Assembly: GCA_035530515.1 (NCBI GenBank) | Contig: DATKUO010000238.1 | Span: 23,989-87,988, forward strand | Length of the DNA stretch: 64,000 bases | DNA from: Bacteroidales bacterium | GTDB lineage: Bacteria > Bacteroidota > Bacteroidia > Bacteroidales > VadinHA17 | Direction: 5' to 3' | In this document: piece by piece, positions 1 to 64,000 of the stretch | How positions within the stretch are numbered: the stretch's first letter is position 1 | How the letters are laid out: each line of letters opens with the position of its first letter | Position numbers and translations under genes: made by a program | The notes under the pieces: generated by a model | The model's input: only the letters and a program-made list of their open reading frames with translations | What the model was told of the DNA's origin: nothing | Database searches by the model: none

Positions 1-1325
1 AGCTCGCCTGGGCCACAAAGCGTCGTCACTTCATCTACAATCACCGGTATCCTGTCACGAAAAAGAGGTATGGGAAGAATCACATTCCTGGCATGCAGGC
101 AATTTTGCCATCCGCCAATACCATGAAGAAGATAACCATCGGAATGCGTAACTACATTACCATTGAAATTTAAATCAACCTCGGTTGCTCCCAGTATCAT
201 AACATCCATCATACTAGTCAGGTTTCCTTTTGAATGATAGTTATAGGCATTAAAAACAGAATAGGGTATATGGTTCGGGTTATTCTCGATTGACTCTACC
301 GCTTCCAGGTCAAAAGCCTGTGCATCAAGTATAAATCCCATCTGTCCTTCCTCCAACATTTTAACCATATACTTTGTGCTACCGCCAAAACCAAATTTCG
401 ATTGCCATTCTTTATTCTTAAGTATCTCATGCACAAAAACAGCAATAGCCAGAGATGTGCCACCGGCTCCAGCTTGTATAGCTACACCATCTTTCAATAT
501 CCCGGATTTTTCAAGAAATGAAGCAGTCAATTCTGCAATTAACAGCCGGTCGGGACTTTTTGTGATCTGGATAGTACCGGATATAATTTTTTCAGGTATA
601 CCAATTTTATCAACCACCACAACATAATCAACATAGTTTCCTTCAATTTCCATTGGAAAGCAGGGAAGATCAATAAGATTATCAGTAACAACAATCACCT
701 TACTTGCATACATATAATCAGCTTTCGCATAGCCCAATACGCCACAAGCTGATATGCCTCCGGTACCTTTCGCATTTCCAAATGAATCGGCTGTTGGAGC
801 AACAAGCACAGCAATATCAATCATTACCTCGCCATCTTGTATAGCCTGAACGCGACCGCCATGTGATCTGAGAACTGCAGTGCCTTTCATCCTTCCATCT
901 GATACATACCGGCCTAGTGGACCATTCATACTACCTTCAATCCTGTTTATTGTACCATCTTCAAGGAATTTGATCACCGGATCATTGCATGGAAAAGAAG
1001 CGGAGGGGAACCATACCAGATCCTTAACTCCCATTGAGGAAGCGAGTTCAAAAATTTTATTGCTGATAAGATCACCATCTCTTAAATGATGATGAGTGGA
1101 AATTGTCATCCCATCGCCTATCCCGCACTTACGAAGAGCTTCCTTAAGCGAGCTGATAACTTTATTGCCATCTTCAGGATAATCAGAGCATGTTGGAATC
1201 GGGGGAGAATATTTTCTACCGTCAGGCCTGTGCTTGCCAACACCTTTAAAAGGGACAACAACCTTCCCATTAATCTCCAGTGGGACTGATCTGCCTGCTG
1301 CATTTATTACAGTTTTGATAGCCAT
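1..1325 (-). CDS. citF: citrate lyase alpha subunit (citrate CoA-transferase), truncated by the window edge
   Basis: Absent from the ORF track because it runs off the window. Manual translation from the ATG at 1325 (complement) gives MAIKTVINAAGRSVPLEINGKVVVPFKGVGKHRPDGRKYSPPIPTCSDYPEDGNKVISSLKEALRKCGIGDGMTISTHHHLRDGD..., a CitF-like N-terminus with the HHH-x-R-x-GD motif. It starts 17 nt downstream of citD-citE on the same strand. The + strand ORFs at 376-1289 are antisense artefacts. Confidence 0.8.
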   Translation of the reverse strand, partial: MAIKTVINAAGRSVPLEINGKVVVPFKGVGKHRPDGRKYSPPIPTCSDYPEDGNKVISSLKEALRKCGIGDGMTISTHHHLRDGDLISNKIFELASSMGVKDLVWFPSASFPCNDPVIKFLEDGTINRIEGSMNGPLGRYVSDGRMKGTAVLRSHGGRVQAIQDGEVMIDIAVLVAPTADSFGNAKGTGGISACGVLGYAKADYMYASKVIVVTDNLIDLPCFPMEIEGNYVDYVVVVDKIGIPEKIISGTIQITKSPDRLLIAELTASFLEKSGILKDGVAIQAGAGGTSLAIAVFVHEILKNKEWQSKFGFGGSTKYMVKMLEEGQMGFILDAQAFDLEAVESIENNPNHIPYSVFNAYNYHSKGNLTSMMDVMILGATEVDLNFNGNVVTHSDGYLLHGIGGWQNCLHARNVILPIPLFRDRIPVIVDEVTTLCGPGE

Positions 1326-1342
1326 ATTGTTCTTATAAGTAC

Positions 1343-2572
1343 TTAAATATCATTAACAGGAATATTATCTGACCAGTTACCTGATAAAATTCCCAGACGC
1401 AATGCCCGATCGATTGTTTTCTGAGCTCTGGCAACCACTGGAGGATCAATCATCTTTGATCCTAATGCCACAACTCCAAGTCCCTTCTGCTTTGCAGCCT
1501 CAAATGCAAATACGATTTTCTTTGCTTTTTCGATTTCATTTTCATCCGGAGAGAATCCCTGTTGTATGACGGGAATCTGCCTTGGATGAATACATCCCAT
1601 ACCTTCAAAACCCATAGCTTTTGATTCAATAACATTTTCCTTTAAAGCCTTCATATCGCTGACATCTGAAAAAACTGAATCAATAGGCTGAATACCGGCT
1701 GCTTTGGCTGCAACTATCAGTCTTGATCTTGCATATAACGATTCTCTCCCCTCTGTTGTTCTTGCTACTCCCAGATCATCTGTGTAATCTTCAAGGCCGA
1801 TAGCAATTGCAACAACATTTTCTGACGATCGGGCAATCTTAAAAGAATTTTCTATTCCAAGTGCGCTTTCAATAATTGGCATCAGGAAGACCCTGTTTTT
1901 AAGATTAAATTTCACTTTAATTGCAGAAATCTCATCATCAACCTTTTTAACATAATCTGCACTCTCGCATTTAGGAATGAGAATAAGATTAACGTTCTGA
2001 GGGATAACAAAATGAAGATCTTCCAAACCTTTATCTCCCTGATTAATTCTTACCATCCTTTCAGCTCCATAGAAATCGATCTGACGTAATGCATTTCTGA
2101 CCAGTATCCTTGCTTCATCCTTCTTTTCAAGTGCCACTGAGTCTTCCAGATCAAGAATAATACCATCGGCTGAATGCAGACCGGCATTGATCATCAAACC
2201 AGGAGAGTTACCGGGCAAATATAATCGTGAAAACCGAAACCTCTCGGGAGTTGTTGAATAACCATTTTCCTGAATGAACTCAGGTAGATAATCAAGTTCC
2301 GAAATAATTAGTTTTTTAATTGCAGATTCCAGTCGGGCAGCTATAACAAAAGGAAGAGCACCTGAGTCATTGATCTTTACTGAAGCACTTCTTATTCCAA
2401 AGAAATCTAATATTTCAGAGGTAAGACTTATTATTGAATCACCATATAGAGCCTTCACCTTCGAAACCAGATCAATATTTTTCCCTCCTGAATCTTTTAG
2501 TTCCAGAGTAATTTCACAATCGGATCTGACCTTTGGTCCGGCATTACCGGTGATAGCTATTGCTTTTTTCAT
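1343..2572 (-). CDS. citDE: fused citrate lyase acyl-carrier (gamma) and citryl-CoA lyase (beta) subunits
   Basis: The N-terminal ~95 aa look like CitD (ITLELKDSGG...KINDSGALPFVIAARLESAIK). The rest looks like CitE/HpcH-HpaI aldolase family (SRLYLPGNSPGLMINAGLHSADGIILDLEDSVA, GFEGMGCIHPRQI). It sits directly upstream of citF. Confidence 0.8.
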   Translation of the reverse strand: MKKAIAITGNAGPKVRSDCEITLELKDSGGKNIDLVSKVKALYGDSIISLTSEILDFFGIRSASVKINDSGALPFVIAARLESAIKKLIISELDYLPEFIQENGYSTTPERFRFSRLYLPGNSPGLMINAGLHSADGIILDLEDSVALEKKDEARILVRNALRQIDFYGAERMVRINQGDKGLEDLHFVIPQNVNLILIPKCESADYVKKVDDEISAIKVKFNLKNRVFLMPIIESALGIENSFKIARSSENVVAIAIGLEDYTDDLGVARTTEGRESLYARSRLIVAAKAAGIQPIDSVFSDVSDMKALKENVIESKAMGFEGMGCIHPRQIPVIQQGFSPDENEIEKAKKIVFAFEAAKQKGLGVVALGSKMIDPPVVARAQKTIDRALRLGILSGNWSDNIPVNDI

Positions 2573-2666
2573 CTTAATCTCTGGTTGGTTAAGCTTTACA
2601 AACCTACTGATTTTTTCAAATAGAAACCTCTGTTATATCTATGGAACCTTTTAAAAATAAATATTT

Positions 2667-3083
2667 TTAAAATTTATTCTTTTTGTTTTCGCAAAGTTCA
2701 ATAAGAACGCCGGAGGTTGATTTTGGATGTAAAAATGCAATATCAAGCCCCTCTGCTCCCTTCCGGGGAACGCCATCAATTAGTTTTACACCCATCTTCT
2801 CTGCATGAATTAACTGATCTTCAATTTTTTCAACAGCAAATGCAATATGATGTATCCCTTCACCTTTCTTTTCTATAAACTTTCCAATAGGCCCCTCAGG
2901 GTCAGTTGACTCGAGCAGCTCAATCTTTGTTTGCCCGACCATAAAGAAGGCAGTCCGTACTTTCTGCTCAGCCACTTCCTCGATACTATAGCATTCCATA
3001 CCAAAAACCTTTTCATAGAAATTGATTGCAGTCTCAAGATTACTGACAGCTATACCAATATGTTCAATATGTGATGGTTTCAT
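2667..3083 (-). CDS. mce: methylmalonyl-CoA epimerase (glyoxalase/VOC fold)
   Basis: Motifs HIEHIGIAVSNLETAINFYEKVFG...KIELLE...GPIGKFIEKKGEGIHHIAF...GVLIEL are typical of this family. The start was moved to the internal ATG at 3083 (MKPSHIEH); the ORF-track start at 3110 would add 9 non-conserved residues. Confidence 0.75.
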   Translation of the reverse strand: MKPSHIEHIGIAVSNLETAINFYEKVFGMECYSIEEVAEQKVRTAFFMVGQTKIELLESTDPEGPIGKFIEKKGEGIHHIAFAVEKIEDQLIHAEKMGVKLIDGVPRKGAEGLDIAFLHPKSTSGVLIELCENKKNKF

Positions 3084-3196
3084 AATTCTATAAATAATTT
3101 TTAAAAACAAAATTAGTTTATTGCCGGAATAGGGAACAGATAATTATCATGTTTTCAGGTTTTTTCCTGAAAAAGGATTACTAATAGAAGTACTGG

Positions 3197-4756
3197 TTAG
3201 AATGGGAATTCGATAGGTGCTTCTACCTCAGACTCGACGTTAACAGGTTTTTTTGCAGCTATATGGATAGCATTACCATCTACAAAAATTGCTTTATATG
3301 GAGTTGTAGGACAAGCATACTCACAATGGCCGCAACCAATACAGATATCGTCGTCAACTTCGGGTATTACCAGATTTCCTTCATAAGGAATCATATGTAC
3401 AGCTTTTGTCGGACAACTTTCTGAACATGCCCCACAGGCAGTCTTTTCTGTTTTTACAATGCAATTATCCTTAATAAATATAGCTTTCCCTATCTGAGTT
3501 AACTTTTTGGCTTCAAGAGCCAGTGGTTGTAAAGCATATGTTGGACATATCTCAGTACAGATAGTGCAGTTATATGTGCAGAAACTCTTATGATAATTCA
3601 TTACAGGTTGCATCATTCCTGCAAGTCCATATTGAGTAAATGCAGGTTGTAATACACCATTTGGACAGGCGCTGATGCACAATGAACATGCTGTACAATC
3701 TTTATTGAAATTTTCAATTCCTATACCACCAGGAGGACAAACCGGGTAAGTCTTGTTTTCTTTTACCGTTGAATCCTGCTTAGGCTTTGGTGCTGTTTTT
3801 TCCTGGCCATTTGCAACATGCGACAAACCAAAAAGAAGTAATACAGATTCGGCAATAATCTTGCGCTTGCTTTCATCAGTCTTATGTACCTTCTTTTTAA
3901 ATTTCACAATGCCGTATGAGAGAGCTTTATCCTGACAAGCGTTAATACAATTAAAGCATTCAACACACCGGGTAACATCAATATTATGATTCAGAAAGTC
4001 AATGCAGGAAGATTTACACCCAATAGCACATCTTCCGCACCTTGTGCAGGCAGTTTCATCAAATTTTATTCTGAATACCGAAATTTTAGAAAGAAGACCG
4101 AGTAATGTTCCCACCGGACAAATCGTATTACAATATAGGCGTCCTTTTGTAAATGAAAGTACTCCCACCAGAATAAAGAAAGCTGCAGGAATGGAATAAA
4201 CAACTAATGAGAAGCCTTTAACAGGTACATTACTAAGTGTATAGATATCAAATTTACCAAGAATGCCAGCAATAAAGTTATTTAAAAGAAGAACAGCAGG
4301 CCTGGCAAAATATGTCACAAACCTACCGAAAATACTATAAGGGTCCAGCAGTGTAATCATATATGTACCCCATATCAAGGTGACGATAAGGGTTATGGCC
4401 AGTAAAGAATACCTTAATACTGTAAAGGGCTTTTTATAACCATATCTCCTGAATTTCTTCTTAAAACGCCCGCCAATTCTGCTAAAGAGGTCTTGTCCGA
4501 TACCCAAAGGACATAAGAATGAGCAGTATGTCCGGCCTGTAAGTAAAGTGAGCACCAGAACAATAAGAAACCCACCTACCGCCAGTGTTTCAAGATTAAT
4601 GTACTTTAAAACAGAAGGGACAAATTGAATATATAATAATATGTTAATATACTCCGTCGGAATTAAAGATCTGAAGTCAATAAAGATCAGAAAAAAACAG
4701 ATAAAAACGATAGATGAAAAAAGGATACGTATTCTTCTAAGAACAGGTGAACTCAT
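3197..4756 (-). CDS. membrane-anchored polyferredoxin (multiple 4Fe-4S clusters, NapH/MauN-like N-terminal membrane domain)
   Basis: The N-terminal half is hydrophobic, followed by at least six CxxCxxCxxxC(P) motifs (CTRCGRCAIGC, CVECFNCINAC, CTACSLCISACP, CTICTEICP, CGACSESCP, CIGCGHCEYACP). Confidence 0.7.
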   Translation of the reverse strand: MSSPVLRRIRILFSSIVFICFFLIFIDFRSLIPTEYINILLYIQFVPSVLKYINLETLAVGGFLIVLVLTLLTGRTYCSFLCPLGIGQDLFSRIGGRFKKKFRRYGYKKPFTVLRYSLLAITLIVTLIWGTYMITLLDPYSIFGRFVTYFARPAVLLLNNFIAGILGKFDIYTLSNVPVKGFSLVVYSIPAAFFILVGVLSFTKGRLYCNTICPVGTLLGLLSKISVFRIKFDETACTRCGRCAIGCKSSCIDFLNHNIDVTRCVECFNCINACQDKALSYGIVKFKKKVHKTDESKRKIIAESVLLLFGLSHVANGQEKTAPKPKQDSTVKENKTYPVCPPGGIGIENFNKDCTACSLCISACPNGVLQPAFTQYGLAGMMQPVMNYHKSFCTYNCTICTEICPTYALQPLALEAKKLTQIGKAIFIKDNCIVKTEKTACGACSESCPTKAVHMIPYEGNLVIPEVDDDICIGCGHCEYACPTTPYKAIFVDGNAIHIAAKKPVNVESEVEAPIEFPF

Positions 4757-4762
4757 CAGAAA

Positions 4763-5683
4763 TTACATTTTAATTCTTTTAATATTCATCGAATCCAGGT
4801 TCATGTTCCCCAGACCCATTTTATTAGCAATTGGAATATATTCGATCTTATCGATTGCCACACCGAGCATTTTTGCTGAAGCAGCATCTCCGGCAACCCA
4901 GTCAGTAGTAAGTATCTGTGACTTCATTGTTACAACATCTTCCTTAGAGACTCCCCGTGGGCCATTTTTAACCATAACATTGTAACAATCGATAACATTA
5001 AGAGCAGGTTTCTTCTCATACAAAGCATAATCTGCAATACACTGGTTCAGATCATTTGAATGCCAGTAACCTCTGTCCCAAACAAGACCCATATTATTTT
5101 TCATGCAACTGGTCATTTTTGTTGAACTATGATTTTTAAGAATCGGAACATTGATAAAAACATCCGTCTCAAGTAATAGCTCATGAACCTTAGTACTTTG
5201 AAGCTTAATGCCTCCCGGAATTTCAATATTTTGATAATAACTTTCGGAATTGCCGGGTACAACTTTTGCACCTGCTGATTTTGCAGCTTTTTCAATTCCG
5301 GAATTTTTATAACAATTTACCCAGTTATCACATGTGTGGTCAAAAACATAAACCTCTTTGGCTCCTGCTCTAAAACAATGCTCAATAATCCTTTTTACCA
5401 GTAAAGGGTTTGTATTTGCTGCAAGTTCAGGAATTACATCCCATCCAATATTCGGTTTAATCAGTACTTTCTGTCCTTTTTGAACAAATGTACCCATCCC
5501 TCCAAGTTCCTGTATTCCAAGGTCAAACATTGCATCAGGATTACCACCCATTACTGCAACCATATCGTATTTTGAAGATAAAGGAGCTGATGCCCAGAGT
5601 TTTGTATATCCACCAAGACTTAAGGCTGCTCCTGCAGCCATACCTGCTCCAACTGATGTTTTAAAAAAATCCCTTCTTTTCAT
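4763..5683 (-). CDS. Tat-signal DUF362 domain protein
   Basis: From the ATG at 5683 the protein begins MKRRDFFKTSVGAGMAAGAALSLGG, a twin-arginine signal. The body has DUF362-like motifs (VLIKPNIGW, VPILKNHSSTKMTSCMKNNMG). The longer ORF-track start at 5806 adds 41 low-quality residues. The stop is 6 nt upstream of the polyferredoxin start. Confidence 0.7.
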   Translation of the reverse strand: MKRRDFFKTSVGAGMAAGAALSLGGYTKLWASAPLSSKYDMVAVMGGNPDAMFDLGIQELGGMGTFVQKGQKVLIKPNIGWDVIPELAANTNPLLVKRIIEHCFRAGAKEVYVFDHTCDNWVNCYKNSGIEKAAKSAGAKVVPGNSESYYQNIEIPGGIKLQSTKVHELLLETDVFINVPILKNHSSTKMTSCMKNNMGLVWDRGYWHSNDLNQCIADYALYEKKPALNVIDCYNVMVKNGPRGVSKEDVVTMKSQILTTDWVAGDAASAKMLGVAIDKIEYIPIANKMGLGNMNLDSMNIKRIKM

Positions 5684-5878
5684 AGCCTGTATAAATCCGT
5701 TAAATAAATCTAATAATGGATAATCGCCGAAAAATACGATTTTTTTTTTATTATTCCGTAAAGATTGTAAATAGTATCTTAGCATCATTAAAAATTGGTA
5801 TTGCAAATTTTACAAGAATTAACTTAACATTCTTCCTAATTAGTTGTTAATATTTAACACCTCTTATCTTATTAAAGT

Positions 5879-7057
5879 ATGAAAATTATCTCTTATGATT
5901 GTTTCTCGGGTATAAGTGGAGATATGAATCTGGGTGCCATGATCGATCTTGGCGTTGACAAGTCATATCTTATTAATGAACTTAATAAACTCAACCTGCA
6001 AGGATGGGAACTTATTGTCGAGAAAGACCAAAGGCATGGTATTACCGGTACTAAAGTAACTGTTAAGCAAACAAGACATGAGCATGCCCACCGACATCTT
6101 TCAGATATTGAAAAAATTATTAATGACTCAAGCCTTGACAATAAAACAAAGGAGTTGAGCAGAAAAATATTTATGAAAGTTGCTGTTGCAGAGGCCTCCG
6201 TACATGGTATACCTATTGAGATAGTACATTTTCATGAAGTCGGAGCAATTGATTCAATTATCGATATTGTGGGAGCAGCAATATGCTTTAATGCTCTGAA
6301 GGTTGATGGTGTACATGTTTCACCTGTGGAGCTGGGAAGTGGTTTTGTGAAATGTGACCATGGTAACCTTCCTGTTCCGGCTCCGGCAACTGCTGAGATC
6401 ATTAAAGGCCTTCCTGTTACAAAAGGAGGTGTTGATTTTGAAGCCACCACTCCAACAGGTGCAGCAATATTAGCGGCGTTGGGAACCGATTTCAGCTCTG
6501 AACTACAGCTGAAAATAGAAAAAACAGCTTATGGAGTTGGTCAAAAAGATAATCACAATATTCCTAACCTTTTAAGAGTATTTCTTGGTGAGTCAATAAC
6601 GAGCTTAGAATCAGGACATGAAGCATTGCACCTCGAATGTAACATTGATGATATGAATCCGGAGTTTTTTGAGTTCATATCCGACAGACTCTTCAAGGCA
6701 GGCGCTTCTGATGTATTCCTTTCAAATATAATAATGAAAAAAGGCAGGCCAGGTATAGTTCTTAATGTGATCTGCGAAATAGAATCAGCTGATACAGTAA
6801 AAAATATTATTTTTAGCGAATCTACCTCACTGGGTATCAGAACATTCCCCTTCAGAAAAGATACTCTGGTCAGAAAGTTTGAGACAATCCAGACAACCTA
6901 TGGTGATGTAACCGTTAAACGCTCATTCTATAAAGAAAAAGAGGTTTCCAGCAAACCTGAATATGACGACTGCAGACGAATAGCGGAAGAAAAAGGAATC
7001 CCAATAAAAGAGGTATTTAATAATATAATGGCAGTATTGGTAAAAGAGAAAAGGTAA
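5879..7057 (+). CDS. larC: nickel-pincer cofactor biosynthesis nickel insertase LarC (DUF111)
   Basis: Motifs MKIISYDCFSGISGDMNLGAMIDLG, HFHEVGAIDSIIDIVG and PVPAPAT are LarC/DUF111 hallmarks. It is a single unsplit ORF. Confidence 0.85.
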   Translation: MKIISYDCFSGISGDMNLGAMIDLGVDKSYLINELNKLNLQGWELIVEKDQRHGITGTKVTVKQTRHEHAHRHLSDIEKIINDSSLDNKTKELSRKIFMKVAVAEASVHGIPIEIVHFHEVGAIDSIIDIVGAAICFNALKVDGVHVSPVELGSGFVKCDHGNLPVPAPATAEIIKGLPVTKGGVDFEATTPTGAAILAALGTDFSSELQLKIEKTAYGVGQKDNHNIPNLLRVFLGESITSLESGHEALHLECNIDDMNPEFFEFISDRLFKAGASDVFLSNIIMKKGRPGIVLNVICEIESADTVKNIIFSESTSLGIRTFPFRKDTLVRKFETIQTTYGDVTVKRSFYKEKEVSSKPEYDDCRRIAEEKGIPIKEVFNNIMAVLVKEKR

Positions 7058-7218
7058 AAGTTGAACCTGGCGGCTCCCCTCCCTGGAGTACTTGTCCCGC
7101 AGATCGGGAGCCTGCCCCGGGCGAAGCATCGGGGGTCAGGTGGGTTAAAAGACTAACGCACTATACACGACTTACGACGCCAGAAAGAAGAAAAGAATTA
7201 AAAATTTAATAAACATAT

Positions 7219-8022
7219 ATGACAGATATTAAATCAGCAAAACTAAATTCAATCCTGAAAGGACTGGATACATTTGCTGTTGCGTTCTCAGGAGGAGTAG
7301 ACAGTTCATTCTTGTTGTACAGAGCTCATAAAATAAGGAAATCCGGAATAATCGCAATTACCATAAGAACACCATATATCCCTGTTCGTGAAATAGATGA
7401 AGCCATCGAATTTACTAAGAGATACGGTATCAAACATAAAATTCTGGATCTTGGTTTTCCGGAAACGATAAGAACTAACCCTATTGAAAGATGTTATCTA
7501 TGTAAGAAAACACTTTTCACTGAGCTATTAGCCTTTACCACAAAAAACAGTTATAAATATGTTATTGATGGTACAAATGCTGACGATGAGGGAGATTTCA
7601 GACCAGGAATGAAAGCTTTGAAGGAAATGGGTATTAGAAGCCCTCTCCTGGAGGCTGGTCTGACTAAAAAAGATATCAGACAAATCTCGAGAGATGAAGA
7701 CCTGGATATCTGGGATAAACCTGCTATGGCATGTTTGCTTACCAGAATACCATACGATACAGAGATTAAGGAGGGAATGCTCAGAATGATAGAGCAGGCG
7801 GAAAACATGTTGTTCGAAAAAGGATATCCCGGAACCAGAGTCAGGATACACGGGGATGTAGCAAGAATCGAGTGCCTGCCTGGTTATATTGAAAAGATTA
7901 TTCAAAATCCTGGCAGAAAACATATTATAAGCGGTTTAAAAAAAATAGGATTCAGATATGTATCTTTGGACCTTGAAGGTTACCGGACAGGTAGCTCAAA
8001 CCCTGAAATGGAAGAACTATGA
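7219..8022 (+). CDS. larE: ATP-dependent sacrificial sulfur transferase LarE (PP-loop ATPase)
   Basis: PP-loop AFSGGVDSSFL is present, and there is a conserved Cys context PAMACLLTRIPY. It lies between larC and larB. Confidence 0.85.
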   Translation: MTDIKSAKLNSILKGLDTFAVAFSGGVDSSFLLYRAHKIRKSGIIAITIRTPYIPVREIDEAIEFTKRYGIKHKILDLGFPETIRTNPIERCYLCKKTLFTELLAFTTKNSYKYVIDGTNADDEGDFRPGMKALKEMGIRSPLLEAGLTKKDIRQISRDEDLDIWDKPAMACLLTRIPYDTEIKEGMLRMIEQAENMLFEKGYPGTRVRIHGDVARIECLPGYIEKIIQNPGRKHIISGLKKIGFRYVSLDLEGYRTGSSNPEMEEL

Positions 8023-8777
8023 ACATAAAAGAAGTTGAAAAACTGCTTGAGAATGTCAAAAACGGACAAACAGGTATAGAAGAAGCTCTGGACCTGCTTA
8101 AGAATTTTCCATTTACTGACCTTGGTTTTGCGAAAATTGATAACCACCGCGAATTAAGGACAGGCTATCCTGAAATAATCTATTGTGCAGGAAAGTCTAT
8201 TGATCAGGTAAAAGAGATTTTCAGAGTAATGTCTGAGAGGGAAAATAATGTAATAGGTACCCGTGCAAATCAGGAAATGTATGAAGCTGTTAAGACCATT
8301 GCACCAGATGCTGTTTATCACCAGATGGCAAGGATAATCTCTGTTCAAAAGAAAGATCCTGAAGCACCTGAAGCACCTGAAAGCCGGATAGCAGTAATTA
8401 CAGCAGGCACTTCTGATATGCCTGTAGCTGAGGAAGCTGCAATAACAGCTGAACTCCTTGGAAACAAAGTGATTAGGATTTACGACGCTGGAGTGGCAGG
8501 GATACACAGGCTTGTTGATAAACTGCCTGAAATAAGAACCTGCAGAGTGATTATCGTAATAGCAGGAATGGAGGGCGCCCTGGCAAGTGTTGTTGGAGGA
8601 CTGGTAGATAAGCCGGTAATTGCTGTACCGACCAGCGTGGGTTATGGCGCCAGTTTTGGAGGCATTTCTGCACTTTTAGCTATGCTAACAAGCTGTTCTA
8701 CAGGTGTTACAGTAGTAAATATTGACAATGGATTTGGAGCCGGTTTCTCTGCAAGTATGATTAACAAGATGAAGTGA
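8019..8777 (+). CDS. larB: nickel-pincer cofactor biosynthesis NaAD carboxylase/hydrolase LarB (PurE-like)
   Basis: Motifs ITAGTSDMPVAEEA and VIAGMEGALASVVGGL match a PurE/AIR-carboxylase-like fold. There is a 4-nt overlap with the larE stop. Confidence 0.85.
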   Translation: MNIKEVEKLLENVKNGQTGIEEALDLLKNFPFTDLGFAKIDNHRELRTGYPEIIYCAGKSIDQVKEIFRVMSERENNVIGTRANQEMYEAVKTIAPDAVYHQMARIISVQKKDPEAPEAPESRIAVITAGTSDMPVAEEAAITAELLGNKVIRIYDAGVAGIHRLVDKLPEIRTCRVIIVIAGMEGALASVVGGLVDKPVIAVPTSVGYGASFGGISALLAMLTSCSTGVTVVNIDNGFGAGFSASMINKMK

Positions 8778-8788
8778 ATATTATTTAT

Positions 8789-9394
8789 ATGGTAGGGAAA
8801 TTACTTGTTTCAACAGCTTACTTACCTCCGGTTTCATACTTCTCTCATATCTCACATGCAGATGAGATATTTATTGAGCGAGAAGAAAATTATCTTAAGC
8901 AAACCTACCGTAACAGGTGTTATATTCTCGCAGCTCATGGTCCGCAAATTCTGTCAGTGCCTGTTTATCTTGGAAGTGTACACAAAACACTTATAAAAGA
9001 TATCAGGATCGATTACTCTAAACGATGGCAGCAGGTACATTTGAGGGCAATGACCGCATCCTATAACTCATCACCTTATTTTGAATTCTATTTTGAAAAC
9101 ATTGAAAAGGTAATTTCAGAAAATCACGATTTTCTTCTTGACCTGAACATGGAGATGACTGAGTTAATTCTCAAAATTGTTAAAATAAACAAAAACATAT
9201 CATATACCACTAATTTTGAAGCTGTTGGTAATGTTGATAACGATTTTAGATACAAAATTACACCTAAAATACAATCTGAGTTAGTTTTTAAACCATACCT
9301 CCAGGTTTTTAATAATAGTGAAGGATTTGTTCCAAATCTGAGTATAGTTGACCTCTTCTTTAATATGGGTCCCGAGGCTGGTGATTACCTCTAA
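8789..9394 (+). CDS. WbqC-family protein
   Basis: Motifs LLVSTAYLPPVSYF...EENYLKQTYRNRCYI...GPQILSVPV resemble WbqC-like family signatures. The ATG at 8789 is preferred over the GTG at 8774 given in the ORF track. Confidence 0.6.
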   Translation: MVGKLLVSTAYLPPVSYFSHISHADEIFIEREENYLKQTYRNRCYILAAHGPQILSVPVYLGSVHKTLIKDIRIDYSKRWQQVHLRAMTASYNSSPYFEFYFENIEKVISENHDFLLDLNMEMTELILKIVKINKNISYTTNFEAVGNVDNDFRYKITPKIQSELVFKPYLQVFNNSEGFVPNLSIVDLFFNMGPEAGDYL

Positions 9395-9582
9395 AGGCAA
9401 AGTGCATAGCGGATAGCACAAAGGGCTAGGAACATAGAGCCGGGAGCACACAGAGCTGAAGGCTGATCCTATGCAAAACCTGCAAGACCTGCAAGACCTG
9501 CAAGACAGTCAATTGATTATGTATTAAAAGGAAGAGACCGCCTCATATGAGACAGCCTCTTTCAAAGGAAGTCATCAAAGTA

Positions 9583-11073
9583 TTAATAACCGAACTTATA
9601 ACCTAAAGTAACTGTAAACATATTCTTTACAGTACTTAAATTAACTGTCGCTGGATCAAAACTACTATCCAGGGGATATAAAAAGTTTGTCTGGGCATAC
9701 TTGTAACTGGTAAATGCGAAGTCGATCGAAACATTTTGTTCCCTGAATCCTGCCCCGAATGAGATTGAGTTATAGTCAAGATCTCTGTTATCCTCTCCGG
9801 ATTGAAAAGCTTTACCGTAATAACCATAGCCTGCTCTCAGATAATACTTATTTAGCCGGTATTCACCTCCAAGGCGAATGTTACTGGCGGATTTCAGCCT
9901 ATTTTTTATATTAAGATTCTTATCGCTGTAATCATAATCATCTCCAGTCTCTGAGAAACGGGCTGTAGCATAATCAACAAACTCGTAATCAACACTCAGG
10001 AGTGCAACTTTTTGAATCTGCACAGCCACACCTGCCAATGCTCTGAAGGGAGTAGTAAGAGCGTACTCGAACCTCAATGGCTCACTGGGAGATTCATAAT
10101 GACCATCCGTAAAATTTGAAGTAATGTCCTCATATAAGTATTCATTTATTCGGTACAATGTAGGTGAATGAAATGCAAGACCTATACGAACAGTCTCAAC
10201 CGGTTTGATTATTGCACCTATCTTAAGTGAATATCCTGTTCCGGTATTCTCATAATGGTCGGTATAGGTAAAACTCTCAAATTGCGAAGGCAATGTCACA
10301 TCAGTAGATTCGAGATGTTCGAAATGACTGGTATATTTTAGCTTACTTATTCCCAGTGTAGCTCCAAAAAAGATTTTATTTGAATAGTTACCTCCAATTG
10401 ATAAAGCGTGTTCTCCTGTATATCCTTCATTAGAGACCAGCCGCCGTATTGTCTGTCCGTACACTGATGGAGGATTGTCTCCGTAGTTTGAAAAAACAGT
10501 TCCATATTCATCACCTGAACCTGAAAGCGTATCAATAAGCCAGGTACTATTTGCTAAAAAGCCGAAATAAGCCTCATCGTAAAGCTCATCCTTATACCAG
10601 CCATTAGCATCTCTTACCCAGGAATCTGCCATAGAACTGGATGTGCTCTCCCCTTGAATTCTTATACCCTGGTTAAAATTATTTGTTTTACTAAATGAGT
10701 ATCCAAAATTCAGAGTTATGAGGCCTGTCTCATTATTGTTAGAGATTATATTACTGACAATCCCTGCCTGGTTCAGATTAAAATTATAAAGATAGTCAGA
10801 AGTGATCCCATTGAATCCGGCTGATGAATTGATATGAAATAATTGTGGAGTAACTGTAATCTCCGACGACCTGAAAACACCCAGTCCAGCCGGGTTTTGA
10901 CTCAGCGAAGAAATATCTCCTCCAAGAGCGGTGAATGCTCCTCCCATTGACATAAATCTTGCAGTCCCTCCATAAAATATCTGAGAATATCTCAATGCAT
11001 CATCAACATTCTGGGCAATTACGCTGCTGCCCATTGATAATACTGCTAATATGATTAAACTTATCCGTTTCAT
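9583..11073 (-). CDS. outer-membrane beta-barrel protein, FadL/OMPP1-like
   Basis: There is a signal peptide (MKRISLIILAVLSMGSSVIAQ). An N-terminal plug-like motif GTARFMSMGGAFTALGGDISSLSQNPAGLG follows. The body shows alternating beta-strand patterning and ends in an aromatic residue (...GYKFGY). Confidence 0.6.
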   Translation of the reverse strand: MKRISLIILAVLSMGSSVIAQNVDDALRYSQIFYGGTARFMSMGGAFTALGGDISSLSQNPAGLGVFRSSEITVTPQLFHINSSAGFNGITSDYLYNFNLNQAGIVSNIISNNNETGLITLNFGYSFSKTNNFNQGIRIQGESTSSSMADSWVRDANGWYKDELYDEAYFGFLANSTWLIDTLSGSGDEYGTVFSNYGDNPPSVYGQTIRRLVSNEGYTGEHALSIGGNYSNKIFFGATLGISKLKYTSHFEHLESTDVTLPSQFESFTYTDHYENTGTGYSLKIGAIIKPVETVRIGLAFHSPTLYRINEYLYEDITSNFTDGHYESPSEPLRFEYALTTPFRALAGVAVQIQKVALLSVDYEFVDYATARFSETGDDYDYSDKNLNIKNRLKSASNIRLGGEYRLNKYYLRAGYGYYGKAFQSGEDNRDLDYNSISFGAGFREQNVSIDFAFTSYKYAQTNFLYPLDSSFDPATVNLSTVKNMFTVTLGYKFGY

Positions 11074-11155
11074 TATATCTATTTTTATGTACTACTATCC
11101 CTGCACTCCATTAAAAGAATGAACTATTTCAACAAACGTTAAAGTCGTTTTACAC

Positions 11156-12487
11156 TTATCTCCTTCTACCGCCCGATGATGAACCAGACGAAGAACCAGA
11201 TGATGAACCAGACGAAGATCCTGAAGAACCGGAACTCCTTGATACAGAGCCTGAAGATCCGCCACTATAAGATGAGGAAGATCTGCTGCCTGATGATGAG
11301 TTGTTATAGGATCTTGATGAAACACTTGATCCGCTTCTTGATGGTACAGTATATCGTACTGAATTGTTAGAAGGGGTAATCGTTCTTCGCTGAACACTGT
11401 TTCCTGCAGAATTACTTCTTACACTATTTACCGGAACCCGATAAGAATTCTGATTTAAAGGGGTTCTTACAGTACCTGTGTTATTATTTACCCTGCTATT
11501 ATTATATGATGGCCTTGTGCTCATCCTGGGATTACTATAGCTTGGAGTATATGTTCTGTTAGTATTGTTATAAATAGGTCTTGTATTTACCGAATTTTTC
11601 TGAGTGGTTGTATTGGTACGTATATTTTCTCCTTTGGCCGGAACCTGATTTAATGTTTTGGTGGTCGGGTTAACTACCTGCCGACTATTGGCAGAAGGGA
11701 CAGTTCTTCTGGCATCACCCGCGATTGGCTGAGTTCCTGAAGTTTTGCCACTGGTTTCAGAAGTTCTGCCTGATGATATATAAGGATCTCTTCTTGAAGA
11801 TCCTGCTCCTGAAACATTACTGTTCCATTTCGATGAAAGGGTACTTGGCCTCTCTCTTCTGCCATAAGCAACTGAGTTTTTAACATCCCCACGTATATAA
11901 CTTCCTCCATAATAACTATAACGACTATAGTAAGGAGAATAATAAGATCCGAAACCTCCGTAATAACCTGAGTAATAACTGCCATAATAGTCGCCGTAAT
12001 ATCCCCCATATCTATTAAAAGGACTCAAATAATAAGGATTATAAGAGAAATAAGGGAATCCTCCATAACCAAAACCATAACCGAATGACGGGTAACCATA
12101 GCTAAAATAGTATGGGTCTCTCCAGTAAGGATCAAAATAGTTACTACCGTAGAAATTTCTTAACCTCCCTGTATATGAGTAGTTATCATAATAATCATAA
12201 GCACCGCCATAGTTATTGTTGTTAATTATAACAGCATCGTCGTAGTCAACAGCATCAGAATACTGTTCCGAAACAAGGGTATCAGTAGCATATATATTAT
12301 CATAATAGTCCTGAGCAATTAAAGAACCTTCCTCGATTCGATCATTAGCATAAGGGCTGGCCTTAACTACCGGTTTATCTGAAGCCAAAAAGTAAAGGTC
12401 ATCATACTCCGCTCCGGTATAAAGGCTTGATGTGCACGAGCCCAGGGTGAGCAGAATAAGAATTAATATGTATTGTTGTGCTTTCAT
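11156..12487 (-). CDS. lipoprotein, Tyr/Gly-rich core with Ser/Thr/Asn/Arg-rich basic tail (low complexity)
   Basis: Lipobox LLTLGSC. The middle is extremely Y/G-rich (GYPSFGYGFGYGGFPYFSYNPYY...). The C-terminus is (SSG)n and ends GGRRR. It is a paralogue of the next gene upstream. Confidence 0.6.
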   Translation of the reverse strand: MKAQQYILILILLTLGSCTSSLYTGAEYDDLYFLASDKPVVKASPYANDRIEEGSLIAQDYYDNIYATDTLVSEQYSDAVDYDDAVIINNNNYGGAYDYYDNYSYTGRLRNFYGSNYFDPYWRDPYYFSYGYPSFGYGFGYGGFPYFSYNPYYLSPFNRYGGYYGDYYGSYYSGYYGGFGSYYSPYYSRYSYYGGSYIRGDVKNSVAYGRRERPSTLSSKWNSNVSGAGSSRRDPYISSGRTSETSGKTSGTQPIAGDARRTVPSANSRQVVNPTTKTLNQVPAKGENIRTNTTTQKNSVNTRPIYNNTNRTYTPSYSNPRMSTRPSYNNSRVNNNTGTVRTPLNQNSYRVPVNSVRSNSAGNSVQRRTITPSNNSVRYTVPSRSGSSVSSRSYNNSSSGSRSSSSYSGGSSGSVSRSSGSSGSSSGSSSGSSSGSSSGGRRR

Positions 12488-12637
12488 TTTTGATTCCCCC
12501 TTTTATTTTCTATTAACGTGCAAATATTATACCAAAGAAACATTTTTTTGAAATAACTTTTTACAATTGACTAAACATAATATCTTTTGAAAAGATAGAA
12601 GGACATACTCCAGGCATGTCCTTCTATTCCTATTAGG

Positions 12638-13612
12638 TTATTTTCTCCTGGATGATTTACTTTTTGTGGGTGATGATTTCGAAGTAGTAGATTTCGATGC
12701 ACTCTTTGAAGAGTTGCTTCTTGTAGGAGTTCTTACTGTCCTTGATGAGGTATTAGCCGGCCTTGAAGAGACTGATGTTTGTCTTCCGGAAGTCGATGGC
12801 TGTACTTCTCTTCTGTTAACCTGAACATTTTCAGGAGTTGCGCTCTTGGTACCTTTACCGGCATTTGTCCTCACATTACTATTACTATTACTATTACTAT
12901 TACTTCTATTTATATTCTGGTTCTGATATTGATTCTGATTTCTACTATTGGAGTTTACATTTACCGGCTGTCGTCTTGATATATTGTCTGATGAATTATC
13001 CGAAACATTTGTTGATGTTCTCCGCGATGAGGAACTGGTTGATGAATATCTTGAAGAAGGATAATTGTTGTAATTATTATACGTGTTATAAACCGGTCTG
13101 TAATTGTTGCGGCTGCTGTAGTAGCTCCGGTTATGTCCGTACCAGCCATAATAATTATTTGACCATCGGTTCCGTATTCTCACATTAATAACTACAGGCG
13201 AATACCAGTTATTGTAATAGAATGGATCATATCCCCATGAATATGAGCTTCCGTAGTAAGGGTCATAGTATCCGTTATTATACCCGTAACCATAACTATA
13301 AACAGGGTAACTATGAGAGTATCCGATTCCGAAACCTCCACCACCATATATGCTTATTCCCCATGAATAAGGCTGGTAATTATACCAGTATGTGTCAGTA
13401 AAAACAGGAGCATAATAATTAAACGATGAATATGATTTGTGAAACCTGTTTATTCTGGATGAGTAGTAATAATCATAATCATCGTAATAATTATTAACCA
13501 CTATCTTTGCGTCATCATTTCTAAAATCTCGTATATCAGCTACCTGCGACTTTACTGTGGATCCGGTAAGCAGAAGGAGCGATATAATTCCGATATAGTA
13601 TTTTGCTTTCAT
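12638..13612 (-). CDS. exported Tyr/Asn/Gly-rich low-complexity protein with basic Ser/Thr-rich tail
   Basis: Signal peptide from the ATG at 13612 (MKAKYYIGIISLLLLTGSTVKSQ). The shared block DDAKIVVNNYYDDYDYYYSSRINRF matches DDAVIINNNNYGGAYDYYDNYSYTGRLRNF in the 443-aa neighbour. The tail ends KSKSSRRK. Confidence 0.6.
   Translation of the reverse strand: MKAKYYIGIISLLLLTGSTVKSQVADIRDFRNDDAKIVVNNYYDDYDYYYSSRINRFHKSYSSFNYYAPVFTDTYWYNYQPYSWGISIYGGGGFGIGYSHSYPVYSYGYGYNNGYYDPYYGSSYSWGYDPFYYNNWYSPVVINVRIRNRWSNNYYGWYGHNRSYYSSRNNYRPVYNTYNNYNNYPSSRYSSTSSSSRRTSTNVSDNSSDNISRRQPVNVNSNSRNQNQYQNQNINRSNSNSNSNSNVRTNAGKGTKSATPENVQVNRREVQPSTSGRQTSVSSRPANTSSRTVRTPTRSNSSKSASKSTTSKSSPTKSKSSRRK
12875..12904. repeat. 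hexanucleotide microsatellite (attact)x5, in frame, encoding (NS)5 on the minus strand
   Basis: Read directly from the sequence: attact attact attact attact attact. Confidence 0.9.
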
Positions 13613-13713
13613 GATGAACCTCACTTTCTTTTTTGAGTAATAACTGAAGTTTTTATTTATTTTTACGCAATCTATTTCTTTAAAACTAATTAAACAAATA
13701 CCATACCAAAAAA

Positions 13714-15189
13714 ATGGCGAAGTTTTTAACTAACAGGGAGGAGAATTATTCACAATGGTATAATGATCTGGTTATCAAGGCAGATCTGGCTGAGAATTCA
13801 GCGGTAAGAGGCTGCATGGTTATCAAACCATATGGTTATGCTATATGGGAAAAGATACAGGCTGAACTCGACAGACTATTTAAAGCCACAGGCCATGTAA
13901 ATGCATATTTCCCACTCTTTGTACCAAAATCTTTCTTCAGTAAGGAGGCTGCTCATGTTGAGGGATTTGCAAAAGAGTGTGCAGTGGTCACACATTACCG
14001 TTTAAAAAATGATGAGACAGGTAAAGGCATTGTTGTTGATCCAACCGCTAAGCTTGAGGAGGAACTAATTATCCGGCCTACTTCAGAAACAATAATATGG
14101 CATTCTTACAAAAACTGGATACAGTCGTACAGAGATCTGCCTATATTGATAAATCAGTGGGCTAATGTTGTACGATGGGAAATGCGGACAAGACTATTCC
14201 TCAGGACGACTGAATTTCTTTGGCAGGAGGGTCATACAGCTCATGCAACTCGCGAAGAGGCTGAAGAAGAGACTGAAAAGATGATCAATGTATATGCAGG
14301 TTTTGCTGAGAACTCAATGGCTCTTCCTGTTATAAAAGGCTATAAAAGTGAAAATGAGCGATTTGCTGGAGCAATCGATACTTTTGCCATTGAAGCTCTC
14401 ATGCAGGATGGCAAGGCATTACAAGCCGGGACCAGTCATTTTCTTGGACAAAACTTTGCAAAAGCATTTGATGTTCAGTTTACAGATAGGACCGGAAAAC
14501 TTGATTATGTATGGGCAACGTCATGGGGCGTGTCCACCAGACTCATTGGTGCTATCATCATGGGACATGCCGATAACAACGGACTGATATTACCACCAAA
14601 ACTTGCCCCTATACAGGTTGTAATCATACCGATTTATAAGAATATTGAACAACTCGCAACCTTATCTGAAACTGCAAATAAAATTAAAGCTGACCTGGAA
14701 TTAATGGGCATATCAGTGAAATATGATGACAGGGATAATAACAAACCTGGTTGGAAATTTGCCGATTATGAGCTAAAAGGAGTACCTGTTCGTCTTGCAA
14801 TTGGGCCACGCGACCTTGAAAATAAGACAGTTGAAGTTGCCAGGAGAGACAATCTTACAAAAGAGACTATTTCGCTGGACAGAGTGAATGAATATATCCC
14901 GAAACTCCTTGAGGATATTCAGTCTAATATTTATAATAAAGCTCTGAACTTCCGAAAAGAGAACACCTTTTATGTAGATAAATGGGACGATTTTATCAAA
15001 ATCCTTGATAATCAGGGAGGTTTTATTATGGCTCATTGGGATGGTACCACTGAGACAGAGGAGAAAATTAAAGAGGAGACGAAAGCTACAATCAGATGTA
15101 TACCATTCGATAGTCCCGAAGAGGAGGGAAAATGTGTTTATTCAGGAAAACCTTCAAAAAGAAGGGTTCTCTTCGCAAGATCTTATTAA
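13714..15189 (+). CDS. proS: proline--tRNA ligase (archaeal/eukaryote-like type)
   Basis: Class II aaRS motifs are present ([34 protein letters not shown]). The length is 491 aa, with a C-terminal ...[18 protein letters not shown] tail. Confidence 0.95.
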
Positions 15190-15247
15190 TTATCCTTAAT
15201 TATTATTATTTTAGAACCCGGAATATCATTTTAATACACCTCTTGTT

Positions 15248-15958
15248 ATGCCTAACCTGAATGATAAGAAAGTAGCAATAATTGAATCCCTCAAAGAAAA
15301 ATCAATTCTTAAACAAAAAGTATTCGATAATACTATCGAATCATTCAGTACTATAAAGGATGTCCTGAAAAAAATTTCTAAAGAGTTAAACACGAGTTTG
15401 ACCGATATCGATTCCAGGATAAGATTAGAATATACTGACAGGAGCAACTTTGATGCCCAGCTAAGAGTTGCGGGTGATATATTGCTATTCAGTATGCATT
15501 CGAACATCTTCCAGTTCGACAGGGAACATCCTGCATGGAAGACTGCATATATTCAAAAAAACAAGTATAATGGCTATTCCGGTGTAATAAATATTTATAA
15601 CTTTCTGGCTGACTCCTTCAAATATTCGCGGTTAGATGATCTGGGCTACCTGATAGCCAGAATCTTTATCAACCATGAGAAACAATATTTTGTCGAAGGG
15701 AAAAGACAAATGGGAATTCTGTTTACAAATTATGGAAGTGAAGAAATAAGCAAAGATTCATTAAAACTGATTATTTCCACTGCAATTCAATATTCGCTTG
15801 AGTTTGATCTTCTTTTACCACCCTATGATTCTGTAAAAATTGCAACAGTAGGTCAGGCAGAAGCAAAAATACAGCATTCAAGAATTATTACCGGTAAAAG
15901 ACTTGGGTTTCAGTTTAATTCGGATGATGTACTGAACGACAACTCTAATGATACCTGA
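15248..15958 (+). CDS. hypothetical protein
   Basis: Clean 236-aa ORF with ordinary codon usage. Its stop overlaps the start of the next gene by 1 nt. No motif was recognised. Confidence 0.5.
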   Translation: MPNLNDKKVAIIESLKEKSILKQKVFDNTIESFSTIKDVLKKISKELNTSLTDIDSRIRLEYTDRSNFDAQLRVAGDILLFSMHSNIFQFDREHPAWKTAYIQKNKYNGYSGVINIYNFLADSFKYSRLDDLGYLIARIFINHEKQYFVEGKRQMGILFTNYGSEEISKDSLKLIISTAIQYSLEFDLLLPPYDSVKIATVGQAEAKIQHSRIITGKRLGFQFNSDDVLNDNSNDT

Positions 15959-17904
15959 TGTGCAAAGTGCCAGAAAATCAGTTAAGTTCATTAAGGCCTT
16001 TGATTTATTTGGCACTTCTGCTTATTTGCAACCCTGCATTCTGTCAGAACCAGTCAGAAAATGACACTACAATAAGAATCTCCCCCGGTACTTTTATTCA
16101 AATAAGGGATAGTATCTCTTTTTTTTCTAACGATACTCTATTGAGATTGCCAGCTTCCTTACAACAAGCAATCCTCTCACAGAAAGATAAAAACCTTATA
16201 TTCTTCGACTCATTGAAAGCAAAAGCCTCTAAGAACTCATTAACCAAAAAGTTATATGATTTTGTGATTGTATCACCTGACACCATCGATAAAAAACGGA
16301 TAACAGGTACAAGTGATGCCAATTACATTACTTATTCGGGCAAAAAGATCAGGAAAATTGAAGTACAAAGACTTAATGTTTTTGGCGTAAATATTAGTAA
16401 CCCTGCTTCAACTGATACCAAAAAAATTGATAATATTTTAAATAAAACCCATGTTAATACCACTGAAAATATTATTAGAAAAAATCTTCTCTTTTCAGTC
16501 GGTGATACAATCTCTCCTTTGACTCTAAGCGATAACGAAAGGATATTACGACAGCTATCCTATATTGATGATGCCAGAATCATTATTGTCCCGGTATCTG
16601 ATGATGAGGTTGACATTGTGGTTCTTACAAAGGATATATATTCTCTGGGAGCGGATTATAACTATGAAGGTCTTAAAAAAGGTTCGGTTTTACTTTTTGA
16701 AAAGAATATTTTCGGCATGGGCCATGAATTTGGAATTGAGATTCCATTTGATTCAGAAAAACCTGATTCACCAGGATTTGGAGTTCACTACATGGTGAAC
16801 AATATCGGGAAGACTTTCCTGAACCTTAATCTCTTTTATTTAGATGGACTGGGAGAAAAATCTTATGGATTCAACTTAAACCGTAAGCTAATTAGCTCAA
16901 CCACAAAATATGCAGGCGGAATTTCAGTCAGACAAATGTATACTACCGAAGATTTTGATAAACTTATTATTCCTGAGCCACTTAAATATAATTTTCAGGA
17001 TTACTGGTTATCAAGGTCATTTCTTATAAATAAAGCGTCAGTATCAAGAATAATTGTCGGGGCACGCTATACAAACAATAATGTATTTGAGAAGCCATTC
17101 ATTCCTTCTTACGCTTACTATGATCTTCAGAGATACAGGCTCTTCCTTGCATCTGCAGCCTACTCAATTCAGAAGTATTACAAGACAAACCGAATATACA
17201 GCTACGGACGAACTGAAGATATCCCTTACGGAGGCTTATTTAAAATTACTGTTGGTAAGGAGATTAATAATGAACTCCAGAAGAAAAGAACATACCTTGG
17301 AACTGAAGTCTCAGTTGGCAGATCAAATAAAAAGCTTGGTTATTTCTACACATCTGCCGGACTGGCGACGTTTTTTAATGAAAACAAGACAGAACAGGGA
17401 ATCCTTTCGCTAAGTATTAAATATTTCTCAAACCTTATAAATTTTGGTAATAATACCATTAGGAATTTTCTATATATTGATTATACAAGAGGATTTGACA
17501 GATATTTAGATGAGCATCTGACATTTAAGAGGGATAATGGGTTTTCTGGTTTTAAAAATGATTCAGTTAGTGGAAATCAAAGAGTATCTGTAAGTCTTGA
17601 ATCTGTGTTATTCAGCCCGTTGAATATTTATGACTTCAGATTTGCATTTTTCGGTTTTGCAGATTTTTATTTTCTGTCTGGAACTAAAGAGATAGTCGGA
17701 AGTGGCAGTAACCTGGCAGGAATCGGACTCGGTATAAGGATCAGAAATGACAATCTTGTCTTTAAAACCTTTCAGGTGAGGATTGGTTTCTTTCCAAATC
17801 CTCCACTATACTCAAAAATCAACCATATTCTGGTATCAGGTGAACAACTTTTAAGGCCTGATAATTTCGATTCAGGGCCGCCATCAATTATTCCATACAG
17901 GTAA
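15958..17904 (+). CDS. outer-membrane protein, possibly Omp85/BamA-like (uncertain)
   Basis: There is an N-terminal hydrophobic signal and a POTRA-like segment (KIRKIEVQRLNVFGVN). The C-terminal part is long and rich in beta-strands. The assignment is tentative. Confidence 0.45.
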   Translation: MCKVPENQLSSLRPLIYLALLLICNPAFCQNQSENDTTIRISPGTFIQIRDSISFFSNDTLLRLPASLQQAILSQKDKNLIFFDSLKAKASKNSLTKKLYDFVIVSPDTIDKKRITGTSDANYITYSGKKIRKIEVQRLNVFGVNISNPASTDTKKIDNILNKTHVNTTENIIRKNLLFSVGDTISPLTLSDNERILRQLSYIDDARIIIVPVSDDEVDIVVLTKDIYSLGADYNYEGLKKGSVLLFEKNIFGMGHEFGIEIPFDSEKPDSPGFGVHYMVNNIGKTFLNLNLFYLDGLGEKSYGFNLNRKLISSTTKYAGGISVRQMYTTEDFDKLIIPEPLKYNFQDYWLSRSFLINKASVSRIIVGARYTNNNVFEKPFIPSYAYYDLQRYRLFLASAAYSIQKYYKTNRIYSYGRTEDIPYGGLFKITVGKEINNELQKKRTYLGTEVSVGRSNKKLGYFYTSAGLATFFNENKTEQGILSLSIKYFSNLINFGNNTIRNFLYIDYTRGFDRYLDEHLTFKRDNGFSGFKNDSVSGNQRVSVSLESVLFSPLNIYDFRFAFFGFADFYFLSGTKEIVGSGSNLAGIGLGIRIRNDNLVFKTFQVRIGFFPNPPLYSKINHILVSGEQLLRPDNFDSGPPSIIPYR

Positions 17905-17926
17905 AAGATATAACTATTATAAGAAT

Positions 17927-19294
17927 ATGCTTAATAAATTTAAAATATTTATTGCTGAAAACAGCCTGATAAAACCTGGCGACAGAATATTACTTGCAGT
18001 AAGTGGAGGCATCGATTCAATGGTTATGAGTCATCTCTTCCTGCAACTGGAAATCGAATTAGGAATTATCCACTGTAATTTTTCCTTACGTGCCATGGAA
18101 TCTGATAAGGATGAAATATTAGTGCACAACTTTGCCAGGGAGCACATTATTCCTTTCTTTTCCAGACGGTTTGAGACAAAATCTTTCGCAAGGAAAAATA
18201 GATTATCTGTTCAGATGGCTGCCAGGGAACTGAGGTACGCTTGGTTCGAAGAGATAAGAGAAGAAAATGGGTATGATGCAATAGCTGTAGCACATAACCT
18301 TAATGATAATATTGAGACCTTACTAATTAATCTCATAAGAGGTACAGGAATAGCCGGGATGACAGGAATGAGACCGGCAATAAACAAAATCATTCGACCA
18401 TTACTCTTTGCAACACGGGAGGATATTACAAGCTATTGCATTCAAAACAATATTCTTTTTCGTGAAGACAAGTCAAATGAGGACACAAAATATATAAGAA
18501 ATAAAATAAGGCATTTAATAATCCCTGTTCTCAAAGAGATAAACCCGTCTATTGAATTAACACTGAATGAGACAGCTGAAAGATTCGTTGGTATTAATGA
18601 GATCGTTTATGATTATATTACGGAATTAAGGAAAAAGGTCTCAGATCAAGATGGGAAACTCATAACATTTAATATCAGCATATTAAAAGAATATTTTCAA
18701 AATAAAACTGTTTTATTTGAATTGTTTAAGCCTTTCGGAATAACTAATGTCCAGTTAAATGATCTGATAAAAGTAATTGAAGGTAAAACAGGAGGTCAGA
18801 TCTTTACTGATACTCATAGAATAATTAAAAACAGGAAGGAAATTATTATTTCCTATGAAGATACTCATTATGAAACTTTCTTTAAGATTGAAAACATTAA
18901 AGAGTTCAATGAAGTTTCGGGAATATCCTCAGCCATCTATAAAAAAATTGAAGGCAAATTTGATATCCCATCTGACCCATTCATAGCTTGTCTTGATTCT
19001 GAAAAAATCTCATACCCTCTCATAATAAGAAAATGGAAAGCTGGTGATCATTTCTACCCATTAGGAATGCGACAGAAGAAAAAGCTTAGCGACTATTTTA
19101 TCGACAACAAATACTCAATCATTGATAAGGAGACCATACTTATTCTTGAATCTAACGGGAAGATCGTCTGGATCATTGGTGACAGAATTGACAACAGGTT
19201 CAGGATAACCAAATCGACACAAAAGGCACTGATTATAAAGTTCTTACACCGTAAATTCCTCTGTCGATCAGTATCAGGTCGGCCATTGCAATAG
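17927..19294 (+). CDS. tilS: tRNA(Ile)-lysidine synthetase
   Basis: PP-loop LLAVSGGIDSMVM, then HNLNDNIETLLINLIRGTG, and a C-terminal TilS domain (GDHFYPLGM..KKLSDYFID). Confidence 0.85.
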   Translation: MLNKFKIFIAENSLIKPGDRILLAVSGGIDSMVMSHLFLQLEIELGIIHCNFSLRAMESDKDEILVHNFAREHIIPFFSRRFETKSFARKNRLSVQMAARELRYAWFEEIREENGYDAIAVAHNLNDNIETLLINLIRGTGIAGMTGMRPAINKIIRPLLFATREDITSYCIQNNILFREDKSNEDTKYIRNKIRHLIIPVLKEINPSIELTLNETAERFVGINEIVYDYITELRKKVSDQDGKLITFNISILKEYFQNKTVLFELFKPFGITNVQLNDLIKVIEGKTGGQIFTDTHRIIKNRKEIIISYEDTHYETFFKIENIKEFNEVSGISSAIYKKIEGKFDIPSDPFIACLDSEKISYPLIIRKWKAGDHFYPLGMRQKKKLSDYFIDNKYSIIDKETILILESNGKIVWIIGDRIDNRFRITKSTQKALIIKFLHRKFLCRSVSGRPLQ

Positions 19295-20228
19295 CTGTTG
19301 CAGACTCAACAATAACTGGCATCCTTAATGCAATACATGTATCATGTCTTCCGGTTACCTTCAATGTGGCCATCTCACCTTTACCAAAATTAAATGTCTC
19401 TTGGCCAACACCGGTAGATGAGGTTGGCTTGACAACGACTCTGAAAATGATTTCGTTTCCATTGGTAATACCACCATTAATCCCGCCTGCGTTATTTGTT
19501 GCTGTCTTTCCTTTACTATTTATAAAAGAATCGTTATGTTCCGATCCTTTCATTCTGGCTGCGGCAAAACCTGCTCCAAATTCAATTCCTTTAATAGCAG
19601 GAATTGAAAAGATAATATGGCTGATAGCAGATTCGAATGAGTAGAAGAATGGTTCGCCGATAGCCAAAGGCGGATTTTCTACTCTACATTCAATAATCCC
19701 ACCGATAGTATCGTTTAAAGCAATAGCCTTATTAACAGCATCCTCAATATTCTCAGAACCTCCAGCTGAAATAAGCCTTGCAGAAATTTCAGCTGATGAA
19801 GCAATCTTCTTAGCAACAACACCTGCAGCTACTAATCCCCAGGTCATCCTTCCCGAAAAATGACCACTACCACGCATATCAGCATAACCAGAGTGCTTTA
19901 CCTGAGAAACAAAATCGGCATGACCAGGTCGTGGAATATGTCTGAATTCATCATAATCAGATGATATTTTATCTTTGTTTCTTGTCATTATTGTAAAAGG
20001 GGCGCCGGTGGTTACTCCATTTAATACACCACTTAAAAATTCAGGCTGGTCGGGTTCCTGCCTCTTAGTAGTACCTATGCCCCCACTCTGCCGTCTTTTA
20101 AGATCAGCCATAAAATCAACCGGACTTACTGCCAAACCAGGGGGACATCCGTCTATTATCACACCGATTGCAGGGCCATGTGATTCTCCAAAGAGTGAAA
20201 CTCTGAAAATAACGCCGAAAGAATTCAT
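19233..20228 (-). CDS. aroC: chorismate synthase
   Basis: Motifs FRVSLFGESHGPAIGVIIDGCPPG, RPGHAD and GRHDTC are present. Confidence 0.9.
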   Translation of the reverse strand: MNSFGVIFRVSLFGESHGPAIGVIIDGCPPGLAVSPVDFMADLKRRQSGGIGTTKRQEPDQPEFLSGVLNGVTTGAPFTIMTRNKDKISSDYDEFRHIPRPGHADFVSQVKHSGYADMRGSGHFSGRMTWGLVAAGVVAKKIASSAEISARLISAGGSENIEDAVNKAIALNDTIGGIIECRVENPPLAIGEPFFYSFESAISHIIFSIPAIKGIEFGAGFAAARMKGSEHNDSFINSKGKTATNNAGGINGGITNGNEIIFRVVVKPTSSTGVGQETFNFGKGEMATLKVTGRHDTCIALRMPVIVESATAIAMADLILIDRGIYGVRTL

Positions 20229-20242
20229 GTGTATAATATTTA

Positions 20243-21277
20243 TTATTTATCTCTGAATCTTTTGTAAAAATCTATAATATCACCAACAGAAATTTTTTCA
20301 ACAATTGCTTTTCCAATGCCTTCTGTAAAAACAAAATTAATTTCAGTACCGGTTTTCTTTTTATCATGTAAAACAAGTTGCTCAATCTGATCATAAGGAA
20401 TATTGTGATCTCTGAGAAGACTAAATTTCTTCAGAAGGTCTATAATTCTATCCCTTTCATCCTGGCTTATTAATCCTCTCTCAAAGGAAAAATCTGTTGC
20501 AAACTCCATCCCCGACGCAATAGCGAAGCCATGTTTTACAGATTCTTTCATCTCAACAGCATGTCCGTATGTATGTCCGAAATTAAGAATACGTCTCAAC
20601 TCTGTTTCTCTTTCATCCTCAGATACCACCATCGCTTTAAAACTAACTGATTTAGTTATAAGAACAGAAAGAAGCTTAAGATCCCTGTCCATTATTTCTC
20701 TGTAGTTCCTCTCAATAAGATCAAACAATTCCTTATCACCTATAATTGCCGTCTTAATAAGTTCAGCTAAACCTGATAAATATTCCTGAACGGGAAGAGT
20801 TAGTAACATAGCCGGATCACAAATCACAAACTCAGGCTGCCTGATATTACCTAGCATATTTTTAGTACCACCAAGGTTTACCCCGTTTTTTCCACCGGTA
20901 CTGGCATCGACTTGAGATAATAAGGTGGATGATACATATCCGCATCTGATACCTCTCATATAGATTGAAGCCATAAAACCTGCCAGATCACAAACTACAC
21001 CTCCCCCAACAGCCAGTATAAATCCTGAGCGATCAATACCTGCATCAAGAATTTTTTCAGCAAGCTGCTCAATAACCTCAAGCCTTTTGCTAGCCTCGCC
21101 CGGAGGTACTGTAAATATCGGAACCTTTGGGAATCTGTCCCCATATTGTCTTCTTACATTGTCATCTGTAATAATAACTACACCCTTTTCAGGGAGCAGC
21201 AGGTTTACAGATTCCCAATTCTCCCCCACCAGTATTTCTGATCTGGATCCGGGAGTATTAATAATTATTTTTTCCAA
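20243..21277 (-). CDS. aroB: 3-dehydroquinate synthase
   Basis: Motifs GGGVVCDLAGFMASIYMRGI and LNFGHTYGHAVE are present. Confidence 0.9.
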   Translation of the reverse strand: MEKIIINTPGSRSEILVGENWESVNLLLPEKGVVIITDDNVRRQYGDRFPKVPIFTVPPGEASKRLEVIEQLAEKILDAGIDRSGFILAVGGGVVCDLAGFMASIYMRGIRCGYVSSTLLSQVDASTGGKNGVNLGGTKNMLGNIRQPEFVICDPAMLLTLPVQEYLSGLAELIKTAIIGDKELFDLIERNYREIMDRDLKLLSVLITKSVSFKAMVVSEDERETELRRILNFGHTYGHAVEMKESVKHGFAIASGMEFATDFSFERGLISQDERDRIIDLLKKFSLLRDHNIPYDQIEQLVLHDKKKTGTEINFVFTEGIGKAIVEKISVGDIIDFYKRFRDK

Positions 21278-21351
21278 TGGAGTAAAAAATAGTTTGTTAA
21301 AGTTAAAAAATCGACCTTAAAAAATAAATTATATAAGGATGAAATTTAAAA

Positions 21352-23226
21352 TTATTTCTCACTTAATTCAAGCCATCTCATCTCTTTATTGTCCAATATG
21401 TACAATATTTCCCCATGCCTTTTTGACTTTGAATACCATTCCTCCTGATTTAAAGTCCCTATACTCATTTCAGCTTCGATATTAATTTTTTCTGCCTCGA
21501 GCTTCTGGATATCAATTGCCAGTGATTCAAATTCCTGCTTCTCCTTAAATGTCAGTCCCTGCTTTTTCAATTTTTTACCTGAAGAATCTGAATCATTTTC
21601 AGGATTTACAGGTCTTAAAGGTTTTTCTGTAGAGGTCAGTCTTTCTGACTCCTGCTGCTTTGCCCTTAGCTGACTGTAGTTTCCTGGAAAATCTTTGATA
21701 ACACCTTCCCCTTTATATTCAAAAATATGATCAACAACTTTATCCATAAAATACCTGTCATGCGATACCACAATAACACAACCCTGGAATCCTGCCAGGT
21801 ATTCCTCAAGAATATTAAGAGTAAGAATATCAAGGTCATTGGTAGGTTCATCGAGGATAAGAAAATTTGGATTCCTCATAAGTACAGTCAGCAAATAAAG
21901 CCGTCTTTTTTCACCTCCTGATAATTTTCTGATCAACGTGTACTGTTTTTCGGGAGGAAACAAGAAATAGTTCATGAACTGGGTAATAGACAGAACATTA
22001 CCATCACTAACCATCACACTCTCTGCAATATTTTTTACCGCATCAATCACAGTCATTTCATCATCAAAATCAATACCCTGCTGACTATAATAACCGAAAA
22101 CTATGGTTTCTCCACGGTCAACAGTCCCTGAATCAGGTTCTGTTAATCCGGTAATTATATTCAGTAAAGTGGTTTTACCTGTACCATTACGCCCGATCAG
22201 TCCGGCTTTTTCAAATCTGTTAAAGAGATAATTAAACTCTTTTATCAGAACCTTATCACCATATGATTTGTTAACATTTTTTATTTCAAGGATCTTTTTA
22301 CCCATCCTTGAAATATTGACATTTATGTTGATGCTTTTCTCTTCAGGTTTATTAACTGCTTTTTCCTTAAGATCATAAAAAGACTCTACCCTCGATTTTG
22401 CTTTGTGTCGGCGAGCCTTAGGCATCCTTCTCATCCATTCGAGTTCGGTCTTAAGTAGATTTTGTGCTTTTCCGGTATTCATCTTTGCTGAATACTCCCT
22501 GCTCTGCTTTTTTTCAAGAAAGTACTCATAATTTCCTTTATATCGGTATAGTTCATTGTCTGCCAGTTCCAAAATAACATTACATACCCTGTCGAGAAAA
22601 TATCTGTCATGAGTAACCATCAGAAGAGTTTTATTTGACTTAATCAGATACTCTTCAAGCCATTCTATCATATCAAGGTCAAGATGATTAGTTGGCTCGT
22701 CAAGTATAAGCAGATCAGCATCTTCCACAAGTATTTTTGCCAGAGCAATTCGTTTTTTCTGTCCACCTGAAAGAGTCCCGATAATTGCATTAAGGTCGGT
22801 AAGTTTAAGTTTAAACAGAATCTGTTTTACAGCTACATCATAATCCCAGGCTTTATGGTCATCCATCTGTTGTATCATCTTATGAAGCATTTCAGGTGTA
22901 CCTGAGATTAGACATTCTTCATATTCTCTTATAACCTTAACCAGCTGACTTTCAGTAGAAAATAGCTCATCAATAATTTTATTAGATTCATTAAGATGAG
23001 GCGACTGTTGAAGATAAGCTATCTGCAAATCGCGTTTAATGCTAAGGGAACCTCCATCAGGAGTTTCAATCCCGGCAAGTATATCAAGCAGAGATGATTT
23101 TCCGGCCCCATTGACAGCTATCAGGGCAACCTTATCCTCCTTATTTACATTTAGATTTATGTTTTCGAAAAGAAGATGATCTCCAATCCGTCTGGATATA
23201 TTGTCAGCCTGCAGGTAACTTATCAT
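21352..23226 (-). CDS. ABC-F family ATPase (two ABC cassettes, no membrane domain)
   Basis: Two Walker A motifs (GVNGAGKSSLL, GRNGTGKTTLL) and two signature motifs (LSGGQKKR, LSGGEKRR), plus a C-terminal coiled-coil tail. Confidence 0.9.
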   Translation of the reverse strand: MISYLQADNISRRIGDHLLFENINLNVNKEDKVALIAVNGAGKSSLLDILAGIETPDGGSLSIKRDLQIAYLQQSPHLNESNKIIDELFSTESQLVKVIREYEECLISGTPEMLHKMIQQMDDHKAWDYDVAVKQILFKLKLTDLNAIIGTLSGGQKKRIALAKILVEDADLLILDEPTNHLDLDMIEWLEEYLIKSNKTLLMVTHDRYFLDRVCNVILELADNELYRYKGNYEYFLEKKQSREYSAKMNTGKAQNLLKTELEWMRRMPKARRHKAKSRVESFYDLKEKAVNKPEEKSININVNISRMGKKILEIKNVNKSYGDKVLIKEFNYLFNRFEKAGLIGRNGTGKTTLLNIITGLTEPDSGTVDRGETIVFGYYSQQGIDFDDEMTVIDAVKNIAESVMVSDGNVLSITQFMNYFLFPPEKQYTLIRKLSGGEKRRLYLLTVLMRNPNFLILDEPTNDLDILTLNILEEYLAGFQGCVIVVSHDRYFMDKVVDHIFEYKGEGVIKDFPGNYSQLRAKQQESERLTSTEKPLRPVNPENDSDSSGKKLKKQGLTFKEKQEFESLAIDIQKLEAEKINIEAEMSIGTLNQEEWYSKSKRHGEILYILDNKEMRWLELSEK

Positions 23227-23290
23227 AAATTATCAATATTGTGCAAAGATAAAAAGTGTTACCTTACCCACACTATATATTTTCATACCA

Positions 23291-23941
23291 ATGACCATTA
23301 AGGAAAGATTTAAACGGACCATCGATTATTTCCTCATCAACCAGCCACTTGCGGAAACAGAACTGACTTACAGAAATCCTTTTGAGCTCATTGTAGCTGT
23401 AATTTTGTCCGCACAATGTACCGATAAGAGAGTCAATATAATAACTCCTTCATTGCTTGAAAAATATCCTGATCCTCAATCTATGGCTAAGGCAGAACCA
23501 GAAGATATTTTTCAATTTATCAAATCATGTTCTTATCCAAATAATAAGTCAAAACATCTTTCAGGCATGTCGAGAATGTTAGTGAATGATTTTGATGGAA
23601 TAGTACCATCAGAACCAGTATCATTACAACAGCTGCCTGGTGTAGGAAGAAAGACTGCACATGTAGTAGCATCTGTAGTTTTTAATAAACCTGTAATGGC
23701 TGTTGATACACATGTATTCAGGGTGTCAAACAGAATTGGCCTAGTAAAAAATGCAAAAACGCCTCTGAGAGTTGAGAATCAACTTTCGCGACAGATCCCT
23801 CCTGAACTCCTTAATAAGGCACATCACTGGTTAATACTTCATGGGAGATATGTATGCAAAGCCAGAAATCCTCTTTGCAACCAATGCGGACTCACGGATT
23901 TCTGTAAATATTATACAGAAATTAGGATAAAAATAAAATAG
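23291..23941 (+). CDS. nth: endonuclease III
   Basis: HhH-GPD motif LPGVGRKTAHVV...VDTHV and the FeS cluster loop CKARNPLCNQCGLTDFC. Confidence 0.9.
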   Translation: MTIKERFKRTIDYFLINQPLAETELTYRNPFELIVAVILSAQCTDKRVNIITPSLLEKYPDPQSMAKAEPEDIFQFIKSCSYPNNKSKHLSGMSRMLVNDFDGIVPSEPVSLQQLPGVGRKTAHVVASVVFNKPVMAVDTHVFRVSNRIGLVKNAKTPLRVENQLSRQIPPELLNKAHHWLILHGRYVCKARNPLCNQCGLTDFCKYYTEIRIKIK

Positions 23942-24026
23942 AACATGTGACATGAAATTGTCAAACAATATCCCTTAGATAATCAATATTTACTACATTT
24001 AAAGCATAATTGTAACCATCATACCT

Positions 24027-27000
24027 ATGGATTATAAAGAACGATACAACGAATTGCTTGAAGCGAATAAAGGATTAAAGGATGAGCTTGAATCATTTCG
24101 TTTGAACAGTCAGGGTAAAAACGAGATTACCAGGGATATGGTATTCAAAGTTTTTCACTCGGCTTCACACTTAATGGCAATAAATAAATTAGATACCGGT
24201 ATATATGTTGATGTAAATAATGCATTTCTTGATACACTTGGTTACAAAAAAGATGAGGTAATCGGACTTACTCCAGATGATATTCAGATATTTAGTGATT
24301 TAGAAGAGAGTAATAAGTATATTAAGTTAATACCTAAGCTTAAAAAAATTAAAGATTATCCTGTAACACTGAAAACAAAAAGTGGAGAAGAAAAACCTTA
24401 TCTCTTTTCTGCTGAAACAGTACAGCTTGATAAAGAAGTTTATCTGCTTACAATATATAATGAAGTCATCATTTCAAAAGATAGAAAGATAAAAGAGAGC
24501 CAGGGTAGTGTATTGGATGAGATCTTTGAAACAGTAAGCAGCTATCTTGCACTTTACAGTATTGGGGAAGATGACAGGTTCTATATCATTGATTTAAACT
24601 ATAAGGTTGAAGAGGTTGAATTTATCCGGAAAAGTGAGGTAATTGGTAAATGTATCGATGATACACCTCTTATTAACAGGCTCAAGCTCGTTGAGCTTCT
24701 GCACCACCTGAAAATAACGGGTGAATCCCATAAGTTAGCAGCTTCTACCAAAGGGGACGATTCCGAAGGATTTTATATGGGTTTCCCTCTAACCTCAGGA
24801 AATATCGTTATTACCTGGGAACCAGGTAACTTTCAGAAAAACCTGGATGATTGGTACCGACAGGGGATTATTTTTGAGAAATTTGCAGAGATGCTGCCTG
24901 AAATGATATATGAGATAGATGTGGAGGGTAGAGTGTTATACGGAAACCAGAAAAGTTTGAATTTTTTCGGGTATACAAAAGAAGATCTCGCAAGAGGTGT
25001 AAACATTGCAGAATTATTTCCGGATAATTATAAAGGAATGATCGATAATCTGAAAGCCTTAACATTTCCTGGGCAGACTTCAAGTAATGAATATTATGCG
25101 AAGATCAGTGATGGGACCCAGATTCCTATTGAAACACATTCCTTTGCAACTTTTCTTGACGGTAAAGTTATGAGCTACAGAGGTGTTATAACCGATTTGA
25201 GCAAACAGAAAGAATATGAGAATCAGATAATCAGGGAAAAAGCTTTTCTTGAACACCTTTACAATTCGACTCCTGTAGCAATTGCAATTACCAATTCCTC
25301 CGGTACAATTTCCATGATTAACAGAGAATTCACAAATCTCTTTAACTTCACTTCAGAAGAAGCAGTTAACAGTAATATTAATGATCTTGTTGTGCCGGAT
25401 AATCTTAAAGAAGAAGCCATTAAAATTGACAAACTTGCTTCACTGAATAATAAGGAGGTAAGGCAAACAATCAGAAAAGATAAATTCGGTAATACGATAC
25501 ATGTTTCCCTTATTGCTACTTCGATTATCATTAATAATGAGAATGTTGCACATCTTGGTATTTACAGGGATATTACAACTGAAAGGAAAAATCTGCTTCT
25601 TCAGGAGATCCTTTTTAGTATATCAACAGCGGCACTTAAACAATACGATATTAAAGAGCTTTATCCGATAATTGTTTCGGAATTAAGTAAAATATGGGAT
25701 ACAAACAATTTTTTTATAGCTCTCTATGATAAAACCTCTGAAACGCTCTCACTTCCATTTTTTATTGATGAAAAAGACAACTTTTATGAGATCCCTACCA
25801 AGAAAACAATTACTGGCTGGGTTATTAATAATAACAAATCTGTTTTGCTCAAGGAAAATGATCTGAAAATTCTTGAAGAGGCAGGTGATATTGATCTTGT
25901 TGGCACCCCCTGTAAAGTTTGGATGGGTGTCCCTTTAAAAGTTGAGGATAACATTATCGGAGTAATGTGCCTGCAGGATTATAATGATGAGAACAAGTTT
26001 TCACCAGATGATGTTTCTATACTTGATTTTATTGCAAATCAGATTGCAATAGCCATTCAACGCGGAATGATGCTCGACAGCCTTATACTTGCTCGTAAGA
26101 ATGCAGAGGAGGCAGCAATGGCAAAACAACTGTTTATGTCGACTATGAGCCATGAGATCAGAACACCTCTTAATGAAGTGATAGGGATAACAAACCTCCT
26201 GTTACAGGAAAATCCCCGCGAAGATCAGATGGACTTTATTAAAACCCTTAAGTTCTCCGGTAATCATCTTCTGACTTTAGTTAATGATGTTCTCGATTAC
26301 AATAAGATGGAATCGGGTAAAATTATTTTTGAGCAGACCCAATTTAACCTCAGCAATTTTCTTGATGATATATTAAGATCATACTCTTTCAGATCAAAAG
26401 CAAAAAATCTCAGTTTTGATATAAAAATAGATGAAAACATTCCAGTAGAGGTTATAGGCGATTCCATAAGGCTCAATCAAATTCTCTCAAACCTCCTGTC
26501 AAATGCATTGAAATTCACTCCTAAAGGTAGTATAAATGTAACTGTAAAGGAGTTAAAACGAACTGATAGTCAGTCGAAAATGGAATTTTCAGTGATTGAT
26601 ACAGGAATTGGTATCCCAATAGATAAACATTCAACAATTTTTGACAGTTTCACACAAGCTTCACCTGATACAACGAGGCACTTTGGAGGTACAGGACTTG
26701 GATTAGCTATTTGCAAGAAACTTATCGAGCTACAGGGTGGAACAATCTCCATTGAGAGTGAACCAGAGAAAGGATCAATATTTCGGTTTGTAATATCCTT
26801 AGGTGTTGCAGCAAAGTCAGATAAGAAACAAGTTGCCGAAATCCCAGAAAATTATAACGGACTTGAAGGCAAGAAGATACTTGTTGCAGAAGACAATAAA
26901 ATAAACTTTTTTGTTGCAAATAAATTCTTGATTGGCTGGGGAATATCTGTCACTCATGCTGAAAACGGACAATTAGCACTTGAGGCACTTGAAAATGAAG

Positions 27001-27236
27001 ATTTCGATCTCATCCTGATGGATTTACAGATGCCGATTATGGATGGAATTGAAGCTACCAGAATAATCAGAAAATCAGAAAATCAGAAAATAAAGAACAT
27101 TCCTATTGTTGCACTTACAGCAGCCATTATGTCAGAGAGCCACGACAAAATAGATGACCTTAACATAAACGATTATGTCCTAAAGCCTTTTAAACCTCAT
27201 GACCTGTTTGAAAGGATACTTAAACATGTCAGGTAA
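24027..27236 (+). CDS. hybrid sensor histidine kinase/response regulator (multiple PAS, GAF, HisKA, HATPase_c, REC)
   Basis: H-box FMSTMSHEIRTPLNEV, N/G boxes LSNLLSNALKFT and GGTGLGLAICKKL, and a receiver domain with LILMDLQMPIMDG. Confidence 0.85.
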   Translation: MDYKERYNELLEANKGLKDELESFRLNSQGKNEITRDMVFKVFHSASHLMAINKLDTGIYVDVNNAFLDTLGYKKDEVIGLTPDDIQIFSDLEESNKYIKLIPKLKKIKDYPVTLKTKSGEEKPYLFSAETVQLDKEVYLLTIYNEVIISKDRKIKESQGSVLDEIFETVSSYLALYSIGEDDRFYIIDLNYKVEEVEFIRKSEVIGKCIDDTPLINRLKLVELLHHLKITGESHKLAASTKGDDSEGFYMGFPLTSGNIVITWEPGNFQKNLDDWYRQGIIFEKFAEMLPEMIYEIDVEGRVLYGNQKSLNFFGYTKEDLARGVNIAELFPDNYKGMIDNLKALTFPGQTSSNEYYAKISDGTQIPIETHSFATFLDGKVMSYRGVITDLSKQKEYENQIIREKAFLEHLYNSTPVAIAITNSSGTISMINREFTNLFNFTSEEAVNSNINDLVVPDNLKEEAIKIDKLASLNNKEVRQTIRKDKFGNTIHVSLIATSIIINNENVAHLGIYRDITTERKNLLLQEILFSISTAALKQYDIKELYPIIVSELSKIWDTNNFFIALYDKTSETLSLPFFIDEKDNFYEIPTKKTITGWVINNNKSVLLKENDLKILEEAGDIDLVGTPCKVWMGVPLKVEDNIIGVMCLQDYNDENKFSPDDVSILDFIANQIAIAIQRGMMLDSLILARKNAEEAAMAKQLFMSTMSHEIRTPLNEVIGITNLLLQENPREDQMDFIKTLKFSGNHLLTLVNDVLDYNKMESGKIIFEQTQFNLSNFLDDILRSYSFRSKAKNLSFDIKIDENIPVEVIGDSIRLNQILSNLLSNALKFTPKGSINVTVKELKRTDSQSKMEFSVIDTGIGIPIDKHSTIFDSFTQASPDTTRHFGGTGLGLAICKKLIELQGGTISIESEPEKGSIFRFVISLGVAAKSDKKQVAEIPENYNGLEGKKILVAEDNKINFFVANKFLIGWGISVTHAENGQLALEALENEDFDLILMDLQMPIMDGIEATRIIRKSENQKIKNIPIVALTAAIMSESHDKIDDLNINDYVLKPFKPHDLFERILKHVR
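27065..27088. repeat. perfect 8-bp tandem repeat (aatcagaa)x3 inside the receiver domain of the hybrid kinase
   Basis: Read directly from the sequence. It encodes ...RKSENQKIK...; the unit length is not a multiple of 3. Confidence 0.85.
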
Positions 27237-27264
27237 AAAGATAAAAGACAAAAGATAAAAGACA
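27237..27264. repeat. 14-bp tandem repeat (aaaagataaaagac)x2 in a convergent intergenic spacer
   Basis: Read directly from the sequence. It is followed by (aggagaa)x2 and then (gaacgct)x2.7 at 27293-27311. Confidence 0.8.
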
Positions 27265-27320
27265 AAAGTAAAAAGGAGAAAGGAGAAACGATGAACGCTG
27301 AACGCTGAACGATTAACTGT

Positions 27321-28523
27321 TTATTTTATGCAATTTCTGCTGATATATTCTGAAGCCCGCTTATTGCCCAGACTAAAGGATTTTCTGAAATCATGACAGG
27401 CATCTTCTGCTTTACCAGAATTTAGTAGGGCAATACCTTTATTCAGCCATACATCAGAATTTTCGGGTTCTAAATCCAAAGACATGCTGTAGTCCTTAAT
27501 AGCCCAATTCCATGACTTTGAAACAAAATATGAGTTTGCCCTGTCTATATAGCAACCAGGATCATTTGGATGAAGTTTCAGGTTTGCCGAAAAATATTCA
27601 AGAGCCTTAAGATTGTCCCCTGCTACTGCTTCAACTTTTCCTGCCAGACTTAATGCTTCTTTGTCTTTGGGATAAATATCAAGAAATCTTTCTATATCAG
27701 TCAGCGCTTTCCCTGTTTCCCCGGTCTTTATGTAACAGTCAGCTCTGAGAATTAATAATTTTGAATCAGCTGTGCCCAGGTCCAGAAGTTTCGTATAAGT
27801 ATTTGATGTTCCTGCCGGGTTGGAGGAAGCAGTCTGTGCTTTTGCAAGGATCCTTAAATATTTTTCATTTTCAGGATTTGAGTTAACCAATTCTGTAATA
27901 ACCCTTATGACTTCCTGATACTTTCCGGATTTCAGGTTAATTAATGATTCCGCATAAAGAATATCATTATCAGTCTGATAACTTCTTTTAAGTTCTGAAA
28001 GAATATCCTTCGATTCATCTATTTTTCCTGTGGAAACATAGTATTCGATCTCTGAAATACTCTTTTCCCTGGTACTGTACCACTCCTTTTTCCAGAACTG
28101 ACGCCACTCGGGACTGTTTTCAACAGGACCAAAAGCCGGATCAAGCATTATCTCCTTCTCACTTCTTTTAAATGCGGAATTGAGATTCATTTCCAGATGA
28201 TAAAGAGAAGTACCAACATCTCCTTTGAGGGCATAAATCCGTGAAAGTCCATATTCAGCGGAAAAAGGATTTATTCTATTTGCTTCATTATAATCACTGA
28301 TAGCTCCTGAATAATCACCTTTAATAGTATATGCTTCAGCTCTTTCTGCATAGAGCCTGCTTTCATTTATTTCAGATATTGCCCTGGTAAGAAGGGTAAT
28401 TGCAAGATCAGCTCTTCCATCATTTGTAAGCGCCTTAGCCTTAAGAACATAGTCAACAGCCTGTTGTCCGTAAACTATACCGGCACAGAACATTATGCAC
28501 GACAGGGTTATAAATTTCTTCAT
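27321..28523 (-). CDS. tetratricopeptide-repeat protein, exported
   Basis: There is a signal peptide and repeated TPR-like A/Y/G patterns (e.g. AERAEAYTIKGDYSGAISDYNEA). Confidence 0.7.
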   Translation of the reverse strand: MKKFITLSCIMFCAGIVYGQQAVDYVLKAKALTNDGRADLAITLLTRAISEINESRLYAERAEAYTIKGDYSGAISDYNEANRINPFSAEYGLSRIYALKGDVGTSLYHLEMNLNSAFKRSEKEIMLDPAFGPVENSPEWRQFWKKEWYSTREKSISEIEYYVSTGKIDESKDILSELKRSYQTDNDILYAESLINLKSGKYQEVIRVITELVNSNPENEKYLRILAKAQTASSNPAGTSNTYTKLLDLGTADSKLLILRADCYIKTGETGKALTDIERFLDIYPKDKEALSLAGKVEAVAGDNLKALEYFSANLKLHPNDPGCYIDRANSYFVSKSWNWAIKDYSMSLDLEPENSDVWLNKGIALLNSGKAEDACHDFRKSFSLGNKRASEYISRNCIK

Positions 28524-28542
28524 CTTTGATAATCATTCAAAA

Positions 28543-31167
28543 TCATTTAGTCTCAACTTTTTTTACCATGGCATTTTCCTCAGTAATAACATGAACAAAA
28601 CCTGAGATATGAAATAATTCAAGACCTGAGATACGCCTTTCAGAAACATCACATTGATAAAAATATACTCCGGGAGAGACAATCTTGCCTTTGTATGTTC
28701 CATCCCAGTTTATTTTCGGATCTTCAGTCCTGAATAACAGTAAGCCATTTCTGTTATAAATCTTGAAATCAATCTTCTCAACTAGTCCCGAGGTTTTTGC
28801 AGTCAGCCTGTCATTAATATCATCACCATTAGGAGTAAAAACATTTGGAATCTCATAAAAGTTACAGGAATCGATACAAGCCATTACAGACCTTTCTCCT
28901 TCATTCCCATTTGAGTCAAATGCTGAAACTGCATAACACCCTGATATAATATCACCCGGGTAATGCCTGTAAGAAAAGATATTTTTATCGTTTATTGTGG
29001 TAAGCAAGGCCAGGTTTTCCTCAGATATCATTTTGGAATATATTATATACCCGGCAACATCTTCAAAACAAGCAGAATCTGCTATTGTCCAGGAAATAGT
29101 ATTGTACAGACTATCACACTGGCTGGTGACATTAATAAGAGGAGGACATGGTGGTTCATTATCAACAGGAGTTATACAGGTTTTCTGCGACAGGTTTATC
29201 AGGTTTTTTGGCATATCATCGGCCAGATAACCCCCTGTCGATCTAACAAAATAACAATATTGTTTTCCATTTTCCAATCCGTAATCAACAAAAGTCAGCT
29301 GGTTTGTCGAGCCTACAGAGTCGTAAGCTAATGTTGCTTCGTTCAATCTAAGGAAATCGTACCTGGTATTAATCCATGGAACGTTACGACTAATAACAAA
29401 CCGTGCTTTTCTGTCGCCGGGGCTGATTGTAAGAAAAACAGATGATGCGTAAGCTGGCTCACCAATAAGAAATATGGAGTCTGGTTTATTATTCCATAAT
29501 TCAATCCTGTAGATATAGCCTGAAGATTGAGTATTTAACAATGTGTCAATCATAATAGTATCGTTAAGATCAACAGTCAGAATAGAGTCTATCTTCTGAA
29601 AGTTATCCCCAATAATTCCATCAGCTCTGAAAATAAGGTATTTATATGGCCCGAATGCAGGAATTGTATCTAATTTATCTGGTTTCTTCCACGAAAGAAA
29701 AACTGATCCATCAGCTTCATGAGTATTCCTGACGCTCACATTTTTGATTACCGGAACACCGGATACCAGAGTGGAAGTAATCTCATTTGAGGCTTTGCTC
29801 TCTGTACCATTAGGATATACAGCTACAATTCTATATGTATATTCCTTCCCGAACTGCAACCCTTGTCCATTATCCGTATCTGAAAAAGTTGTTGTAGCAC
29901 TCCCTCCAATATATCCAACTTTTACAAATCCAGTGGATGAAGGTAAGCCTGCAGTACATGAATCGGGGACAAATGTACTTGCTCCTTCCCTTCTGTAGAT
30001 ACTGAACCCGGCTATCACGTTTGTTCCGTAATCCGACCAGGTTAACCTGATAAGTTTACCTTCAGGCACTGCATTTATAATTGCAGGAGATGGACCAAGC
30101 ACTTTAATTTTCATGTTATCAATATCCGATAAGTTCACATCGGTATTGTAGTCATCAGATTTAAATATCACATCATAAGGTTGACTCCTCACCACTTCAT
30201 GACAAGGTATCCACACGAATTGGGCCGAAGCATATCCAAGAAGAGAATCGACTTTAATAAACTGTGCCGGACATGGAGTCAGAGTAAAGACCCCTGAAGT
30301 AGCTTTCAGAGATAAACTGTCGCCATTAATATCGGTTGCAGAAAACAGGAAATCAATAGTGTCTCCTGCTTCTACACAATAATCTGACAGGGGGCTGTTA
30401 ACAGGAGGCTTATTGTTTGTCGAGTAAACATCAATCTGCATATCACGAACCACAACTCCTATTTTCTCGTTATTACGCCATTCCTGTATCTCCATTGCAA
30501 CATTAAAAGTACCGGTGTCTGCAGGAGTGTCCCATATCAGGTCGCCCGTAATTGAATCAACCCAGATTGAGTCTGTAGCGGGAGGCAATGTGTAGTTTTC
30601 GATAGGTATTCCATCATCTCTTGTACATATTGTGAGCTCATAAGAAAGACTATCACCGTCTGGATCATAGGCTGCAGGATTATGAATAAACACATAACCA
30701 TAAGCCGCTTTGTCGTATGGTGGATTAAGTAGTACCGGTGTGCTGTTTCTTCCCATTGATGGATTTACAAGAAGAATTGTGGACATTGAAAAAACTACAT
30801 TCACTGAATTTGGAATGTTTTTAACGCCGGCATTTCTATTGGGATCCTGTACTACAATTTTATAGACTCCCGGTCCAGGATAGGTATGAATAATCTTATA
30901 AACATTTCTTCTGTAAAAATTTGGAAGTGTAAGCTTACTTATTCTGGGTGCTGTTGAAGTTGTGTTATCTCCCCATTCAACATTTAGGGTAGGTCTGTCG
31001 GCAAAACTTAGAGTATAGGTAAATGTAGTTATCGTGATCTCATATGTAAGATCCGACAACTGGATATATGTAATTTCTCCAGCCCGGTTGTGAGTAGCAT
31101 TCAGATTTATAAAATAAAATGATACTAAAACCAGCAAAAAAAACTTTTTAACTATATGATTCTTCAC
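28543..31167 (-). CDS. large surface protein with T9SS type-B (gliding-motility-associated) C-terminal sorting domain
   Basis: There is a signal peptide. The C-terminus has FYEIPNVFTPNGDDINDRL...NRNGLLLF...WDGTYKGK..PGVYFY, typical of the CHU_C/type-B CTD. Confidence 0.75.
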   Translation of the reverse strand: MKNHIVKKFFLLVLVSFYFINLNATHNRAGEITYIQLSDLTYEITITTFTYTLSFADRPTLNVEWGDNTTSTAPRISKLTLPNFYRRNVYKIIHTYPGPGVYKIVVQDPNRNAGVKNIPNSVNVVFSMSTILLVNPSMGRNSTPVLLNPPYDKAAYGYVFIHNPAAYDPDGDSLSYELTICTRDDGIPIENYTLPPATDSIWVDSITGDLIWDTPADTGTFNVAMEIQEWRNNEKIGVVVRDMQIDVYSTNNKPPVNSPLSDYCVEAGDTIDFLFSATDINGDSLSLKATSGVFTLTPCPAQFIKVDSLLGYASAQFVWIPCHEVVRSQPYDVIFKSDDYNTDVNLSDIDNMKIKVLGPSPAIINAVPEGKLIRLTWSDYGTNVIAGFSIYRREGASTFVPDSCTAGLPSSTGFVKVGYIGGSATTTFSDTDNGQGLQFGKEYTYRIVAVYPNGTESKASNEITSTLVSGVPVIKNVSVRNTHEADGSVFLSWKKPDKLDTIPAFGPYKYLIFRADGIIGDNFQKIDSILTVDLNDTIMIDTLLNTQSSGYIYRIELWNNKPDSIFLIGEPAYASSVFLTISPGDRKARFVISRNVPWINTRYDFLRLNEATLAYDSVGSTNQLTFVDYGLENGKQYCYFVRSTGGYLADDMPKNLINLSQKTCITPVDNEPPCPPLINVTSQCDSLYNTISWTIADSACFEDVAGYIIYSKMISEENLALLTTINDKNIFSYRHYPGDIISGCYAVSAFDSNGNEGERSVMACIDSCNFYEIPNVFTPNGDDINDRLTAKTSGLVEKIDFKIYNRNGLLLFRTEDPKINWDGTYKGKIVSPGVYFYQCDVSERRISGLELFHISGFVHVITEENAMVKKVETK

Positions 31168-31175
31168 AACTGAAA

Positions 31176-31655
31176 TTATTTTATTTTAAAAGTCTGTTCT
31201 GTTATGTCTGAAGTCAGCTTTACTCCTTCTTCAAAATCATTTATCCTTATAATTATCATATTCGCCTGATCGCTATATAGACCTGTCATTATCAGGCTTT
31301 TAATAGTTATTGTTCTTGGCTTAGGGCCTGCTTTATATTCCAGATCCACACTAACCTCATTATCAACCAGTTTTATATTATTCAATTTCCCAAAAAGTTC
31401 TTTTTCATTCACTTTAATACTTAACCTTTCTCCAATATACTTCTCAATAATATCTTTTGCATAAGAAGTGTCTGCTATAAAATCCTTACTATCAACTTCT
31501 TTCCCACATAATTTATAATCAAGAAGAAAATCATCAAAATACATCCTTACAAATACTTTATAAGAATCCATCTCCGGAATGTAATCAATGCTTGTCATGG
31601 TTATATGTACCGGATGAAACAATAGCCATGAGAAAAAGATGAGGGTTTTAAACAT
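31176..31655 (-). CDS. hypothetical exported protein (DUF6702-like)
   Basis: The N-terminus LLFHPVHITMTSIDY resembles this family. It lies 8 nt downstream of... actually upstream in transcription of the T9SS substrate gene, on the same strand. Confidence 0.45.
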   Translation of the reverse strand: MFKTLIFFSWLLFHPVHITMTSIDYIPEMDSYKVFVRMYFDDFLLDYKLCGKEVDSKDFIADTSYAKDIIEKYIGERLSIKVNEKELFGKLNNIKLVDNEVSVDLEYKAGPKPRTITIKSLIMTGLYSDQANMIIIRINDFEEGVKLTSDITEQTFKIK

Positions 31656-31708
31656 TATTCTTCAGTTTCAGGTCTTAATAATACATCAAAAATCAGACCA
31701 ATTATTAT

Positions 31709-33139
31709 TCAATCTTTAATGCTCACGCGGTCTTTAAGATACTGTACTGAACCAACCTCAATAAATGAAAATCCCGCTCTTCCTGAAAAATTCCCAGCCA
31801 GCACAACAACAATTTCCTCACTTTGCAGATTATGAGCTTTAACCAGGTTTTTTAAAGCAATATGAATGAAATCATCAACAGTTGATTTTTTAACCTGATA
31901 ACTTGCATATACCCCATAAGAGAGAGCCAGTTCCCTCATAGTATTTAAGGAGTAACATTGCGCAAGTATCAGGTTAATGCCACGGTACGATGCCATGTCC
32001 TTAATGGTTCTTCCTCCGGTAGTATCTGCAATTATACCTTTGGCCCCTATTCTAAAAGCTGTTTTAACAGCAACTTTTGCAAGGTATGCTGAAATTTCTC
32101 CGGTAACGTTAAGATATGGAATATCCAGAAATTTTTCCTTGTTTTTTTCAACTTCCAGCGCCACTTTTGTCATGGTTTTTACAGCCTCAACAGGATACTT
32201 GCCTGTGGCTGTTTCCCCGCTAAGCATTATTGCATCTGTCTGAGAATAGATAGCACTGGCAATATCACTGACCTCTGCCCTTGAAGGTCTTGGATTAGTG
32301 ATCATCGTATGGAGCATCTGTGTTGCAATAATTACAGGTTTCCTGCTGATAATACACTTTGTGATAATCATCTTCTGGATACCCGGAATTTTTTCATACG
32401 GAATCTCAATTGCGAGATCCCCCCTGGCAACCATTATCCCATACACATCTTCAAGAATATCATCTAAATTATCGACACCTTCCTGATTTTCAATCTTAGC
32501 AATTATTTTTATTTTGCTCTTATAAGTATTAAGAACAGCCTGGACATCAAGCACATCCTGCCTTGATCTAACAAATGAATGAGCTATAAAATCAACATCA
32601 TTCTTTGCAGCCATCTCAATAAAAGTTCGGTCTTTGTCAGTCAATGATGGGAGGTATATCTTTGCACCCGGAATGTTAACACTCTTGCGTGAGCCAATAG
32701 TACCATCATTATCTAATTGACATTCAAGTGCATTTCCAATCTTTCTTAAGACTTTTAGTTCCACATCACCATCATCTATAAGAATAAGTGATCCAAGAGG
32801 AATGTTCTGAGCAAATGAAGAGTAACTAACACATATTGATTCCCTGGTGCTCTTATTGCCCGGATCGCCTACAATATTTATTTTATCACCTTTTTTAAGC
32901 TGAATTGGGGTATCACATTCTGTTGTACGGATTTCAGGTCCCTTAGTATCAACAAGTATTGCAATCTTATCCGAAACTTCCCGCGTATTCCTGATTATAC
33001 GAAGAGCATTCTCAATATCCAGATGCGCCGAATTAATCCTGATAACATCCATACCAGCATCGTATAGTTCCTTTATGAATTCTGGTCCACAGTTCTTATC
33101 TGAGATAGTGGCAACAATCTTTGTTCTTTTTCTGTTCAT
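31709..33139 (-). CDS. pyk: pyruvate kinase
   Basis: Motifs KIVATISDK, DVIRINSAH, VDTKGPEIRT, MVARGDLAIEIP and ATQMLHTM are present. Confidence 0.9.
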   Translation of the reverse strand: MNRKRTKIVATISDKNCGPEFIKELYDAGMDVIRINSAHLDIENALRIIRNTREVSDKIAILVDTKGPEIRTTECDTPIQLKKGDKINIVGDPGNKSTRESICVSYSSFAQNIPLGSLILIDDGDVELKVLRKIGNALECQLDNDGTIGSRKSVNIPGAKIYLPSLTDKDRTFIEMAAKNDVDFIAHSFVRSRQDVLDVQAVLNTYKSKIKIIAKIENQEGVDNLDDILEDVYGIMVARGDLAIEIPYEKIPGIQKMIITKCIISRKPVIIATQMLHTMITNPRPSRAEVSDIASAIYSQTDAIMLSGETATGKYPVEAVKTMTKVALEVEKNKEKFLDIPYLNVTGEISAYLAKVAVKTAFRIGAKGIIADTTGGRTIKDMASYRGINLILAQCYSLNTMRELALSYGVYASYQVKKSTVDDFIHIALKNLVKAHNLQSEEIVVVLAGNFSGRAGFSFIEVGSVQYLKDRVSIKD

Positions 33140-33153
33140 AAATGAATCTTCTT

Positions 33154-33579
33154 TTATATATTAATATCAATAAGCGCCTCAACAGCAAGCCTATAACTAT
33201 CCAACCCAAAACCAGATATGCTCCCGGCACAGTTCCTGCTAATAAGGCTGGTATGTCGGAAATCCTCCCGTGCAGAGAGATTAGTAATATGAACCTCAAT
33301 CACAGGACTCTTTACTGCAGCAATGGCATCAGTAATTGATACTGAAGTATGTGTGTAACCACCAGCATTTAGAATTATTCCATCTGCAATAAAACCTGAC
33401 TTCTGAATTTCATTAATAATCTCACCTTCAATGTTCGACTGGAAATATTCAAAAATGATTTCAGGATAACGGGATCTGAGCACTGTAAGATAATCTTCAA
33501 AGGAAGAATGTCCGTACTTATCTGGTTCTCTCCTGCCAAGAAGATTCAGATTTGGTCCATTAATAATATCTATTTTCAT
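33154..33579 (-). CDS. aroQ: type II 3-dehydroquinate dehydratase
   Basis: Motifs INGPNLNLLGRREPDKYG, NAGGYTHTSV and EVHITN are present. Confidence 0.9.
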   Translation of the reverse strand: MKIDIINGPNLNLLGRREPDKYGHSSFEDYLTVLRSRYPEIIFEYFQSNIEGEIINEIQKSGFIADGIILNAGGYTHTSVSITDAIAAVKSPVIEVHITNLSAREDFRHTSLISRNCAGSISGFGLDSYRLAVEALIDINI

Positions 33580-33721
33580 TTGATCTTTAGTTTATTAGGG
33601 TAACCCTGGAATACTATTTAATAGAACGGTAAAAATAGATAAAAAATATTTAAGGATAAGAACTTATGAAGGTTGTCTTACTTTGTGTTATTTTGTAATA
33701 GAATAAAACTGAAATTTTATT

Positions 33722-34621
33722 ATGAGTCTTACCTGGAGGCAGTCATTTAGAAACTTTGAGACATTTCTCCGGCTGGAAAAGTCGCTGTCGGAAAACAGTA
33801 TAAAAGCCTATCTGAATGATATTGGTAAACTTGAAAGTTATTTTACAGAGACCGGAGTTACTGTTACTCCTGTCCAGGTAACATATTCCGACCTTAAAGC
33901 ATTCCTGGTCTGGTACGCCACCGACAATAACAACACAAGGACACAATCAAGAGTTCTTTCAGGAGTCAGAGCATATTACAAGTTCCTTCTTATCGAAGGA
34001 GAGGTGCAGGAGAACCCGGCTTCCCTGATAGAATCTCCCAAAATAGGATTGAAGCTCCCAGAGGTTCTTTCCATTAATGAAATTGACAGGATGATCGCTG
34101 AGATAGATCTCAGTAAACCTGAAGGTCACAGGAATAAAGCAATTATTGAGACTCTCTACGGATGTGGATTACGTGTTTCAGAACTGGTTAATCTCCGCAT
34201 TACTGATATCCATTATGGGGAAGGCTTTGTTACTGTTACAGGTAAAGGCAATAAGCAGAGGCTAGTCCCTGTCAGCAGTAAAGCACTGAAGGAGATAGAC
34301 ATATATAAAAAAGACAGGGAGAGGCTTCCTTTAATATATGATAGGAACATCATTTTTCTTAACCGCAGGGGTGCCAGACTCACCAGGGCAATGATCTTCA
34401 CAATAATTAAGGATCTTGCAGCTAAAGCCGGGATAAGGAAAAACATCAGCCCTCATACTTTCAGACACTCTTTCGCGACACATATGATTGAAGCAGGAGC
34501 CGATCTCAGAGCAGTCCAGGAAATGCTGGGACATGAATCAATTCTTACTACAGAGATCTATACTCATATTGACAGAAGTTTTCTGCGTGACACTCTCATC
34601 ATGTTTCATCCAAGGTCATGA
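33722..34621 (+). CDS. xerD: site-specific tyrosine recombinase XerD
   Basis: The catalytic set is present (GLRVSEL, HTFRHSFATHMIE, GHESILTTEIYTHI). Size is 299 aa and the context is housekeeping. Confidence 0.85.
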   Translation: MSLTWRQSFRNFETFLRLEKSLSENSIKAYLNDIGKLESYFTETGVTVTPVQVTYSDLKAFLVWYATDNNNTRTQSRVLSGVRAYYKFLLIEGEVQENPASLIESPKIGLKLPEVLSINEIDRMIAEIDLSKPEGHRNKAIIETLYGCGLRVSELVNLRITDIHYGEGFVTVTGKGNKQRLVPVSSKALKEIDIYKKDRERLPLIYDRNIIFLNRRGARLTRAMIFTIIKDLAAKAGIRKNISPHTFRHSFATHMIEAGADLRAVQEMLGHESILTTEIYTHIDRSFLRDTLIMFHPRS

Positions 34622-34687
34622 TTGCTATTTTTTTTGAACAAATTTCTTTAAGACTGGTTATATTTGCACACTTTTATTTAATTTAAT

Positions 34688-35971
34688 ATGGATTATATTA
34701 AAGATTTCGGGACAGAACTTTTGTTCATTCTCACTGAGATGGCTCCTTACCTGATGCTTGGATTCATCTTTGCAGGATTACTACATTTATTATTTCCCAA
34801 GAGCAGGGTAAGAAAATATATGGGTCAGAATAATTTCAAATCAATATTTAATGCAGCATTATTTGGTGTTCCCTTACCACTCTGCTCATGTGGAGTTATT
34901 CCTACCGGTATCTCCTTTTTTAAACATGGTGCTTCAAAGGCTTCAACAGTCTCCTTTCTGATATCTACACCACAAACCGGAATTGATTCAATATTTGTTA
35001 CCTATTCGATGCTTGGACTTCCTCTGGCAATTATTCGTCCTATAGTTGCTTTCATCACAGGCCTCTTTGGCGGTATGATTACAAAGAAAATTGATCCCGA
35101 AAACACCGAAGCACTCCTTGAAAATAATGAAAATGATGAAGAGTTGCCAAAAGGATTTTTGCCAAAGGTCAGAGAGATGTTCAGATATTCATTTATCGAT
35201 TTTCTGCAAGATATTTCAAACTGGCTTGTAATAGGGCTGCTGATAGCTGCTCTTATATCAATACTGGTCCCAAATGATTTTTTTGCAGATAAGATTCCCA
35301 ATGATTTCCTTGGAATGCTGGCAATTCTTGTGATCTCTATTCCTGTATATATCTGTGCTACAGCATCAGTACCCGTAGCAGCAGTGTTGATGCTTAAAGG
35401 TCTGTCTCCTGGCGCTGCCCTGGTATTATTAATGGCAGGTCCTGCCACCAATGCTGCAACTATTACAATGATAGCCAAAGTACTGGGGAAAAAATCATTA
35501 ATTGGGTATCTCGGAGCAATTATCACCGGTGCCCTGCTTGCAGGTTTGATGATTGACTACTTTCTGCCAGCTGAGTGGTTCGTTGTCTCCGAACATTTTG
35601 GCCATTTGGGACACGACCATGGAATGACTCCTGAATGGCTTAAATCCGGATCAGCGATTATGCTTACACTTCTAATAATAAACGGCTATATCCAAAAATT
35701 CTTAACCAAAAGGAAAATGAGTACTGCGAATATTACACCAACAGGATTCTCCAACGAAAAGATAAAAACGATAAAGGTTGGAGGAATGACATGCAATCAT
35801 TGTAAAGCTAATGTTGAGAACAGCATCAAAGAGGCTCAGGGAGTTGAAGATGTGAGTGTCGACCTTACAACAGGGAAGGTTAACATAACAGGAGATGCTT
35901 TTGATCTGGATAAGATCAAATCAGGTATTGAAAGTATTGGATACAAGATAATTAGCGATAATGCCTCTTAA
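34688..35971 (+). CDS. SO_0444-type permease fused to a C-terminal heavy-metal-associated (HMA) domain
   Basis: Polytopic membrane protein with LPLCSCGVIPTG. The C-terminal ~70 aa contain GMTCNHCKANVE (CxxC HMA fold). Confidence 0.75.
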   Translation: MDYIKDFGTELLFILTEMAPYLMLGFIFAGLLHLLFPKSRVRKYMGQNNFKSIFNAALFGVPLPLCSCGVIPTGISFFKHGASKASTVSFLISTPQTGIDSIFVTYSMLGLPLAIIRPIVAFITGLFGGMITKKIDPENTEALLENNENDEELPKGFLPKVREMFRYSFIDFLQDISNWLVIGLLIAALISILVPNDFFADKIPNDFLGMLAILVISIPVYICATASVPVAAVLMLKGLSPGAALVLLMAGPATNAATITMIAKVLGKKSLIGYLGAIITGALLAGLMIDYFLPAEWFVVSEHFGHLGHDHGMTPEWLKSGSAIMLTLLIINGYIQKFLTKRKMSTANITPTGFSNEKIKTIKVGGMTCNHCKANVENSIKEAQGVEDVSVDLTTGKVNITGDAFDLDKIKSGIESIGYKIISDNAS

Positions 35972-36053
35972 TCATTCATTCCAGAATATCCAAATCTCTT
36001 AACCAGATTATCCGGATAACGTATTATTAAGGATTGGTTCGTCTCATCGCTCC

Positions 36054-36080
36054 TCGCAATTGCGATCCCGTAAAGCGGGA
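36054..36080. repeat. GC-rich palindromic element: perfect 12-bp palindrome tcgcaattgcga followed by hairpin tcccg-taaag-cggga
   Basis: Read directly from the sequence. It is embedded in a ~60-bp segment (36031-36090) flanked by ggattg...caatcc. Confidence 0.7.
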
Positions 36081-36281
36081 GAAGCAATCCCAAACATTCA
36101 TACACAGCACTATCTTAACAGTATTCCAGCTACATCATGAAATAAGAGGCGAGTTTTTAAGATGAGAAAGTGTTAAATTTTCTTTCAATCTTGCTCGCTT
36201 TAGAAATTCAATTTAAAAGATTAACTTTGCGACTTATTTTGCAAAATCTATAATTTTAACTTATCTCAAATCAATAGAATT

Positions 36282-39008
36282 ATGTCACACATTAAAAGAG
36301 TCTACTCCTTTGGAGGGAAAACTGCTGAGGGCAAAACTGATATGAAAAACCTTCTTGGTGGTAAAGGCGCTAATCTTGCAGAGATGTGTCTTTTAGGTCT
36401 GCCTGTACCAGCTGGTTTTACAATCACAACTGAAGCTTGCAATGAGTACTATAAGAACAATAATACTTTGCCTTCCGAACTGATGACTGAAGTATGGGAA
36501 GCCATGAAGAAGACCGAAGAGACAATGAAAATGAAATATGGGGATTCTGAAAATGCATTACTTGTTTCATGTCGTTCCGGAGCCCGAAGTTCAATGCCAG
36601 GGATGATGGATACTGTGCTTAATATCGGACTTTGCTCAGATACAATTCCCGGGTTCCTGAAAAAGACTAACAATCCTCGTTTTGTATGGGATTCATATCG
36701 CCGTCTTATCATGATGTATGCTGATGTTGTTATGGAGAAAGCTGAAGGTATTAATCTTGGCGAAGGAAATGGTATACGTAGGCAACTTGATGAAAAACTG
36801 AATGAGTTTAAGAAGCAAAAAGGCTACAAAACAGATACCGAAATCACAGCGGATGAACTGAAAGTCCTTTCGGAAAAGTTTAAAATAATTGTAAAAGATG
36901 CTCTTGGGAAACCTTTTCCTGATAATGCAAAAGAACAGCTTGAAGGAAGTATTAAGGCAGTATTTAAAAGCTGGAATGGTAAAAAAGCTGTTTCGTACCG
37001 TCGTATTGAAGGTATTCCTGATGACTGGGGTACAGCCGTAAACGTACAGGCGATGGTATTTGGCAATATGGGTGATTCATCTGCTACAGGTGTTGCATTT
37101 ACTCGTAACCCTGCAACAGGAGAAAACCTTTTCTATGGAGAGTGGCTTGTAAACGCTCAGGGAGAGGATGTTGTAGCCGGAATTCGCACTCCTAACCCGC
37201 TTAATGATGATACAAAAAACGAACAGAACCATCATCTTCACAGTATGCAGGAGGCTATGTCAGGAACATACAAAGAACTTAGTAATATACGTGATATTCT
37301 GGAGAAATCGTTCCACGATATGCTGGATATTGAATTTACAATACAGGAAGACACTCTTTATATGTTACAGTGCCGTACAGGAAAAAGAACCGGTACTGCT
37401 GCACTGAACATGGCAATGGACATGCTTCATGAAAAACTTATTGATGAGAAGACAGCTGTTATGCGTGTCGATCCTACTCAACTGGATGAACTGCTGCATC
37501 CAATTTGCGATCCGGCTGTTGAAAATAAAGTTAAGCCAGTTGTAAAAGGATTACCGGCAGGACCAGGAGCAACAGTTGGAAAAGTTGTCTTCACTGCCGA
37601 AGATGCTGTTGCATGGTTCAGAAGAGGTGAGGAAGTTATTCTTCTTCGCGAAGAGACTAACCCTGAAGATGTTGAAGGGATGCGTGCTGCTGAAGGTATT
37701 CTTACTGCACGCGGCGGAATGACTTCACATGCTGCACTTGTTGCACGCGGATGGGGTAAATGCTGTATTGTAGGTGCAGGTGCACTTCATGTTGATGCCA
37801 GAACCAAAACAGCTAAAATTGCCGGTTCAGATATAGTTATTAAAGAAGGTGATGTACTGACACTTAACGGCACAAAAGGAAATGTTTATACCGGAGCAAT
37901 TACTTTGATGGATGCATCAGAAAACCCACGCTTTAAAGAATTTATGTCTATAGTTGACAAATTCCGTAAAATGGGTGTTCGTACTAACGCTGAAACACCA
38001 GAAGATGCAATTGTAGCTCGCAATTATGGAGCTGAAGGTATCGGACTTTTCCGTACTGAGCATATGTTTTATGGCAAAGATTCAGAAACTCCATTGTTCC
38101 TCCTTCGAAAGATGATCTTAAGCGCAAATGAGATCGAGCGTAGAAAAGCTCTCGATGAATTATTCGCACATGTTAAAAAAGATATGAAAGCCACAATGGC
38201 TGCTATGGATGGACTACCTGTAACATTCAGGCTTCTTGATCCTCCTCTCCATGAGTTTGTACCTCAGAGTCCAGAAAAACAGGAAGAGCTGGCTAAAGCG
38301 CTTGGTATTAATAAAGAGGATGTTGCTAAACGTGGCGAATCATTGCATGAATCAAACCCCATGATGGGACATCGTGGTGTCCGACTGGGAATTACATTCC
38401 CTGAGATATCCGAAATGCAGATACGTGCAATATTTGAATCTTCACTGGAACTTATTAATGAAGGGAAAAAACCTCATCCTGAAATAATGGTTCCTGTTAC
38501 TTCAGAAGTAAAAGAACTTGATTATACTAAAAAAGTTGTTGACAAAGTTTATGCTGAGGTTTGCAAAAAATTTGGTGTGAATAAGATCGAATATAAATAT
38601 GGTACAATGATTGAGATACCACGAGCTTGTCTTCTCTCTGACCGTATGGCAAAAACTGCAGAATTCTTCTCATTTGGTACAAATGACCTTACGCAGATGA
38701 CTTTTGGTTTTAGCCGTGATGATACTGGTGGATTTCTTCACGATTATCTCGACAAAAAGATTCTTAATTCTGACCCTTTCCAGACAATTGATCAGGATGG
38801 CGTTGGTCAGCTGATTAAAATGTCAGTTGAAAAAGGTCGTGCAACAAGACCGGATCTTAAAGTTGGTATCTGCGGTGAACAGGGTGGTGACCCTGCTTCC
38901 GTTGAGTTCTGCTTCAAGACCGGCTTAACGTATGTAAGCTGTTCTCCTTTCAGGGTTCCGATCGCTAGACTGGCAGCCGCTCAGGCTTCAATAAAATTCG
39001 GTAAATAA
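36282..39008 (+). CDS. ppdK: pyruvate, phosphate dikinase
   Basis: Motifs GGKGANLAEM, the phosphohistidine loop GGMTSHAALVARGWGK, and the C-terminal PEP-utilising TIM-barrel motifs (GTNDLTQ, GICGEQGGDP). Length is 908 aa. Confidence 0.95.
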   Translation: MSHIKRVYSFGGKTAEGKTDMKNLLGGKGANLAEMCLLGLPVPAGFTITTEACNEYYKNNNTLPSELMTEVWEAMKKTEETMKMKYGDSENALLVSCRSGARSSMPGMMDTVLNIGLCSDTIPGFLKKTNNPRFVWDSYRRLIMMYADVVMEKAEGINLGEGNGIRRQLDEKLNEFKKQKGYKTDTEITADELKVLSEKFKIIVKDALGKPFPDNAKEQLEGSIKAVFKSWNGKKAVSYRRIEGIPDDWGTAVNVQAMVFGNMGDSSATGVAFTRNPATGENLFYGEWLVNAQGEDVVAGIRTPNPLNDDTKNEQNHHLHSMQEAMSGTYKELSNIRDILEKSFHDMLDIEFTIQEDTLYMLQCRTGKRTGTAALNMAMDMLHEKLIDEKTAVMRVDPTQLDELLHPICDPAVENKVKPVVKGLPAGPGATVGKVVFTAEDAVAWFRRGEEVILLREETNPEDVEGMRAAEGILTARGGMTSHAALVARGWGKCCIVGAGALHVDARTKTAKIAGSDIVIKEGDVLTLNGTKGNVYTGAITLMDASENPRFKEFMSIVDKFRKMGVRTNAETPEDAIVARNYGAEGIGLFRTEHMFYGKDSETPLFLLRKMILSANEIERRKALDELFAHVKKDMKATMAAMDGLPVTFRLLDPPLHEFVPQSPEKQEELAKALGINKEDVAKRGESLHESNPMMGHRGVRLGITFPEISEMQIRAIFESSLELINEGKKPHPEIMVPVTSEVKELDYTKKVVDKVYAEVCKKFGVNKIEYKYGTMIEIPRACLLSDRMAKTAEFFSFGTNDLTQMTFGFSRDDTGGFLHDYLDKKILNSDPFQTIDQDGVGQLIKMSVEKGRATRPDLKVGICGEQGGDPASVEFCFKTGLTYVSCSPFRVPIARLAAAQASIKFGK

Positions 39009-39031
39009 ACTGAAGTTTTACCATAAGTAAA

Positions 39032-39064
39032 AAGGGTATCCAACTGGATGCCCTTTCCCTTTTC
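39032..39064 (+). terminator. putative rho-independent terminator after ppdK
   Basis: aagggtatcca-ac-tggatgccctt stem (one G.U pair) followed by tccctttt. Confidence 0.55.
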
Positions 39065-39266
39065 ATGGCTGCCCTATATACTTTAAATCAATAACCTTAT
39101 AATTCCAGCACTATTATGACCTTTGAAAATACTTTTACCCTATCAATTGAGAAAATAATGTTTAAAATATGATTTTTATCATTTATTTTTCTTCGATTTT
39201 ATAAAATGTATCTCTATTTTTGGTTAATTTGTGAAATGATATTTTTACAGTAATCTATTAAAAAAA

Positions 39267-41060
39267 ATGACCAGTAATGAAAAATTGAAAGTTTGGGTAA
39301 AGGAATGGGCAGATCTATGTCAGCCTGATGCAGTGCATTGGTGCGATGGTTCAGAAGAGGAAAATCAAAGATTACTTGATTTGGTGGTTAAGAGCGGAGC
39401 AGCTATAAAACTTAATGATAAAAAACGTCCCGGTTGTTATTATTTTCAGAGCGATCCCAGTGATGTTGCTCGTGTTGAAAATCGTACTTTCATCTGTTCC
39501 GGGAAGCAGGAAGATGCTGGTCATACAAACAACTGGAAAGATCCCCGGGAGATGAAGACAATTCTTCGCACAAAATATAAGGGTTGCATGAAAGGTCGGA
39601 CATTATATGTTATTCCTTTTAGTATGGGTCCGCTTGGATCAAAAATTGCCCACATAGGAATTGAAATTACTGATTCTCCATATGTGGTTGTTAATATGCG
39701 TATTATGACCCGCATGGGTAAAGCTGTTCTCGATGTTCTGGGTAATGATGATTTTATACCCTGTATGCATTCTGTTGGAGCACCGCTTCAACCGGGTGAA
39801 AAAGATGTAAAATGGCCATGTGCTCCTATTGAGGAAAAATATATCTCACATTTTCCCGATACAAATGAAATATGGTCGTTTGGGAGTGGTTATGGTGGTA
39901 ATGCTCTTCTTGGCAAGAAGTGCCTGGCTTTGCGTATTGCCTCAAACATGGCAAGAAAACAGGGTTGGATGGCAGAACATATGCTAATTATGGGAATTAC
40001 AAATCCGAAGGGTGTTAAGAAATATTTTGCGGCAGCATTCCCCAGTGCTTGCGGTAAGACTAACCTTGCCATGTTAATACCTACTATTCCCGGATGGAAA
40101 GTCGAATGTGTGGGAGATGATATAGCATGGATGAAATTTGGTGCTGATGGCCGTTTATATGCCATCAACCCGGAAGCAGGATTTTTTGGTGTTGCCCCGT
40201 TCACTTCAATGGAGACAAACCCAAATGCTATGCTTTCCTGTAAAGACAATTCTATTTTTACAAATACAGCATTAACTCCCGAGGGAGATATATGGTGGGA
40301 AGGGATCGGTTATGATATTCCTGAGGGCACTATTACCTGGACCGATGAAAAATATGATTCAGCCTCTGGCAAACCTGCTTCACACCCTAATGCCCGTTTT
40401 ACAGCTCCAGCGAAACAATGTCCTGTAATTGACAGCGACTGGGAAAATCCTGCCGGAGTTCCTATTTCAGCTATACTTTTCGGAGGACGCCGACCAGGAA
40501 CTTTACCTATTGTTTACCAGGCTTTCGATTGGAATCATGGTGTATTTGTAGGATCAGTAGTTGGTTCCGAAGTAACAGCTGCTGCAATTGGACTTAAAGC
40601 AGGTGTACGTCGCGACCCGTTTGCTATGGTACCTTTCTGCGGTTATCACATGGGAGACTATTTTGGCCATTGGTTAAAGATCGGAGAAAATGCCCCTGAC
40701 AAATCCAAGCTCCCGAAACTATTCAATGTCAACTGGTTCCGTAAGAATTCCGAAGGGAAATTTCTATGGCCAGGATATGGAGATAATATCCGTGTACTGA
40801 AATGGATATTTGAACGTACCGACAATGCTGATATTGCAAAGGAAACTGCTATTGGTTTTGTTCCGAAGGACGGGAGTATAGATATTTCAGGGTTAAAAGA
40901 CATTACCAACAATATGCCAGAACTGACAAAGGTTGATAAAAACGAGTGGATGGCAGAACTTGAACTGATAGACGAACATTATGCTAAATTTGGTGACAGG
41001 TTACCGGCCGAGATGAAAAGACAACACGAAGGACTTGCAGATCGTTTGAAAAAAGCATAA
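39267..41060 (+). CDS. pckG: phosphoenolpyruvate carboxykinase (GTP)
   Basis: Kinase-1a loop [16 protein letters not shown] and FGGRRP are present. Length is 597 aa. Confidence 0.95.
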
Positions 41061-41109
41061 GGAGGTAATGCATATCAACCATCTTGTTTTAAAGTAGTAA
41101 TGTTTTGAA

Positions 41110-41745
41110 GTGAATATTTTGAATACTATATTACCATTTGTTCTTGCTTATCTGTTAGGATCAATGCCAACTGCAGTCTGGATAGGGAAAGGGTTTCACA
41201 ACATTGACGTCAGGGAACATGGAAGCGGAAATGCAGGTGCTACTAACGTAATCAGGGTTCTTGGTTGGAAAACCGGAATACCTGTTTTACTTATAGACAT
41301 TGCAAAAGGCTGGCTGGCTACTATGCTGCCACTCTTCTTTTATCTGGCTGAACCAGACAGTACAATGCTAATCAATCTGCAGATAATGACAGGAATAACA
41401 GCCATCGTTGGACATATTTTTCCTGTACTGGCTGGTTTCAGGGGAGGAAAAGGAGTTGCAACTGTTTTCGGGGTTCTACTGGCATTACAGCCCTTGCTTA
41501 CTATTTGTTGTTTCGGCGTCTTCCTAATTGTTCTGTTAATTACAGGTATTGTATCTGTCTCATCTATGGCAGCTGGACTAGCTTTCCCGATATTACTCTT
41601 TTCACTGTTCGGAACCCCTTCTCCAGTATATAAAATTTTTTCAATACTTGTCGCAATTGCCCTTCTTATAACTCACAGGAAAAATATTGGCAGACTTCTC
41701 AGAGGGGAAGAATCCAAATTGATAAAACTTGGCAAGAAAAAATAA
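41110..41745 (+). CDS. plsY: glycerol-3-phosphate acyltransferase PlsY
   Basis: Motifs GSMPTAVWIGK, HGSGNAGATNV and FRGGKGVAT are present. The start codon is GTG. Confidence 0.9.
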   Translation: MNILNTILPFVLAYLLGSMPTAVWIGKGFHNIDVREHGSGNAGATNVIRVLGWKTGIPVLLIDIAKGWLATMLPLFFYLAEPDSTMLINLQIMTGITAIVGHIFPVLAGFRGGKGVATVFGVLLALQPLLTICCFGVFLIVLLITGIVSVSSMAAGLAFPILLFSLFGTPSPVYKIFSILVAIALLITHRKNIGRLLRGEESKLIKLGKKK

Positions 41746-41750
41746 CAGAT

Positions 41751-42323
41751 ATGGAGAAGAGTTTAAAAGGAACACAGACTGGGAAAAATATGTTGGAACT
41801 GATTATCAGCAGGCAGAGTGATAGAAAATACAGCAATAAACAAATAGAAAAAGAAAAGCTTGACAGGATAATTGAAGCTGGCAGAATGGCTCCTTCAGCC
41901 TGTAATGCACAACCATGGAAGATTATCGTTGTTGCTGATCCAGAGCTTATTGTAAAGGTTGCAGAAGCTGCTTCAGCAAAGCTACTAGGGATGAATAGCT
42001 TCGTTGGTCAGGCCCCTGTTCTATTAGTTGTGGTAAGAGAACAGCCGAATATGTCATCTAAAATTGGTGGCACTATCAAGAATAAGGATTATTCCCTTAT
42101 TGATATTGGTATTGCATCGGAAAATATCTGTCTTCAGGCCAAAGCTGAAGACATTGGCTCTTGTATGATTGGATGGTTCGATGAAAAAATGGTCAGGAAG
42201 ATCCTGCATATCCCAAAATCAAAACGTGTTGAGCTGATTATAACATTAGGATATTCACTTAGTGAACAGAGAGAAAAAAAAAGGAAGCCGGCTGAGGTGA
42301 CGGTTTCGTATAATAAATATTAA
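41751..42323 (+). CDS. nitroreductase family protein
   Basis: Motifs RQSDRKYS...MAPSACNAQPWK...ITLGY are present. Confidence 0.75.
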   Translation: MEKSLKGTQTGKNMLELIISRQSDRKYSNKQIEKEKLDRIIEAGRMAPSACNAQPWKIIVVADPELIVKVAEAASAKLLGMNSFVGQAPVLLVVVREQPNMSSKIGGTIKNKDYSLIDIGIASENICLQAKAEDIGSCMIGWFDEKMVRKILHIPKSKRVELIITLGYSLSEQREKKRKPAEVTVSYNKY

Positions 42324-42332
42324 GGTTTACCT

Positions 42333-42346
42333 CCCCTTTAAAGGGG
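42333..42346. repeat. perfect 14-bp palindrome cccctttaaagggg (hairpin) in a convergent intergenic spacer
   Basis: Read directly from the sequence. A related motif cctttagggggaagg recurs at 42398-42412. Confidence 0.7.
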
Positions 42347-42410
42347 GAAGGTTCCTGTATATATATCTGATATACTAATTGTTATGTATTTAATCCACCT
42401 TTAGGGGGAA

Positions 42411-42425
42411 GGCCGTGAAACGGCC
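42411..42425 (-). terminator. hairpin ggccg-tgaaa-cggcc just downstream of the aminotransferase stop (weak U-tract)
   Basis: Read directly from the sequence. It lies 7 nt from the stop at 42432. Its position suggests a terminator, but the U-run is poor. Confidence 0.35.
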
Positions 42426-42431
42426 AGGGGG

Positions 42432-43625
42432 TTAACTTAATCTCTCCAACGCCCCTTTAATTCTCTTAACAGCCTCAATCAGGAGGTCGTCAGAGGTTGC
42501 GTAAGATATCCTAATGCAGGCTGGTGCGCCAAATGCACCTCCTCCTACAACTGCAACCTGTGCTTTATCAAGCAGATAAAGTGCAAGATCATCTGAAGTG
42601 AAAATCCTTTTCTCACCATCAGACTTACCTAAATAATAACTTACATCAGGCATTACATAAAAAGCCCCTTGTGGAATTGTCAGTTTAAGTCCTTTAACCT
42701 CTTTTAGAAGACCACAGATAAGGTCGCGGCGGCGATGAAAAGCCTCTTTCATCTTTTGGTGTGAGTCTCCCGGACCCTCTAATGCTGCAAGAGCAGCGCG
42801 CTGAGCAATTGAAGATACGCCTGAAGTGAATTGTCCCTGTAATTTATTACATGCCTTTGCTATCCAAAGGGGTGCGCCTATATATCCTATCCTCCACCCA
42901 GTCATGGCATAGGCTTTTGAAACACCATTGACAGTGATTACCCTGTCGAAGATAAAATCAAAAGAGGCCATACTTATATGTTCCCCTGAAAATATTATAT
43001 GTTCATAAATCTCATCGGAAATAATGAATAATCCCTCATGCTTTTCGATTATCCTTGCAAGTGCCTCCATTTCGTTTCGATCATAAACCATACCGGTAGG
43101 GTTCGATGGAGAGTTGAAGATAATTAACCTGGTTTTATCTGTTATTGCAGCTTCAAGTTGCTCTGGTCTGACTTTGAATTCATTTTCAAGTATCGCTGAA
43201 ACAACCACCGGTTTTCCACCGGCAATAATGATCTGATCATAATAACTTACCCAGTAAGGAGCAAGAATAATGACCTCTTCACCAGGGTTAACTATAGACA
43301 AAATTACATTAATCAATGAATGCTTACCTCCGGCAGAAACGATTATCTGCTCCGGAGAATAATTGAGACTATTCTCTTCTTTGAATTTTTTCGAAATTGC
43401 AACACGAAGATCTTGATAACCAGGTACGGGAGGGTATTTGGAAAAATTATCATCAATAGCTTTCTTGGCCGCCTCCTTGATGTAATCAGGAGTGTTGAAG
43501 TCTGGTTCTCCGAGGCTCAGGCTGATAATATCTAACCCTTTTGCCTTTAATTCCCTGCTCTTCTGAGCCATGGCAAGGGTTGCTGATTCTGATAATGATT
43601 TAATTAAGTCAGATAAATATTCCAT
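42432..43625 (-). CDS. pyridoxal-phosphate-dependent aminotransferase (aspartate aminotransferase class I)
   Basis: Motifs LSLGEPDF, NSPSNPTG and the PLP-lysine context NGVSKAYAMTGWRIGY are present. Confidence 0.85.
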   Translation of the reverse strand: MEYLSDLIKSLSESATLAMAQKSRELKAKGLDIISLSLGEPDFNTPDYIKEAAKKAIDDNFSKYPPVPGYQDLRVAISKKFKEENSLNYSPEQIIVSAGGKHSLINVILSIVNPGEEVIILAPYWVSYYDQIIIAGGKPVVVSAILENEFKVRPEQLEAAITDKTRLIIFNSPSNPTGMVYDRNEMEALARIIEKHEGLFIISDEIYEHIIFSGEHISMASFDFIFDRVITVNGVSKAYAMTGWRIGYIGAPLWIAKACNKLQGQFTSGVSSIAQRAALAALEGPGDSHQKMKEAFHRRRDLICGLLKEVKGLKLTIPQGAFYVMPDVSYYLGKSDGEKRIFTSDDLALYLLDKAQVAVVGGGAFGAPACIRISYATSDDLLIEAVKRIKGALERLS

Positions 43626-43882
43626 AACTTTAATTATATAGTGACCATATTACGACAAAAAAGACAAAATCAAATGTATGAAGTTATATTGAAAAATAAA
43701 ATAGAATAGAAAATTGTTCAATCATATTTACCAGATTATTATTGATCTTAAATTAATAATTTTATGTCCTCTGTTTTAAACCTTTTCATGTAAATAAACG
43801 TCAAAAGTGAGAAATCAAATCTTTTATTACTTTTGATACTAAAAGATTATAAATCAGGTTTAAATAGTTAAAAGAAATTGCT

Positions 43883-44404
43883 ATGGAAAACTTTTATGAT
43901 ATTCTGAAGATCACCATCCCGGCACTGATTGTGTTTTTTACTGCCTGGGTTCTTCTGAAAAATATGATAAAAAACGATCAGGATAAGAGAAGACAGGAAT
44001 TGATTCTTCAAAACAGCCGTACTGTAACTCCTATCAAATTGCAGGCCTATGAAAGGATCATTCTATTTCTGGAGAGAATATCACTCGAATCACTTTTGGT
44101 TCGAGTCAGCTCCCCTGACATGACTGCGTCCCAGCTACATTCATCTCTTTTGAATACGATCAGGAGTGAGTTTGAACATAACCTTTCACAGCAGATTTAC
44201 ATGAGCCATCAAGCCTGGGAAGTTGTGAGAAACGCCCGCTCCAACATGATCAAAATCATTAACAATGAAGTAGAGAAGATGCCTGCTAAAGCTACAGGTA
44301 TGGCCCTCAGCAAGCAACTTCTGGAAAGGATTATGGAACTTGAGAAGGAACCTACGAGGGCAGCTATTGATTATATTAAAGGAGAGATATCCAGGATGAT
44401 CTGA
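43883..44404 (+). CDS. hypothetical membrane-anchored protein
   Basis: 173-aa ORF with one N-terminal TM helix. No motif was recognised. Confidence 0.45.
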   Translation: MENFYDILKITIPALIVFFTAWVLLKNMIKNDQDKRRQELILQNSRTVTPIKLQAYERIILFLERISLESLLVRVSSPDMTASQLHSSLLNTIRSEFEHNLSQQIYMSHQAWEVVRNARSNMIKIINNEVEKMPAKATGMALSKQLLERIMELEKEPTRAAIDYIKGEISRMI

Positions 44405-44405
44405 G

Positions 44406-46451
44406 CTATAATAACTCCACACTCCTCTTAACAAATACGCTAAGGTCTTCTCCCCGCAGCATATTGTTTGCGAGTAAAGCAAGATCAATAAGTTGTTTAA
44501 CCACATTATGATTAGAACCAAATGACTCAAGGATATCTTTTCTGACATTTTTAATTTCAGATAGTTCCTTACGAAGCTTTTCAAGATCATCCTTCTCCAA
44601 CTGACTTATCTCATCCTCCTTCTTCTTCTTATGCTCCCCTTCCATAAATGCAATTTCCTCCTTTAGTCTGGTTCTGCCAGAATTGTTTTCAGATAGCTTT
44701 GCACCTTCCTGAGCCTGAAGATCCTCAGAAAGTTTTATTACAAGCTGATGGTTTGGATTAACAACAAGATTATAACTATCAGGTAGTTCACCGTAAAAAT
44801 TCATTCCTCCTCCTACTTGTGACATCTCTTTCATCCTACGCATAAACTCTGACTGTGTTATAATAACAGGTGCCTCATTCTCGTCGAGCGTTTCAAAAAC
44901 AACATTATACATCTCTTTGGTTTTTACTCTGACGGTGAAAACACTCTTAAGATCATCTTTTTGCTCTTCAGATAATTTTGATTCACGCGATTCCTCTTTC
45001 TGAATAAGCTTATCAACTACATCTGAATCGACTCTTACAAATCTTGAATCTTTTAATTTTGATTCAAGCTGATTGATAAGGTGAATATCGAGCTGGCCAT
45101 CGAGAAGCAGAACATCATAACCTTTGTTTTTCGCCTTATCTATATAGGTGTATTGATCTGTCTTGTTTGTTGAATAGAGATAAACCAGATTGTTATTTTT
45201 GTCAGTCTGGTTCTCCTTTATGATCTTCTCATACTCTTCAAATGTAAAGTACTTATCATCAGTATTCTTAAAAAGCGCAAACTTCGAAGCTTTATCATAG
45301 AACTTCTCTTCGGATATCATACCATATTCGATAAACAGCTTCAGATCATCCCACTTTTTCTCAAATTCTTCCCTGTTTTTTTTGAAAATATCATTAAGCC
45401 TGTCGGCAACCTTTTTGGTGATATGGCTGGATATCTTCTTTACATTAGAGTCGCTCTGCAGATAACTTCTGGACACATTCAAAGGGATATCAGGTGAATC
45501 AATAACTCCATGCAACAGAGTCAGAAACTCAGGTACAATTCCTTCAACAGAATCTGTAACAAAAACCTGATTGCAGTACAACTGTATCTTATTCTTTTGA
45601 ATCTCAATATTGGTTTTTATCTTCGGGAAGTATAATATTCCTGTCAATTTAAAAGGATAATCAACATTAAGGTGAATATTAAATAATGGATCTTCACCTG
45701 AAGGATAGATCTCCCTGTAAAATTTCATGTAATCCTCATCTTTCAGGTCAGATGGTTTAAGAGTCCATGCAGGTTTTGTGTTATTAATTATATTATCTTT
45801 TCCTGTTTCAACAGATTTACCATCTTTCCATTCCTTCTCTTTTCCGAATGCAATCTCAACCGGTAAAAACTTGCAATATTTTTTAAGAAGCTGTTCAACC
45901 CTGCTCTCCTCAAGAAACTCTTTTGAATCCTTATCTATATATAATATGATATCGGTACCAATATTTTCTTTTTCAACATCTTCAATAGAGAACTCCGGAC
46001 TTCCGTCGCAAGTCCATTTAACGGCCTGTGCTCCATCCTGATAAGATTTGGTTATTACCTCAACCTTATCAGATACCATGAATGAGGAATAAAAACCAAG
46101 ACCAAAGTGGCCTATTATTGCATTTGTCTGGTCTTTATATTTATCGAGAAAATCGTTTGCACTTGAGAAAGCTATCTGGTTCAGGTATTTATCAAGCTCT
46201 TCCCTTGTCATTCCTATACCAAAGTCAGAAACTTTTATTGTTTTTTTCTTTTTGTCAACTGACACATGAATGGTTGTTTCACCTAAATCTCCTTTAAAAT
46301 CTCCAACTGAGGCTATTGTTTTAAGTTTCTGTGTGGCATCTACGGCATTCGAAATCAACTCACGCAGGAATATCTCATGATCAGAATAGAGAAATTTTTT
46401 AATTATCGGGAAAATGTTTTCAGTTGTTACGCCAATCTTTCCGGTTTGCAT
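44406..46451 (-). CDS. htpG: molecular chaperone HtpG (Hsp90)
   Basis: Motifs FLRELISNAVDA and GHFGLGFYSSFMV (GHKL ATPase) are present. Length is 681 aa. Confidence 0.95.
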   Translation of the reverse strand: MQTGKIGVTTENIFPIIKKFLYSDHEIFLRELISNAVDATQKLKTIASVGDFKGDLGETTIHVSVDKKKKTIKVSDFGIGMTREELDKYLNQIAFSSANDFLDKYKDQTNAIIGHFGLGFYSSFMVSDKVEVITKSYQDGAQAVKWTCDGSPEFSIEDVEKENIGTDIILYIDKDSKEFLEESRVEQLLKKYCKFLPVEIAFGKEKEWKDGKSVETGKDNIINNTKPAWTLKPSDLKDEDYMKFYREIYPSGEDPLFNIHLNVDYPFKLTGILYFPKIKTNIEIQKNKIQLYCNQVFVTDSVEGIVPEFLTLLHGVIDSPDIPLNVSRSYLQSDSNVKKISSHITKKVADRLNDIFKKNREEFEKKWDDLKLFIEYGMISEEKFYDKASKFALFKNTDDKYFTFEEYEKIIKENQTDKNNNLVYLYSTNKTDQYTYIDKAKNKGYDVLLLDGQLDIHLINQLESKLKDSRFVRVDSDVVDKLIQKEESRESKLSEEQKDDLKSVFTVRVKTKEMYNVVFETLDENEAPVIITQSEFMRRMKEMSQVGGGMNFYGELPDSYNLVVNPNHQLVIKLSEDLQAQEGAKLSENNSGRTRLKEEIAFMEGEHKKKKEDEISQLEKDDLEKLRKELSEIKNVRKDILESFGSNHNVVKQLIDLALLANNMLRGEDLSVFVKRSVELL

Positions 46452-46610
46452 ATCAAATAGTTTTATCGTTAAACATGAATAATCTGACCAACACTTTCAA
46501 AAGATGTGCCATTAACGTACTACTGACAAATAGTCATTTAATCTGATTCATTCTACGCCAATTTGCAGAATATAACTGCCACCGTGAAGGTCTGAAGAAA
46601 ATTTCTATTT

Positions 46611-47129
46611 TTAGAAATATTGTGGCAGCTTAAAATAAGCAATGAGTAATAACAGAGAAGAGAGTAGAAAAAAGGTCAGCAACACATATAAAGAGAAATT
46701 CCTTCTTTTTCTGAAGATCCGGATATTATGTTCACTAATCAGTTTTTTTACAATATTATGTATACGAAGAATAGCATTGGCATTTTTCGGTATATATGCA
46801 TCAATATTTAACCTTATAGCTTTCTTGATTTCTCCCATTTTCTCAGGCGGGCCAAGGAGAATAAGGCCCGTTAGCGTATCAATTCTTTTAATCTCAATTG
46901 TAATCTCATTAATCATTTCGTACTGCTCTTTTGTGCCATGAGCACCTAGAATTGCAATCTTACAGAAGGGATATTCTTTTTCCTCTTCAAGATGATTAAT
47001 AAACTCCTCTCGTGTAGGAAATGAAAAAACCTTATAACGTGCAGTATCAGTGAACCGCTTCCTAACCTCTTCAGTAAATCCTCTGTGGTCGTCGTAGCAG
47101 ATAAGATGAGTTTTAATAATCTTTGCCAT
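46611..47129 (-). CDS. receiver-like (possibly pseudo-receiver) domain protein with a C-terminal transmembrane anchor
   Basis: The alternating beta/alpha pattern is CheY-like (LICYDDH..., KIAILGAHG, ILLGPP). There is no obvious phospho-acceptor Asp at the end of beta3. The C-terminus LYVLLTFFLLSSLLLLIAYF is a TM helix. Confidence 0.4.
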   Translation of the reverse strand: MAKIIKTHLICYDDHRGFTEEVRKRFTDTARYKVFSFPTREEFINHLEEEKEYPFCKIAILGAHGTKEQYEMINEITIEIKRIDTLTGLILLGPPEKMGEIKKAIRLNIDAYIPKNANAILRIHNIVKKLISEHNIRIFRKRRNFSLYVLLTFFLLSSLLLLIAYFKLPQYF

Positions 47130-47155
47130 AGTACTTTTACAGGTAATAAAGATAC

Positions 47156-47983
47156 CTATTCTTTATTTCTTGCATCAACATTTATGGTCAATTTCCACAA
47201 ACCATTCTCAAAATAGTATGCATCATATGAATAATCAGGGCCATAGTATTGTCGGTCACCCTTCATAGCCGGAGTAAATGGAACCAGGTGGTCAAATACT
47301 ACTGATTTTTCCGAAGAGAATCTTAAAGACATCATTCCGTTAGAAGCATATTCAAAAACATCTCTGAATCTGATCTCATCATCAGCGACAAACCATTTAT
47401 TTCCAAATATTATTGAATCGCCGGGTGTGAAACTTAGAACATCTACTATCTTTCTGGATATAAATGTATTACCATAATCGATTCCTAATAAAACCCACCA
47501 TCTTTTATTATCGCTTATGACAGGCTTAAGGTCATAATACAATGCTCCATACCAGTTTTTTTCAGTATAGATAGTATCAGTTTTTACAGGCTCTTCTTTA
47601 TAATCAGTAGTCAACCTGTAAATTATATTTTTACTACCCTTTCCCGTTTTCCTGATGAAATAGCAAAAATAAAGGCTGGGGCTGTTTCTTAGGACTAAAT
47701 TCCATGTAATGATTTTCAAAAGTGAGTCGGGAGAAGTTATCTGACCCAGATATCGCAGGTTATTGAACCTATGGCTAAAGATTGTATCAGATAGGACATA
47801 ATTGTCAATAATTGATTTGATTGAATCATTGATCCGTATACGGTCATTATCATCGAATTTATTGATTAGCCGTCCGTAAAGTTTCTCAAGTACCTGTGGT
47901 GCATCATTTGTGGTAATCTGCCCAACGGTTGTCTCTGGTAAGAAAAAAATAAATACAATAGTGTATAATAAGATACTTCTCAT
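47156..47983 (-). CDS. hypothetical exported protein
   Basis: Signal peptide MRSILLYTIVFIFFLP. There is a 4-nt overlap with the upstream aminotransferase gene. Confidence 0.5.
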   Translation of the reverse strand: MRSILLYTIVFIFFLPETTVGQITTNDAPQVLEKLYGRLINKFDDNDRIRINDSIKSIIDNYVLSDTIFSHRFNNLRYLGQITSPDSLLKIITWNLVLRNSPSLYFCYFIRKTGKGSKNIIYRLTTDYKEEPVKTDTIYTEKNWYGALYYDLKPVISDNKRWWVLLGIDYGNTFISRKIVDVLSFTPGDSIIFGNKWFVADDEIRFRDVFEYASNGMMSLRFSSEKSVVFDHLVPFTPAMKGDRQYYGPDYSYDAYYFENGLWKLTINVDARNKE

Positions 47984-49185
47984 ATTTTCCCCCCATTATT
48001 CATTGCTTCATCAAGAAGCTTCTTCAGTTGCATGCATGCCTGTAAAATTTCATCTTCGCTGATTATCAATGGAGGAGCTATCCTGAAAGCATCATTACAG
48101 AAGAGAAAATAATCAAGAATCAGGCCATAATCAGGGGCTCTGGCAATAATAAATCTAATATATTCAGAGACAGTCAATTGCACTGCCAGCAAGAGTCCTT
48201 CTCCCCTCACTTCGCTAATAAGAGGATGGACGAGCTCCTTTTTAAACAGTTTAGATTTAGAGTTACATGATTCAACAAGATCCTCTTCTATAATTACATT
48301 AAGTGAGGCCAGGCCTGCTGCGCAACAGACCGGATGACCGCCGAATGTTGTTATATGTCCCAAAGGTGGGTTTGAGGATAATGATGACATGATTTCATTT
48401 GAAGAGATAAATGCACCTAATGGCATACCTCCGCCCAAAGCTTTTGCAAGAAGAAGAATATCGGGAACAATACTAAAACGGTCAATTGCGAACATCGAGC
48501 CTATACGGCCAAAACCAGTCTGGATCTCATCAAATATAAGCAAGGCTCCTGTTCTTTCACATCTTTCTTTTATCTTTCCCAGGAAACCATTTTCAGGATA
48601 GATTACCCCGGCCTCGCCCTGTACAGGTTCCACAATTACACATGCTGTTTTATTATCGATCGAATTGAGGGATTTCTCGTCGTTGAAATCAATCTGGAAA
48701 GTATCAGGTAATAAAGGTCTGAAAGCATTCCTGTATAGTTCACTTCCCTGTATACTTAATGCTCCGTGAGTACTACCATGATATGAGTTATTGAAAGAGA
48801 TTATCCGGCTTTTGCGAGTATATCTTTTCGCTAGTTTTAATGCGCCTTCAACTGCTTCGCTGCCGGAGTTAACAAAATAACAGGAATGCAACTGCGGAGG
48901 AAGAATTTGTAAGAGGCGTTCAGCATATTTCACCTGAGGACTCTGAATAATCTCCCCATATACCATAAGATGCATATACATATCAACCTGATTCTTAACT
49001 GCTTCTATCACTTTCGGATGACTGTGACCGGTGTTTGATACCGATACTCCTGAGATCAGATCGAGGTATTTTTCGCCATTCGGGCCATACATAAATACCC
49101 CATCAGCCCTTACAATTTCAACCATCATGGGCGCTACAGATGTTTGTCCAAGATGGAGGAGGAAAAGTTGACGGTTAGTAAGCAT
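47980..49185 (-). CDS. class-III (acetylornithine/GABA-type) PLP aminotransferase
   Basis: Motifs NSGSEAVEGALKLAK, DEIQTGFGRIG and LLAKALGGGMPLGA are present. Confidence 0.8.
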   Translation of the reverse strand: MLTNRQLFLLHLGQTSVAPMMVEIVRADGVFMYGPNGEKYLDLISGVSVSNTGHSHPKVIEAVKNQVDMYMHLMVYGEIIQSPQVKYAERLLQILPPQLHSCYFVNSGSEAVEGALKLAKRYTRKSRIISFNNSYHGSTHGALSIQGSELYRNAFRPLLPDTFQIDFNDEKSLNSIDNKTACVIVEPVQGEAGVIYPENGFLGKIKERCERTGALLIFDEIQTGFGRIGSMFAIDRFSIVPDILLLAKALGGGMPLGAFISSNEIMSSLSSNPPLGHITTFGGHPVCCAAGLASLNVIIEEDLVESCNSKSKLFKKELVHPLISEVRGEGLLLAVQLTVSEYIRFIIARAPDYGLILDYFLFCNDAFRIAPPLIISEDEILQACMQLKKLLDEAMNNGGKI

Positions 49186-49200
49186 GAGAAGATGTAGAAA

Positions 49201-49908
49201 TTATCTGGCCATAACGTTAATATCATTCAAAAGAGAATCCCTGAATGATTTACCAACAGGTATACTTTTCTGAGAACCTCCTACATTAAGATCAAGAGCG
49301 TTCTCTTTTATTGCTTGTATCATACTCTTGTTAATGATAAATGACCTGTGTACCCTGATGAAAATCCCGGAAGGTAATTGGCTTTCAATGGCTTTCATTG
49401 TAAAATGGATAGTAAATTTATCATCATTTGTATTCAGGGTAACATAATTTTCAAGAGCTTCGATATAGATAATATTACTAAGTCTTAGCTTCACCAGCGA
49501 TGATCCTTTTTTAATGAAAATTTCTTCATCTCCGGTACTATTTGGTTCTTTGCGTGCAAAGTACCTTACAGTCTTATCAATAGCCTTACAGAAGCGCCCA
49601 TAAGTAACGGGTTTGAGCAAATAATCAACCACATTAAAGTCGAAAGCTTTCAGTGCAAATTCTTCAGCTGATGATACAATAATAATATTTAGTGGAAAGT
49701 CGAGACTGCCTATAAAATCAAATCCATTCATTTCAGGCATCATGATATCAAGAATTATCAAGTCGATATCGTGGCGTTTGGTAAGAATATTCCTTGCTTC
49801 AATTGAGTCACTGAAACAACCTGCCAGATTAAGGGAGGAAGATTTATTGACAAATCCTTCCAGCAATTTGCAACTCAGTTTGTCATCATCAACTATTATA
49901 CAATTCAT
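49201..49908 (-). CDS. LytTR-family response regulator
   Basis: REC domain (MNCIIVDDD, DLIILDIMMP) plus LytTR domain (FIRVHRSFIINKS). Confidence 0.85.
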   Translation of the reverse strand: MNCIIVDDDKLSCKLLEGFVNKSSSLNLAGCFSDSIEARNILTKRHDIDLIILDIMMPEMNGFDFIGSLDFPLNIIIVSSAEEFALKAFDFNVVDYLLKPVTYGRFCKAIDKTVRYFARKEPNSTGDEEIFIKKGSSLVKLRLSNIIYIEALENYVTLNTNDDKFTIHFTMKAIESQLPSGIFIRVHRSFIINKSMIQAIKENALDLNVGGSQKSIPVGKSFRDSLLNDINVMAR

Positions 49909-50061
49909 ATAATACAGTCTAGGCAGGGAATTTCACAATCAAAAATAGTAAAAAACATTCACAGTTTTTTAACATTTTAAATAAAGTTGAATTTCTTTTC
50001 CAAATTTATATGATAATAGTAGAATTTATTTTAATAATCACTTATGCTCAGGGGATAATAA

Positions 50062-50092
50062 AATAAAAAAAAAGGGTGTTTTCACACCCCTT
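50062..50092 (-). terminator. rho-independent terminator of the HU gene
   Basis: On the minus strand, gggtgt-gaaa-acaccc is followed by a T9 run, 22 nt after the stop. Confidence 0.7.
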
Positions 50093-50113
50093 TGCAATCT
50101 CAATAAATTAAGA

Positions 50114-50383
50114 TTAAAGACCTTTGTTAAGTGCTGGAGCTGCTTTGAATTTAACAACTTTTTTAGCAGGAACGTTCAGTTTTTCACCCGTACGAGGATT
50201 CCGAACTACTCTTGCACTTCTTTGGTCAACTTTGAAAGTACCCATTCCAGGAAGTTGAATTCTGCTACCTTTTTTCATAGCTGAACCGAAAGCTCCAACA
50301 AAAGAGTTTAAAGCTTTACCTGCATCCTTAATTGAAAGACCTGCATCAGCAGCAATTGCGTTAACTAATTCTTTTTTTGTCAT
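50114..50383 (-). CDS. hup: HU-family DNA-binding protein
   Basis: From the ATG at 50383: MTKKELVNAIAADAGLSIKDAGKALNSF...RNPRTGEKLNVPAKKVVKFKA. The ORF-track start at 50455 adds 24 non-HU residues. Confidence 0.85.
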   Translation of the reverse strand: MTKKELVNAIAADAGLSIKDAGKALNSFVGAFGSAMKKGSRIQLPGMGTFKVDQRSARVVRNPRTGEKLNVPAKKVVKFKAAPALNKGL

Positions 50384-50425
50384 AATGAAAGATTTTAATG
50401 TTACACCAATCTTACTAATTGAATA

Positions 50426-50433
50426 CAAATATA
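50426..50433 (-). promoter_or_regulatory. Bacteroidota -7 promoter box TAnnTTTG (TATATTTG on the minus strand) upstream of HU
   Basis: The + strand reads caaatata. It lies 43-50 nt upstream of the ATG at 50383. Confidence 0.4.
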
Positions 50434-50684
50434 TTTTTTTTAAATTCATATGCAAATTTTTTTTACCTATTTTCCACAGATAGTGCCACTTTTAGGTTAA
50501 AACTGCCATATTTTTGGATTAATATCCGAATTTGATCATAATATCGCTATTGCTCACTACTCTTTAACTTCAGTGATTATTTCAATCAAATTTGTTCAAA
50601 TCCTGTTGATAAAAACTATATATTATTGAATATCTGATATTTAATCAATTTTGCAAAAATAATTCTCAAAAAACAAAAAAATAT

Positions 50685-50692
50685 TATCTTTG
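50685..50692 (+). promoter_or_regulatory. Bacteroidota -7 promoter box TAnnTTTG (tatctttg) for tRNA-Ser
   Basis: Exact consensus match ending 5 nt before the mature tRNA 5' end. Confidence 0.5.
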
Positions 50693-50696
50693 CGGC

Positions 50697-50786
50697 GGAG
50701 AAATGGCAGAGTGGTCGAATGCGGCGGTCTTGAAAACCGTTGTACGTTCACACGTACCGGGGGTTCGAATCCCTCTTTCTCCGCCA
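50697..50786 (+). tRNA. tRNA-Ser (anticodon UGA), CCA encoded
   Basis: Manually folded. Acceptor stem ggagaaa/tttctcc, anticodon stem gcggt/accgt with loop cuUGAaa. There is a long variable arm (tgtacgttcacacgtacc), T-arm ggggg-ttcgaat-ccctc, and discriminator g followed by cca. Confidence 0.9.
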
Positions 50787-50791
50787 AATGA

Positions 50792-50824
50792 AAAACTCCC
50801 CACGCAAGTGGGGAGTTTTGTTTT
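50792..50824 (+). terminator. rho-independent terminator after tRNA-Ser
   Basis: aaaactcccca-cgcaa-gtggggagtttt followed by gtttt. Confidence 0.65.
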
Positions 50825-50930
50825 CAGACAGCCAAGCCAGGCTTGCCTGAGCGAAGGATGGATGAAAACAAAAATCTGAATGAGCAAAGCGAATGCGAGT
50901 TTTTCATTTGAAGCACTCCCCTAAGCAGTA

Positions 50931-51137
50931 TTAAGCAAAAAAAGGCAATAAAAACCGGTTCCCAGGTGTATATAGATTTTTAAAATCAGAAAAATGATTA
51001 AAGAAATTAATAAATCCTTCTTTGTTAAATGCAATTGGAAGAGATCTAGTTTCAGATAAACAAATAACTATTGTTATCACAGAAAATAGTGAAAATATTA
51101 TTACAATTCCAGTCAATATATGTCGGACTATCTTCAT
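50931..51137 (-). CDS. possible small membrane protein (68 aa)
   Basis: One clear TM helix (ILTGIVIIFSLFSVITIVICL). There is no other support. Confidence 0.25.
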   Translation of the reverse strand: MKIVRHILTGIVIIFSLFSVITIVICLSETRSLPIAFNKEGFINFFNHFSDFKNLYTPGNRFLLPFFA

Positions 51138-51501
51138 AAAATGTTGTTTATTTAATTATATGGACATTAAAGGTAACAATAATTGACTTGCCATGGTGGA
51201 AAATCCGGTGACCTTGACCACCTTACTCCGGAAAACATTGACCACTGAAACCCGGAGATAAAACCTTGATATATAAATAAATATAATTAAGACAATCTTA
51301 CCGGCTGAATGTGGTCAATAGAACTGTCTTTTACACTAATTCCATTTCACAGGTCCCCGGTGAGGGGATTTGGATGAATGGGTTATTAATATTTAAGTTT
51401 GGAGAAATAGGGAGGAGAAAATTTACTAATTTTAAATAAAAAATTAAGTCCTGTCCTGACGAGTTTGTGCATTTTTATAAATTCCATAAAAACATATTAA
51501 A

Positions 51502-52605
51502 ATGAAAAACAAGATTCTCGGATCAATGGAAGGTTCGCCCCTGGTAAAAATCGCTGCATTAATAATCATTTTTGCAGGAGTGATTTATGCAAAAGCAATT
51601 GTCACTCCCTTTTTACTCGCACTTTTCATAAGTATCATTTGTGCGCAACCCATTACATGGCTTGAAAAAAAGAGAACCCCCAGATGGCTTGCACTTATCA
51701 TCGTAATATTTGGATTAATTGTACTTTTTTCAGGATTAACGTACCTTCTCGGAGGAACATTATCATCCTTTTCAGGGAATCTTTCACAATATGAAGCTAC
51801 CCTTACATCGATCAGCAGCTCATATATTCAGTTTTTAAATGAGAAAGGGTTAAATATCCCCAAAGATCAGTTTCTTACTCTTATCCAGCCGGCCAAGATC
51901 CTTGAATTTACTGCTAGCGCTTTGAATACAGTGTTTAATATGGTGGGGACTTCCTTCCTTATCTTCCTTATCATTTTATTTATTCTTCTGGAATTCGGAA
52001 GCTTTTCTGTTAAAGCTAAAGCAATTCAGATTGAATCGCATAAATCCATTTCTTATTATTCTACCATTCTACAGAATATCCGTCACTACCTTGGAATAAA
52101 AACCCTGTTATGTTTATCAGTAGGAATTCTTACCTATTTGGCATTATTGATCATTGGGGTCGATTATCCTCTCCTGTGGGCATTGATTGCAGCTCTGATG
52201 AATTATATGCCGAATATCGGATCCATCATCTCCACGATCCCGACAGTTCTCTTTGCCCTTATACAACTCGGATTAGGTGGTGCACTCTGGACCCTGGTAG
52301 CGACTATGGTTATCCACAATGTTTTTGGAAATTTAATTGAACCCAAGGTCATGGGTAAAGGTTTAGGCCTGTCAACCCTGGTTGTATTCCTGTCTCTTGT
52401 GTTCTGGGGATTTACACTGGGAATGGTGGGTATGTTCCTGTCAGCTCCCTTAACTATGACCATTAAGATCATCCTGGAACAGAAAGAGAAAACACGATGG
52501 CTGGCAATACTTTTGGGAACGCCTGCTGATGCTAAAATCTATCTTCGGCAAAAAAAATTGACTGAAAAACAGCAACATAAGGAATCGGAATCGAAGGATA
52601 AGTGA
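51502..52605 (+). CDS. AI-2E family transporter (PerM-like permease)
   Basis: Polytopic protein of about 8 TM helices, with motifs ...NYMPNIGSIISTIP... and ...EPKVMGKGLGLSTLVVFLSL.FWG...G.FLSAPLT. Confidence 0.8.
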   Translation: MKNKILGSMEGSPLVKIAALIIIFAGVIYAKAIVTPFLLALFISIICAQPITWLEKKRTPRWLALIIVIFGLIVLFSGLTYLLGGTLSSFSGNLSQYEATLTSISSSYIQFLNEKGLNIPKDQFLTLIQPAKILEFTASALNTVFNMVGTSFLIFLIILFILLEFGSFSVKAKAIQIESHKSISYYSTILQNIRHYLGIKTLLCLSVGILTYLALLIIGVDYPLLWALIAALMNYMPNIGSIISTIPTVLFALIQLGLGGALWTLVATMVIHNVFGNLIEPKVMGKGLGLSTLVVFLSLVFWGFTLGMVGMFLSAPLTMTIKIILEQKEKTRWLAILLGTPADAKIYLRQKKLTEKQQHKESESKDK

Positions 52606-53545
52606 AAATGTAAATAAGCTGTTCGGCTCGTCTATTTTTTGTATAATATAATCTGTACTCATGATAATCGAAATTTATGGATATTTATATATTACCACCA
52701 GCCACAAAATTAGTCTACACCCAGCAGTCACTCCAGGTTTTACTACCATAATCCTTTCCGCAACTATTTATAACCGTGCAAGTTTGGAATAGCTTATTTC
52801 ATTGATTTTCAATTAAAGAGCGAGTTCATTACCGTGCTAAAAGGTTGACTATTTATTAATATGTAGAAATCAATTGGACCATTCTGTTCACTTCAATTTT
52901 AGTCAGTTGTTCTCAAGTAAGAAGAGAAAAGGACAGAGGTAGCGACAACTTTCTTGCTTGGATTAAACACTTAGATTATTCACTTGTGATAGTTATAGAT
53001 AGGACACAATGGATTCAAAAAGACAGGCTTTAACAGGTGAAGAGACTTTTATGGTCCTCCACTCCTATTTTAGACTAAAATTAGCAATGCTTCTTTTCAT
53101 TGGATTCTTTCTGAAATGCACATTCCACAGTCGGATTTCTTCGAAATAATCCTTATATCTAAGTAGTTTTTGCTTTAAGGAGTATTTCAGTGATAATATA
53201 TAGATTGAAACATTGTTTTACGCTGTGAACAGAAATCTTATAGCCTATTTCACTATATTATATAAGACATAATATATAGGGATTTATGTACATAATTGAA
53301 GTGATAAGTATTTGAATACATAGTGATATTCATGAGTTTAATGGAGAGTGATATCACATTTGAATTTATGTTTAATTCTAAGATTCATGCTAGAGAAATA
53401 ATATTTAGCAATGGCTGGAATATTAAGATGGATAGAGGTTTAGATTATTTTCAATCCTTAGCAGGTAATTATTTCCAGATTGGAGTCGATGATCTTAAGT
53501 TGAGACCCTGTTTAGAAACTAATTTTGATTTTTATAAAAAATAGT

Positions 53546-56500
53546 CTAATGGTTTTTCTTTTCAAAAACAATATTATAGAGTATTCCTTCTCGTTGACTT
53601 GTATTGAACAATCTAAGATCTTCAGTAGAATCGACATCTTCCTGACTTATTATACCTTCGCTACTATCGAGCTTCCAACCATTCTTAATCCCTCCGTTCG
53701 GTCTGATAATAAGTTCAAAATTGTCCGACATTATTACTAATTCTCTCCAATGTGGAAGGAATCCTCCCTCATGAATAATAGGAACAGTACTTAAAATTGA
53801 TGTACTGGAGTCTTTTAAGAACAATTTACGTGAACCAGAGTCAATCCAATCCTTATCAATGTCATCAACATAAGCGTACCGATAGTTATTAAAGCTGGAC
53901 ATGTTGAAATTAAGTGTTTGAATATCCATATTGAGATTTTCAGAGATAGATTTTATCAGATTCAAGAGAATAAGGCAACCCAGAGCATCTTTAAGGTAAA
54001 TATCCTGGTATGTAATTTTTACTTTGCTGTTTTTAATCTTTGGAATTAATTTATCCCACATAGCTGAATCCGTTCTATAAAGAGTGTCCCAAAACTTAAC
54101 AAGTGTTGTATTCCTTTCTTTTATCTTGAATTCAAAAAGAATCTTATTCTTAGTCATTAAACTTCCCAGGTCAATATCCCAAGGTGTAAATTGCAATTGA
54201 GAAGAAAAGCGGCTTTTATAAATAGGGCTTCCACTTAAGCCCCAGTTTTCTGAGAATTCCGTGCATTCATTTTCTGAAAAATATAGAATCGATTCTTTAT
54301 TTGCATATTCTACAAGCATCAAAGAATTCAATCCCTTAGGAATAATAGAACTTATTATCTTAAACTGATATTGGCCTTTTGCCTCCATTGCTGATGCCAA
54401 TTCCCTTGCTGAAAGATCCGAGACGTCTGGTGAATTCATAGCAAAATTCACTTGTTTCCCCTGAAGTTTTAACCGATTTACAATTTCAGATAGTTTCCAG
54501 TTTTCCTGTTTCCACTCATTAATTTTATTTGAAATAAAAAAGGTTAATCTTTGTAATTCAGGATTTGCCACAACCTGAGTAATTTCGGTAAGCAGATTTG
54601 AAGTAACTCTATATGCACCGGGGAAGGATGAAGAGATTGACTCAGGCACTTCTACACGGCCTTCTTTTTCAAGTTGAAGCCACTCTATAGCTTTATTTCT
54701 ATCCAAATTATTTAAAAACCATTGTGAATCTCTGTCAATCAGGCATTTTGTACATGCTTTTTCACAAGTACAATCTAATGCTTGATATGATGAGTCTAAA
54801 ATTTCTGAAGCATAGTCAACAAAAAGGGATGAATACCCTGCACCACCTTTAGCTGTATCGTAAATAAAGACTGATGAATAGGTTGGATATTTCTTCACCC
54901 CAAAACCAATTTCCTGATTATTAATCCCAAGATACTCAGATAGCTTTCGAGATAAAATAACCCCTAAACTCCAAATGGTCTCAGGGTCGTTTATTAAATT
55001 ATTATTATTATTTCTGAACCTTAGTTCGATAAAATCAGTTTGCAACCTCCCTCCTAATAGTACATTTCTTTTAATGGCAACACCCAGGTTTTCATTGCCT
55101 GAACAAGTTCTGTTGCCTTCGCTTGCTCCTCCATTCAGTCTTTGATGGTTTTCAAGTGGATTGGGTGATCCTTCCGCACTTCCCCTTTCGAGTGAAGCTC
55201 TGCCACAATGTATACAAATTGCGTATCCAAATCCTTTTCCTTTATTATAATACAGAATTTCAGATTCATCACCACCATTACGAATCTCAATTATTGGATG
55301 CGTTCCTTCGGTATCTGAATCCCAAGGAAGCATATTTAATAAGATTGGCTCCACGAAACTTTGTGGGCCATTATTTGCTTTAATGTTTCTGGTAGGTTCA
55401 CTGAAATAGTCAACTGAAAACCCGGCGGGTTCAATCACTTCAGTAAAAGTATCACCAATAGATTGAATGCCATTCATTCCCTTATGATGACAATTAGGAC
55501 ATTCAGAATGAATACCAAAACCTAACCTAGTGAATCCACAATTTCTGCAGCTTTGTAAGATAGCCCTTCTAGAATCATTCCATTGAGATTTCATTACAAT
55601 GCCTGCGGAATCATAGCACTTTTCATTTAGTACCACCTGATTCCCAGGGGCGTATTCTGCTAATGCTCGTGTAATATTAAGTGAAGGGTTACTTTTATAT
55701 AAATTATTCTCATTCCCTTCATCAATATGATTATCAAAAACTTTAATATTAAAATCCACTATTCCGGTTGGGATTCCTGCACTTGGGATAAAGTCATTTT
55801 CTGCAAAAAAACCAAGAAGATTTTGTCCTAATAATTGTTTCCTCTGATACTTGATCGCTTTTATTTCAGGAGAGGTTTCAGAAAATCCATTCATCGCCAA
55901 TAGTCTTTCTTCAGACTCATCCAACATCATTTTCCTTGAGTTTAACCTGTTAAAAATATCCTCCAACGATGTAAGGCAAGATTTTATTGATTGCTCCAAA
56001 GTTGTCGATTCTTTAATAGTATTCTTTACAATTTTTTTATACCTATTTCGAATCTCGGAATTATCAACTGCCAAAAATTCCATCAGATATTGATGAAATA
56101 ATTCATATCTAAAAATGTTATTCTCATCCTGGTCGAAAAAGAAATTTTCAAGATTTGACTTGACATTTGCGCCCTCTATTACAGAAATATATGTTCCTAA
56201 TAAAAAAGAATTAATATGCCTTTGAATCAAAATACTACTTTCCAATTTTACAATTGGCATTGCAGTGACATGAGTCATCGCCCATTTTGGATCATTTATT
56301 ACATTAGTACCAATTGGATTTGGAGAACAAAATGTTACAGCCATTGCCTTAGATTCTGCACGCCTTCCAGCACGTCCAGCTCTTTGCAGGTAATTTGCAG
56401 GTTTAGGAGGAACATTATTCATTACTACTTCCGAAATACCTCCAATATCGACCCCCATTTCCATAGTAGTAGAGCATGATAAGATATTTATTTTGCCAAA

Positions 56501-59500
56501 ATTAAATTGCTCTTCAATTTCCTTCAAGCGACTCTTATTCTGCTGTGCGGAGTGCTCAGCGGCTAAGAAAATAGGATAGTTCAATAATATCCTTTCATTT
56601 AGGTTTGACCATAATCCAATTTCTTTTTGCCTAACTAGATTATCATCTTTCCATTTAAGGATTTCTTCATCTGAAGTGGGAATAAGATTCCTTTCCACAT
56701 CAAATTTTTGCTTATAAGCATAAGGGAAATACGGATAAGATATTTCCTCTTTAACTTTAAACCTTTCAAAATTATCTTTATTAATATTACCTTTCAAGGA
56801 CGGACTAAAACCTCTGAAGACAGTATCCATTGGGACATAAGTAACAGGGCATAGCCAGGCCTTTTCAAGCAGTTCTAGTTTCACTTTTCCGTTTTCGAAC
56901 AAGTTCAACTTATAACCTTTGTATTCTGCATTTTGATCGTTAGTTAAAGATAAAATATGAGAGGTTAAATATCTCCAGGCGCTATTTAGGATAGAATTTA
57001 TAATATCGACATTTGTATTATCAATCATTGAAATATCGGTAATATTCATTGCCGCGCAAAGAAGTAAAATTAATCGGCTTTGTCTTTCTTCTTGGACATT
57101 AAATGAAGGCCAATGCTTTACCCTATTGCCAGATCTTTCATTCGTTAAATAGCAATCTGATGCATATACATGACTGGAAAAATAGTCCTGAGTAATAAAT
57201 GGTCTAAGTTCGCTTTGGATTATGATGTGTGTATTTTCCCGCACGAAGAAATCAAGACAAATTTTTAGAAAGTCTCTCCAATCGTTAGAGCTCCATCCTA
57301 ATTTTTCAAATGACGAAGGTCTTTCACATTTTTGTAATTCCGGATAGACTATTTTAATGAATCCCATTGTTTCTGGTGAATTACCTTTTCGAGGTCTCCT
57401 CCCAAATTGATCAACAAGAAGTGCTTTTAAATAATTTTGTTTTCCTAAACCATGACTGGAAATATGGCGATATAAACTAGACAAATTCGCATTGTTATCA
57501 AGGTATTCACATAATTCACTGAGACTTATGTTTGGATTAAGGATAATTTGAGTACCAGATTTTATATTTTCAAGTTCATGCAAGCGCTTTAAGATCACTT
57601 CTATCCCGCTACTCCTTAATGGTAAAAGCTGATCATACTCTTGTTGTTCCAAAGTATCTAATTCGCGATGAAGAGTAGCTCCCTCCCTTTTTTTCCCTGC
57701 CAGGTAATGAAAGACAGCGGTTCTCATCCAATTGCGCTCAACTTCAGTATTTTGGGCCAAAGCAGATTTTGCTGTTCCTTGCCTATTATCAGTGAAGGTT
57801 ATATATTTTCTTCCATCCCATAAACTTCCTGTATTTTTGTCTGGCATAGAATCTGCCTGCTCAAGCAAAGTAGATGATAATACACGACTTAAAAACACAG
57901 TGCTGGTTCGCAAATACTTTATTTTATCAGTTCGGTTGCCACAGTGCGGGCATAAAATATTCCCACTTGTTGAATGCTGACATTCTGTAAATTCTCCATC
58001 GTGGATTATTGTTACATCATCTATATTTATACCACAAGATATAAGATTAGCTGAGTTTGAAGGAGCTGATGTTACACCTTTCGCAAGTATAATTTTAGAC
58101 CAGCTCAGGTTTTCCGTCTCATTTTGTTCTTCATTTTCTAAATCATCCTCTATAGCCAAATCAAAAAGATCTTCTTCGGTTTTTGATGGAAGTCTAAACC
58201 TTGCAGGATAAATTTCTTGCTCTCTCTCAGCAACCAATAAATGATTCCCACATAAATTACAGGATGTTAATTCTAATAGAGGGGCACCGCATTCACACAC
58301 GGTTTTCATATACGTTGTCATTGATCCAATCGCCGGGCGGTCTTCAATATGCCGTTCACAAAGAGGATTTGTACAAACGAATATTCCACCTATACTACGA
58401 ATAAAAAAATGGGCTCTAGTTGGTAATAATGCATCACTTTTGCCAGAATTTATTAAATCAGTAATTTTAATTCCTAATGAATCAATTATTTCAAGACTTT
58501 CTTCAATTGTAGCGTCAGGCTTATATCTTCTGCCAATTTCTCTGGCTGATAAAGCTGAACCCTGATTCATATCGAGTCGTAGTTTGTCAGTAATAGGGTT
58601 CGTTCTCGAAGTGTCCTTAATTTTTGGAAGCACTTGTTTTCCATTAATTACCGCAATTTCATCTAATGATTTGCCCGTAAGTTGAGCAATAAACTTTTTC
58701 AACTGGCTCTCATTATCCGAACCAATAGTGGCTGAAGTTGATGCAAATCGAACTTGGTTAACTGTCACACCGAACGCATCAAGAATCCTTCGAATCTGCA
58801 TAGAAAGTTCAGCAGCTGCAGATCCTGAGTAGGTATGTGTTTCATCCAATAATATCCAACGTAATTTACCCTGAGATTGCTTCAAAATTTCCTGATCCTT
58901 TTTTCTTACCAACATATACTCTAACATAGTTGGATTTGTAAAAAGTATTTGAGGTGTGGTTTCTCTAATAGCCTTTCTTGTAATTAATTCGGGATACGCT
59001 TCTTTTTGTTTTTGCTTTGCAATATTTTCTTCTTCAGTATTTCCATTATAAATAGCAAATGTAACTTGAGGGGATACAGCCTCACACCATGCTTTCATTC
59101 TTTTCTGCTGGCTGTTCATTAATGCATTAAGTGGGTATAGAAATATCGCTTGTACACCAGTAGTATGTCCTTCAATCTTTTGTCTAAGTAAATCTTGAAT
59201 TACAGGTATCATGAAACACTCTGTTTTTCCTGAGCCTGTGCCACTGGTAACAGCAATTGATTTTTTATTTATTAGTAATTCTTTCCAACTTTCAACTTGA
59301 TGCAGATAGGGAGCTCTCTCCTTTGGAAAGCGAAAGTCTGGATCCTTTATCTTATCTAATGACTTTATAAAATTCTCATCAAAAATATCACTAAGCTGCT
59401 CAAAAGACTTTGAAGATGCCATCCAAGGAAATGTAGCCTGAAAAACCGGTTCCGCTAATAATGGTTCCTCTTCAAGTAATTTTCTAAAATATTTCTGGTT

Positions 59501-59584
59501 GCTTTCCTGGCCCGAAGCCCACATTGAAAGAAGCGTTTCGGATAGTCGTCGCTGCGAATTTTTATAAAATTCCAAGTAATTCAT
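53546..59584 (-). CDS. giant SF2 DExH helicase with internal Zn-ribbons and a DUF1998-type (MrfA-like) Cys cluster; DruE-like candidate defence helicase
   Basis: 2012 aa. Motif I SGTGSGKT is at aa114-121 (nt 59222-59245) and motif II DETH at aa247-250 (nt 58835-58846). Motif III SAT is at aa284-286 and a motif-IV-like YITFTDNRQGTA at aa594-605. Motif V TTMEMGVDIGG is at aa1039-1049 and motif VI QRAGRAGRR at aa1067-1075 (nt 56360-56386). Cys pairs CTNPLC/CEC/CNLC/CPHC lie at aa404-548 and CRNC...CPNC at aa1346-1365. CIHC is at aa1457-1460, and the DUF1998-type cluster CTCEKACTKC at aa1605-1614 (nt 54743-54772). The C-terminal ~370 aa carry no recognisable motif. Confidence 0.75.
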   Translation of the reverse strand: MNYLEFYKNSQRRLSETLLSMWASGQESNQKYFRKLLEEEPLLAEPVFQATFPWMASSKSFEQLSDIFDENFIKSLDKIKDPDFRFPKERAPYLHQVESWKELLINKKSIAVTSGTGSGKTECFMIPVIQDLLRQKIEGHTTGVQAIFLYPLNALMNSQQKRMKAWCEAVSPQVTFAIYNGNTEEENIAKQKQKEAYPELITRKAIRETTPQILFTNPTMLEYMLVRKKDQEILKQSQGKLRWILLDETHTYSGSAAAELSMQIRRILDAFGVTVNQVRFASTSATIGSDNESQLKKFIAQLTGKSLDEIAVINGKQVLPKIKDTSRTNPITDKLRLDMNQGSALSAREIGRRYKPDATIEESLEIIDSLGIKITDLINSGKSDALLPTRAHFFIRSIGGIFVCTNPLCERHIEDRPAIGSMTTYMKTVCECGAPLLELTSCNLCGNHLLVAEREQEIYPARFRLPSKTEEDLFDLAIEDDLENEEQNETENLSWSKIILAKGVTSAPSNSANLISCGINIDDVTIIHDGEFTECQHSTSGNILCPHCGNRTDKIKYLRTSTVFLSRVLSSTLLEQADSMPDKNTGSLWDGRKYITFTDNRQGTAKSALAQNTEVERNWMRTAVFHYLAGKKREGATLHRELDTLEQQEYDQLLPLRSSGIEVILKRLHELENIKSGTQIILNPNISLSELCEYLDNNANLSSLYRHISSHGLGKQNYLKALLVDQFGRRPRKGNSPETMGFIKIVYPELQKCERPSSFEKLGWSSNDWRDFLKICLDFFVRENTHIIIQSELRPFITQDYFSSHVYASDCYLTNERSGNRVKHWPSFNVQEERQSRLILLLCAAMNITDISMIDNTNVDIINSILNSAWRYLTSHILSLTNDQNAEYKGYKLNLFENGKVKLELLEKAWLCPVTYVPMDTVFRGFSPSLKGNINKDNFERFKVKEEISYPYFPYAYKQKFDVERNLIPTSDEEILKWKDDNLVRQKEIGLWSNLNERILLNYPIFLAAEHSAQQNKSRLKEIEEQFNFGKINILSCSTTMEMGVDIGGISEVVMNNVPPKPANYLQRAGRAGRRAESKAMAVTFCSPNPIGTNVINDPKWAMTHVTAMPIVKLESSILIQRHINSFLLGTYISVIEGANVKSNLENFFFDQDENNIFRYELFHQYLMEFLAVDNSEIRNRYKKIVKNTIKESTTLEQSIKSCLTSLEDIFNRLNSRKMMLDESEERLLAMNGFSETSPEIKAIKYQRKQLLGQNLLGFFAENDFIPSAGIPTGIVDFNIKVFDNHIDEGNENNLYKSNPSLNITRALAEYAPGNQVVLNEKCYDSAGIVMKSQWNDSRRAILQSCRNCGFTRLGFGIHSECPNCHHKGMNGIQSIGDTFTEVIEPAGFSVDYFSEPTRNIKANNGPQSFVEPILLNMLPWDSDTEGTHPIIEIRNGGDESEILYYNKGKGFGYAICIHCGRASLERGSAEGSPNPLENHQRLNGGASEGNRTCSGNENLGVAIKRNVLLGGRLQTDFIELRFRNNNNNLINDPETIWSLGVILSRKLSEYLGINNQEIGFGVKKYPTYSSVFIYDTAKGGAGYSSLFVDYASEILDSSYQALDCTCEKACTKCLIDRDSQWFLNNLDRNKAIEWLQLEKEGRVEVPESISSSFPGAYRVTSNLLTEITQVVANPELQRLTFFISNKINEWKQENWKLSEIVNRLKLQGKQVNFAMNSPDVSDLSARELASAMEAKGQYQFKIISSIIPKGLNSLMLVEYANKESILYFSENECTEFSENWGLSGSPIYKSRFSSQLQFTPWDIDLGSLMTKNKILFEFKIKERNTTLVKFWDTLYRTDSAMWDKLIPKIKNSKVKITYQDIYLKDALGCLILLNLIKSISENLNMDIQTLNFNMSSFNNYRYAYVDDIDKDWIDSGSRKLFLKDSSTSILSTVPIIHEGGFLPHWRELVIMSDNFELIIRPNGGIKNGWKLDSSEGIISQEDVDSTEDLRLFNTSQREGILYNIVFEKKNH

Positions 59585-59605
59585 AAGTGGTGTTTATTAT
59601 AATAG

Positions 59606-62600
59606 TTATTTCTGAAGAATTCTTTTAACCATGCATAATAGTATTTCAGCATATTCTGAAGGCAAGAATTGCCGGTAGAAATTTATGGTGCGGCGCATTT
59701 TCACATTTTCATCATTCCAAATTGTATCGTCTTTCCCTGTCATGGCTAAAGCTGATTTTACTGGAGAGATCAGTAATCCCCTCACATAAACTGGTAATTC
59801 AGCATTCATTGCTTGGGGGAATAAATCTTTCCATTCATTGGGAATAAAAACTAAATATTCTGGTAAATTACTATTCCCACCCAGTTTCTCTCTTATATTT
59901 TGAATCTTTATCTGAGATGGAGCAGGTACAATTTGATTAATAAGGACTTCATTATTTTCCAATAAGTTCAGTAATTCACCTGTCTCTGCATTAAGCGTAT
60001 AATTCATAAATGCTTTTTTCCATTCAAAGCTGCTAATTAGAAATCCATTTTTCATTGAATCTGGCATTCTTTCTAACAACCAATCTATTGCCTCAATCCA
60101 ATCTCCTTCCTTTATCCAGTGCCATGCAACTGCAAGTTCATTTTCGAACCTGGTTATGCCTTGCAATAAATTATCCTTATTGACATTTTGGCTTTGCCAT
60201 AAAAGATATGTCATTTTCACCATTAGTATAGGAGATAAAGAAATTGCGCGAAAGCAATTCAATGTTTTAAAAGGAAGTGAATAATTGATAACAATATTAT
60301 AATACTCAATTACTTTTCTCCATTCTTCCGAAATCTGGAAATTGTCTTCAAATGCAGGACTTTTTTCCAATGACTCATTAATTTCAATAATATTCTTTTC
60401 TTGTGGACTCAAACCACTATTATCATAAAATTCAATGTCAATTTTTTCAGATGAAAAATCAAAATAACGAGGCACCACTTGTTCATCTGCAGTTTTATCA
60501 GAGAATATAATAAACTTCTTTAAAGAAGTTCCTTCTTTTAAATTATAACTTTCACCGGAGTTTTTTCCCATCTCCTCTACAATTATTTCATCGCTTGAGC
60601 ATCCAACTGCAATTCCATATAATTTCTCTTTGTAATCTATAATATTATTGTCTTCATAATTATCGACAATAAAAATTGAATTCTTTTCATCATCTTTTTT
60701 CGTAAACAAATTGAATTCTTTAATGAAAACTACTTTATTGCCAATTTTAACCATTACTTGAGATTCTTTGTCAAATGGATCAGAATCATAAAGTAGAAAC
60801 ATTTCACGAATGTTATCTTCAAATCGACTTAACGAATGTATTCCTTGTACAAGCTGCCCCGAAATTCTTACCTTAAGGTTCTTGTAGTGTGAGACTCTCG
60901 TATCTGCATTTTGCCCCATCACAACAAATCTATAACCATACAGTGAAGATCTGCAAAGGACATGATTATTTTCGATTTCAATTCCCTGAGAATTCAAAAG
61001 AACAATTCCGCTAAAAGGTGATGCAACTGTAATTTCTAAAAATGGAGTATTTGCCTGGTTTAATTTAGGAAAAAGTCGAAATTTTGTAATCTCCGGATAT
61101 TGTATTAGATCACTCTTGCGAGATACTCTCCAAATATTCTTATCAAGACTTTCAATTACTAATCCTTGTTGATCTGAAACAGGAAAAATATCACCGCCTG
61201 ACCATTCCCACTTTATAACTCCAGATTTTTGTGTCAGATTTTGGAAATTGCAATCTAAATCTCCCGTGTAATAAAATTTTTCTTTGAAGAATTTTTTATC
61301 TGGAAACTCTATCTTGAATTCCAGCAAACCAATTGGAAGGTTTTTACCATCATATTTTTTCCATTCGCGATCTCTAAATTCCCGGAAATGAACATTACTC
61401 GCTGGTACTCTTATATGCGATTCATTGTACAAACGAATATCCGGTTTGGAAATAAGAATTTTAAAATTTGCATTTTGAACCCAATCTATTGACCAACCTG
61501 CAAACTCACATGTGTAGGAAGTTAAAGTATCATCAAATATAATTTCCTCCTCAGTTAGAGTATTTGTGAGCGTGATTGAGTCACAAAATGCAATCCAGTT
61601 AAGTGTTATTTCTGAAAGATAAACTTCTGAAGTTGATCCCACTGTACTCCAATCAAGAGGAAGAATTACCGCATTATTATTTGAATTAGAAGTTCCTGAT
61701 TTAAAAAACCAAAAGCCTTCGTTTTCGACTAATAATTGTGGGGTTTCAAAGTCAGGAACAAAACTATTAGGAGCAGTTATATCAACGATTTGGTTATTAT
61801 CTTTTTTTAATTGAAGGGAAATTACTGGTTCTCCCTTCCATTTAAAATTCATAAATTTTGATTCTCTCAAAATAAAATCACCATTAATAGATCGGATATA
61901 AGTTGCGACATATTGATTTTGTACATATAATGAAAATGAGTTGCAATCTTCTAATTGATGTTCTTCCTTATAGGAATAAGGAATTTTTTTAGCAAGCTCA
62001 ATATTATATGACAATTGCAGATTTTCTTCTAATTTGAAAATTTTCCACCTCACAGTAAAAGGTGCAGAGTGTGAAATTTCTGAGTTAGAACTTTCTTTCA
62101 GATCTTTTGTTAATTCTTTCCATTTACCTTCTTGGGCATCATATGGTAGTAAATCATCATTTTTCTCATAGATAGCTCGTGCGATTAGTAAACTTAGCTC
62201 ATATATACCTTCATTTTTAAAAGATAAAGGCAAATAATTTGTACAAGGTAAATTCTCAATGAAACTACTATCATTCCAATTAATATTTACATTTTCTGTA
62301 TGCTGAATAAGGCCTTTAAGGAATGTTTTATATACGATTATATTCTCACTATTACCCTGAATATGATTCATAGGCAAGCCACCTTGTATTAATAGGGATC
62401 GAAACCATAATCGGTTTCGACGGACAATTACAGGTATTCTTAACCGTCTACCTCCTATTTTTGCTAATTGATATAATTCCTCTGCATAATAATTACTCAA
62501 ACCTAACGATGATGAAATTGCTTCCTTACTGGTTCTTCCCCCATTATATTCTCTTCTCCACCACTCAGAGTAATACAAGGCAGCTTCATTAGCAAGTTTT

Positions 62601-62719
62601 TGATTATTTGGATAATTTATAGAAATAAATGCATCATGCAATTCCTTTTTTAATACATCATATTGTTCTTGAGTAATTTTCATTTTCCACAAAGGGATTT
62701 GCCATACTATATTTTCCAT
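59606..62719 (-). CDS. large (1037 aa) protein of unknown function, translationally linked partner of the helicase; DruH-like by position and size only
   Basis: Uninterrupted ORF ending 21 nt before the helicase ATG on the same strand. No P-loop, nuclease, methylase or Zn motif was recognised by eye. The Trp-rich N- and C-terminal regions look alpha-helical and the middle looks beta-rich. Confidence 0.6.
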   Translation of the reverse strand: MENIVWQIPLWKMKITQEQYDVLKKELHDAFISINYPNNQKLANEAALYYSEWWRREYNGGRTSKEAISSSLGLSNYYAEELYQLAKIGGRRLRIPVIVRRNRLWFRSLLIQGGLPMNHIQGNSENIIVYKTFLKGLIQHTENVNINWNDSSFIENLPCTNYLPLSFKNEGIYELSLLIARAIYEKNDDLLPYDAQEGKWKELTKDLKESSNSEISHSAPFTVRWKIFKLEENLQLSYNIELAKKIPYSYKEEHQLEDCNSFSLYVQNQYVATYIRSINGDFILRESKFMNFKWKGEPVISLQLKKDNNQIVDITAPNSFVPDFETPQLLVENEGFWFFKSGTSNSNNNAVILPLDWSTVGSTSEVYLSEITLNWIAFCDSITLTNTLTEEEIIFDDTLTSYTCEFAGWSIDWVQNANFKILISKPDIRLYNESHIRVPASNVHFREFRDREWKKYDGKNLPIGLLEFKIEFPDKKFFKEKFYYTGDLDCNFQNLTQKSGVIKWEWSGGDIFPVSDQQGLVIESLDKNIWRVSRKSDLIQYPEITKFRLFPKLNQANTPFLEITVASPFSGIVLLNSQGIEIENNHVLCRSSLYGYRFVVMGQNADTRVSHYKNLKVRISGQLVQGIHSLSRFEDNIREMFLLYDSDPFDKESQVMVKIGNKVVFIKEFNLFTKKDDEKNSIFIVDNYEDNNIIDYKEKLYGIAVGCSSDEIIVEEMGKNSGESYNLKEGTSLKKFIIFSDKTADEQVVPRYFDFSSEKIDIEFYDNSGLSPQEKNIIEINESLEKSPAFEDNFQISEEWRKVIEYYNIVINYSLPFKTLNCFRAISLSPILMVKMTYLLWQSQNVNKDNLLQGITRFENELAVAWHWIKEGDWIEAIDWLLERMPDSMKNGFLISSFEWKKAFMNYTLNAETGELLNLLENNEVLINQIVPAPSQIKIQNIREKLGGNSNLPEYLVFIPNEWKDLFPQAMNAELPVYVRGLLISPVKSALAMTGKDDTIWNDENVKMRRTINFYRQFLPSEYAEILLCMVKRILQK

Positions 62720-62902
62720 ACATATAAGATTTAAGCTGATAAGACTAAGTTGAAGTAATGTTTCATAAAATACGGCTTATTAAATCTTTAACATTCTCAA
62801 TATCTATATGTTATTTGTAATAATTAAATTCCCCTGGATATAAAATCTTGAATTCGGCTAACCTAATTCATACTCATTTACTACAAACATTATCCACCTT
62901 TC

Positions 62903-63955
62903 TCAATCGGATTTCATATAATACAATTCAATATACCATTTTATCCAGTTATTGAGCATTTTATCACCTGATCTACCTGCAGAATTTATTATATCAGATG
63001 ATTTAAATGATGAGAATTTTGGATTATTATCAATCAGATCCTTATATCTACTTATTGAACCTTCTAAAGCATCATTACCTGGATGATGAACCACAGAGAA
63101 ACTAACATTTTTATATAACCCTTCATTTTCAAGTGCAAAACCCAACAATTGATTACGCCATAACTGATTCATCCCTCCTTGAAACGGGCATGGTCCCTCT
63201 TTTTTATAATTTACATAAAAAGATTTATTAGCCTCAGTGATTTCCCAATAATTGAATTTTCTAACATCATGATAATAACATAGTTTTTTGTCCATCAGAA
63301 TATCAGAAAATGATTTCTCGCAAAGATGTATTTTATCATCTCGATTGTCACTCTTATATCCACCACATTGTGTAAATTCTTTTTCAGTGAGTTTATGTTC
63401 TATCAACCACAAGCAAAGCTCATTATCATTGTTATAATATGCTATTGCAATGTCTGAATCGGTACCCGACCTTGCTGAGTGGTCGCCTAACAATCCTTTT
63501 TCATAGGAGGAATTACCATCCCAAAACTCTATTCGGAATCCTTTGTAAAATTGATCTGTAGCCAGACTTTGAAAATCAGATTTAAGTTCACGAATAATTT
63601 CATTGACTTTAGGATTTAACAGGATCGGTAAAAACAGGTTTACATTAGCTGCCTGGGAGCTAACCATATGATTGAAATGCTGATGAAGTTTGAAAGGAAA
63701 TTTTTCTTTATGCGATAATAAGTCTGATAAAATGGGAGGATAGATCAATGGGTACTTTGTGTGAACTGACTCAGGCAAAATTGCATCATATTTATATTCT
63801 CGAGTAATGCCTTTTACTTTCTCTGTATAAATACCCTCCTCCCTTGTAATATTCTTCCATTTCCAGTTAATCAAATGCACATACAATTTTTTCTGAAACT
63901 CGCTGAGCGATTCAGGTAGTTTATATTTAATCCCATCTAGTATCTCTTCTTTCAT
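62903..63955 (-). CDS. PD-(D/E)xK restriction-endonuclease-like protein
   Basis: 350 aa. The candidate catalytic core is ...GTDSDIAIAYY(x13)LWLIEHKL... (D166/D168 ... E186-x-K188; nt 63392-63460), preceded by RIEFWD (E143). The HFNHMVSSQAANVNLFLPIL block is typical of restriction-enzyme-like families. It sits 183 nt upstream of the 1037-aa gene on the same strand. Confidence 0.55.
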   Translation of the reverse strand: MKEEILDGIKYKLPESLSEFQKKLYVHLINWKWKNITREEGIYTEKVKGITREYKYDAILPESVHTKYPLIYPPILSDLLSHKEKFPFKLHQHFNHMVSSQAANVNLFLPILLNPKVNEIIRELKSDFQSLATDQFYKGFRIEFWDGNSSYEKGLLGDHSARSGTDSDIAIAYYNNDNELCLWLIEHKLTEKEFTQCGGYKSDNRDDKIHLCEKSFSDILMDKKLCYYHDVRKFNYWEITEANKSFYVNYKKEGPCPFQGGMNQLWRNQLLGFALENEGLYKNVSFSVVHHPGNDALEGSISRYKDLIDNNPKFSSFKSSDIINSAGRSGDKMLNNWIKWYIELYYMKSD

Positions 63956-63967
63956 TTATTTTAAATC

Positions 63968-64000
63968 TTAATCCATATTTTCTTCAAATATTTCTGTTAC
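63968..64000 (-). CDS. 3' end of a further minus-strand ORF running in from beyond the window (only 10 codons visible)
   Basis: The reverse complement reads ...VTEIFEENMD-stop, with the stop at 63968-63970, 12 nt before the ATG of the nuclease-like gene. This is too short to confirm. Confidence 0.2.
   Translation of the reverse strand, partial: VTEIFEENMD

Follow-up and report, generated by a model that had tools for sequence, protein, structure and literature searches.

Type III Druantia and related YprA-family systems

The closest described systems to the locus analyzed here are the type III-A Druantia systems of Escherichia coli (YjiT/YjiV; PDB 9tu7-9tud) and Pseudomonas aeruginosa, in which druH abuts druE in the same order as in our locus. 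Druantia III-B and the DruH-DruE system of M. smegmatis likewise consist of two genes with a YprA-like helicase at the core; the DruE of III-B has a more compact build and in most cases no PLD-like domains (10.64898/2026.05.13.724758). The combination of a YprA-family SF2 core with OB and MZB (DUF1998) domains is further shared by MrfA/YprA-MrfB, DISARM DrmA/DrmB, ARMADA and Dpd DpdJ, which differ in their partners, insertions and types of C-terminal nuclease.

The initial annotation of this DNA called the mechanism of Druantia essentially unknown, a view made obsolete by several structural and biochemical papers of 2025-26 that describe Druantia III (10.64898/2026.05.13.724313, 10.64898/2026.05.12.722862, 10.64898/2026.05.13.724758, PMC13192584, PMC13316683). 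If the locus works like the systems published for E. coli, P. aeruginosa and M. smegmatis, its DruE would be a dimeric ATP-driven 3′-to-5′ DNA helicase that loads on phage DNA during replication or recombination, at exposed ssDNA or where duplex and ssDNA meet, and then unwinds it. DruH would be monomeric, with six Ig-like domains between an N-helical and a C-helical one; it would bind or trim ssDNA, and its C-terminal domain would dock on the DruE stalk. Together they would clear the phage DNA, with survival of the host. The reports differ on DruH, which is presented either as a 3′-5′ exonuclease by which DruE is licensed at forks or as a protein that binds ssDNA and is kept from it by cellular ATP, and they contradict each other on its nuclease activity (10.64898/2026.05.13.724313 and PMC13192584 versus 10.64898/2026.05.13.724758 and 10.64898/2026.05.12.722862). 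The same sets of papers also disagree on the need for the PLD domains of DruE: two groups found those of EcDruE to be dispensable and inactive (10.64898/2026.05.13.724758; 10.64898/2026.05.12.722862), whereas two others saw DruE act as a nuclease and found this activity to be required (10.64898/2026.05.13.724313; PMC13192584).

A type III druH-druE pair in an uncultured Bacteroidales lineage

Within a 64,000-nucleotide stretch of Bacteroidales contig DATKUO010000238.1 (hereinafter the window), we found a druH-druE pair that we take, with a probability of roughly 0.92, to be an intact type III Druantia system of III-A architecture, carried as cargo of a strain-variable defense hotspot in an uncultured member of this order. 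Both genes lie on the minus strand, with druH (59606..62719; 1037 aa) directly upstream of druE (53546..59584; 2012 aa), which codes for a YprA/MrfA-like SF2 helicase; this is the type III gene order, and the two very large ORFs have exactly the coordinates given in the initial annotation. The spacer from the druH stop to the druE start is only 21 nt long (59585..59605, minus strand), which implies co-transcription; in related loci this distance lies between -58 and +28 nt.

Searches with the PADLOC profiles of all Druantia types returned the type III models as the best matches, end to end. DruE matches DruE3 (PDLC00036) with 2178.6 bits (aa 1-2009 against positions 3-2022 of 2023) and DruH matches DruH3 (PDLC00045) with 424.5 bits (aa 4-1037 against 25-1065 of 1065), whereas the DruE1, DruE2 and DruE4 profiles reach 540, 280 and 253 bits and are limited to about aa 1017-1660 of DruE. 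By these matches, DruH and DruE are members of the DruH3 and DruE3 families along their whole length; the helicase, zinc and MZB motifs are intact. The solved structure of DruE (9tu7_Y, 2108 aa) is also recovered by phmmer against the PDB (E=2.5e-216), in three collinear stretches that cover DruE aa 29-1806. Accordingly, the first reading of the pair as DruH-DruE of Druantia type III in a defense-island setting is borne out and withstands each of the three refuting outcomes that the initial annotation had set for it (helicase family, partner and synteny; see below), while the accompanying proposal of extra modules, a distinct subtype or a new system has to be dropped, as both proteins are already accounted for in full by the DruE3 and DruH3 profiles. 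The druHE pair is an already described type of system and opens no new class of defense systems; its main value lies in annotation, since an uncultured Bacteroidales lineage gains a Druantia III system whose type is assigned with confidence.

The accessory genes of other Druantia types (DruA-D, DruM/F/G) are not found beside druHE, which is flanked instead by genes for a REase-ARP nuclease and an AI-2E transporter and by a brxL relic (see below). Unlike the E. coli III-A systems, the pair lies outside the usual Zorya II-Druantia III-ARMADA II array. Only the core motifs of DruE are matched by the PADLOC profiles of the MrfA/YprA-MrfB, DISARM, ARMADA and Dpd helicases (43-95 bits). DISARM was rejected as a candidate: the helicase and DUF1998 are fused here and are separate proteins there, accompanied by DrmC and a methylase, and the DrmA profiles score 37-43 bits.

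With III-A DruE, the window protein shares the N-terminal region, RecA1, RecA2 with its zinc, duplex-binding and dimerization inserts, the OB/zinc region, the MZB domain and two PLD-like domains, as well as the Walker A/B motifs, the Cys clusters and the D-x-Y and H-x-R residues of PLD2. It is about 30% identical to Proteobacterial DruE and about 100 aa shorter than EcDruE (2012 versus 2108). Relative to the Bacteroidota DruE3 and DruH3 subfamilies of PADLOC-DB v2 (PDLC00036 and PDLC00045) there is no architectural difference, and the window copy is a new sequence. Its unusual points are confined to the PLD2 pocket and the N-terminus of DruH, both with changes specific to its clade.

DruE: intact helicase motifs and an altered PLD2 pocket

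Pfam detects DEAD, Helicase_C and MZB domains in DruE, whose full domain content comprises large RecA2 insertions, zinc clusters, the MZB/DUF1998 domain and two C-terminal PLD-like domains. The SF2 DExH motifs and the CxCxxxCxxC cluster reported initially are all present. The Walker A motif GTGSGKT (aa 115-121, with K120; 59222..59242, minus strand) is invariant in our DruE alignment A3, as are D247, E248 and H250 of the Walker B/motif II DETH (aa 247-250; 58835..58846, minus strand). The MZB/DUF1998 zinc-binding domain (aa 1544-1615; 54740..54955, minus strand; PF09369, E=1.8e-11) contains the C-x-C-x3-C-x2-C cluster formed by C1605, C1607, C1611 and C1614, and the MZB cysteines are kept in 96-97% of 186 DruE sequences. 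In all, five Cys clusters of DruE are conserved.

The 373 aa that follow the MZB domain (aa 1640-2012; 53549..54667, minus strand) have no phmmer match in the PDB and none in Pfam at E<0.5, but a profile of this C-terminal region (A2, 13 sequences) aligns them with EcDruE 9tu7 residues 1734-2048. Their AlphaFold2 model is confident (pLDDT 87.5), and its top Foldseek matches all belong to the PLD superfamily (PLD3, PLD, Tdp1, Pss, SauUSI, NucT and Zucchini), as two-lobed enzymes and PLD nucleases; among them is SauUSI 7clg, which was also given as the top match by Hu et al. (10.64898/2026.05.12.722862). DruE is thus predicted to carry both PLD-like domains, the III-A architecture, in contrast to III-B DruE.

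Cutting of DNA by PLD2 is disputed in the literature, and PLD2 of the window copy may or may not be capable of it. We mapped its pocket by profile A2 and conservation counts onto the reference PaDruE pocket (D1917-R1918-Y1919, H1999 and R2001), locating it at D1861-I1862-Y1863 (53996-54004), H1945-W-R1947 (53744-53752) and N1963 (53696-53698), all on the minus strand. Two of these positions depart from III-A DruE: Ile1862 stands at the Arg position of the D-R-Y motif (PaDruE R1918), which is Arg in 131 of the 186 DruE sequences, and Asn1963 takes the place of an Asp in R-P-D-G-G that is 94% conserved (174 of 186 sequences). These changes, R to I and D to N/H, are common to the window DruE and its nine closest relatives (P0027-P0035).

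One possible reading, which we hold only tentatively, is that PLD2 has degenerated in this Bacteroidales subclade, leaving a Druantia III variant without a DruE nuclease that would act solely by helicase unwinding and by ssDNA binding or processing through DruH, along the lines of the nuclease-independent model proposed for E. coli by Hu et al. and Himpich et al. The substitutions shared by the subclade favor it, as do the loss of defense in PaDruE R1918A (10.64898/2026.05.13.724313), the dispensable PLD domains of EcDruE and the dispersal of DruE proteins without PLD domains over a neighbor-joining tree, which was built from type III-like hits only and holds no III-B, ARMADA or type I/II references. 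However, D1861, Y1863, H1945 and R1947 are retained and are the best-kept pocket positions (92-99% conserved), the PLD region is of full length with a confidently predicted fold, Asn can often stand in structurally for Asp, and two groups do find a nuclease activity and a need for it.

DruH: a divergent subfamily

The AlphaFold2 model of DruH (pLDDT 84, pTM 0.69) runs from helical through beta to helical, with a predicted N-terminal helical domain (aa 1-211; 62087-62719), a beta-rich Ig-like region (aa 221-755; 60455-62059) and a C-terminal helical domain (aa 772-1037; 59609-60406), all on the minus strand. The same layout has been reported for PaDruH and EcDruH (10.64898/2026.05.13.724313; 10.64898/2026.05.12.722862). 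Foldseek matches of the model are Ig-like multidomain proteins with low TM-scores, as also reported for PaDruH by its authors (10.64898/2026.05.13.724313); no DruH structure was returned from a library that extends to April 2026. The predicted folds of DruH and of the DruE C-terminus agree with the published ones.

The initial annotation saw no recognizable enzymatic motif in this protein; our Pfam scan likewise assigned no domain, and a newer release than the one we scanned labels it YjiT_N in its precomputed matches. The window DruH finds no direct match in the PDB by phmmer, and its score against NCBIfam YjiT_fam (115 bits) falls under the cut-off of 150 bits; it represents a divergent subfamily. 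Profile A1 (21 DruH sequences) does reach the solved DruH 9tud_A (E=5e-13) in three collinear stretches, with an alignment that ends about 150 residues short of the C-terminus. The ssDNA/ATP pocket described for EcDruH comprises Y670, N672, Y733, R1031, H1062, R1064 and K1067.

In PaDruH, R22, K28 and E64 are needed for defense, E220 in part, and R22A abolishes it (10.64898/2026.05.13.724313). We mapped these residues via a Stutzerimonas DruH that has R22, K28, E64 and E220 in register. E64 corresponds to E52 of the window DruH, a Glu in 59 of 69 DruH sequences, which opens the conserved EWWRREY motif (aa 52-58; 62546-62566, minus strand), the E-W-W-R-R of which is shared with III-A DruH; K28 corresponds to K14. 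R22 maps to Ile8, in a position that is Arg in only 27 of the 69 sequences, and 31-32 of the 69, the window DruH among them, have a deletion in place of the E220 loop. Compared with Proteobacterial DruH, the protein also lacks about 20 N-terminal residues.

Taken with the PLD2 changes, these features raise the idea, which we regard as rather improbable, that the Bacteroidales subclade with DruE at least 52% identical (P0027-P0035) might form a Druantia III variant with a function of its own: the Arg of D-R-Y and the Asp of R-P-D-G-G are gone from DruE, and in DruH the proposed exonuclease site is without the N-terminal helix, an equivalent of R22 and the E220 loop. With these natural substitutions, the subclade lends itself to comparison in the dispute of the 2026 studies over the PLD2 nuclease and the DruH exonuclease. 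If both proposed nuclease sites were indeed disabled and the system still defended, the clade would be a natural experiment on cutting versus unwinding or sequestering phage DNA.

The locus: a strain-variable defense hotspot

A contig of the same species (L086) is 99.3% identical to window positions 39201-53332 and unrelated past 53332, where it bears type I and SRA-HNH restriction genes in place of druHE. The left edge of the variable segment thus lies sharply at 53332..53333, and druHE is the cargo of a variable defense hotspot, a chromosomal site whose content switches from strain to strain among Druantia III, restriction genes (type I plus SRA-HNH) and a BREX relic. The compositional signal is mild: GC content is 34.1% for the pair (druH 31.8%, druE 35.3%) against 38.4 ± 2.4% in 29 further window genes, with z-scores of -2.7 for druH, -2.3 for the REase gene and only -1.25 for druE. 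The direction of the AT-richer block noted initially is correct, but its size (25-30% GC) was overstated, with only 31% of the 60-nt lines at 30% GC or less; the figure of about 40% for ppdK agrees with our 41.4%. A tRNA-Ser(TGA) gene, to which the island had been linked, is present at 50697-50786, but it is 2.5 kb away from the junction, within the conserved part, so the island is not inserted at the tRNA. We also saw no integrase, and a search for att-like direct repeats around 50-64 kb gave chance-level matches only.

The nuclease-like neighbor mentioned in the initial annotation is a 350-aa PD-(D/E)xK nuclease gene (62903..63955, minus strand), with Pfam matches to REase-ARP (E=2.4e-16) and PDDEXK_13 (E=6e-12) and none in PADLOC or NCBIfam. 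It has the orientation of druH, lies 183 nt upstream of it, is similarly poor in GC (32.9%) and accompanies druHE in all contigs with the element, which would fit a three-gene variant with this nuclease, possibly joined by a 128-aa gene past the window end, as an added effector. We consider this quite unlikely: a homologue is present only in the element copies L001-L003 and absent from 80 other DruE loci, none stands beside the closest relatives (76%, 57% and 50% DruH identity), whose upstream genes show no relation to it (BLASTP E=0.91) or code for AbiEii or an HD protein, and DruH and DruE alone suffice for defense in E. coli and P. aeruginosa (10.64898/2026.05.13.724313 for P. aeruginosa). 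The nuclease is context, not a conserved component of Druantia. Past the window end, an AddAB-like pair is at most a candidate for a conserved flank, the UvrD-like proteins of L001 and L090 being only about 20% identical; an exact-match look-up of an HU-like gene found nothing.

On the other side, tail-to-tail with druE, a 73-aa ORF (53323..53544, plus strand) is a relic of a brxL-like gene, from its 3′ end, covering the C-terminal half of MIT_C. It matches only positions 75-141 of 142 in Pfam MIT_C (E=5.5e-21) and 623-695 of 698 in PADLOC BrxL (E=2.9e-15), its tblastn matches in other genomes lie at the 3′ termini of genes annotated as brxL, and upstream of it there are stops in all frames. 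A BREX system at 53323-53544 is ruled out on these grounds, and the relic is a marker of the island edge, outside the Druantia system. Such decay of a defense gene at the site, along with the pocket residues that are off consensus, could suggest that druHE too is a decaying, non-functional remnant. This is very improbable, since both ORFs are uninterrupted across 9.2 kb, the helicase, zinc and MZB motifs are all invariant, identical proteins recur in several independent assemblies, and the deviations are common to the full-length relatives of the subclade (52-82% identity), which indicates purifying selection.

A housekeeping repair helicase of the MrfA/YprA or Lhr type beside an unrelated large neighbor is refuted for practical purposes: the core and MZB domain are common to B. 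subtilis MrfA/YprA (PDB 6znp, E=3e-17) and Lhr, but these matches are restricted to core motifs, the NCBIfam scores of 119 bits for TIGR03817, 89 for TIGR04121 (ligase-associated DEXH) and 34 for Lhr NF007284 fall far under the cut-offs of 874, 850 and 1496 and contrast with the 2178 bits for DruE3, the partner is DruH and not an MrfB-type exonuclease, and the locus is missing from the same-species L086 and is thus not core.

Distribution of the pair

Of 70 related loci collected with the DruE alignment, 64 have a large ORF (700 aa or more, typically some 1100 aa) directly next to DruE on its strand, and the DruH profile matches 44 of those 64 partners; the druH-druE pair is co-conserved across phyla. 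DruE has 4618 homologues at E<1e-30, with YjiV_N in 120 of 120 among the matches listed, and thousands of them, with 40-82% identity, come from Bacteroides, Segatella, Prevotella and Paludibacter. The nearest is 82% identical and the nearest within the GTDB species representatives 44%. The loci of the closest relatives adjoin R-M, AbiE and AAA_15/WYL genes.

Family identity and domain architecture of the gene pair

The two large minus-strand ORFs correctly named from the sequence alone as a two-gene Druantia type III (DruH-DruE) module are found exactly at 59606..62719 (druH, 1037 aa) and 53546..59584 (druE, 2012 aa), with 21 nt separating them. We find that the locus is an additional member of the known, recently well-characterised Druantia III system, situated at a variable defence hotspot. 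At the level of sequence, the PADLOC-DB profiles settle the family of both proteins, which are matched from end to end: DruE aligns through residues 1-2009 with positions 3-2022 of the 2023 in the type III profile DruE3 (PDLC00036; 2178.6 bits), and DruH through residues 4-1037 with positions 25-1065 of the 1065 in DruH3 (PDLC00045; 424.5 bits). The DruE profiles for the other types (I, II and IV) match the C-terminal half only, at 253-540 bits, and the DrmA, DpdJ, BrxH and Cas3 profiles of PADLOC reach motif-level scores only. A housekeeping repair helicase, which the initial annotation had named among the outcomes that would overturn its reading, can be dismissed, the best NCBIfam helicase models scoring 34-119 bits against cut-offs of 850-1500. 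As the DruE3 and DruH3 profiles already span all of both proteins, there is no support for the additional modules or separate subtype that had been suggested.

The SF2 DExH motifs and cysteine cluster reported for DruE are all present, namely the Walker A motif GTGSGKT (residues 115-121, with K120), the DETH motif (residues 247-250, with E248) and a C-x-C-x3-C-x2-C cluster (C1605/1607/1611/1614) within the Pfam MZB/DUF1998 match, which the DEAD and Helicase_C matches adjoin. DruH yields no domain in the Pfam copy searched; newer precomputed Pfam labels are YjiT_N for DruH and YjiV_N for DruE, both labels deriving from what the Druantia III genes are called in E. coli K-12. The NCBIfam model YjiT_fam (STY4851/ECs_5259) gives DruH 115 bits, under its cut-off of 150, and it is thus a divergent member of the family. 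Comparison with solved structures agrees: DruE matches the DruE entries 9tu7-9tuc in three collinear stretches (phmmer against PDB, E=2.5e-216), and DruH, which has no direct phmmer match in PDB, reaches the solved DruH 9tud_A through a profile of 21 homologues (E=5e-13), with N-terminal, middle and C-terminal stretches aligned in the correct order.

An AlphaFold2 model of DruH (pLDDT 84, pTM 0.69) is laid out as a helical region (1-211), an all-beta region (221-755) and a second helical region (772-1037), and its Foldseek matches are Ig-like multidomain proteins, as likewise obtained by the authors of the P. aeruginosa protein (PaDruH). The last 373 residues of DruE are unrecognised by Pfam and phmmer; a 13-sequence profile aligns them to residues 1734-2048 of E. 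coli DruE, and their AlphaFold2 model (pLDDT 87.5) retrieves PLD-superfamily folds only (PLD3, phospholipase D, Tdp1, phosphatidylserine synthase, SauUSI 7clg, NucT and Zucchini). By the alignment and the fold matches together, the window DruE has two C-terminal PLD-like domains, a trait of subtype III-A that sets it apart from III-B with its more compact DruE.

Co-conservation of DruH and DruE

At E<1e-30 DruE has 4618 homologues; Bacteroides, Segatella and Prevotella contribute many of them, in clusters that run to thousands of sequences. We surveyed one genome per GTDB species, which gave 80 DruE loci spanning Bacteroidota, Pseudomonadota, Myxococcota and other phyla. Upstream sequence of 3.3 kb or more was available at 70 of these loci; in 64, druE is abutted on the same strand by an ORF of 700 aa or longer (median 1115 aa), and 44 of these ORFs match a DruH profile derived from Bacteroidota. 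Fragmented genes account for most of the remaining cases. The partner is thus co-conserved, in agreement with the strict pairing of DruH with DruE reported by Hu et al. (10.64898/2026.05.12.722862).

A neighbour-joining tree built on the helicase-to-MZB region places the window DruE among Bacteroidales sequences, and nearly all relatives in the tree have 355-400 residues past the MZB. Five homologues (L058, L064, L061, L070 and L082) end 7-32 residues past it without PLD domains; they are scattered through the tree and form no single clade, which suggests that the PLD-like domains were lost more than once. Separately, several DruH-family proteins (P0011, P0014-P0016; L055:4660-9990) are 1560-1776 aa long, 500-700 residues above the usual length, one cluster of these holding 670 member sequences.

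Probable mode of action and substitutions at the disputed nuclease sites

The earlier description of the Druantia mechanism as essentially unknown has been superseded by several 2025-26 studies of type III. A system from M. smegmatis prevents phage DNA from circularising and replicating. PaDruH is described as a 3'-5' ssDNA exonuclease trimming 3' ends at forks, and P. aeruginosa DruE (PaDruE) as an autoinhibited dimeric helicase-nuclease that requires a PLD pocket (D1740, H1830, D1917, R1918, Y1919, R1951, H1999, R2001 and S2022), the two forming a 1:1 complex on forked DNA via the DruH C-terminal domain and the DruE stalk (Loeff, Chanez, Jinek; 10.64898/2026.05.13.724313). DruE is also described as a helicase-nuclease acting on ssDNA-containing replication intermediates (PMC13192584). 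Hu et al. and Himpich et al. (10.64898/2026.05.12.722862, 10.64898/2026.05.13.724758) describe DruE as a dimeric helicase with 3'-to-5' polarity, activated by exposed ssDNA or 3' overhangs, and the defence as direct and non-abortive; both find no nuclease activity and find that the PLD domains can be dispensed with. In the former study (10.64898/2026.05.12.722862), DruH is an ssDNA binder competitively inhibited by ATP. By homology, the core common to these models is most likely the mode of action at the window locus: the DruE helicase would load onto phage ssDNA junctions and DruH would engage both the ssDNA and the DruE stalk, with direct clearance of phage DNA as the predicted outcome.

From 186 DruE sequences we derived a signature for the second PLD-like domain, Y-x-D-(R)-Y ... 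H-x-R ... R-P-D-G-G ... W, of which the window DruE keeps Y1859, D1861, Y1863, H1945, R1947, G1965 and W1970. The position of PaDruE R1918, at which an alanine mutation abolished defence (10.64898/2026.05.13.724313), is Arg in 131 of the 186 but Ile1862 in the window DruE, and an Asp present in 174 is here Asn1963; both changes are common to the window DruE and its nine closest relatives. PaDruH residues were mapped via a Stutzerimonas DruH with R22, K28, E64 and E220 in register: E64 and K28 are retained, as E52 (within a conserved EWWRREY motif) and K14, and Ile8 stands at the R22 position; about 20 N-terminal residues are missing, among them an Arg that 44 of 69 sequences share, and the E220 loop is deleted, a loss seen in roughly half of the family. 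These substitutions are subclade traits within otherwise intact, conserved genes and leave the locus inside the Druantia III family; judged from the residues, the proposed nuclease sites might be unused in this lineage. The value of the locus lies only in this natural variation at the disputed sites.

A strain-variable defence hotspot

An uncultured Bacteroidales MAG encodes a PpdK 100% identical to the one in the window. Over 14.2 kb (39201-53332) the window and a same-species JGI metagenome contig (L086) share 99.3% identity; past that point they fully diverge, providing the synteny break that the initial annotation required. In place of druE-druH, L086:1-6527 holds a type I HsdR (989 aa; PADLOC REase_I, 443 bits), three small genes including an HTH gene and an SRA_ScoMcrA-HNH endonuclease (297 aa), and the contig stops inside its island. 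Because of this alternative cargo, we conclude that druHE is cargo of a strain-variable defence hotspot, with its left edge at 53332/53333. The defence-island context proposed from the nuclease-like gene and the tRNA-Ser is thus borne out, as is the sole tRNA-Ser(TGA) itself (50697-50786), but insertion at that tRNA is ruled out, since the conserved side of the junction includes the tRNA as well as an AI-2E transporter gene. Neither att-like repeats nor an integrase were found around the island. The transporter gene (~51270-52660) occurs alone on 1.4-kb contigs in three metagenome assemblies (L084, L085), and druHE contigs stop within ~250 nt of the brxL relic described below (~53300); these assembly breaks flanking the junction suggest strain heterogeneity or a repeat.

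In composition, the AT-richer character ascribed to the pair holds in direction (34.1% GC; druH 31.8%, druE 35.3%; 38.4 +/- 2.4% in the 29 other window genes), but its size, put at 25-30% GC, was exaggerated, only 31% of 60-nt lines having at most 30%. The outliers are druH (z=-2.7) and the adjacent nuclease gene (z=-2.3); druE is no outlier against the 29 genes (z=-1.25).

Flanking genes

The nuclease-like neighbour 183 nt upstream of druH (62903..63955, minus strand, 350 aa) indeed encodes a PD-(D/E)xK nuclease of the Pfam REase-ARP/PDDEXK_13 families. It accompanies druHE in all copies of the element; no homologue occurs in the other 80 DruE loci or beside the closest druHE relatives, whose neighbours are unrelated genes, AbiE, an HD protein, WYL/AAA_15 genes and R-M genes. 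The preferred interpretation is that it is a separate piece of island cargo. On a contig reaching past the window end (L001), a 128-aa protein with no family match (8366-8752) precedes this nuclease, both being of low GC and unrecognised by PADLOC or NCBIfam, and the two could constitute their own small, uncharacterised defence module. Further out (L001:1134-8351, ~window 64369-71586), an HTH_17 (excisionase-like) gene precedes an AddB-like PD-(D/E)xK protein (902 aa) and an AddA-like UvrD/PD-(D/E)xK helicase-nuclease (1089 aa), which are either housekeeping AddAB or further island cargo; a UvrD-like protein beside the closest druHE relative (L090) is only ~20% identical to that of L001.

At the left edge, a 73-aa plus-strand ORF (53323-53544) lies tail-to-tail with druE, 1 nt before its stop, and its start coincides with the island junction. 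It corresponds to the C-terminal half of the PLD-like MIT_C domain (Pfam E=5.5e-21, positions 75-141 of 142) and to the last 73 positions of the PADLOC BrxL profile; its tblastn matches are to the 3' ends of genes annotated as brxL, and every frame upstream has stop codons. It is a truncated remnant of the gene for a Lon-like protease of BREX and indicates turnover at this site. In a Desulfobacterium MAG, a 688-aa protein directly upstream of druH (L026:4401-6467) shares an MIT_C-like region with this relic (phmmer E=8e-07) and may represent a BrxL-like gene beside Druantia III in another phylum.

Follow-up and report, generated by a model that had tools for sequence, protein, structure and literature searches.

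The closest described relatives of the protein considered here are the DruE helicases of type III-A Druantia, a two-gene anti-phage system (druH-druE). Structures are available for DruE of E. coli EDL933 (PDB 9TU7-9TUC; bioRxiv 10.64898/2026.05.13.724758; also Hu et al., 10.64898/2026.05.12.722862), and the P. aeruginosa DruE-DruH pair has been described by Loeff, Chanez and Jinek (10.64898/2026.05.13.724313). In the E. coli and P. aeruginosa proteins, a Zn-binding block and an insertion in RecA2 form a duplex-entry platform, and a helical sub-domain serves in dimerisation and in binding to DruH. The small domain that follows RecA1 has been published as a WH, five-helix or BrxA-like domain. 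Subtype III-A is defined by two C-terminal PLD-like domains, and published work disagrees on the role of this pair, the two views being an ATP-coupled nuclease and an accessory module. Bell et al. (2025; PMC12458937) describe the RecA2 insertion as common to the whole ARMADA/BRIGADE/TALON/Druantia branch and as lacking in MrfA and Lhr.

A druE gene and its druH neighbour

The window, by which we mean the whole 64,000-nucleotide stretch of Bacteroidales DNA that was analysed, carries on its reverse strand an ORF (53546-59584) encoding a 2012-residue SF2 helicase. The protein is a member of the DruE family: the PADLOC model DruE3 (PDLC00036) matches residues 1-2009 over profile positions 3-2022 of 2023 (2178.6 bits, E=0). 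The DruH3 model (PDLC00045) likewise covers the upstream gene almost completely (residues 4-1037 against profile positions 25-1065 of 1065; 424.5 bits, E=2.2e-127), which identifies this neighbour as DruH and the pair as a two-gene type III Druantia system. DruH found no match in the PDB by sequence, so it is much more diverged than DruE. We are highly confident that this ORF encodes DruE of a type III-A system, with the layout that is standard for its family (Table 1). More than 2285 homologues were found, the best 120 of which are 1934-2059 residues long, with a query coverage of 95-100% in nearly every case; a layout that recurs in more than 2000 related proteins of about 2000 residues is not due to chance. 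The window's DruE is a diverged, low-GC orthologue.

Comparison with the solved structures places the domains in detail. PDB 9TU7 matches query residues 29-1806 (E=2.5e-216) and is the E. coli DruE monomer, as judged from the paper's data statement and from a numbering offset that stays at +4 for the Walker A motif, DEAH and the MZB cysteines. Residue signatures picked out neither the exact EDL933 nor the P. aeruginosa DruE among the proteins retrieved. Another E. coli DruE (P0271), which blastn against E. coli genomes supplied for use in their place, aligns with 31% identity over 1802 columns, with no break across the Zn block or the insert. With EDL933 DruE the window's protein shares the domain order from end to end, the RecA2 insertion and an adjacent druH, together with the Walker A, DExH and QRAGRAGR motifs, the FTDxRQGTA strand, the Cys patterns of the Zn block (a block with two Zn motifs in the E. 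coli protein), the CxCx3CxxC pattern of the MZB domain and a tandem PLD-like tail with YxDxY and HxR. The window's protein is about 90 residues shorter, its dimerisation sub-domain has about 60 residues in place of 82, and gaps in the 9TU7 alignment are more frequent there and in the Zn block; it has DETH where E. coli has DEAH, DIY where E. coli has DRY, and W1622 at the place of the E. coli clamp residue H1698. P. aeruginosa DruE shares the INS and Stalk elements embedded in RecA2, the Cys-rich Zn motifs and a C-terminal pair of PLD-like domains whose pocket includes HxR.

An earlier note on this DNA, made from the sequence, had called the layout unusual. The end-to-end DruE3 match and the continuous alignments to both E. 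coli proteins make it instead the family standard, and the observation behind that note is correct but ordinary, its parts being normal, published components of type III-A DruE. The window's DruE is a new member of a known and structurally characterised family. The appropriate label for the locus is druH-druE (Druantia III-A), which has little import beyond correct annotation; for each of three regions formerly left unassigned there is a name in the literature, a homologous structure that has been solved, and a role tested in characterised homologues.

Table 1. Domains of the window's DruE and the partner gene; positions are those of the window.
Feature	Residues	Position	Strand	Basis
N-terminal region and RecA1	1-320	58625..59584	-	Pfam DEAD 95-290, E=7.6e-23; aligns to 9TU7 43-339
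Small helical domain after RecA1 (approximate boundaries)	~321-385	58430..58624	-	9TU7 alignment and published domain order
Double Zn-binding domain (dZBD/ZBM_L)	~386-585	57830..58429	-	Aligns to 9TU7 392-722 and second E. coli DruE
First RecA2 strand and long exiting helix	~586-630	57695..57829	-	AF2 model, conserved FTDxRQGTA
Helical dimerisation sub-domain (DD, PD or Stalk)	~631-695	57500..57694	-	AF2 helices, 9TU7 alignment gap
Duplex-binding / Cap / INS domain within RecA2	~696-1003	56576..57499	-	Aligns to 9TU7 780-1085
Second half of RecA2, motifs V-VI	1004-1107	56264..56575	-	Pfam Helicase_C 1006-1075, Foldseek RecA2 matches
Extended winged-helix, OB fold with two Zn motifs, connector	1108-1543	54956..56263	-	9TU7 alignment
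MZB/DUF1998 Zn-binding domain	1544-1646	54647..54955	-	Pfam PF09369, E=1.8e-11, residues 1544-1615
First PLD-like domain (PLD1)	1647-1829	54098..54646	-	Diverse profile, AF2, Foldseek
Second PLD-like domain (PLD2)	1830-2012	53549..54097	-	Diverse profile, AF2, Foldseek, conservation
druH partner gene	1037 aa	59606..62719	-	21 nt upstream of druE, co-oriented

The Zn block and the interrupted RecA2 domain

The motifs listed by the earlier note all sit in the 2012-residue ORF where it had put them: CTNPLC at 404-409, CEC at 430-432, CNLC at 442-445, CPHC at 545-548, YITFTDNRQ at 594-602, HSA at 1011-1013, TTMEMGVDIG at 1039-1048 and QRAGRAGRR at 1067-1075; its nucleotide range for residues 400-550 (57935-58387) is also correct. 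RecA1 carries the Walker A motif GSGKT at 117-121 and DETH at 247-250. All eight cysteines of the Zn block (C404/C409, C430/C432, C442/C445 and C545/C548) are invariant in seven close homologues, and we infer which of them would ligate which zinc. Run on the Cys block alone, Pfam (E<=10) gave sub-threshold Zn-ribbon matches only. The block also holds an acidic 'lock'-like loop at about 465-490.

RecA2 is interrupted just as had been described. Its first strand, YITFTDNRQGTA (residues 594-605), has F597, D599 and R601 invariant in 13 diverse homologues and is kept as FTDxRQGTA in E. coli DruE; the AF2 model shows a strand at 594-598 running into a helix at 601-635, followed by a helical bundle, a folded region at 700-1000 and then the remaining RecA2 strands. 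The Pfam Helicase_C match corresponds to profile positions 40-109 of 110, so the first RecA2 strand is missing at that place, and among PDB chains the canonical SF2 helicases (Lhr, MrfA, DEAD-box) align in RecA2 only from about residue 1004. Of the two parts of the insertion, the helical one (helices at 644-659, 662-676 and 688-695) is the least conserved and occupies the gap between two stretches aligned to 9TU7, matching the published DD at 678-759; going by the papers on other DruE proteins, it would mediate dimerisation here also. The larger part belongs to an aligned stretch with E=5e-55 that reaches 9TU7 residue 1175, and its AF2 pLDDT is mostly above 90.

Pfam found no match in residues 610-1005 even at E<=10, and Foldseek of the insert model against a PDB library to April 2026 (apparently predating 9TU7) matched only RecA2, with nothing for the insert of about 400 residues; the 'MarR-like' label given by Bell et al. 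(PMC12458937) gains nothing from this result. The insertion had been thought to be of unknown function, a description that no longer applies, because the literature describes it as a duplex-binding/Cap domain together with a helical dimerisation/Stalk domain. The accompanying guess that such regions carry system-specific function is borne out by E. coli and P. aeruginosa DruE, in which they provide the duplex-entry platform, dimerisation and DruH binding. The note had also raised the prospect that the insertion is standard in all DruE/MrfA-type helicases, which holds for type III DruE and fails for MrfA and Lhr.

Downstream of RecA2, residues 1108-1543 were aligned inside the 696-1806 stretch to 9TU7, and their domain names follow the published papers; the OB fold contains the Zn motifs C1346/C1349/C1362/C1365 and C1457/C1460/C1494. 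The MZB/DUF1998 cysteines read C1605-x-C1607-x3-C1611-x2-C1614 (E. coli C1681/C1683/C1687/C1690). The window's DruE would be expected to share the functions of its characterised homologues. By homology to E. coli and P. aeruginosa DruE, its RecA core would translocate 3'->5' along ssDNA, the Zn and inserted domains would together form a channel on which the duplex rests and splits, the helical sub-domain would build the homodimer and contact DruH, and an OB/MZB 'lid' would close over the tracking strand, with the PLD-like pair acting as an ATP-coupled nuclease or as an accessory module.

The C-terminal PLD-like pair

The last 370 or so residues, which had been left unassigned, are the published tandem PLD-like pair. 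A 24-sequence profile of diverse homologues (A3) matches 9TU7 1736-2051, the PLD1/PLD2 region, with E=1.3e-14 and with the YSDRY and HxR motifs lined up, and phmmer aligns PLD1 to 9TU7 1730-1892. The AF2 model of the module is confident (pLDDT 90.8, pTM 0.85), and all 47 of its Foldseek matches with E<=1e-3 are PLD-superfamily proteins. The profile match and the exclusively PLD fold matches together establish that the tail is a tandem PLD-like module and not part of DUF1998, as the earlier note had proposed in treating the two as separate. Its fold class is that of PLD, PLD3, Tdp1, polyphosphate kinase C-domains, vaccinia F13 and the SauUSI nuclease domain. Matches to two-domain enzymes of the superfamily reach probabilities of 0.9-1.0 and E-values down to 7.5e-7, but at 7-12% identity and with TM-scores of only 0.21-0.28, indicating that the geometry of the domain pair differs from that of classical PLD enzymes. 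In place of the canonical HxK(x)4D(x)6G(G/S)xN, the tail reads H1945-W-R-E-L-V-I-M, with Arg for Lys and no Asp at +7, within an H-x-R ... IRP(D/N)GG..GW motif, and PLD1 lacks any His motif. The likeness to canonical PLD/HKD enzymes is at the level of fold only.

Conservation counted over 167 C-termini shows that the module is under strong purifying selection: H1945 and R1947 of the HxR motif are 100% conserved, and D1861, Y1863, R1919, R1961, P1962, G1965 and W1970 are 89-99% conserved and all kept in the window's protein. PLD1 has the nearly invariant W1691 and W1781, and S1685 where the family consensus is Asp; PLD2 has Y-x-D1861-I-Y against the consensus YSDRY, and IRPNGGIKNGW at 1960-1970. 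At nine conserved positions the family consensus is D-D-R-Y-R-H-R-R-D, whereas the window's clade (its protein and about ten close relatives) reads S-D-I-Y-R-H-R-R-N. The three departures, Asp to Ser1685, Arg to Ile1862 and Asp to Asn1963, change stepwise along the lineage and are a small lineage-specific point.

Two of these positions bear on the published disagreement. In P. aeruginosa DruE, D1740A and R1918A abolish defence (Loeff et al., 10.64898/2026.05.13.724313), and S1685 and I1862 appear to correspond to these essential residues in a mapping based on motif identity (DRY, HxR) and spacing. By the same mapping, H1945, R1947 and D1861 would be what the window's protein keeps of the pocket residues reported as essential (D1740, D1917 and R1918; also H1999 and R2001). 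With substitutions at positions that P. aeruginosa DruE reportedly requires for catalysis, the tail of this lineage may have a structural, regulatory or nucleotide-binding role and not be a nuclease. In keeping with such a tail, E. coli DruE could do without its PLD domains in the work of two groups, neither of which saw nuclease activity; two other groups reported DruE nuclease activity dependent on the PLD-like region, the strong selection on the module also counts against it, and the correspondence to the P. aeruginosa residues depends on motif and spacing. On balance we regard a non-nuclease tail as a real possibility, while leaning somewhat the other way. This reading concerns one domain and is compatible with the protein being DruE. 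Still more tentatively, and only if the two positions truly equal D1740 and R1918, the clade might be a natural 'nuclease-pocket variant', which we think rather doubtful; if true, it could help to decide between a nuclease and an accessory or regulatory role for the DruE tail. For comparative use, the truly invariant tail residues across the family are H1945, R1947, D1861, W1691, W1781 and W1970, and the window's orthologue shows which residues mutated in Pseudomonas DruE lack conservation.

The earlier note had suggested that the tail could be an effector or sensor domain, and a lineage-specific module unrelated to characterised DruE was at first suggested by empty searches: residues 1640-2012 have no Pfam match even at E<=10, and neither the tail alone nor a 7-sequence profile gave a meaningful PDB match by sequence. 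That idea was dropped once the diverse profile matched 9TU7. The tail has diverged so far from that of EDL933 DruE that only a family profile connects them, and the link to 9TU7 needs a diverse one. A search of 1.84 billion representatives found the module confined to the C-terminus of DruE-like proteins of about 2000 residues or their fragments (241 matches), in homologues across the family and including proteobacterial-type proteins of about 2100 residues. Given the match to PLD1/PLD2, the PLD-only fold matches and this family-wide distribution, an unrelated effector or sensor is extremely improbable.

Relation to other YprA-family helicases

The window's DruE belongs to the broad MrfA/YprA family, in a defence branch with extra domains. 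Assignment to another class of that branch (ARMADA, BRIGADE, TALON, Druantia I/II/IV or III-B) could appeal to the ZBM and RecA2 insertion that these classes share (Bell et al., PMC12458937) and to matches of the ORF to DruE1 (540 bits), DruE2 (280 bits) and DruE4 (253 bits), but it has a negligible chance of being correct, since those matches are far lower than the end-to-end DruE3 match and each broken into four separate stretches, the neighbouring gene is DruH3, and the tandem PLD-like tail is a III-A hallmark that III-B lacks and that is replaced by Vsr-like tails in types I/II. B. subtilis MrfA/YprA (6ZNP, E=3e-17) and mycobacterial Lhr (5V9X) share the SF2 RecA1/RecA2 core with III-A DruE, and MrfA also has the OB-connector-MZB/DUF1998 canopy; both are without the Zn block, the RecA2 insertion and the PLD-like tail, and align at RecA1 and then from about residue 1004 only. 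PDB 9WAE, a 1970-residue 'Helicase', is a weak match to the window's DruE.

Layout and family identity of the helicase

The minus-strand ORF under study encodes a protein in which every motif listed by the earlier note is present in the translation at the place described (see the table). Pfam recognises nothing in aa 610-1005 or aa 1640-2012, even with E<=10, and the canonical SF2 helicases of the PDB (Lhr, MrfA and DEAD-box proteins) can be aligned only over RecA1 and beyond ~aa 1004. Based upon these Pfam and PDB alignment boundaries, the layout described there is therefore accurate: ~400 residues split RecA2, a Cys-rich block precedes them, and ~370 residues follow DUF1998. The protein is nonetheless an uncharacterised new addition to a known family, and these three regions are family-standard. 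The note's interpretation of them is only partly borne out. Its residues 1-2009 match positions 3-2022 of the 2023 in PADLOC model PDLC00036 (DruE, type III Druantia) with 2178.6 bits; the DruE models of types I, II and IV give only piecemeal and far weaker matches.

More than 2285 homologues are found with E <1e-20, with named sources in Bacteroides, Segatella and Prevotella. The top 120 have lengths of 1934-2059 aa and, with few exceptions, span 95-100% of the query; the whole architecture is therefore conserved, tail included. Homologues P0004-P0123 all carry a precomputed match to PF27116.1, potentially a new Pfam family specific to DruE.

Features of the druH-druE region of the window, with two E. 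coli Druantia loci
Feature	Position	Strand	Details
druE ORF	53546-59584	(-)	2012 aa
DEAD	aa 95-290	(-)	Pfam
Cys motifs of Zn block	aa 404-409, 430-432, 442-445, 545-548	(-)	CTNPLC, CEC, CNLC, CPHC; scan of translation
YITFTDNRQ	aa 594-602	(-)	scan of translation
Helicase_C	aa 1006-1075 only	(-)	Pfam; profile positions 40-109 of 110 only
HSA	aa 1011-1013	(-)	scan of translation
TTMEMGVDIG	aa 1039-1048	(-)	scan of translation
QRAGRAGRR	aa 1067-1075	(-)	scan of translation
MZB/DUF1998	aa 1544-1615	(-)	Pfam
W1622	54719-54721	(-)	place of clamp residue
PLD-like tail	53549-54646	(-)	aa 1647-2012
DruH, type III	59606-62719	(-)	1037 aa; PADLOC full-length match, E=2.2e-127
PD-(D/E)xK protein	62903-63955	(-)	350 aa; Pfam REase-ARP, PDDEXK_13
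E. coli Druantia locus L001	L001 1356-11003		NZ_CP100530.1
E. coli Druantia locus L002	L002 4681-11025		NZ_CP020545.1

The zinc-binding block, the RecA2 insertion and the MZB clamp

The top PDB match is 9TU7 (E=2.5e-216, query residues 29-1806 aligned), a monomer of E. coli EDL933 DruE (paper 'A compact Druantia defense...', bioRxiv 10.64898/2026.05.13.724758; here the 9TU7 paper), whose chain numbering runs 4 ahead of the native one, as seen from the Walker A and DEAH motifs and the MZB cysteines. Query residues 349-671, which span the Zn block and the first RecA2 strand, align with chain residues 392-722, and residues 696-1107, which span the insert and the second RecA2 half, align with 780-1175 (E=5e-55). 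Across the same two regions the alignment to a second E. coli DruE, from the yjiT locus of strain LH10-b-1, is unbroken (31% identity over 1802 columns). In an AlphaFold2 model of aa 560-1106 (pLDDT 81), a strand at 594-598 is followed by long helices between 601 and 676, aa 700-1000 are confidently folded (pLDDT mostly >90), and RecA2 strands return at 1008-1011 and 1034-1038. The insert itself found no Foldseek match in the PDB (to April 2026), where the matches were to RecA2 domains only, over 100-150 columns.

These regions have been described under several names. Bell et al. 2025 (PMC12458937) reported a beta-barrel Zn-binding module opening RecA2 and a second inserted domain; Hu et al. 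2026 (bioRxiv 10.64898/2026.05.12.722862) named ZBM_L, with two Zn motifs, and a Cap domain, whose protruding four-helix bundle cannot be deleted without abolishing dimerisation and defence. The 9TU7 paper distinguishes dZBD, DBD and DD, and assigns the duplex entry channel to dZBD and DBD, with a dZBD 'lock' loop. Loeff et al. (bioRxiv 10.64898/2026.05.13.724313) describe INS and Stalk, embedded in the RecA2 domain, with the Stalk mediating dimerisation and forming the DruH interface. The Zn block and insertion, which had been called unusual, are thus standard for the family, with solved homologues and with roles tested in orthologues. The suggestion that they serve target recognition or partner binding was right but not new, since experiments on orthologues had already established it (Hu et al., the 9TU7 paper and Loeff et al.).

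PDB 9WAE, a 1970-aa 'Helicase' chain for which we found no paper, gives a weak match (E=3e-22) that covers RecA1, the Zn motif, motifs V-VI and the OB region. With ~540 aa separating its Zn motif from motif V, this chain probably represents a further YprA-family defence helicase that carries a comparable insertion in RecA2.

Beyond the insertion, W1622 occupies the place of the E. coli DruE MZB 'clamp' residue H1698, which stacks on a tracking-strand base. All seven of the closest homologues share this tryptophan.

The C-terminal PLD-like tail

Searches with aa 1640-2012, as a single sequence or as a 7-sequence profile, gave no PDB match; when phmmer was anchored with the MZB domain, the alignment extended to 9TU7 residue 1892. 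When the 7-sequence profile was run with HMMER against 1.84 billion representatives, 241 proteins were returned; the module occurs only at the C-terminal end of DruE-like proteins of ~2000 aa, or in fragments. A 24-sequence alignment drawn from these (16-25% identity to the query, save two close relatives at 60% and 38%) yielded a profile that matches 9TU7 residues 1736-2051 (E=1.3e-14), with YSDRY and HxR in register. The AlphaFold2 model of the module (pLDDT 90.8, pTM 0.85) retrieved by Foldseek only PLD-superfamily structures with E<=1e-3 (47/47: PLD, PLD3, Tdp1, polyphosphate kinase, F13, phosphatidylserine synthase and SauUSI), at low TM-scores of 0.21-0.28. Taken together, the profile match, model and Foldseek results identify the tail as the defining tandem PLD-like pair of subtype III-A. 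It is therefore separate from DUF1998, as the earlier note held, and no longer unassigned, being a match to a published pair. The tail lacks the canonical HxK(x)4D motif, a point also made by Hu et al. 2026.

Conservation was computed over 167 C-termini. H1945 and R1947 are invariant; D1861, W1691, W1781, P1962, G1965 and W1970 are 98-99% conserved, R1961 91% and R1919 89%. At nine conserved positions the clade of the window reads S-D-I-Y-R-H-R-R-N vs the family consensus D-D-R-Y-R-H-R-R-D. The three substitutions, S1685 (consensus Asp, 50%), I1862 (Arg of the 'DRY' motif, 62%) and N1963 (Asp, 88%), were acquired stepwise along the lineage. In Pseudomonas aeruginosa (Pa) DruE, D1740A, D1917A and R1918A each abolish defence (Loeff et al.). 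The Pa residues lie at -259, -82 and -81 from the invariant His and their putative counterparts here at -260, -84 and -83; DRY and HxR are unique landmarks, and motifs and spacing make S1685 and I1862 the probable equivalents of D1740 and R1918.

The published work on this tail is divided. Two groups (Hu et al. 2026 and the 9TU7 paper) found the PLD domains dispensable and saw no nuclease activity, whereas two groups, Loeff et al. among them, report a nuclease role for DruE. Given this disagreement and the clade substitutions, the orthologue described here may be mildly informative on the dispute, but no more.

The druH-druE module and related loci

With the druH ORF 21 nt upstream of druE, the locus forms a two-gene druH-druE module. 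Downstream lie housekeeping genes, which encode an aminotransferase, a LytTR response regulator, HU and an AI-2E transporter. DruH is diverging far faster than DruE. The DruH of the window has a strong PADLOC match to a single DruH3 model only, and none at the sequence level in the PDB copy searched. A structure of E. coli DruH, 9TUD, is reported as deposited.

On the same strand, 183 nt upstream of druH, is a PD-(D/E)xK protein with no PADLOC match, which may be part of another defence gene set extending past the window end.

A type III Druantia pair of E. coli consists of yjiT (1096 aa) and a 2114-aa DEAD/DEAH helicase, and sits next to mcrBC and hsd, within the immigration control region. 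Strain ZJ3920 has an internal stop in the helicase gene, which is annotated there as a pseudogene. Of 5426 complete E. coli genomes, 285 carry the helicase gene as found with the window's conserved motif V-VI DNA.

What the first reader, a model, noticed from the sequence alone, without database searches (positions are those of the whole stretch)
59606..62719. 1037-aa motif-less protein translationally coupled to the helicase
A protein this large with no P-loop, no metal-binding Cys/His clusters, no nuclease or methylase signatures and no signal peptide is unusual. Its tight linkage to the helicase (21-nt gap) suggests the two form a complex. The termini are Trp/Tyr-rich and helical (e.g. WHWIKEGDWIEAIDWLLERMP). 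The centre looks like repeated beta modules. If it is not a DruH homologue, it defines a new partner family for DUF1998 helicases.
Basis: inference. Interest (0 to 1): 0.6.

Follow-up and report, generated by a model that had tools for sequence, protein, structure and literature searches.

The report
DruH of a Druantia III system
The large "motif-less" protein is a divergent Bacteroidales copy of DruH, the known partner of the DruE helicase-nuclease in the two-gene type III Druantia anti-phage system, so it is an ordinary new member of a known family and not a new one.

Summary
The ORF is real: 59606-62719 (-), 1037 aa, ending 21 nt before a 2012-aa helicase gene at 53546-59584 (-). It has no P-loop, no Cys/His cluster and no hit in the local Pfam. 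It is not an orphan. It matches PADLOC's DruH3 model end to end (E 2e-127), and the helicase matches DruE3 end to end (2179 bits). A profile of its relatives finds the solved E. coli DruH structure (PDB 9tud, E 1e-36). Profile-profile alignment with the E. coli DruH family gives 100% probability over 977 columns. The AlphaFold2 model (pLDDT 89) shows the published DruH plan: a helical N-domain, about six Ig-like domains and a helical C-domain. A DruE gene followed DruH in all 11 loci (nine independent lineages) where downstream DNA was available. The system is missing from 24 same-genus species and is rare in the phylum, as expected for a mobile defence island. Five 2026 papers describe Druantia III structure and mechanism. 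What is distinctive is modest. The clade is only about 15-22% identical to the studied DruH proteins. It scores below NCBIfam's YjiT cut-off, and it shows no recognisable equivalents of the E. coli ATP/ssDNA pocket residues.

The parts
59606..62719 (-). druH, 1037 aa (stop codon at 59606-59608)
   Evidence: ORF. PADLOC DruH3 PDLC00045, E 2.2e-127, residues 4-1037 against model positions 25-1065 of 1065. The family profile hits PDB 9tud 'DruH' at E 1.2e-36. hhalign against the E. coli DruH family gives probability 100%, E 2.8e-55.
62087..62719 (-). [quoted passage not shown] It carries the conserved E52, W53, W54, R55, R56, Y58, G60 and Q112-G113-G114-L-P116.
   Evidence: AF2 secondary structure. 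NF038336 hit on residues 9-188. Conservation. These residues map to E. coli E75, R78/R79 and G136/G137, whose substitutions abolish defence (paper read).
60458..62059 (-). DruH central all-beta region (aa 221-754), about six Ig-like domains
   Evidence: AF2 model. Foldseek hits only to arrays of Ig-like domains: S-layer proteins, alpha-2-macroglobulin, cadherins and phage Ig/tail proteins. Published DruH structures have six Ig-like domains.
59609..60406 (-). DruH C-terminal alpha-helical domain (aa 772-1037), with conserved W800, P816, H867-W868, W874, P953, R1009-R1010 and Y1023
   Evidence: AF2 model and conservation. In P. aeruginosa this domain contacts the DruE Stalk domain. For this protein the contact is inferred.
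59585..59605 (-). 21-nt druH-druE spacer
   Evidence: Spacers are similarly short in relatives: 20 nt in L001, 10 nt in L002, 21 nt in G239, and a 1-nt overlap in E. coli.
53546..59584 (-). druE, 2012 aa. An SF2 helicase (Walker A GTGSGKT at 115, DETH at 247, QRAGRAGR at 1067) with an MZB/DUF1998 domain and a C-terminal region aligned to that of the E. coli III-A DruE.
   Evidence: Pfam DEAD, Helicase_C and MZB. PADLOC DruE3 PDLC00036, 2178.6 bits, residues 1-2009 against model positions 3-2022 of 2023. PDB 9tu7, E 2.5e-216. Motifs and alignment to ECs_5260 over residues 31-1914.
62720..62902 (-). 183-nt AT-rich spacer upstream of druH, probably the promoter region (not shown)
   Evidence: Sequence. 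The sigma-70-type scan found no more sites than shuffled sequence. Bacteroidota promoters are not covered by that tool.

Best explanation
The ORF encodes DruH, and with the adjacent DruE it forms a complete two-gene type III (III-A-like) Druantia anti-phage system. The system sits in a defence island of an uncultured Bacteroidales bacterium. The proposed mechanism is taken from studied homologues and is inferred here. DruH is a cytoplasmic protein of about 120 kDa with a helical N-domain, six Ig-like domains and a helical C-domain. It engages exposed single-stranded DNA or 3' ends on forked phage replication and recombination intermediates. By one report it trims 3' overhangs as a 3'-5' exonuclease. 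On such DNA its C-terminal domain binds the Stalk domain of DruE and opens the autoinhibited DruE dimer. DruE then translocates 3'-to-5', unwinds the duplex and degrades the DNA with its C-terminal PLD-like nuclease. This clears the phage without killing the cell. Shown here: homology, fold, conserved N-terminal residues, gene adjacency and patchy distribution. Inferred: DNA binding or processing, complex formation, and defence itself.
For: PADLOC matches are full length for both proteins: DruH3 at E 2.2e-127 and DruE3 at 2178.6 bits. A profile of 76 relatives finds PDB 9tud 'DruH' at E 1.2e-36. hhalign of that profile against the E. coli DruH family gives 100% probability, E 2.8e-55 and 977 aligned columns. 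The AF2 model (pLDDT 89.1) reproduces the published architecture. The N-terminal residues required for defence in E. coli DruH (E75, R78/R79, G136/G137) are conserved as E52, R55/R56 and G113/G114. DruE lies immediately downstream of DruH in L001, L002, L003-L005, L009, L010, L011, E. coli Sakai, G239 and G104. The family has 330 clusters at 50% identity, most of them about 1000-1075 aa long, so this is not a fusion or a misassembly. Distribution is patchy: 4 of 401 genomes in the phylum and 0 of 24 species in the same genus. The mechanism comes from bioRxiv 10.64898/2026.05.13.724313, 10.64898/2026.05.12.722862, 10.64898/2026.05.13.724758 and 10.64898/2026.05.12.724681.
Against: Pairwise identity to the studied E. 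coli DruH is very low: BLASTP aligns only the N-terminal 171 residues, at 22% identity and E 2e-4. The NCBIfam YjiT_fam score of 115 bits is below the 150-bit cut-off. The residues forming the E. coli ATP/ssDNA pocket (Y670, N672, H689, Y733, R1031, H1062, R1064, K1067) have no conserved counterparts in this clade. That part of the alignment is of low confidence, and the residues are conserved in only about half of the E. coli-type family. E. coli R29 aligns with I8 here. The literature disagrees on DruH biochemistry. It has been reported as a 3'-5' exonuclease, as a nuclease that depends on dimerisation, and as having no nuclease activity but ATP-inhibited ssDNA binding. A stable DruE-DruH complex was seen only with forked DNA in P. 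aeruginosa and was not seen in E. coli. Nothing was tested experimentally for this protein.
Confidence: 0.9

Rival explanations
1. Same identity (DruH), different role. DruH would mainly sense phage proteins. Its Ig-like array would recognise late structural proteins such as baseplate components and then switch DruH into an active, possibly dimeric, state. DNA would not be the primary ligand.
For: This model is proposed in bioRxiv 10.64898/2026.05.12.724681. [quoted passage not shown] In this analysis the Ig region is the least conserved part of the family, and Foldseek finds phage Ig/tail proteins.
Against: The Foldseek hits are generic Ig arrays with TM scores of 0.14 or less, and no baseplate-J match appeared. 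Two other groups show direct ssDNA binding or processing by DruH. The authors themselves call the sensor case indirect.
Confidence: 0.25
2. A new family of partners for DUF1998/MZB helicases, unrelated to DruH.
For: No hit in the local Pfam-A. No direct phmmer hit in the PDB. The NCBIfam score is below its cut-off.
Against: The PADLOC DruH3 match is full length. The family profile hits 9tud DruH. hhalign gives 100% probability over 977 columns. Relatives carry PF27201 YjiT_N.
Confidence: 0.01
3. A decaying, non-functional remnant of a Druantia system, like the truncated yjiT of E. coli K-12.
For: Decay does occur in relatives. L008 holds only a ~300-aa N-terminal remnant. G239 druH has an in-frame TAA. 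The Prevotella druE is split by an IS1595-family transposase.
Against: Both frames in the window are intact and full length against their models. The helicase motifs are intact. All family-invariant DruH residues are present.
Confidence: 0.04

Closest known systems
DruH of type III-A Druantia (E. coli EDL933/Sakai ECs_5259, PDB 9tud; P. aeruginosa PaDruH), also known as the YjiT / STY4851/ECs_5259 family
   Same: Similar length (1037 against 1119 aa). Same three-part architecture of helical N-domain, six Ig-like domains and helical C-domain. The same conserved N-terminal residues (E-x-x-R-R and G-G-L-P). Same position directly upstream of druE in the same orientation. Located in a defence island.
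   Different: Only about 14-22% identical. Scores below the NCBIfam cut-off. Relatives of this clade are annotated with PF27201 (YjiT_N) only, whereas the E. coli clade also has PF27205. The ATP/ssDNA pocket residues and the R29 equivalent are not recognisably conserved. The host is Bacteroidales, while most described systems are from Gammaproteobacteria.
DruE-DruH of Mycolicibacterium smegmatis (Cell Insight 2026, PMC13316683)
   Same: A two-gene DruH-DruE system in which defence depends on the interaction between the two proteins.
   Different: Only the abstract was read. No sequence comparison was done here.
MrfA-MrfB (Bacillus subtilis mitomycin repair helicase and 3'-5' exonuclease)
   Same: An MZB/DUF1998 SF2 helicase paired with a DNA-end-processing partner. 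DruE matches PDB 6znp (MrfA/YprA) at E 3e-17. The analogy is drawn in the paper read.
   Different: MrfB is a DnaQ-like exonuclease unrelated to DruH. MrfAB is a repair system, not a defence system.

Membership tests
DruH (PADLOC DruH3, Druantia type III) | Full-length match to a DruH profile | tested here: met
   PDLC00045, E 2.2e-127, 424.5 bits, residues 4-1037 against model positions 25-1065 of 1065. Five further DruH3 models hit the N-terminal domain.
DruH (PADLOC DruH3, Druantia type III) | Homology to an experimentally characterised DruH | tested here: met
   Profile A1 against PDB 9tud_A 'DruH', E 1.2e-36. hhalign of A1 against the E. coli family A3 gives probability 100%, E 2.8e-55 and 977 columns. 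9tud has the ECs_5259 sequence.
DruH (PADLOC DruH3, Druantia type III) | Architecture of N-terminal helical domain, six Ig-like domains and C-terminal helical domain | tested here: met
   AF2 model with pLDDT 89.1 and pTM 0.80: helices at 1-211, beta at 221-754, helices at 772-1036. Ig-array fold hits. The count of six domains was read from strand groups, not from a superposition.
DruH (PADLOC DruH3, Druantia type III) | Encoded directly upstream of a DruE helicase with an MZB/DUF1998 domain | tested here: met
   21-nt gap. DruE has DEAD, Helicase_C and MZB domains and a full-length DruE3 match. The same adjacency holds in nine other lineages.
DruH (PADLOC DruH3, Druantia type III) | N-terminal residues required for defence in E. 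coli DruH (E75, R78/R79, G136/G137) | tested here: met
   They map to E52, R55/R56 and G113/G114 at hhalign confidence 7. They are conserved in 63, 35+28 (R/K), 50 and 76 of 76 relatives.
DruH (PADLOC DruH3, Druantia type III) | ATP-competitive ssDNA nucleobase pocket (E. coli Y670, N672, H689, Y733, R1031, H1062, R1064, K1067) | tested here: inconclusive
   The aligned positions are D606, R608, none, G660, E954, P976, Y978 and G981, with alignment confidence 2-6. These columns are variable in A1, and the residues are conserved in only about half of A3. A superposition on 9tud is needed.
DruH (PADLOC DruH3, Druantia type III) | Confers phage defence together with DruE | not testable with these tools
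   Needs cloning and phage challenge.
NCBIfam NF038336 YjiT_fam (STY4851/ECs_5259 subfamily model) | Score at or above the curated cut-off of 150 bits | tested here: not met
   115.1 bits, E 2.6e-33, best stretch residues 9-188 against model positions 18-194 of 1090. This indicates homology but places the protein outside the named enterobacterial-type subfamily. I therefore file it under DruH in the broad sense, not under this subfamily model.
Pfam YjiT_N (PF27201) / second YjiT domain (PF27205) | Match to the Pfam models | tested here: inconclusive
   The models are absent from the local Pfam copy. In precomputed annotation, relatives at 28-76% identity carry PF27201 only, while the E. coli clade carries PF27201 and PF27205.
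Type III-A Druantia system | Long DruE with a C-terminal PLD-like region (III-B DruE lacks it) | tested here: inconclusive
   DruE is 2012 aa. It matches the 2023-position DruE3 model end to end and aligns with the E. coli III-A DruE through residue 1914. The PLD catalytic residues could not be mapped because no P. aeruginosa sequence was available.

The most novel reading that the evidence does not exclude
This DruH clade was found here mostly in Bacteroidota and metagenomes and is about 15-22% identical to the studied proteins. It may be a functional variant that lacks the ATP-gated nucleobase pocket and the R29-type arginine of the enterobacterial proteins. If so, it would bind or process DNA, or be licensed, in a different way while keeping the universally conserved N-terminal E-W-W-R-R / Q-G-G-L-P core. 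Comparing the two clades could help settle which DruH activity, nuclease or ATP-gated ssDNA binder, is the ancestral and essential one.
Probability: 0.2. Interest if true: 0.35.

Novelty: new member of a known kind. Interest (0 to 1): 0.15.

Why it matters
It matters little as a discovery. Druantia III was defined in 2018, and five 2026 papers give structures and mechanisms for both proteins. The practical value is annotation. This protein gets no hit in the local Pfam-A and falls below NCBIfam's cut-off, so standard pipelines may well leave it as a hypothetical protein. The cross-clade conservation map is a useful by-product. Only the N-terminal E/R-R/G-G-L-P core and a few Trp, Gly and Pro residues are universal, while the E. 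coli ATP/ssDNA pocket is not. That map points to the residues most likely to carry the family's essential function, in a field where the published biochemistry conflicts.

Tried and rejected
- **Pfam-A on DruH:** no hits, and none for E. coli DruH either, because the local copy lacks PF27201 and PF27205.
- **Direct phmmer against the PDB:** nothing. A family profile was needed.
- **Locus search in genome contigs:** the single protein found nothing. The 76-sequence alignment was too divergent to seed a search. A 15-sequence alignment gave 4 loci.
- **Foldseek against the PDB:** the library ends on 8 April 2026 and lacks 9tud, so only generic Ig arrays with TM of 0.14 or less came back.
- **Foldseek against BFVD:** no baseplate-J-like match.
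- **Mapping the P. aeruginosa residues (R22, K28, E64, E220):** not possible, because no fetched protein had those residues at those positions. The R22 = E. coli R29 and K28 = R35 equivalence is my own inference from spacing.
- **Search for an empty site in a same-genus genome (G410):** the AI-2E transporter flank is present but synteny is rearranged, so no island boundary could be read.
- **Promoter and terminator scan:** no more sites than shuffled sequence.
- **Is the upstream REase-ARP nuclease a third component?** Rejected, because it has no homologue in any other druHE locus.
- **N-terminally extended homologues:** scanned for informative fused domains, and none were found.
Full report
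**Observation.** The window has an intact ATG-started ORF at 59606-62719 on the minus strand, 1037 aa long. Its stop codon lies 21 nt before the ATG of a 2012-aa ORF at 53546-59584. The spacer has no Shine-Dalgarno sequence and there is no stop/start overlap. Operon linkage is therefore clear, but translational coupling is not shown. A motif scan found no Walker A, no CxxC, 9 scattered Cys, 11 His and a non-hydrophobic N-terminus. The local Pfam-A gave nothing.

**Identity.** PADLOC-DB places both proteins in type III Druantia.
- The 1037-aa protein matches DruH3 model PDLC00045 at E 2.2e-127 (424.5 bits) over residues 4-1037, against model positions 25-1065 of 1065.
- The helicase matches DruE3 model PDLC00036 at 2178.6 bits over residues 1-2009, against positions 3-2022 of 2023.
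It hits the N-terminal 180 residues at E 2.6e-33 but scores 115 bits against a 150-bit cut-off.
- I fetched ECs_5259 from E. coli O157:H7 Sakai. Its numbering matches all eight residues named in bioRxiv 10.64898/2026.05.12.722862. It is the sequence of PDB 9tud 'DruH'.
- Pairwise BLASTP between the window protein and ECs_5259 aligns only the N-terminal 171 residues, at 22% identity and E 2e-4. Direct phmmer against the PDB finds nothing.
- An exhaustive HMMER search gave 330 clusters at 50% identity with E<=1e-3. Of these, 121 had E<=1e-30, and most are full length at about 1000-1075 aa.
- A profile of 76 of these relatives (A1) finds 9tud_A at E 1.2e-36 in two co-linear stretches.
- hhalign of A1 against an alignment of 16 E. 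coli-type DruH proteins (A3) gives 100% probability, E 2.8e-55 and 977 aligned columns, covering residues 4-1024 against 25-1117.

The protein is therefore homologous to characterised DruH over its whole length.

**Fold.** AlphaFold2 with A1 gave mean pLDDT 89.1 and pTM 0.80. The model has helices at 1-211, about 45 strands at 221-754 grouped into about six sandwiches, and helices at 772-1036. Two cryo-EM studies describe the same architecture: a globular helical N-domain, six Ig-like domains, and a helical C-domain that packs back on the N-domain. Foldseek against the PDB and BFVD returned only arrays of Ig-like domains at low TM. That PDB library predates 9tud. The authors of bioRxiv 10.64898/2026.05.13.724313 reported the same kind of result.

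**Conserved residues.** Across A1 the invariant residues are W54, G113, G114, P116, W225 and G464. Nearly invariant are W11, E52, W53, Y58, G60, Q112, W800, P816, W868, P953 and Y1023.
- The E. coli residues whose substitution abolishes defence (E75, R78/R79, G136/G137) align with E52, R55/R56 and G113/G114 at good confidence. These are conserved in both clades.
- The E. coli ssDNA/ATP pocket residues (Y670, N672, H689, Y733, R1031, H1062, R1064, K1067) align with non-equivalent, variable positions here. Alignment confidence is low in that region, and the residues are conserved in only about half of A3.
- E. coli R29, part of a D-G-R motif also present in a third of A1, is I8 in the window protein.

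**Context and distribution.** A DruE gene follows DruH directly in every locus where downstream DNA was available. These are two metagenome contigs at 76% and 50% identity (L001, L002), a Prevotella lineage (L003-L005), three Bacteroidales MAGs (L009-L011), E. coli Sakai, and genomes G239 and G104.
- The exceptions are remnants: a ~300-aa N-terminal piece in a Prolixibacteraceae MAG (L008) and an N-domain-only 367-aa ORF in G184.
- Published surveys agree. One counted 6,885 RefSeq genomes with complete Druantia III and found congruent DruE and DruH trees. [quoted passage not shown]
- The host is an uncultured Bacteroidales bacterium. Its PPDK is 93% identical to that of lake and fen MAGs.
- DruH was found in 4 of 401 genomes sampled across the phylum and in none of 24 other species of the genus.
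- The contig continues beyond the window (L013). It carries a REase-ARP-type PD-(D/E)XK nuclease, a 128-aa ORF, an extra AddA-like/AddB-like pair, HTH genes, an HNH endonuclease and a type I restriction R subunit. This is a defence island.
- The REase-ARP gene has no homologue in other druHE loci, so it is not part of the system.

**DruE.** It has an intact Walker A (GTGSGKT at 115), DETH at 247, motif VI at 1067 and several Cys pairs. It carries Pfam DEAD, Helicase_C and MZB domains. It matches the solved DruE (9tu7) at E 2.5e-216. It aligns with the E. coli III-A DruE from residue 31 to 1914. It therefore carries the long C-terminal region that distinguishes III-A from the compact III-B form.

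**Mechanism (inferred from homologues).** DruH and DruE are both required for defence, and the defence is direct, not abortive.
- DruE is a 3'-5' MrfA-like helicase, autoinhibited as a dimer, with a C-terminal PLD-like nuclease.
- For DruH the reports differ. One describes a Mg-dependent 3'-5' ssDNA exonuclease that trims 3' overhangs and, on forked DNA, forms a 1:1 complex with DruE through its C-terminal domain. Another describes a dimerisation-enhanced nuclease and a likely sensor of late phage proteins. A third describes an ssDNA binder without nuclease activity whose nucleobase pocket is blocked by ATP.
- The conservation found here favours the N-terminal domain as the universal functional core. 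It also suggests the ATP pocket may be clade-specific.

I commit to the DNA-intermediate engagement and licensing model for the window system. My confidence is about 0.9 in the identity and about 0.5 in the mechanistic details.

**Verdict.** The 'new partner family' alternative is refuted. This is a divergent new member of a known and now well-studied family.

Noticed in passing
window 62903-63955 (-): A 350-aa PD-(D/E)XK nuclease lies 183 nt upstream of druH in the same orientation (Pfam REase-ARP, E 2.4e-16; PDDEXK_13, E 6e-12). It has no PADLOC hit and no homologue in any other druHE locus examined, so it is probably a separate defence gene.
   Followed up: partly
L013 (G000:C238:86500-102876) 1858-7832 (-), just beyond the window end: An extra AddA-like protein (1089 aa: UvrD helicase plus C-terminal PDDEXK_1) and an AddB-like protein (902 aa: PDDEXK_1) sit in the island. 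Same-genus genomes lack an orthologue (best hit E 9e-12), while this genome and its relatives share another ~1067-aa AddA-like gene (C25). An accessory RecB-family helicase-nuclease pair next to Druantia III is notable, because published work ties Druantia III to RecBCD.
   Followed up: partly
L013 8803-16018 (-): The island also carries HTH_17, an HNH endonuclease (PADLOC HNH, E 1.5e-25), HTH_3, and a type I restriction R subunit (PADLOC REase_I, E 4.9e-133).
   Followed up: partly
L003 13101-20322 and L004 13101-19753: In a Prevotella lineage druE is split into ~1300-aa and 754-aa ORFs by an inserted IS1595-family transposase gene. That Druantia III copy is probably inactivated.
   Followed up: no
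L008 535-1569; G184:C1:1677839-1678435; G239:C15:122921-125932: Signs of decay or domain-only forms: a ~300-aa N-terminal DruH remnant without druE in a Prolixibacteraceae MAG, an N-domain-only 367-aa ORF with no adjacent druE, and a full-length druH with one in-frame TAA next to an intact druE.
   Followed up: no
proteins P0027 (1280 aa), P0034 (1560 aa), P0039 (1661 aa), P0145 (1345 aa): These DruH homologues have N-terminal extensions of 200-630 residues with no Pfam match. They may be fusions that could hint at function.
   Followed up: partly
window 50697-50786 (+) and 52606-53545: The only tRNA in the window, tRNA-Ser(TGA), lies about 2.8 kb from the druE end. A 940-bp stretch with no ORF longer than 73 aa separates the AI-2E transporter gene from druE. 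This may be the island junction, but synteny in a genus relative (G410) is rearranged, so no boundary could be defined.
   Followed up: partly
L013 1457-1843 (-) and L001 5161-5532: The 128-aa ORF between the REase-ARP gene and the AddA-like gene has a 46%-identical homologue in the island of the closest druHE locus (L001). It has no Pfam or PADLOC match.
   Followed up: no
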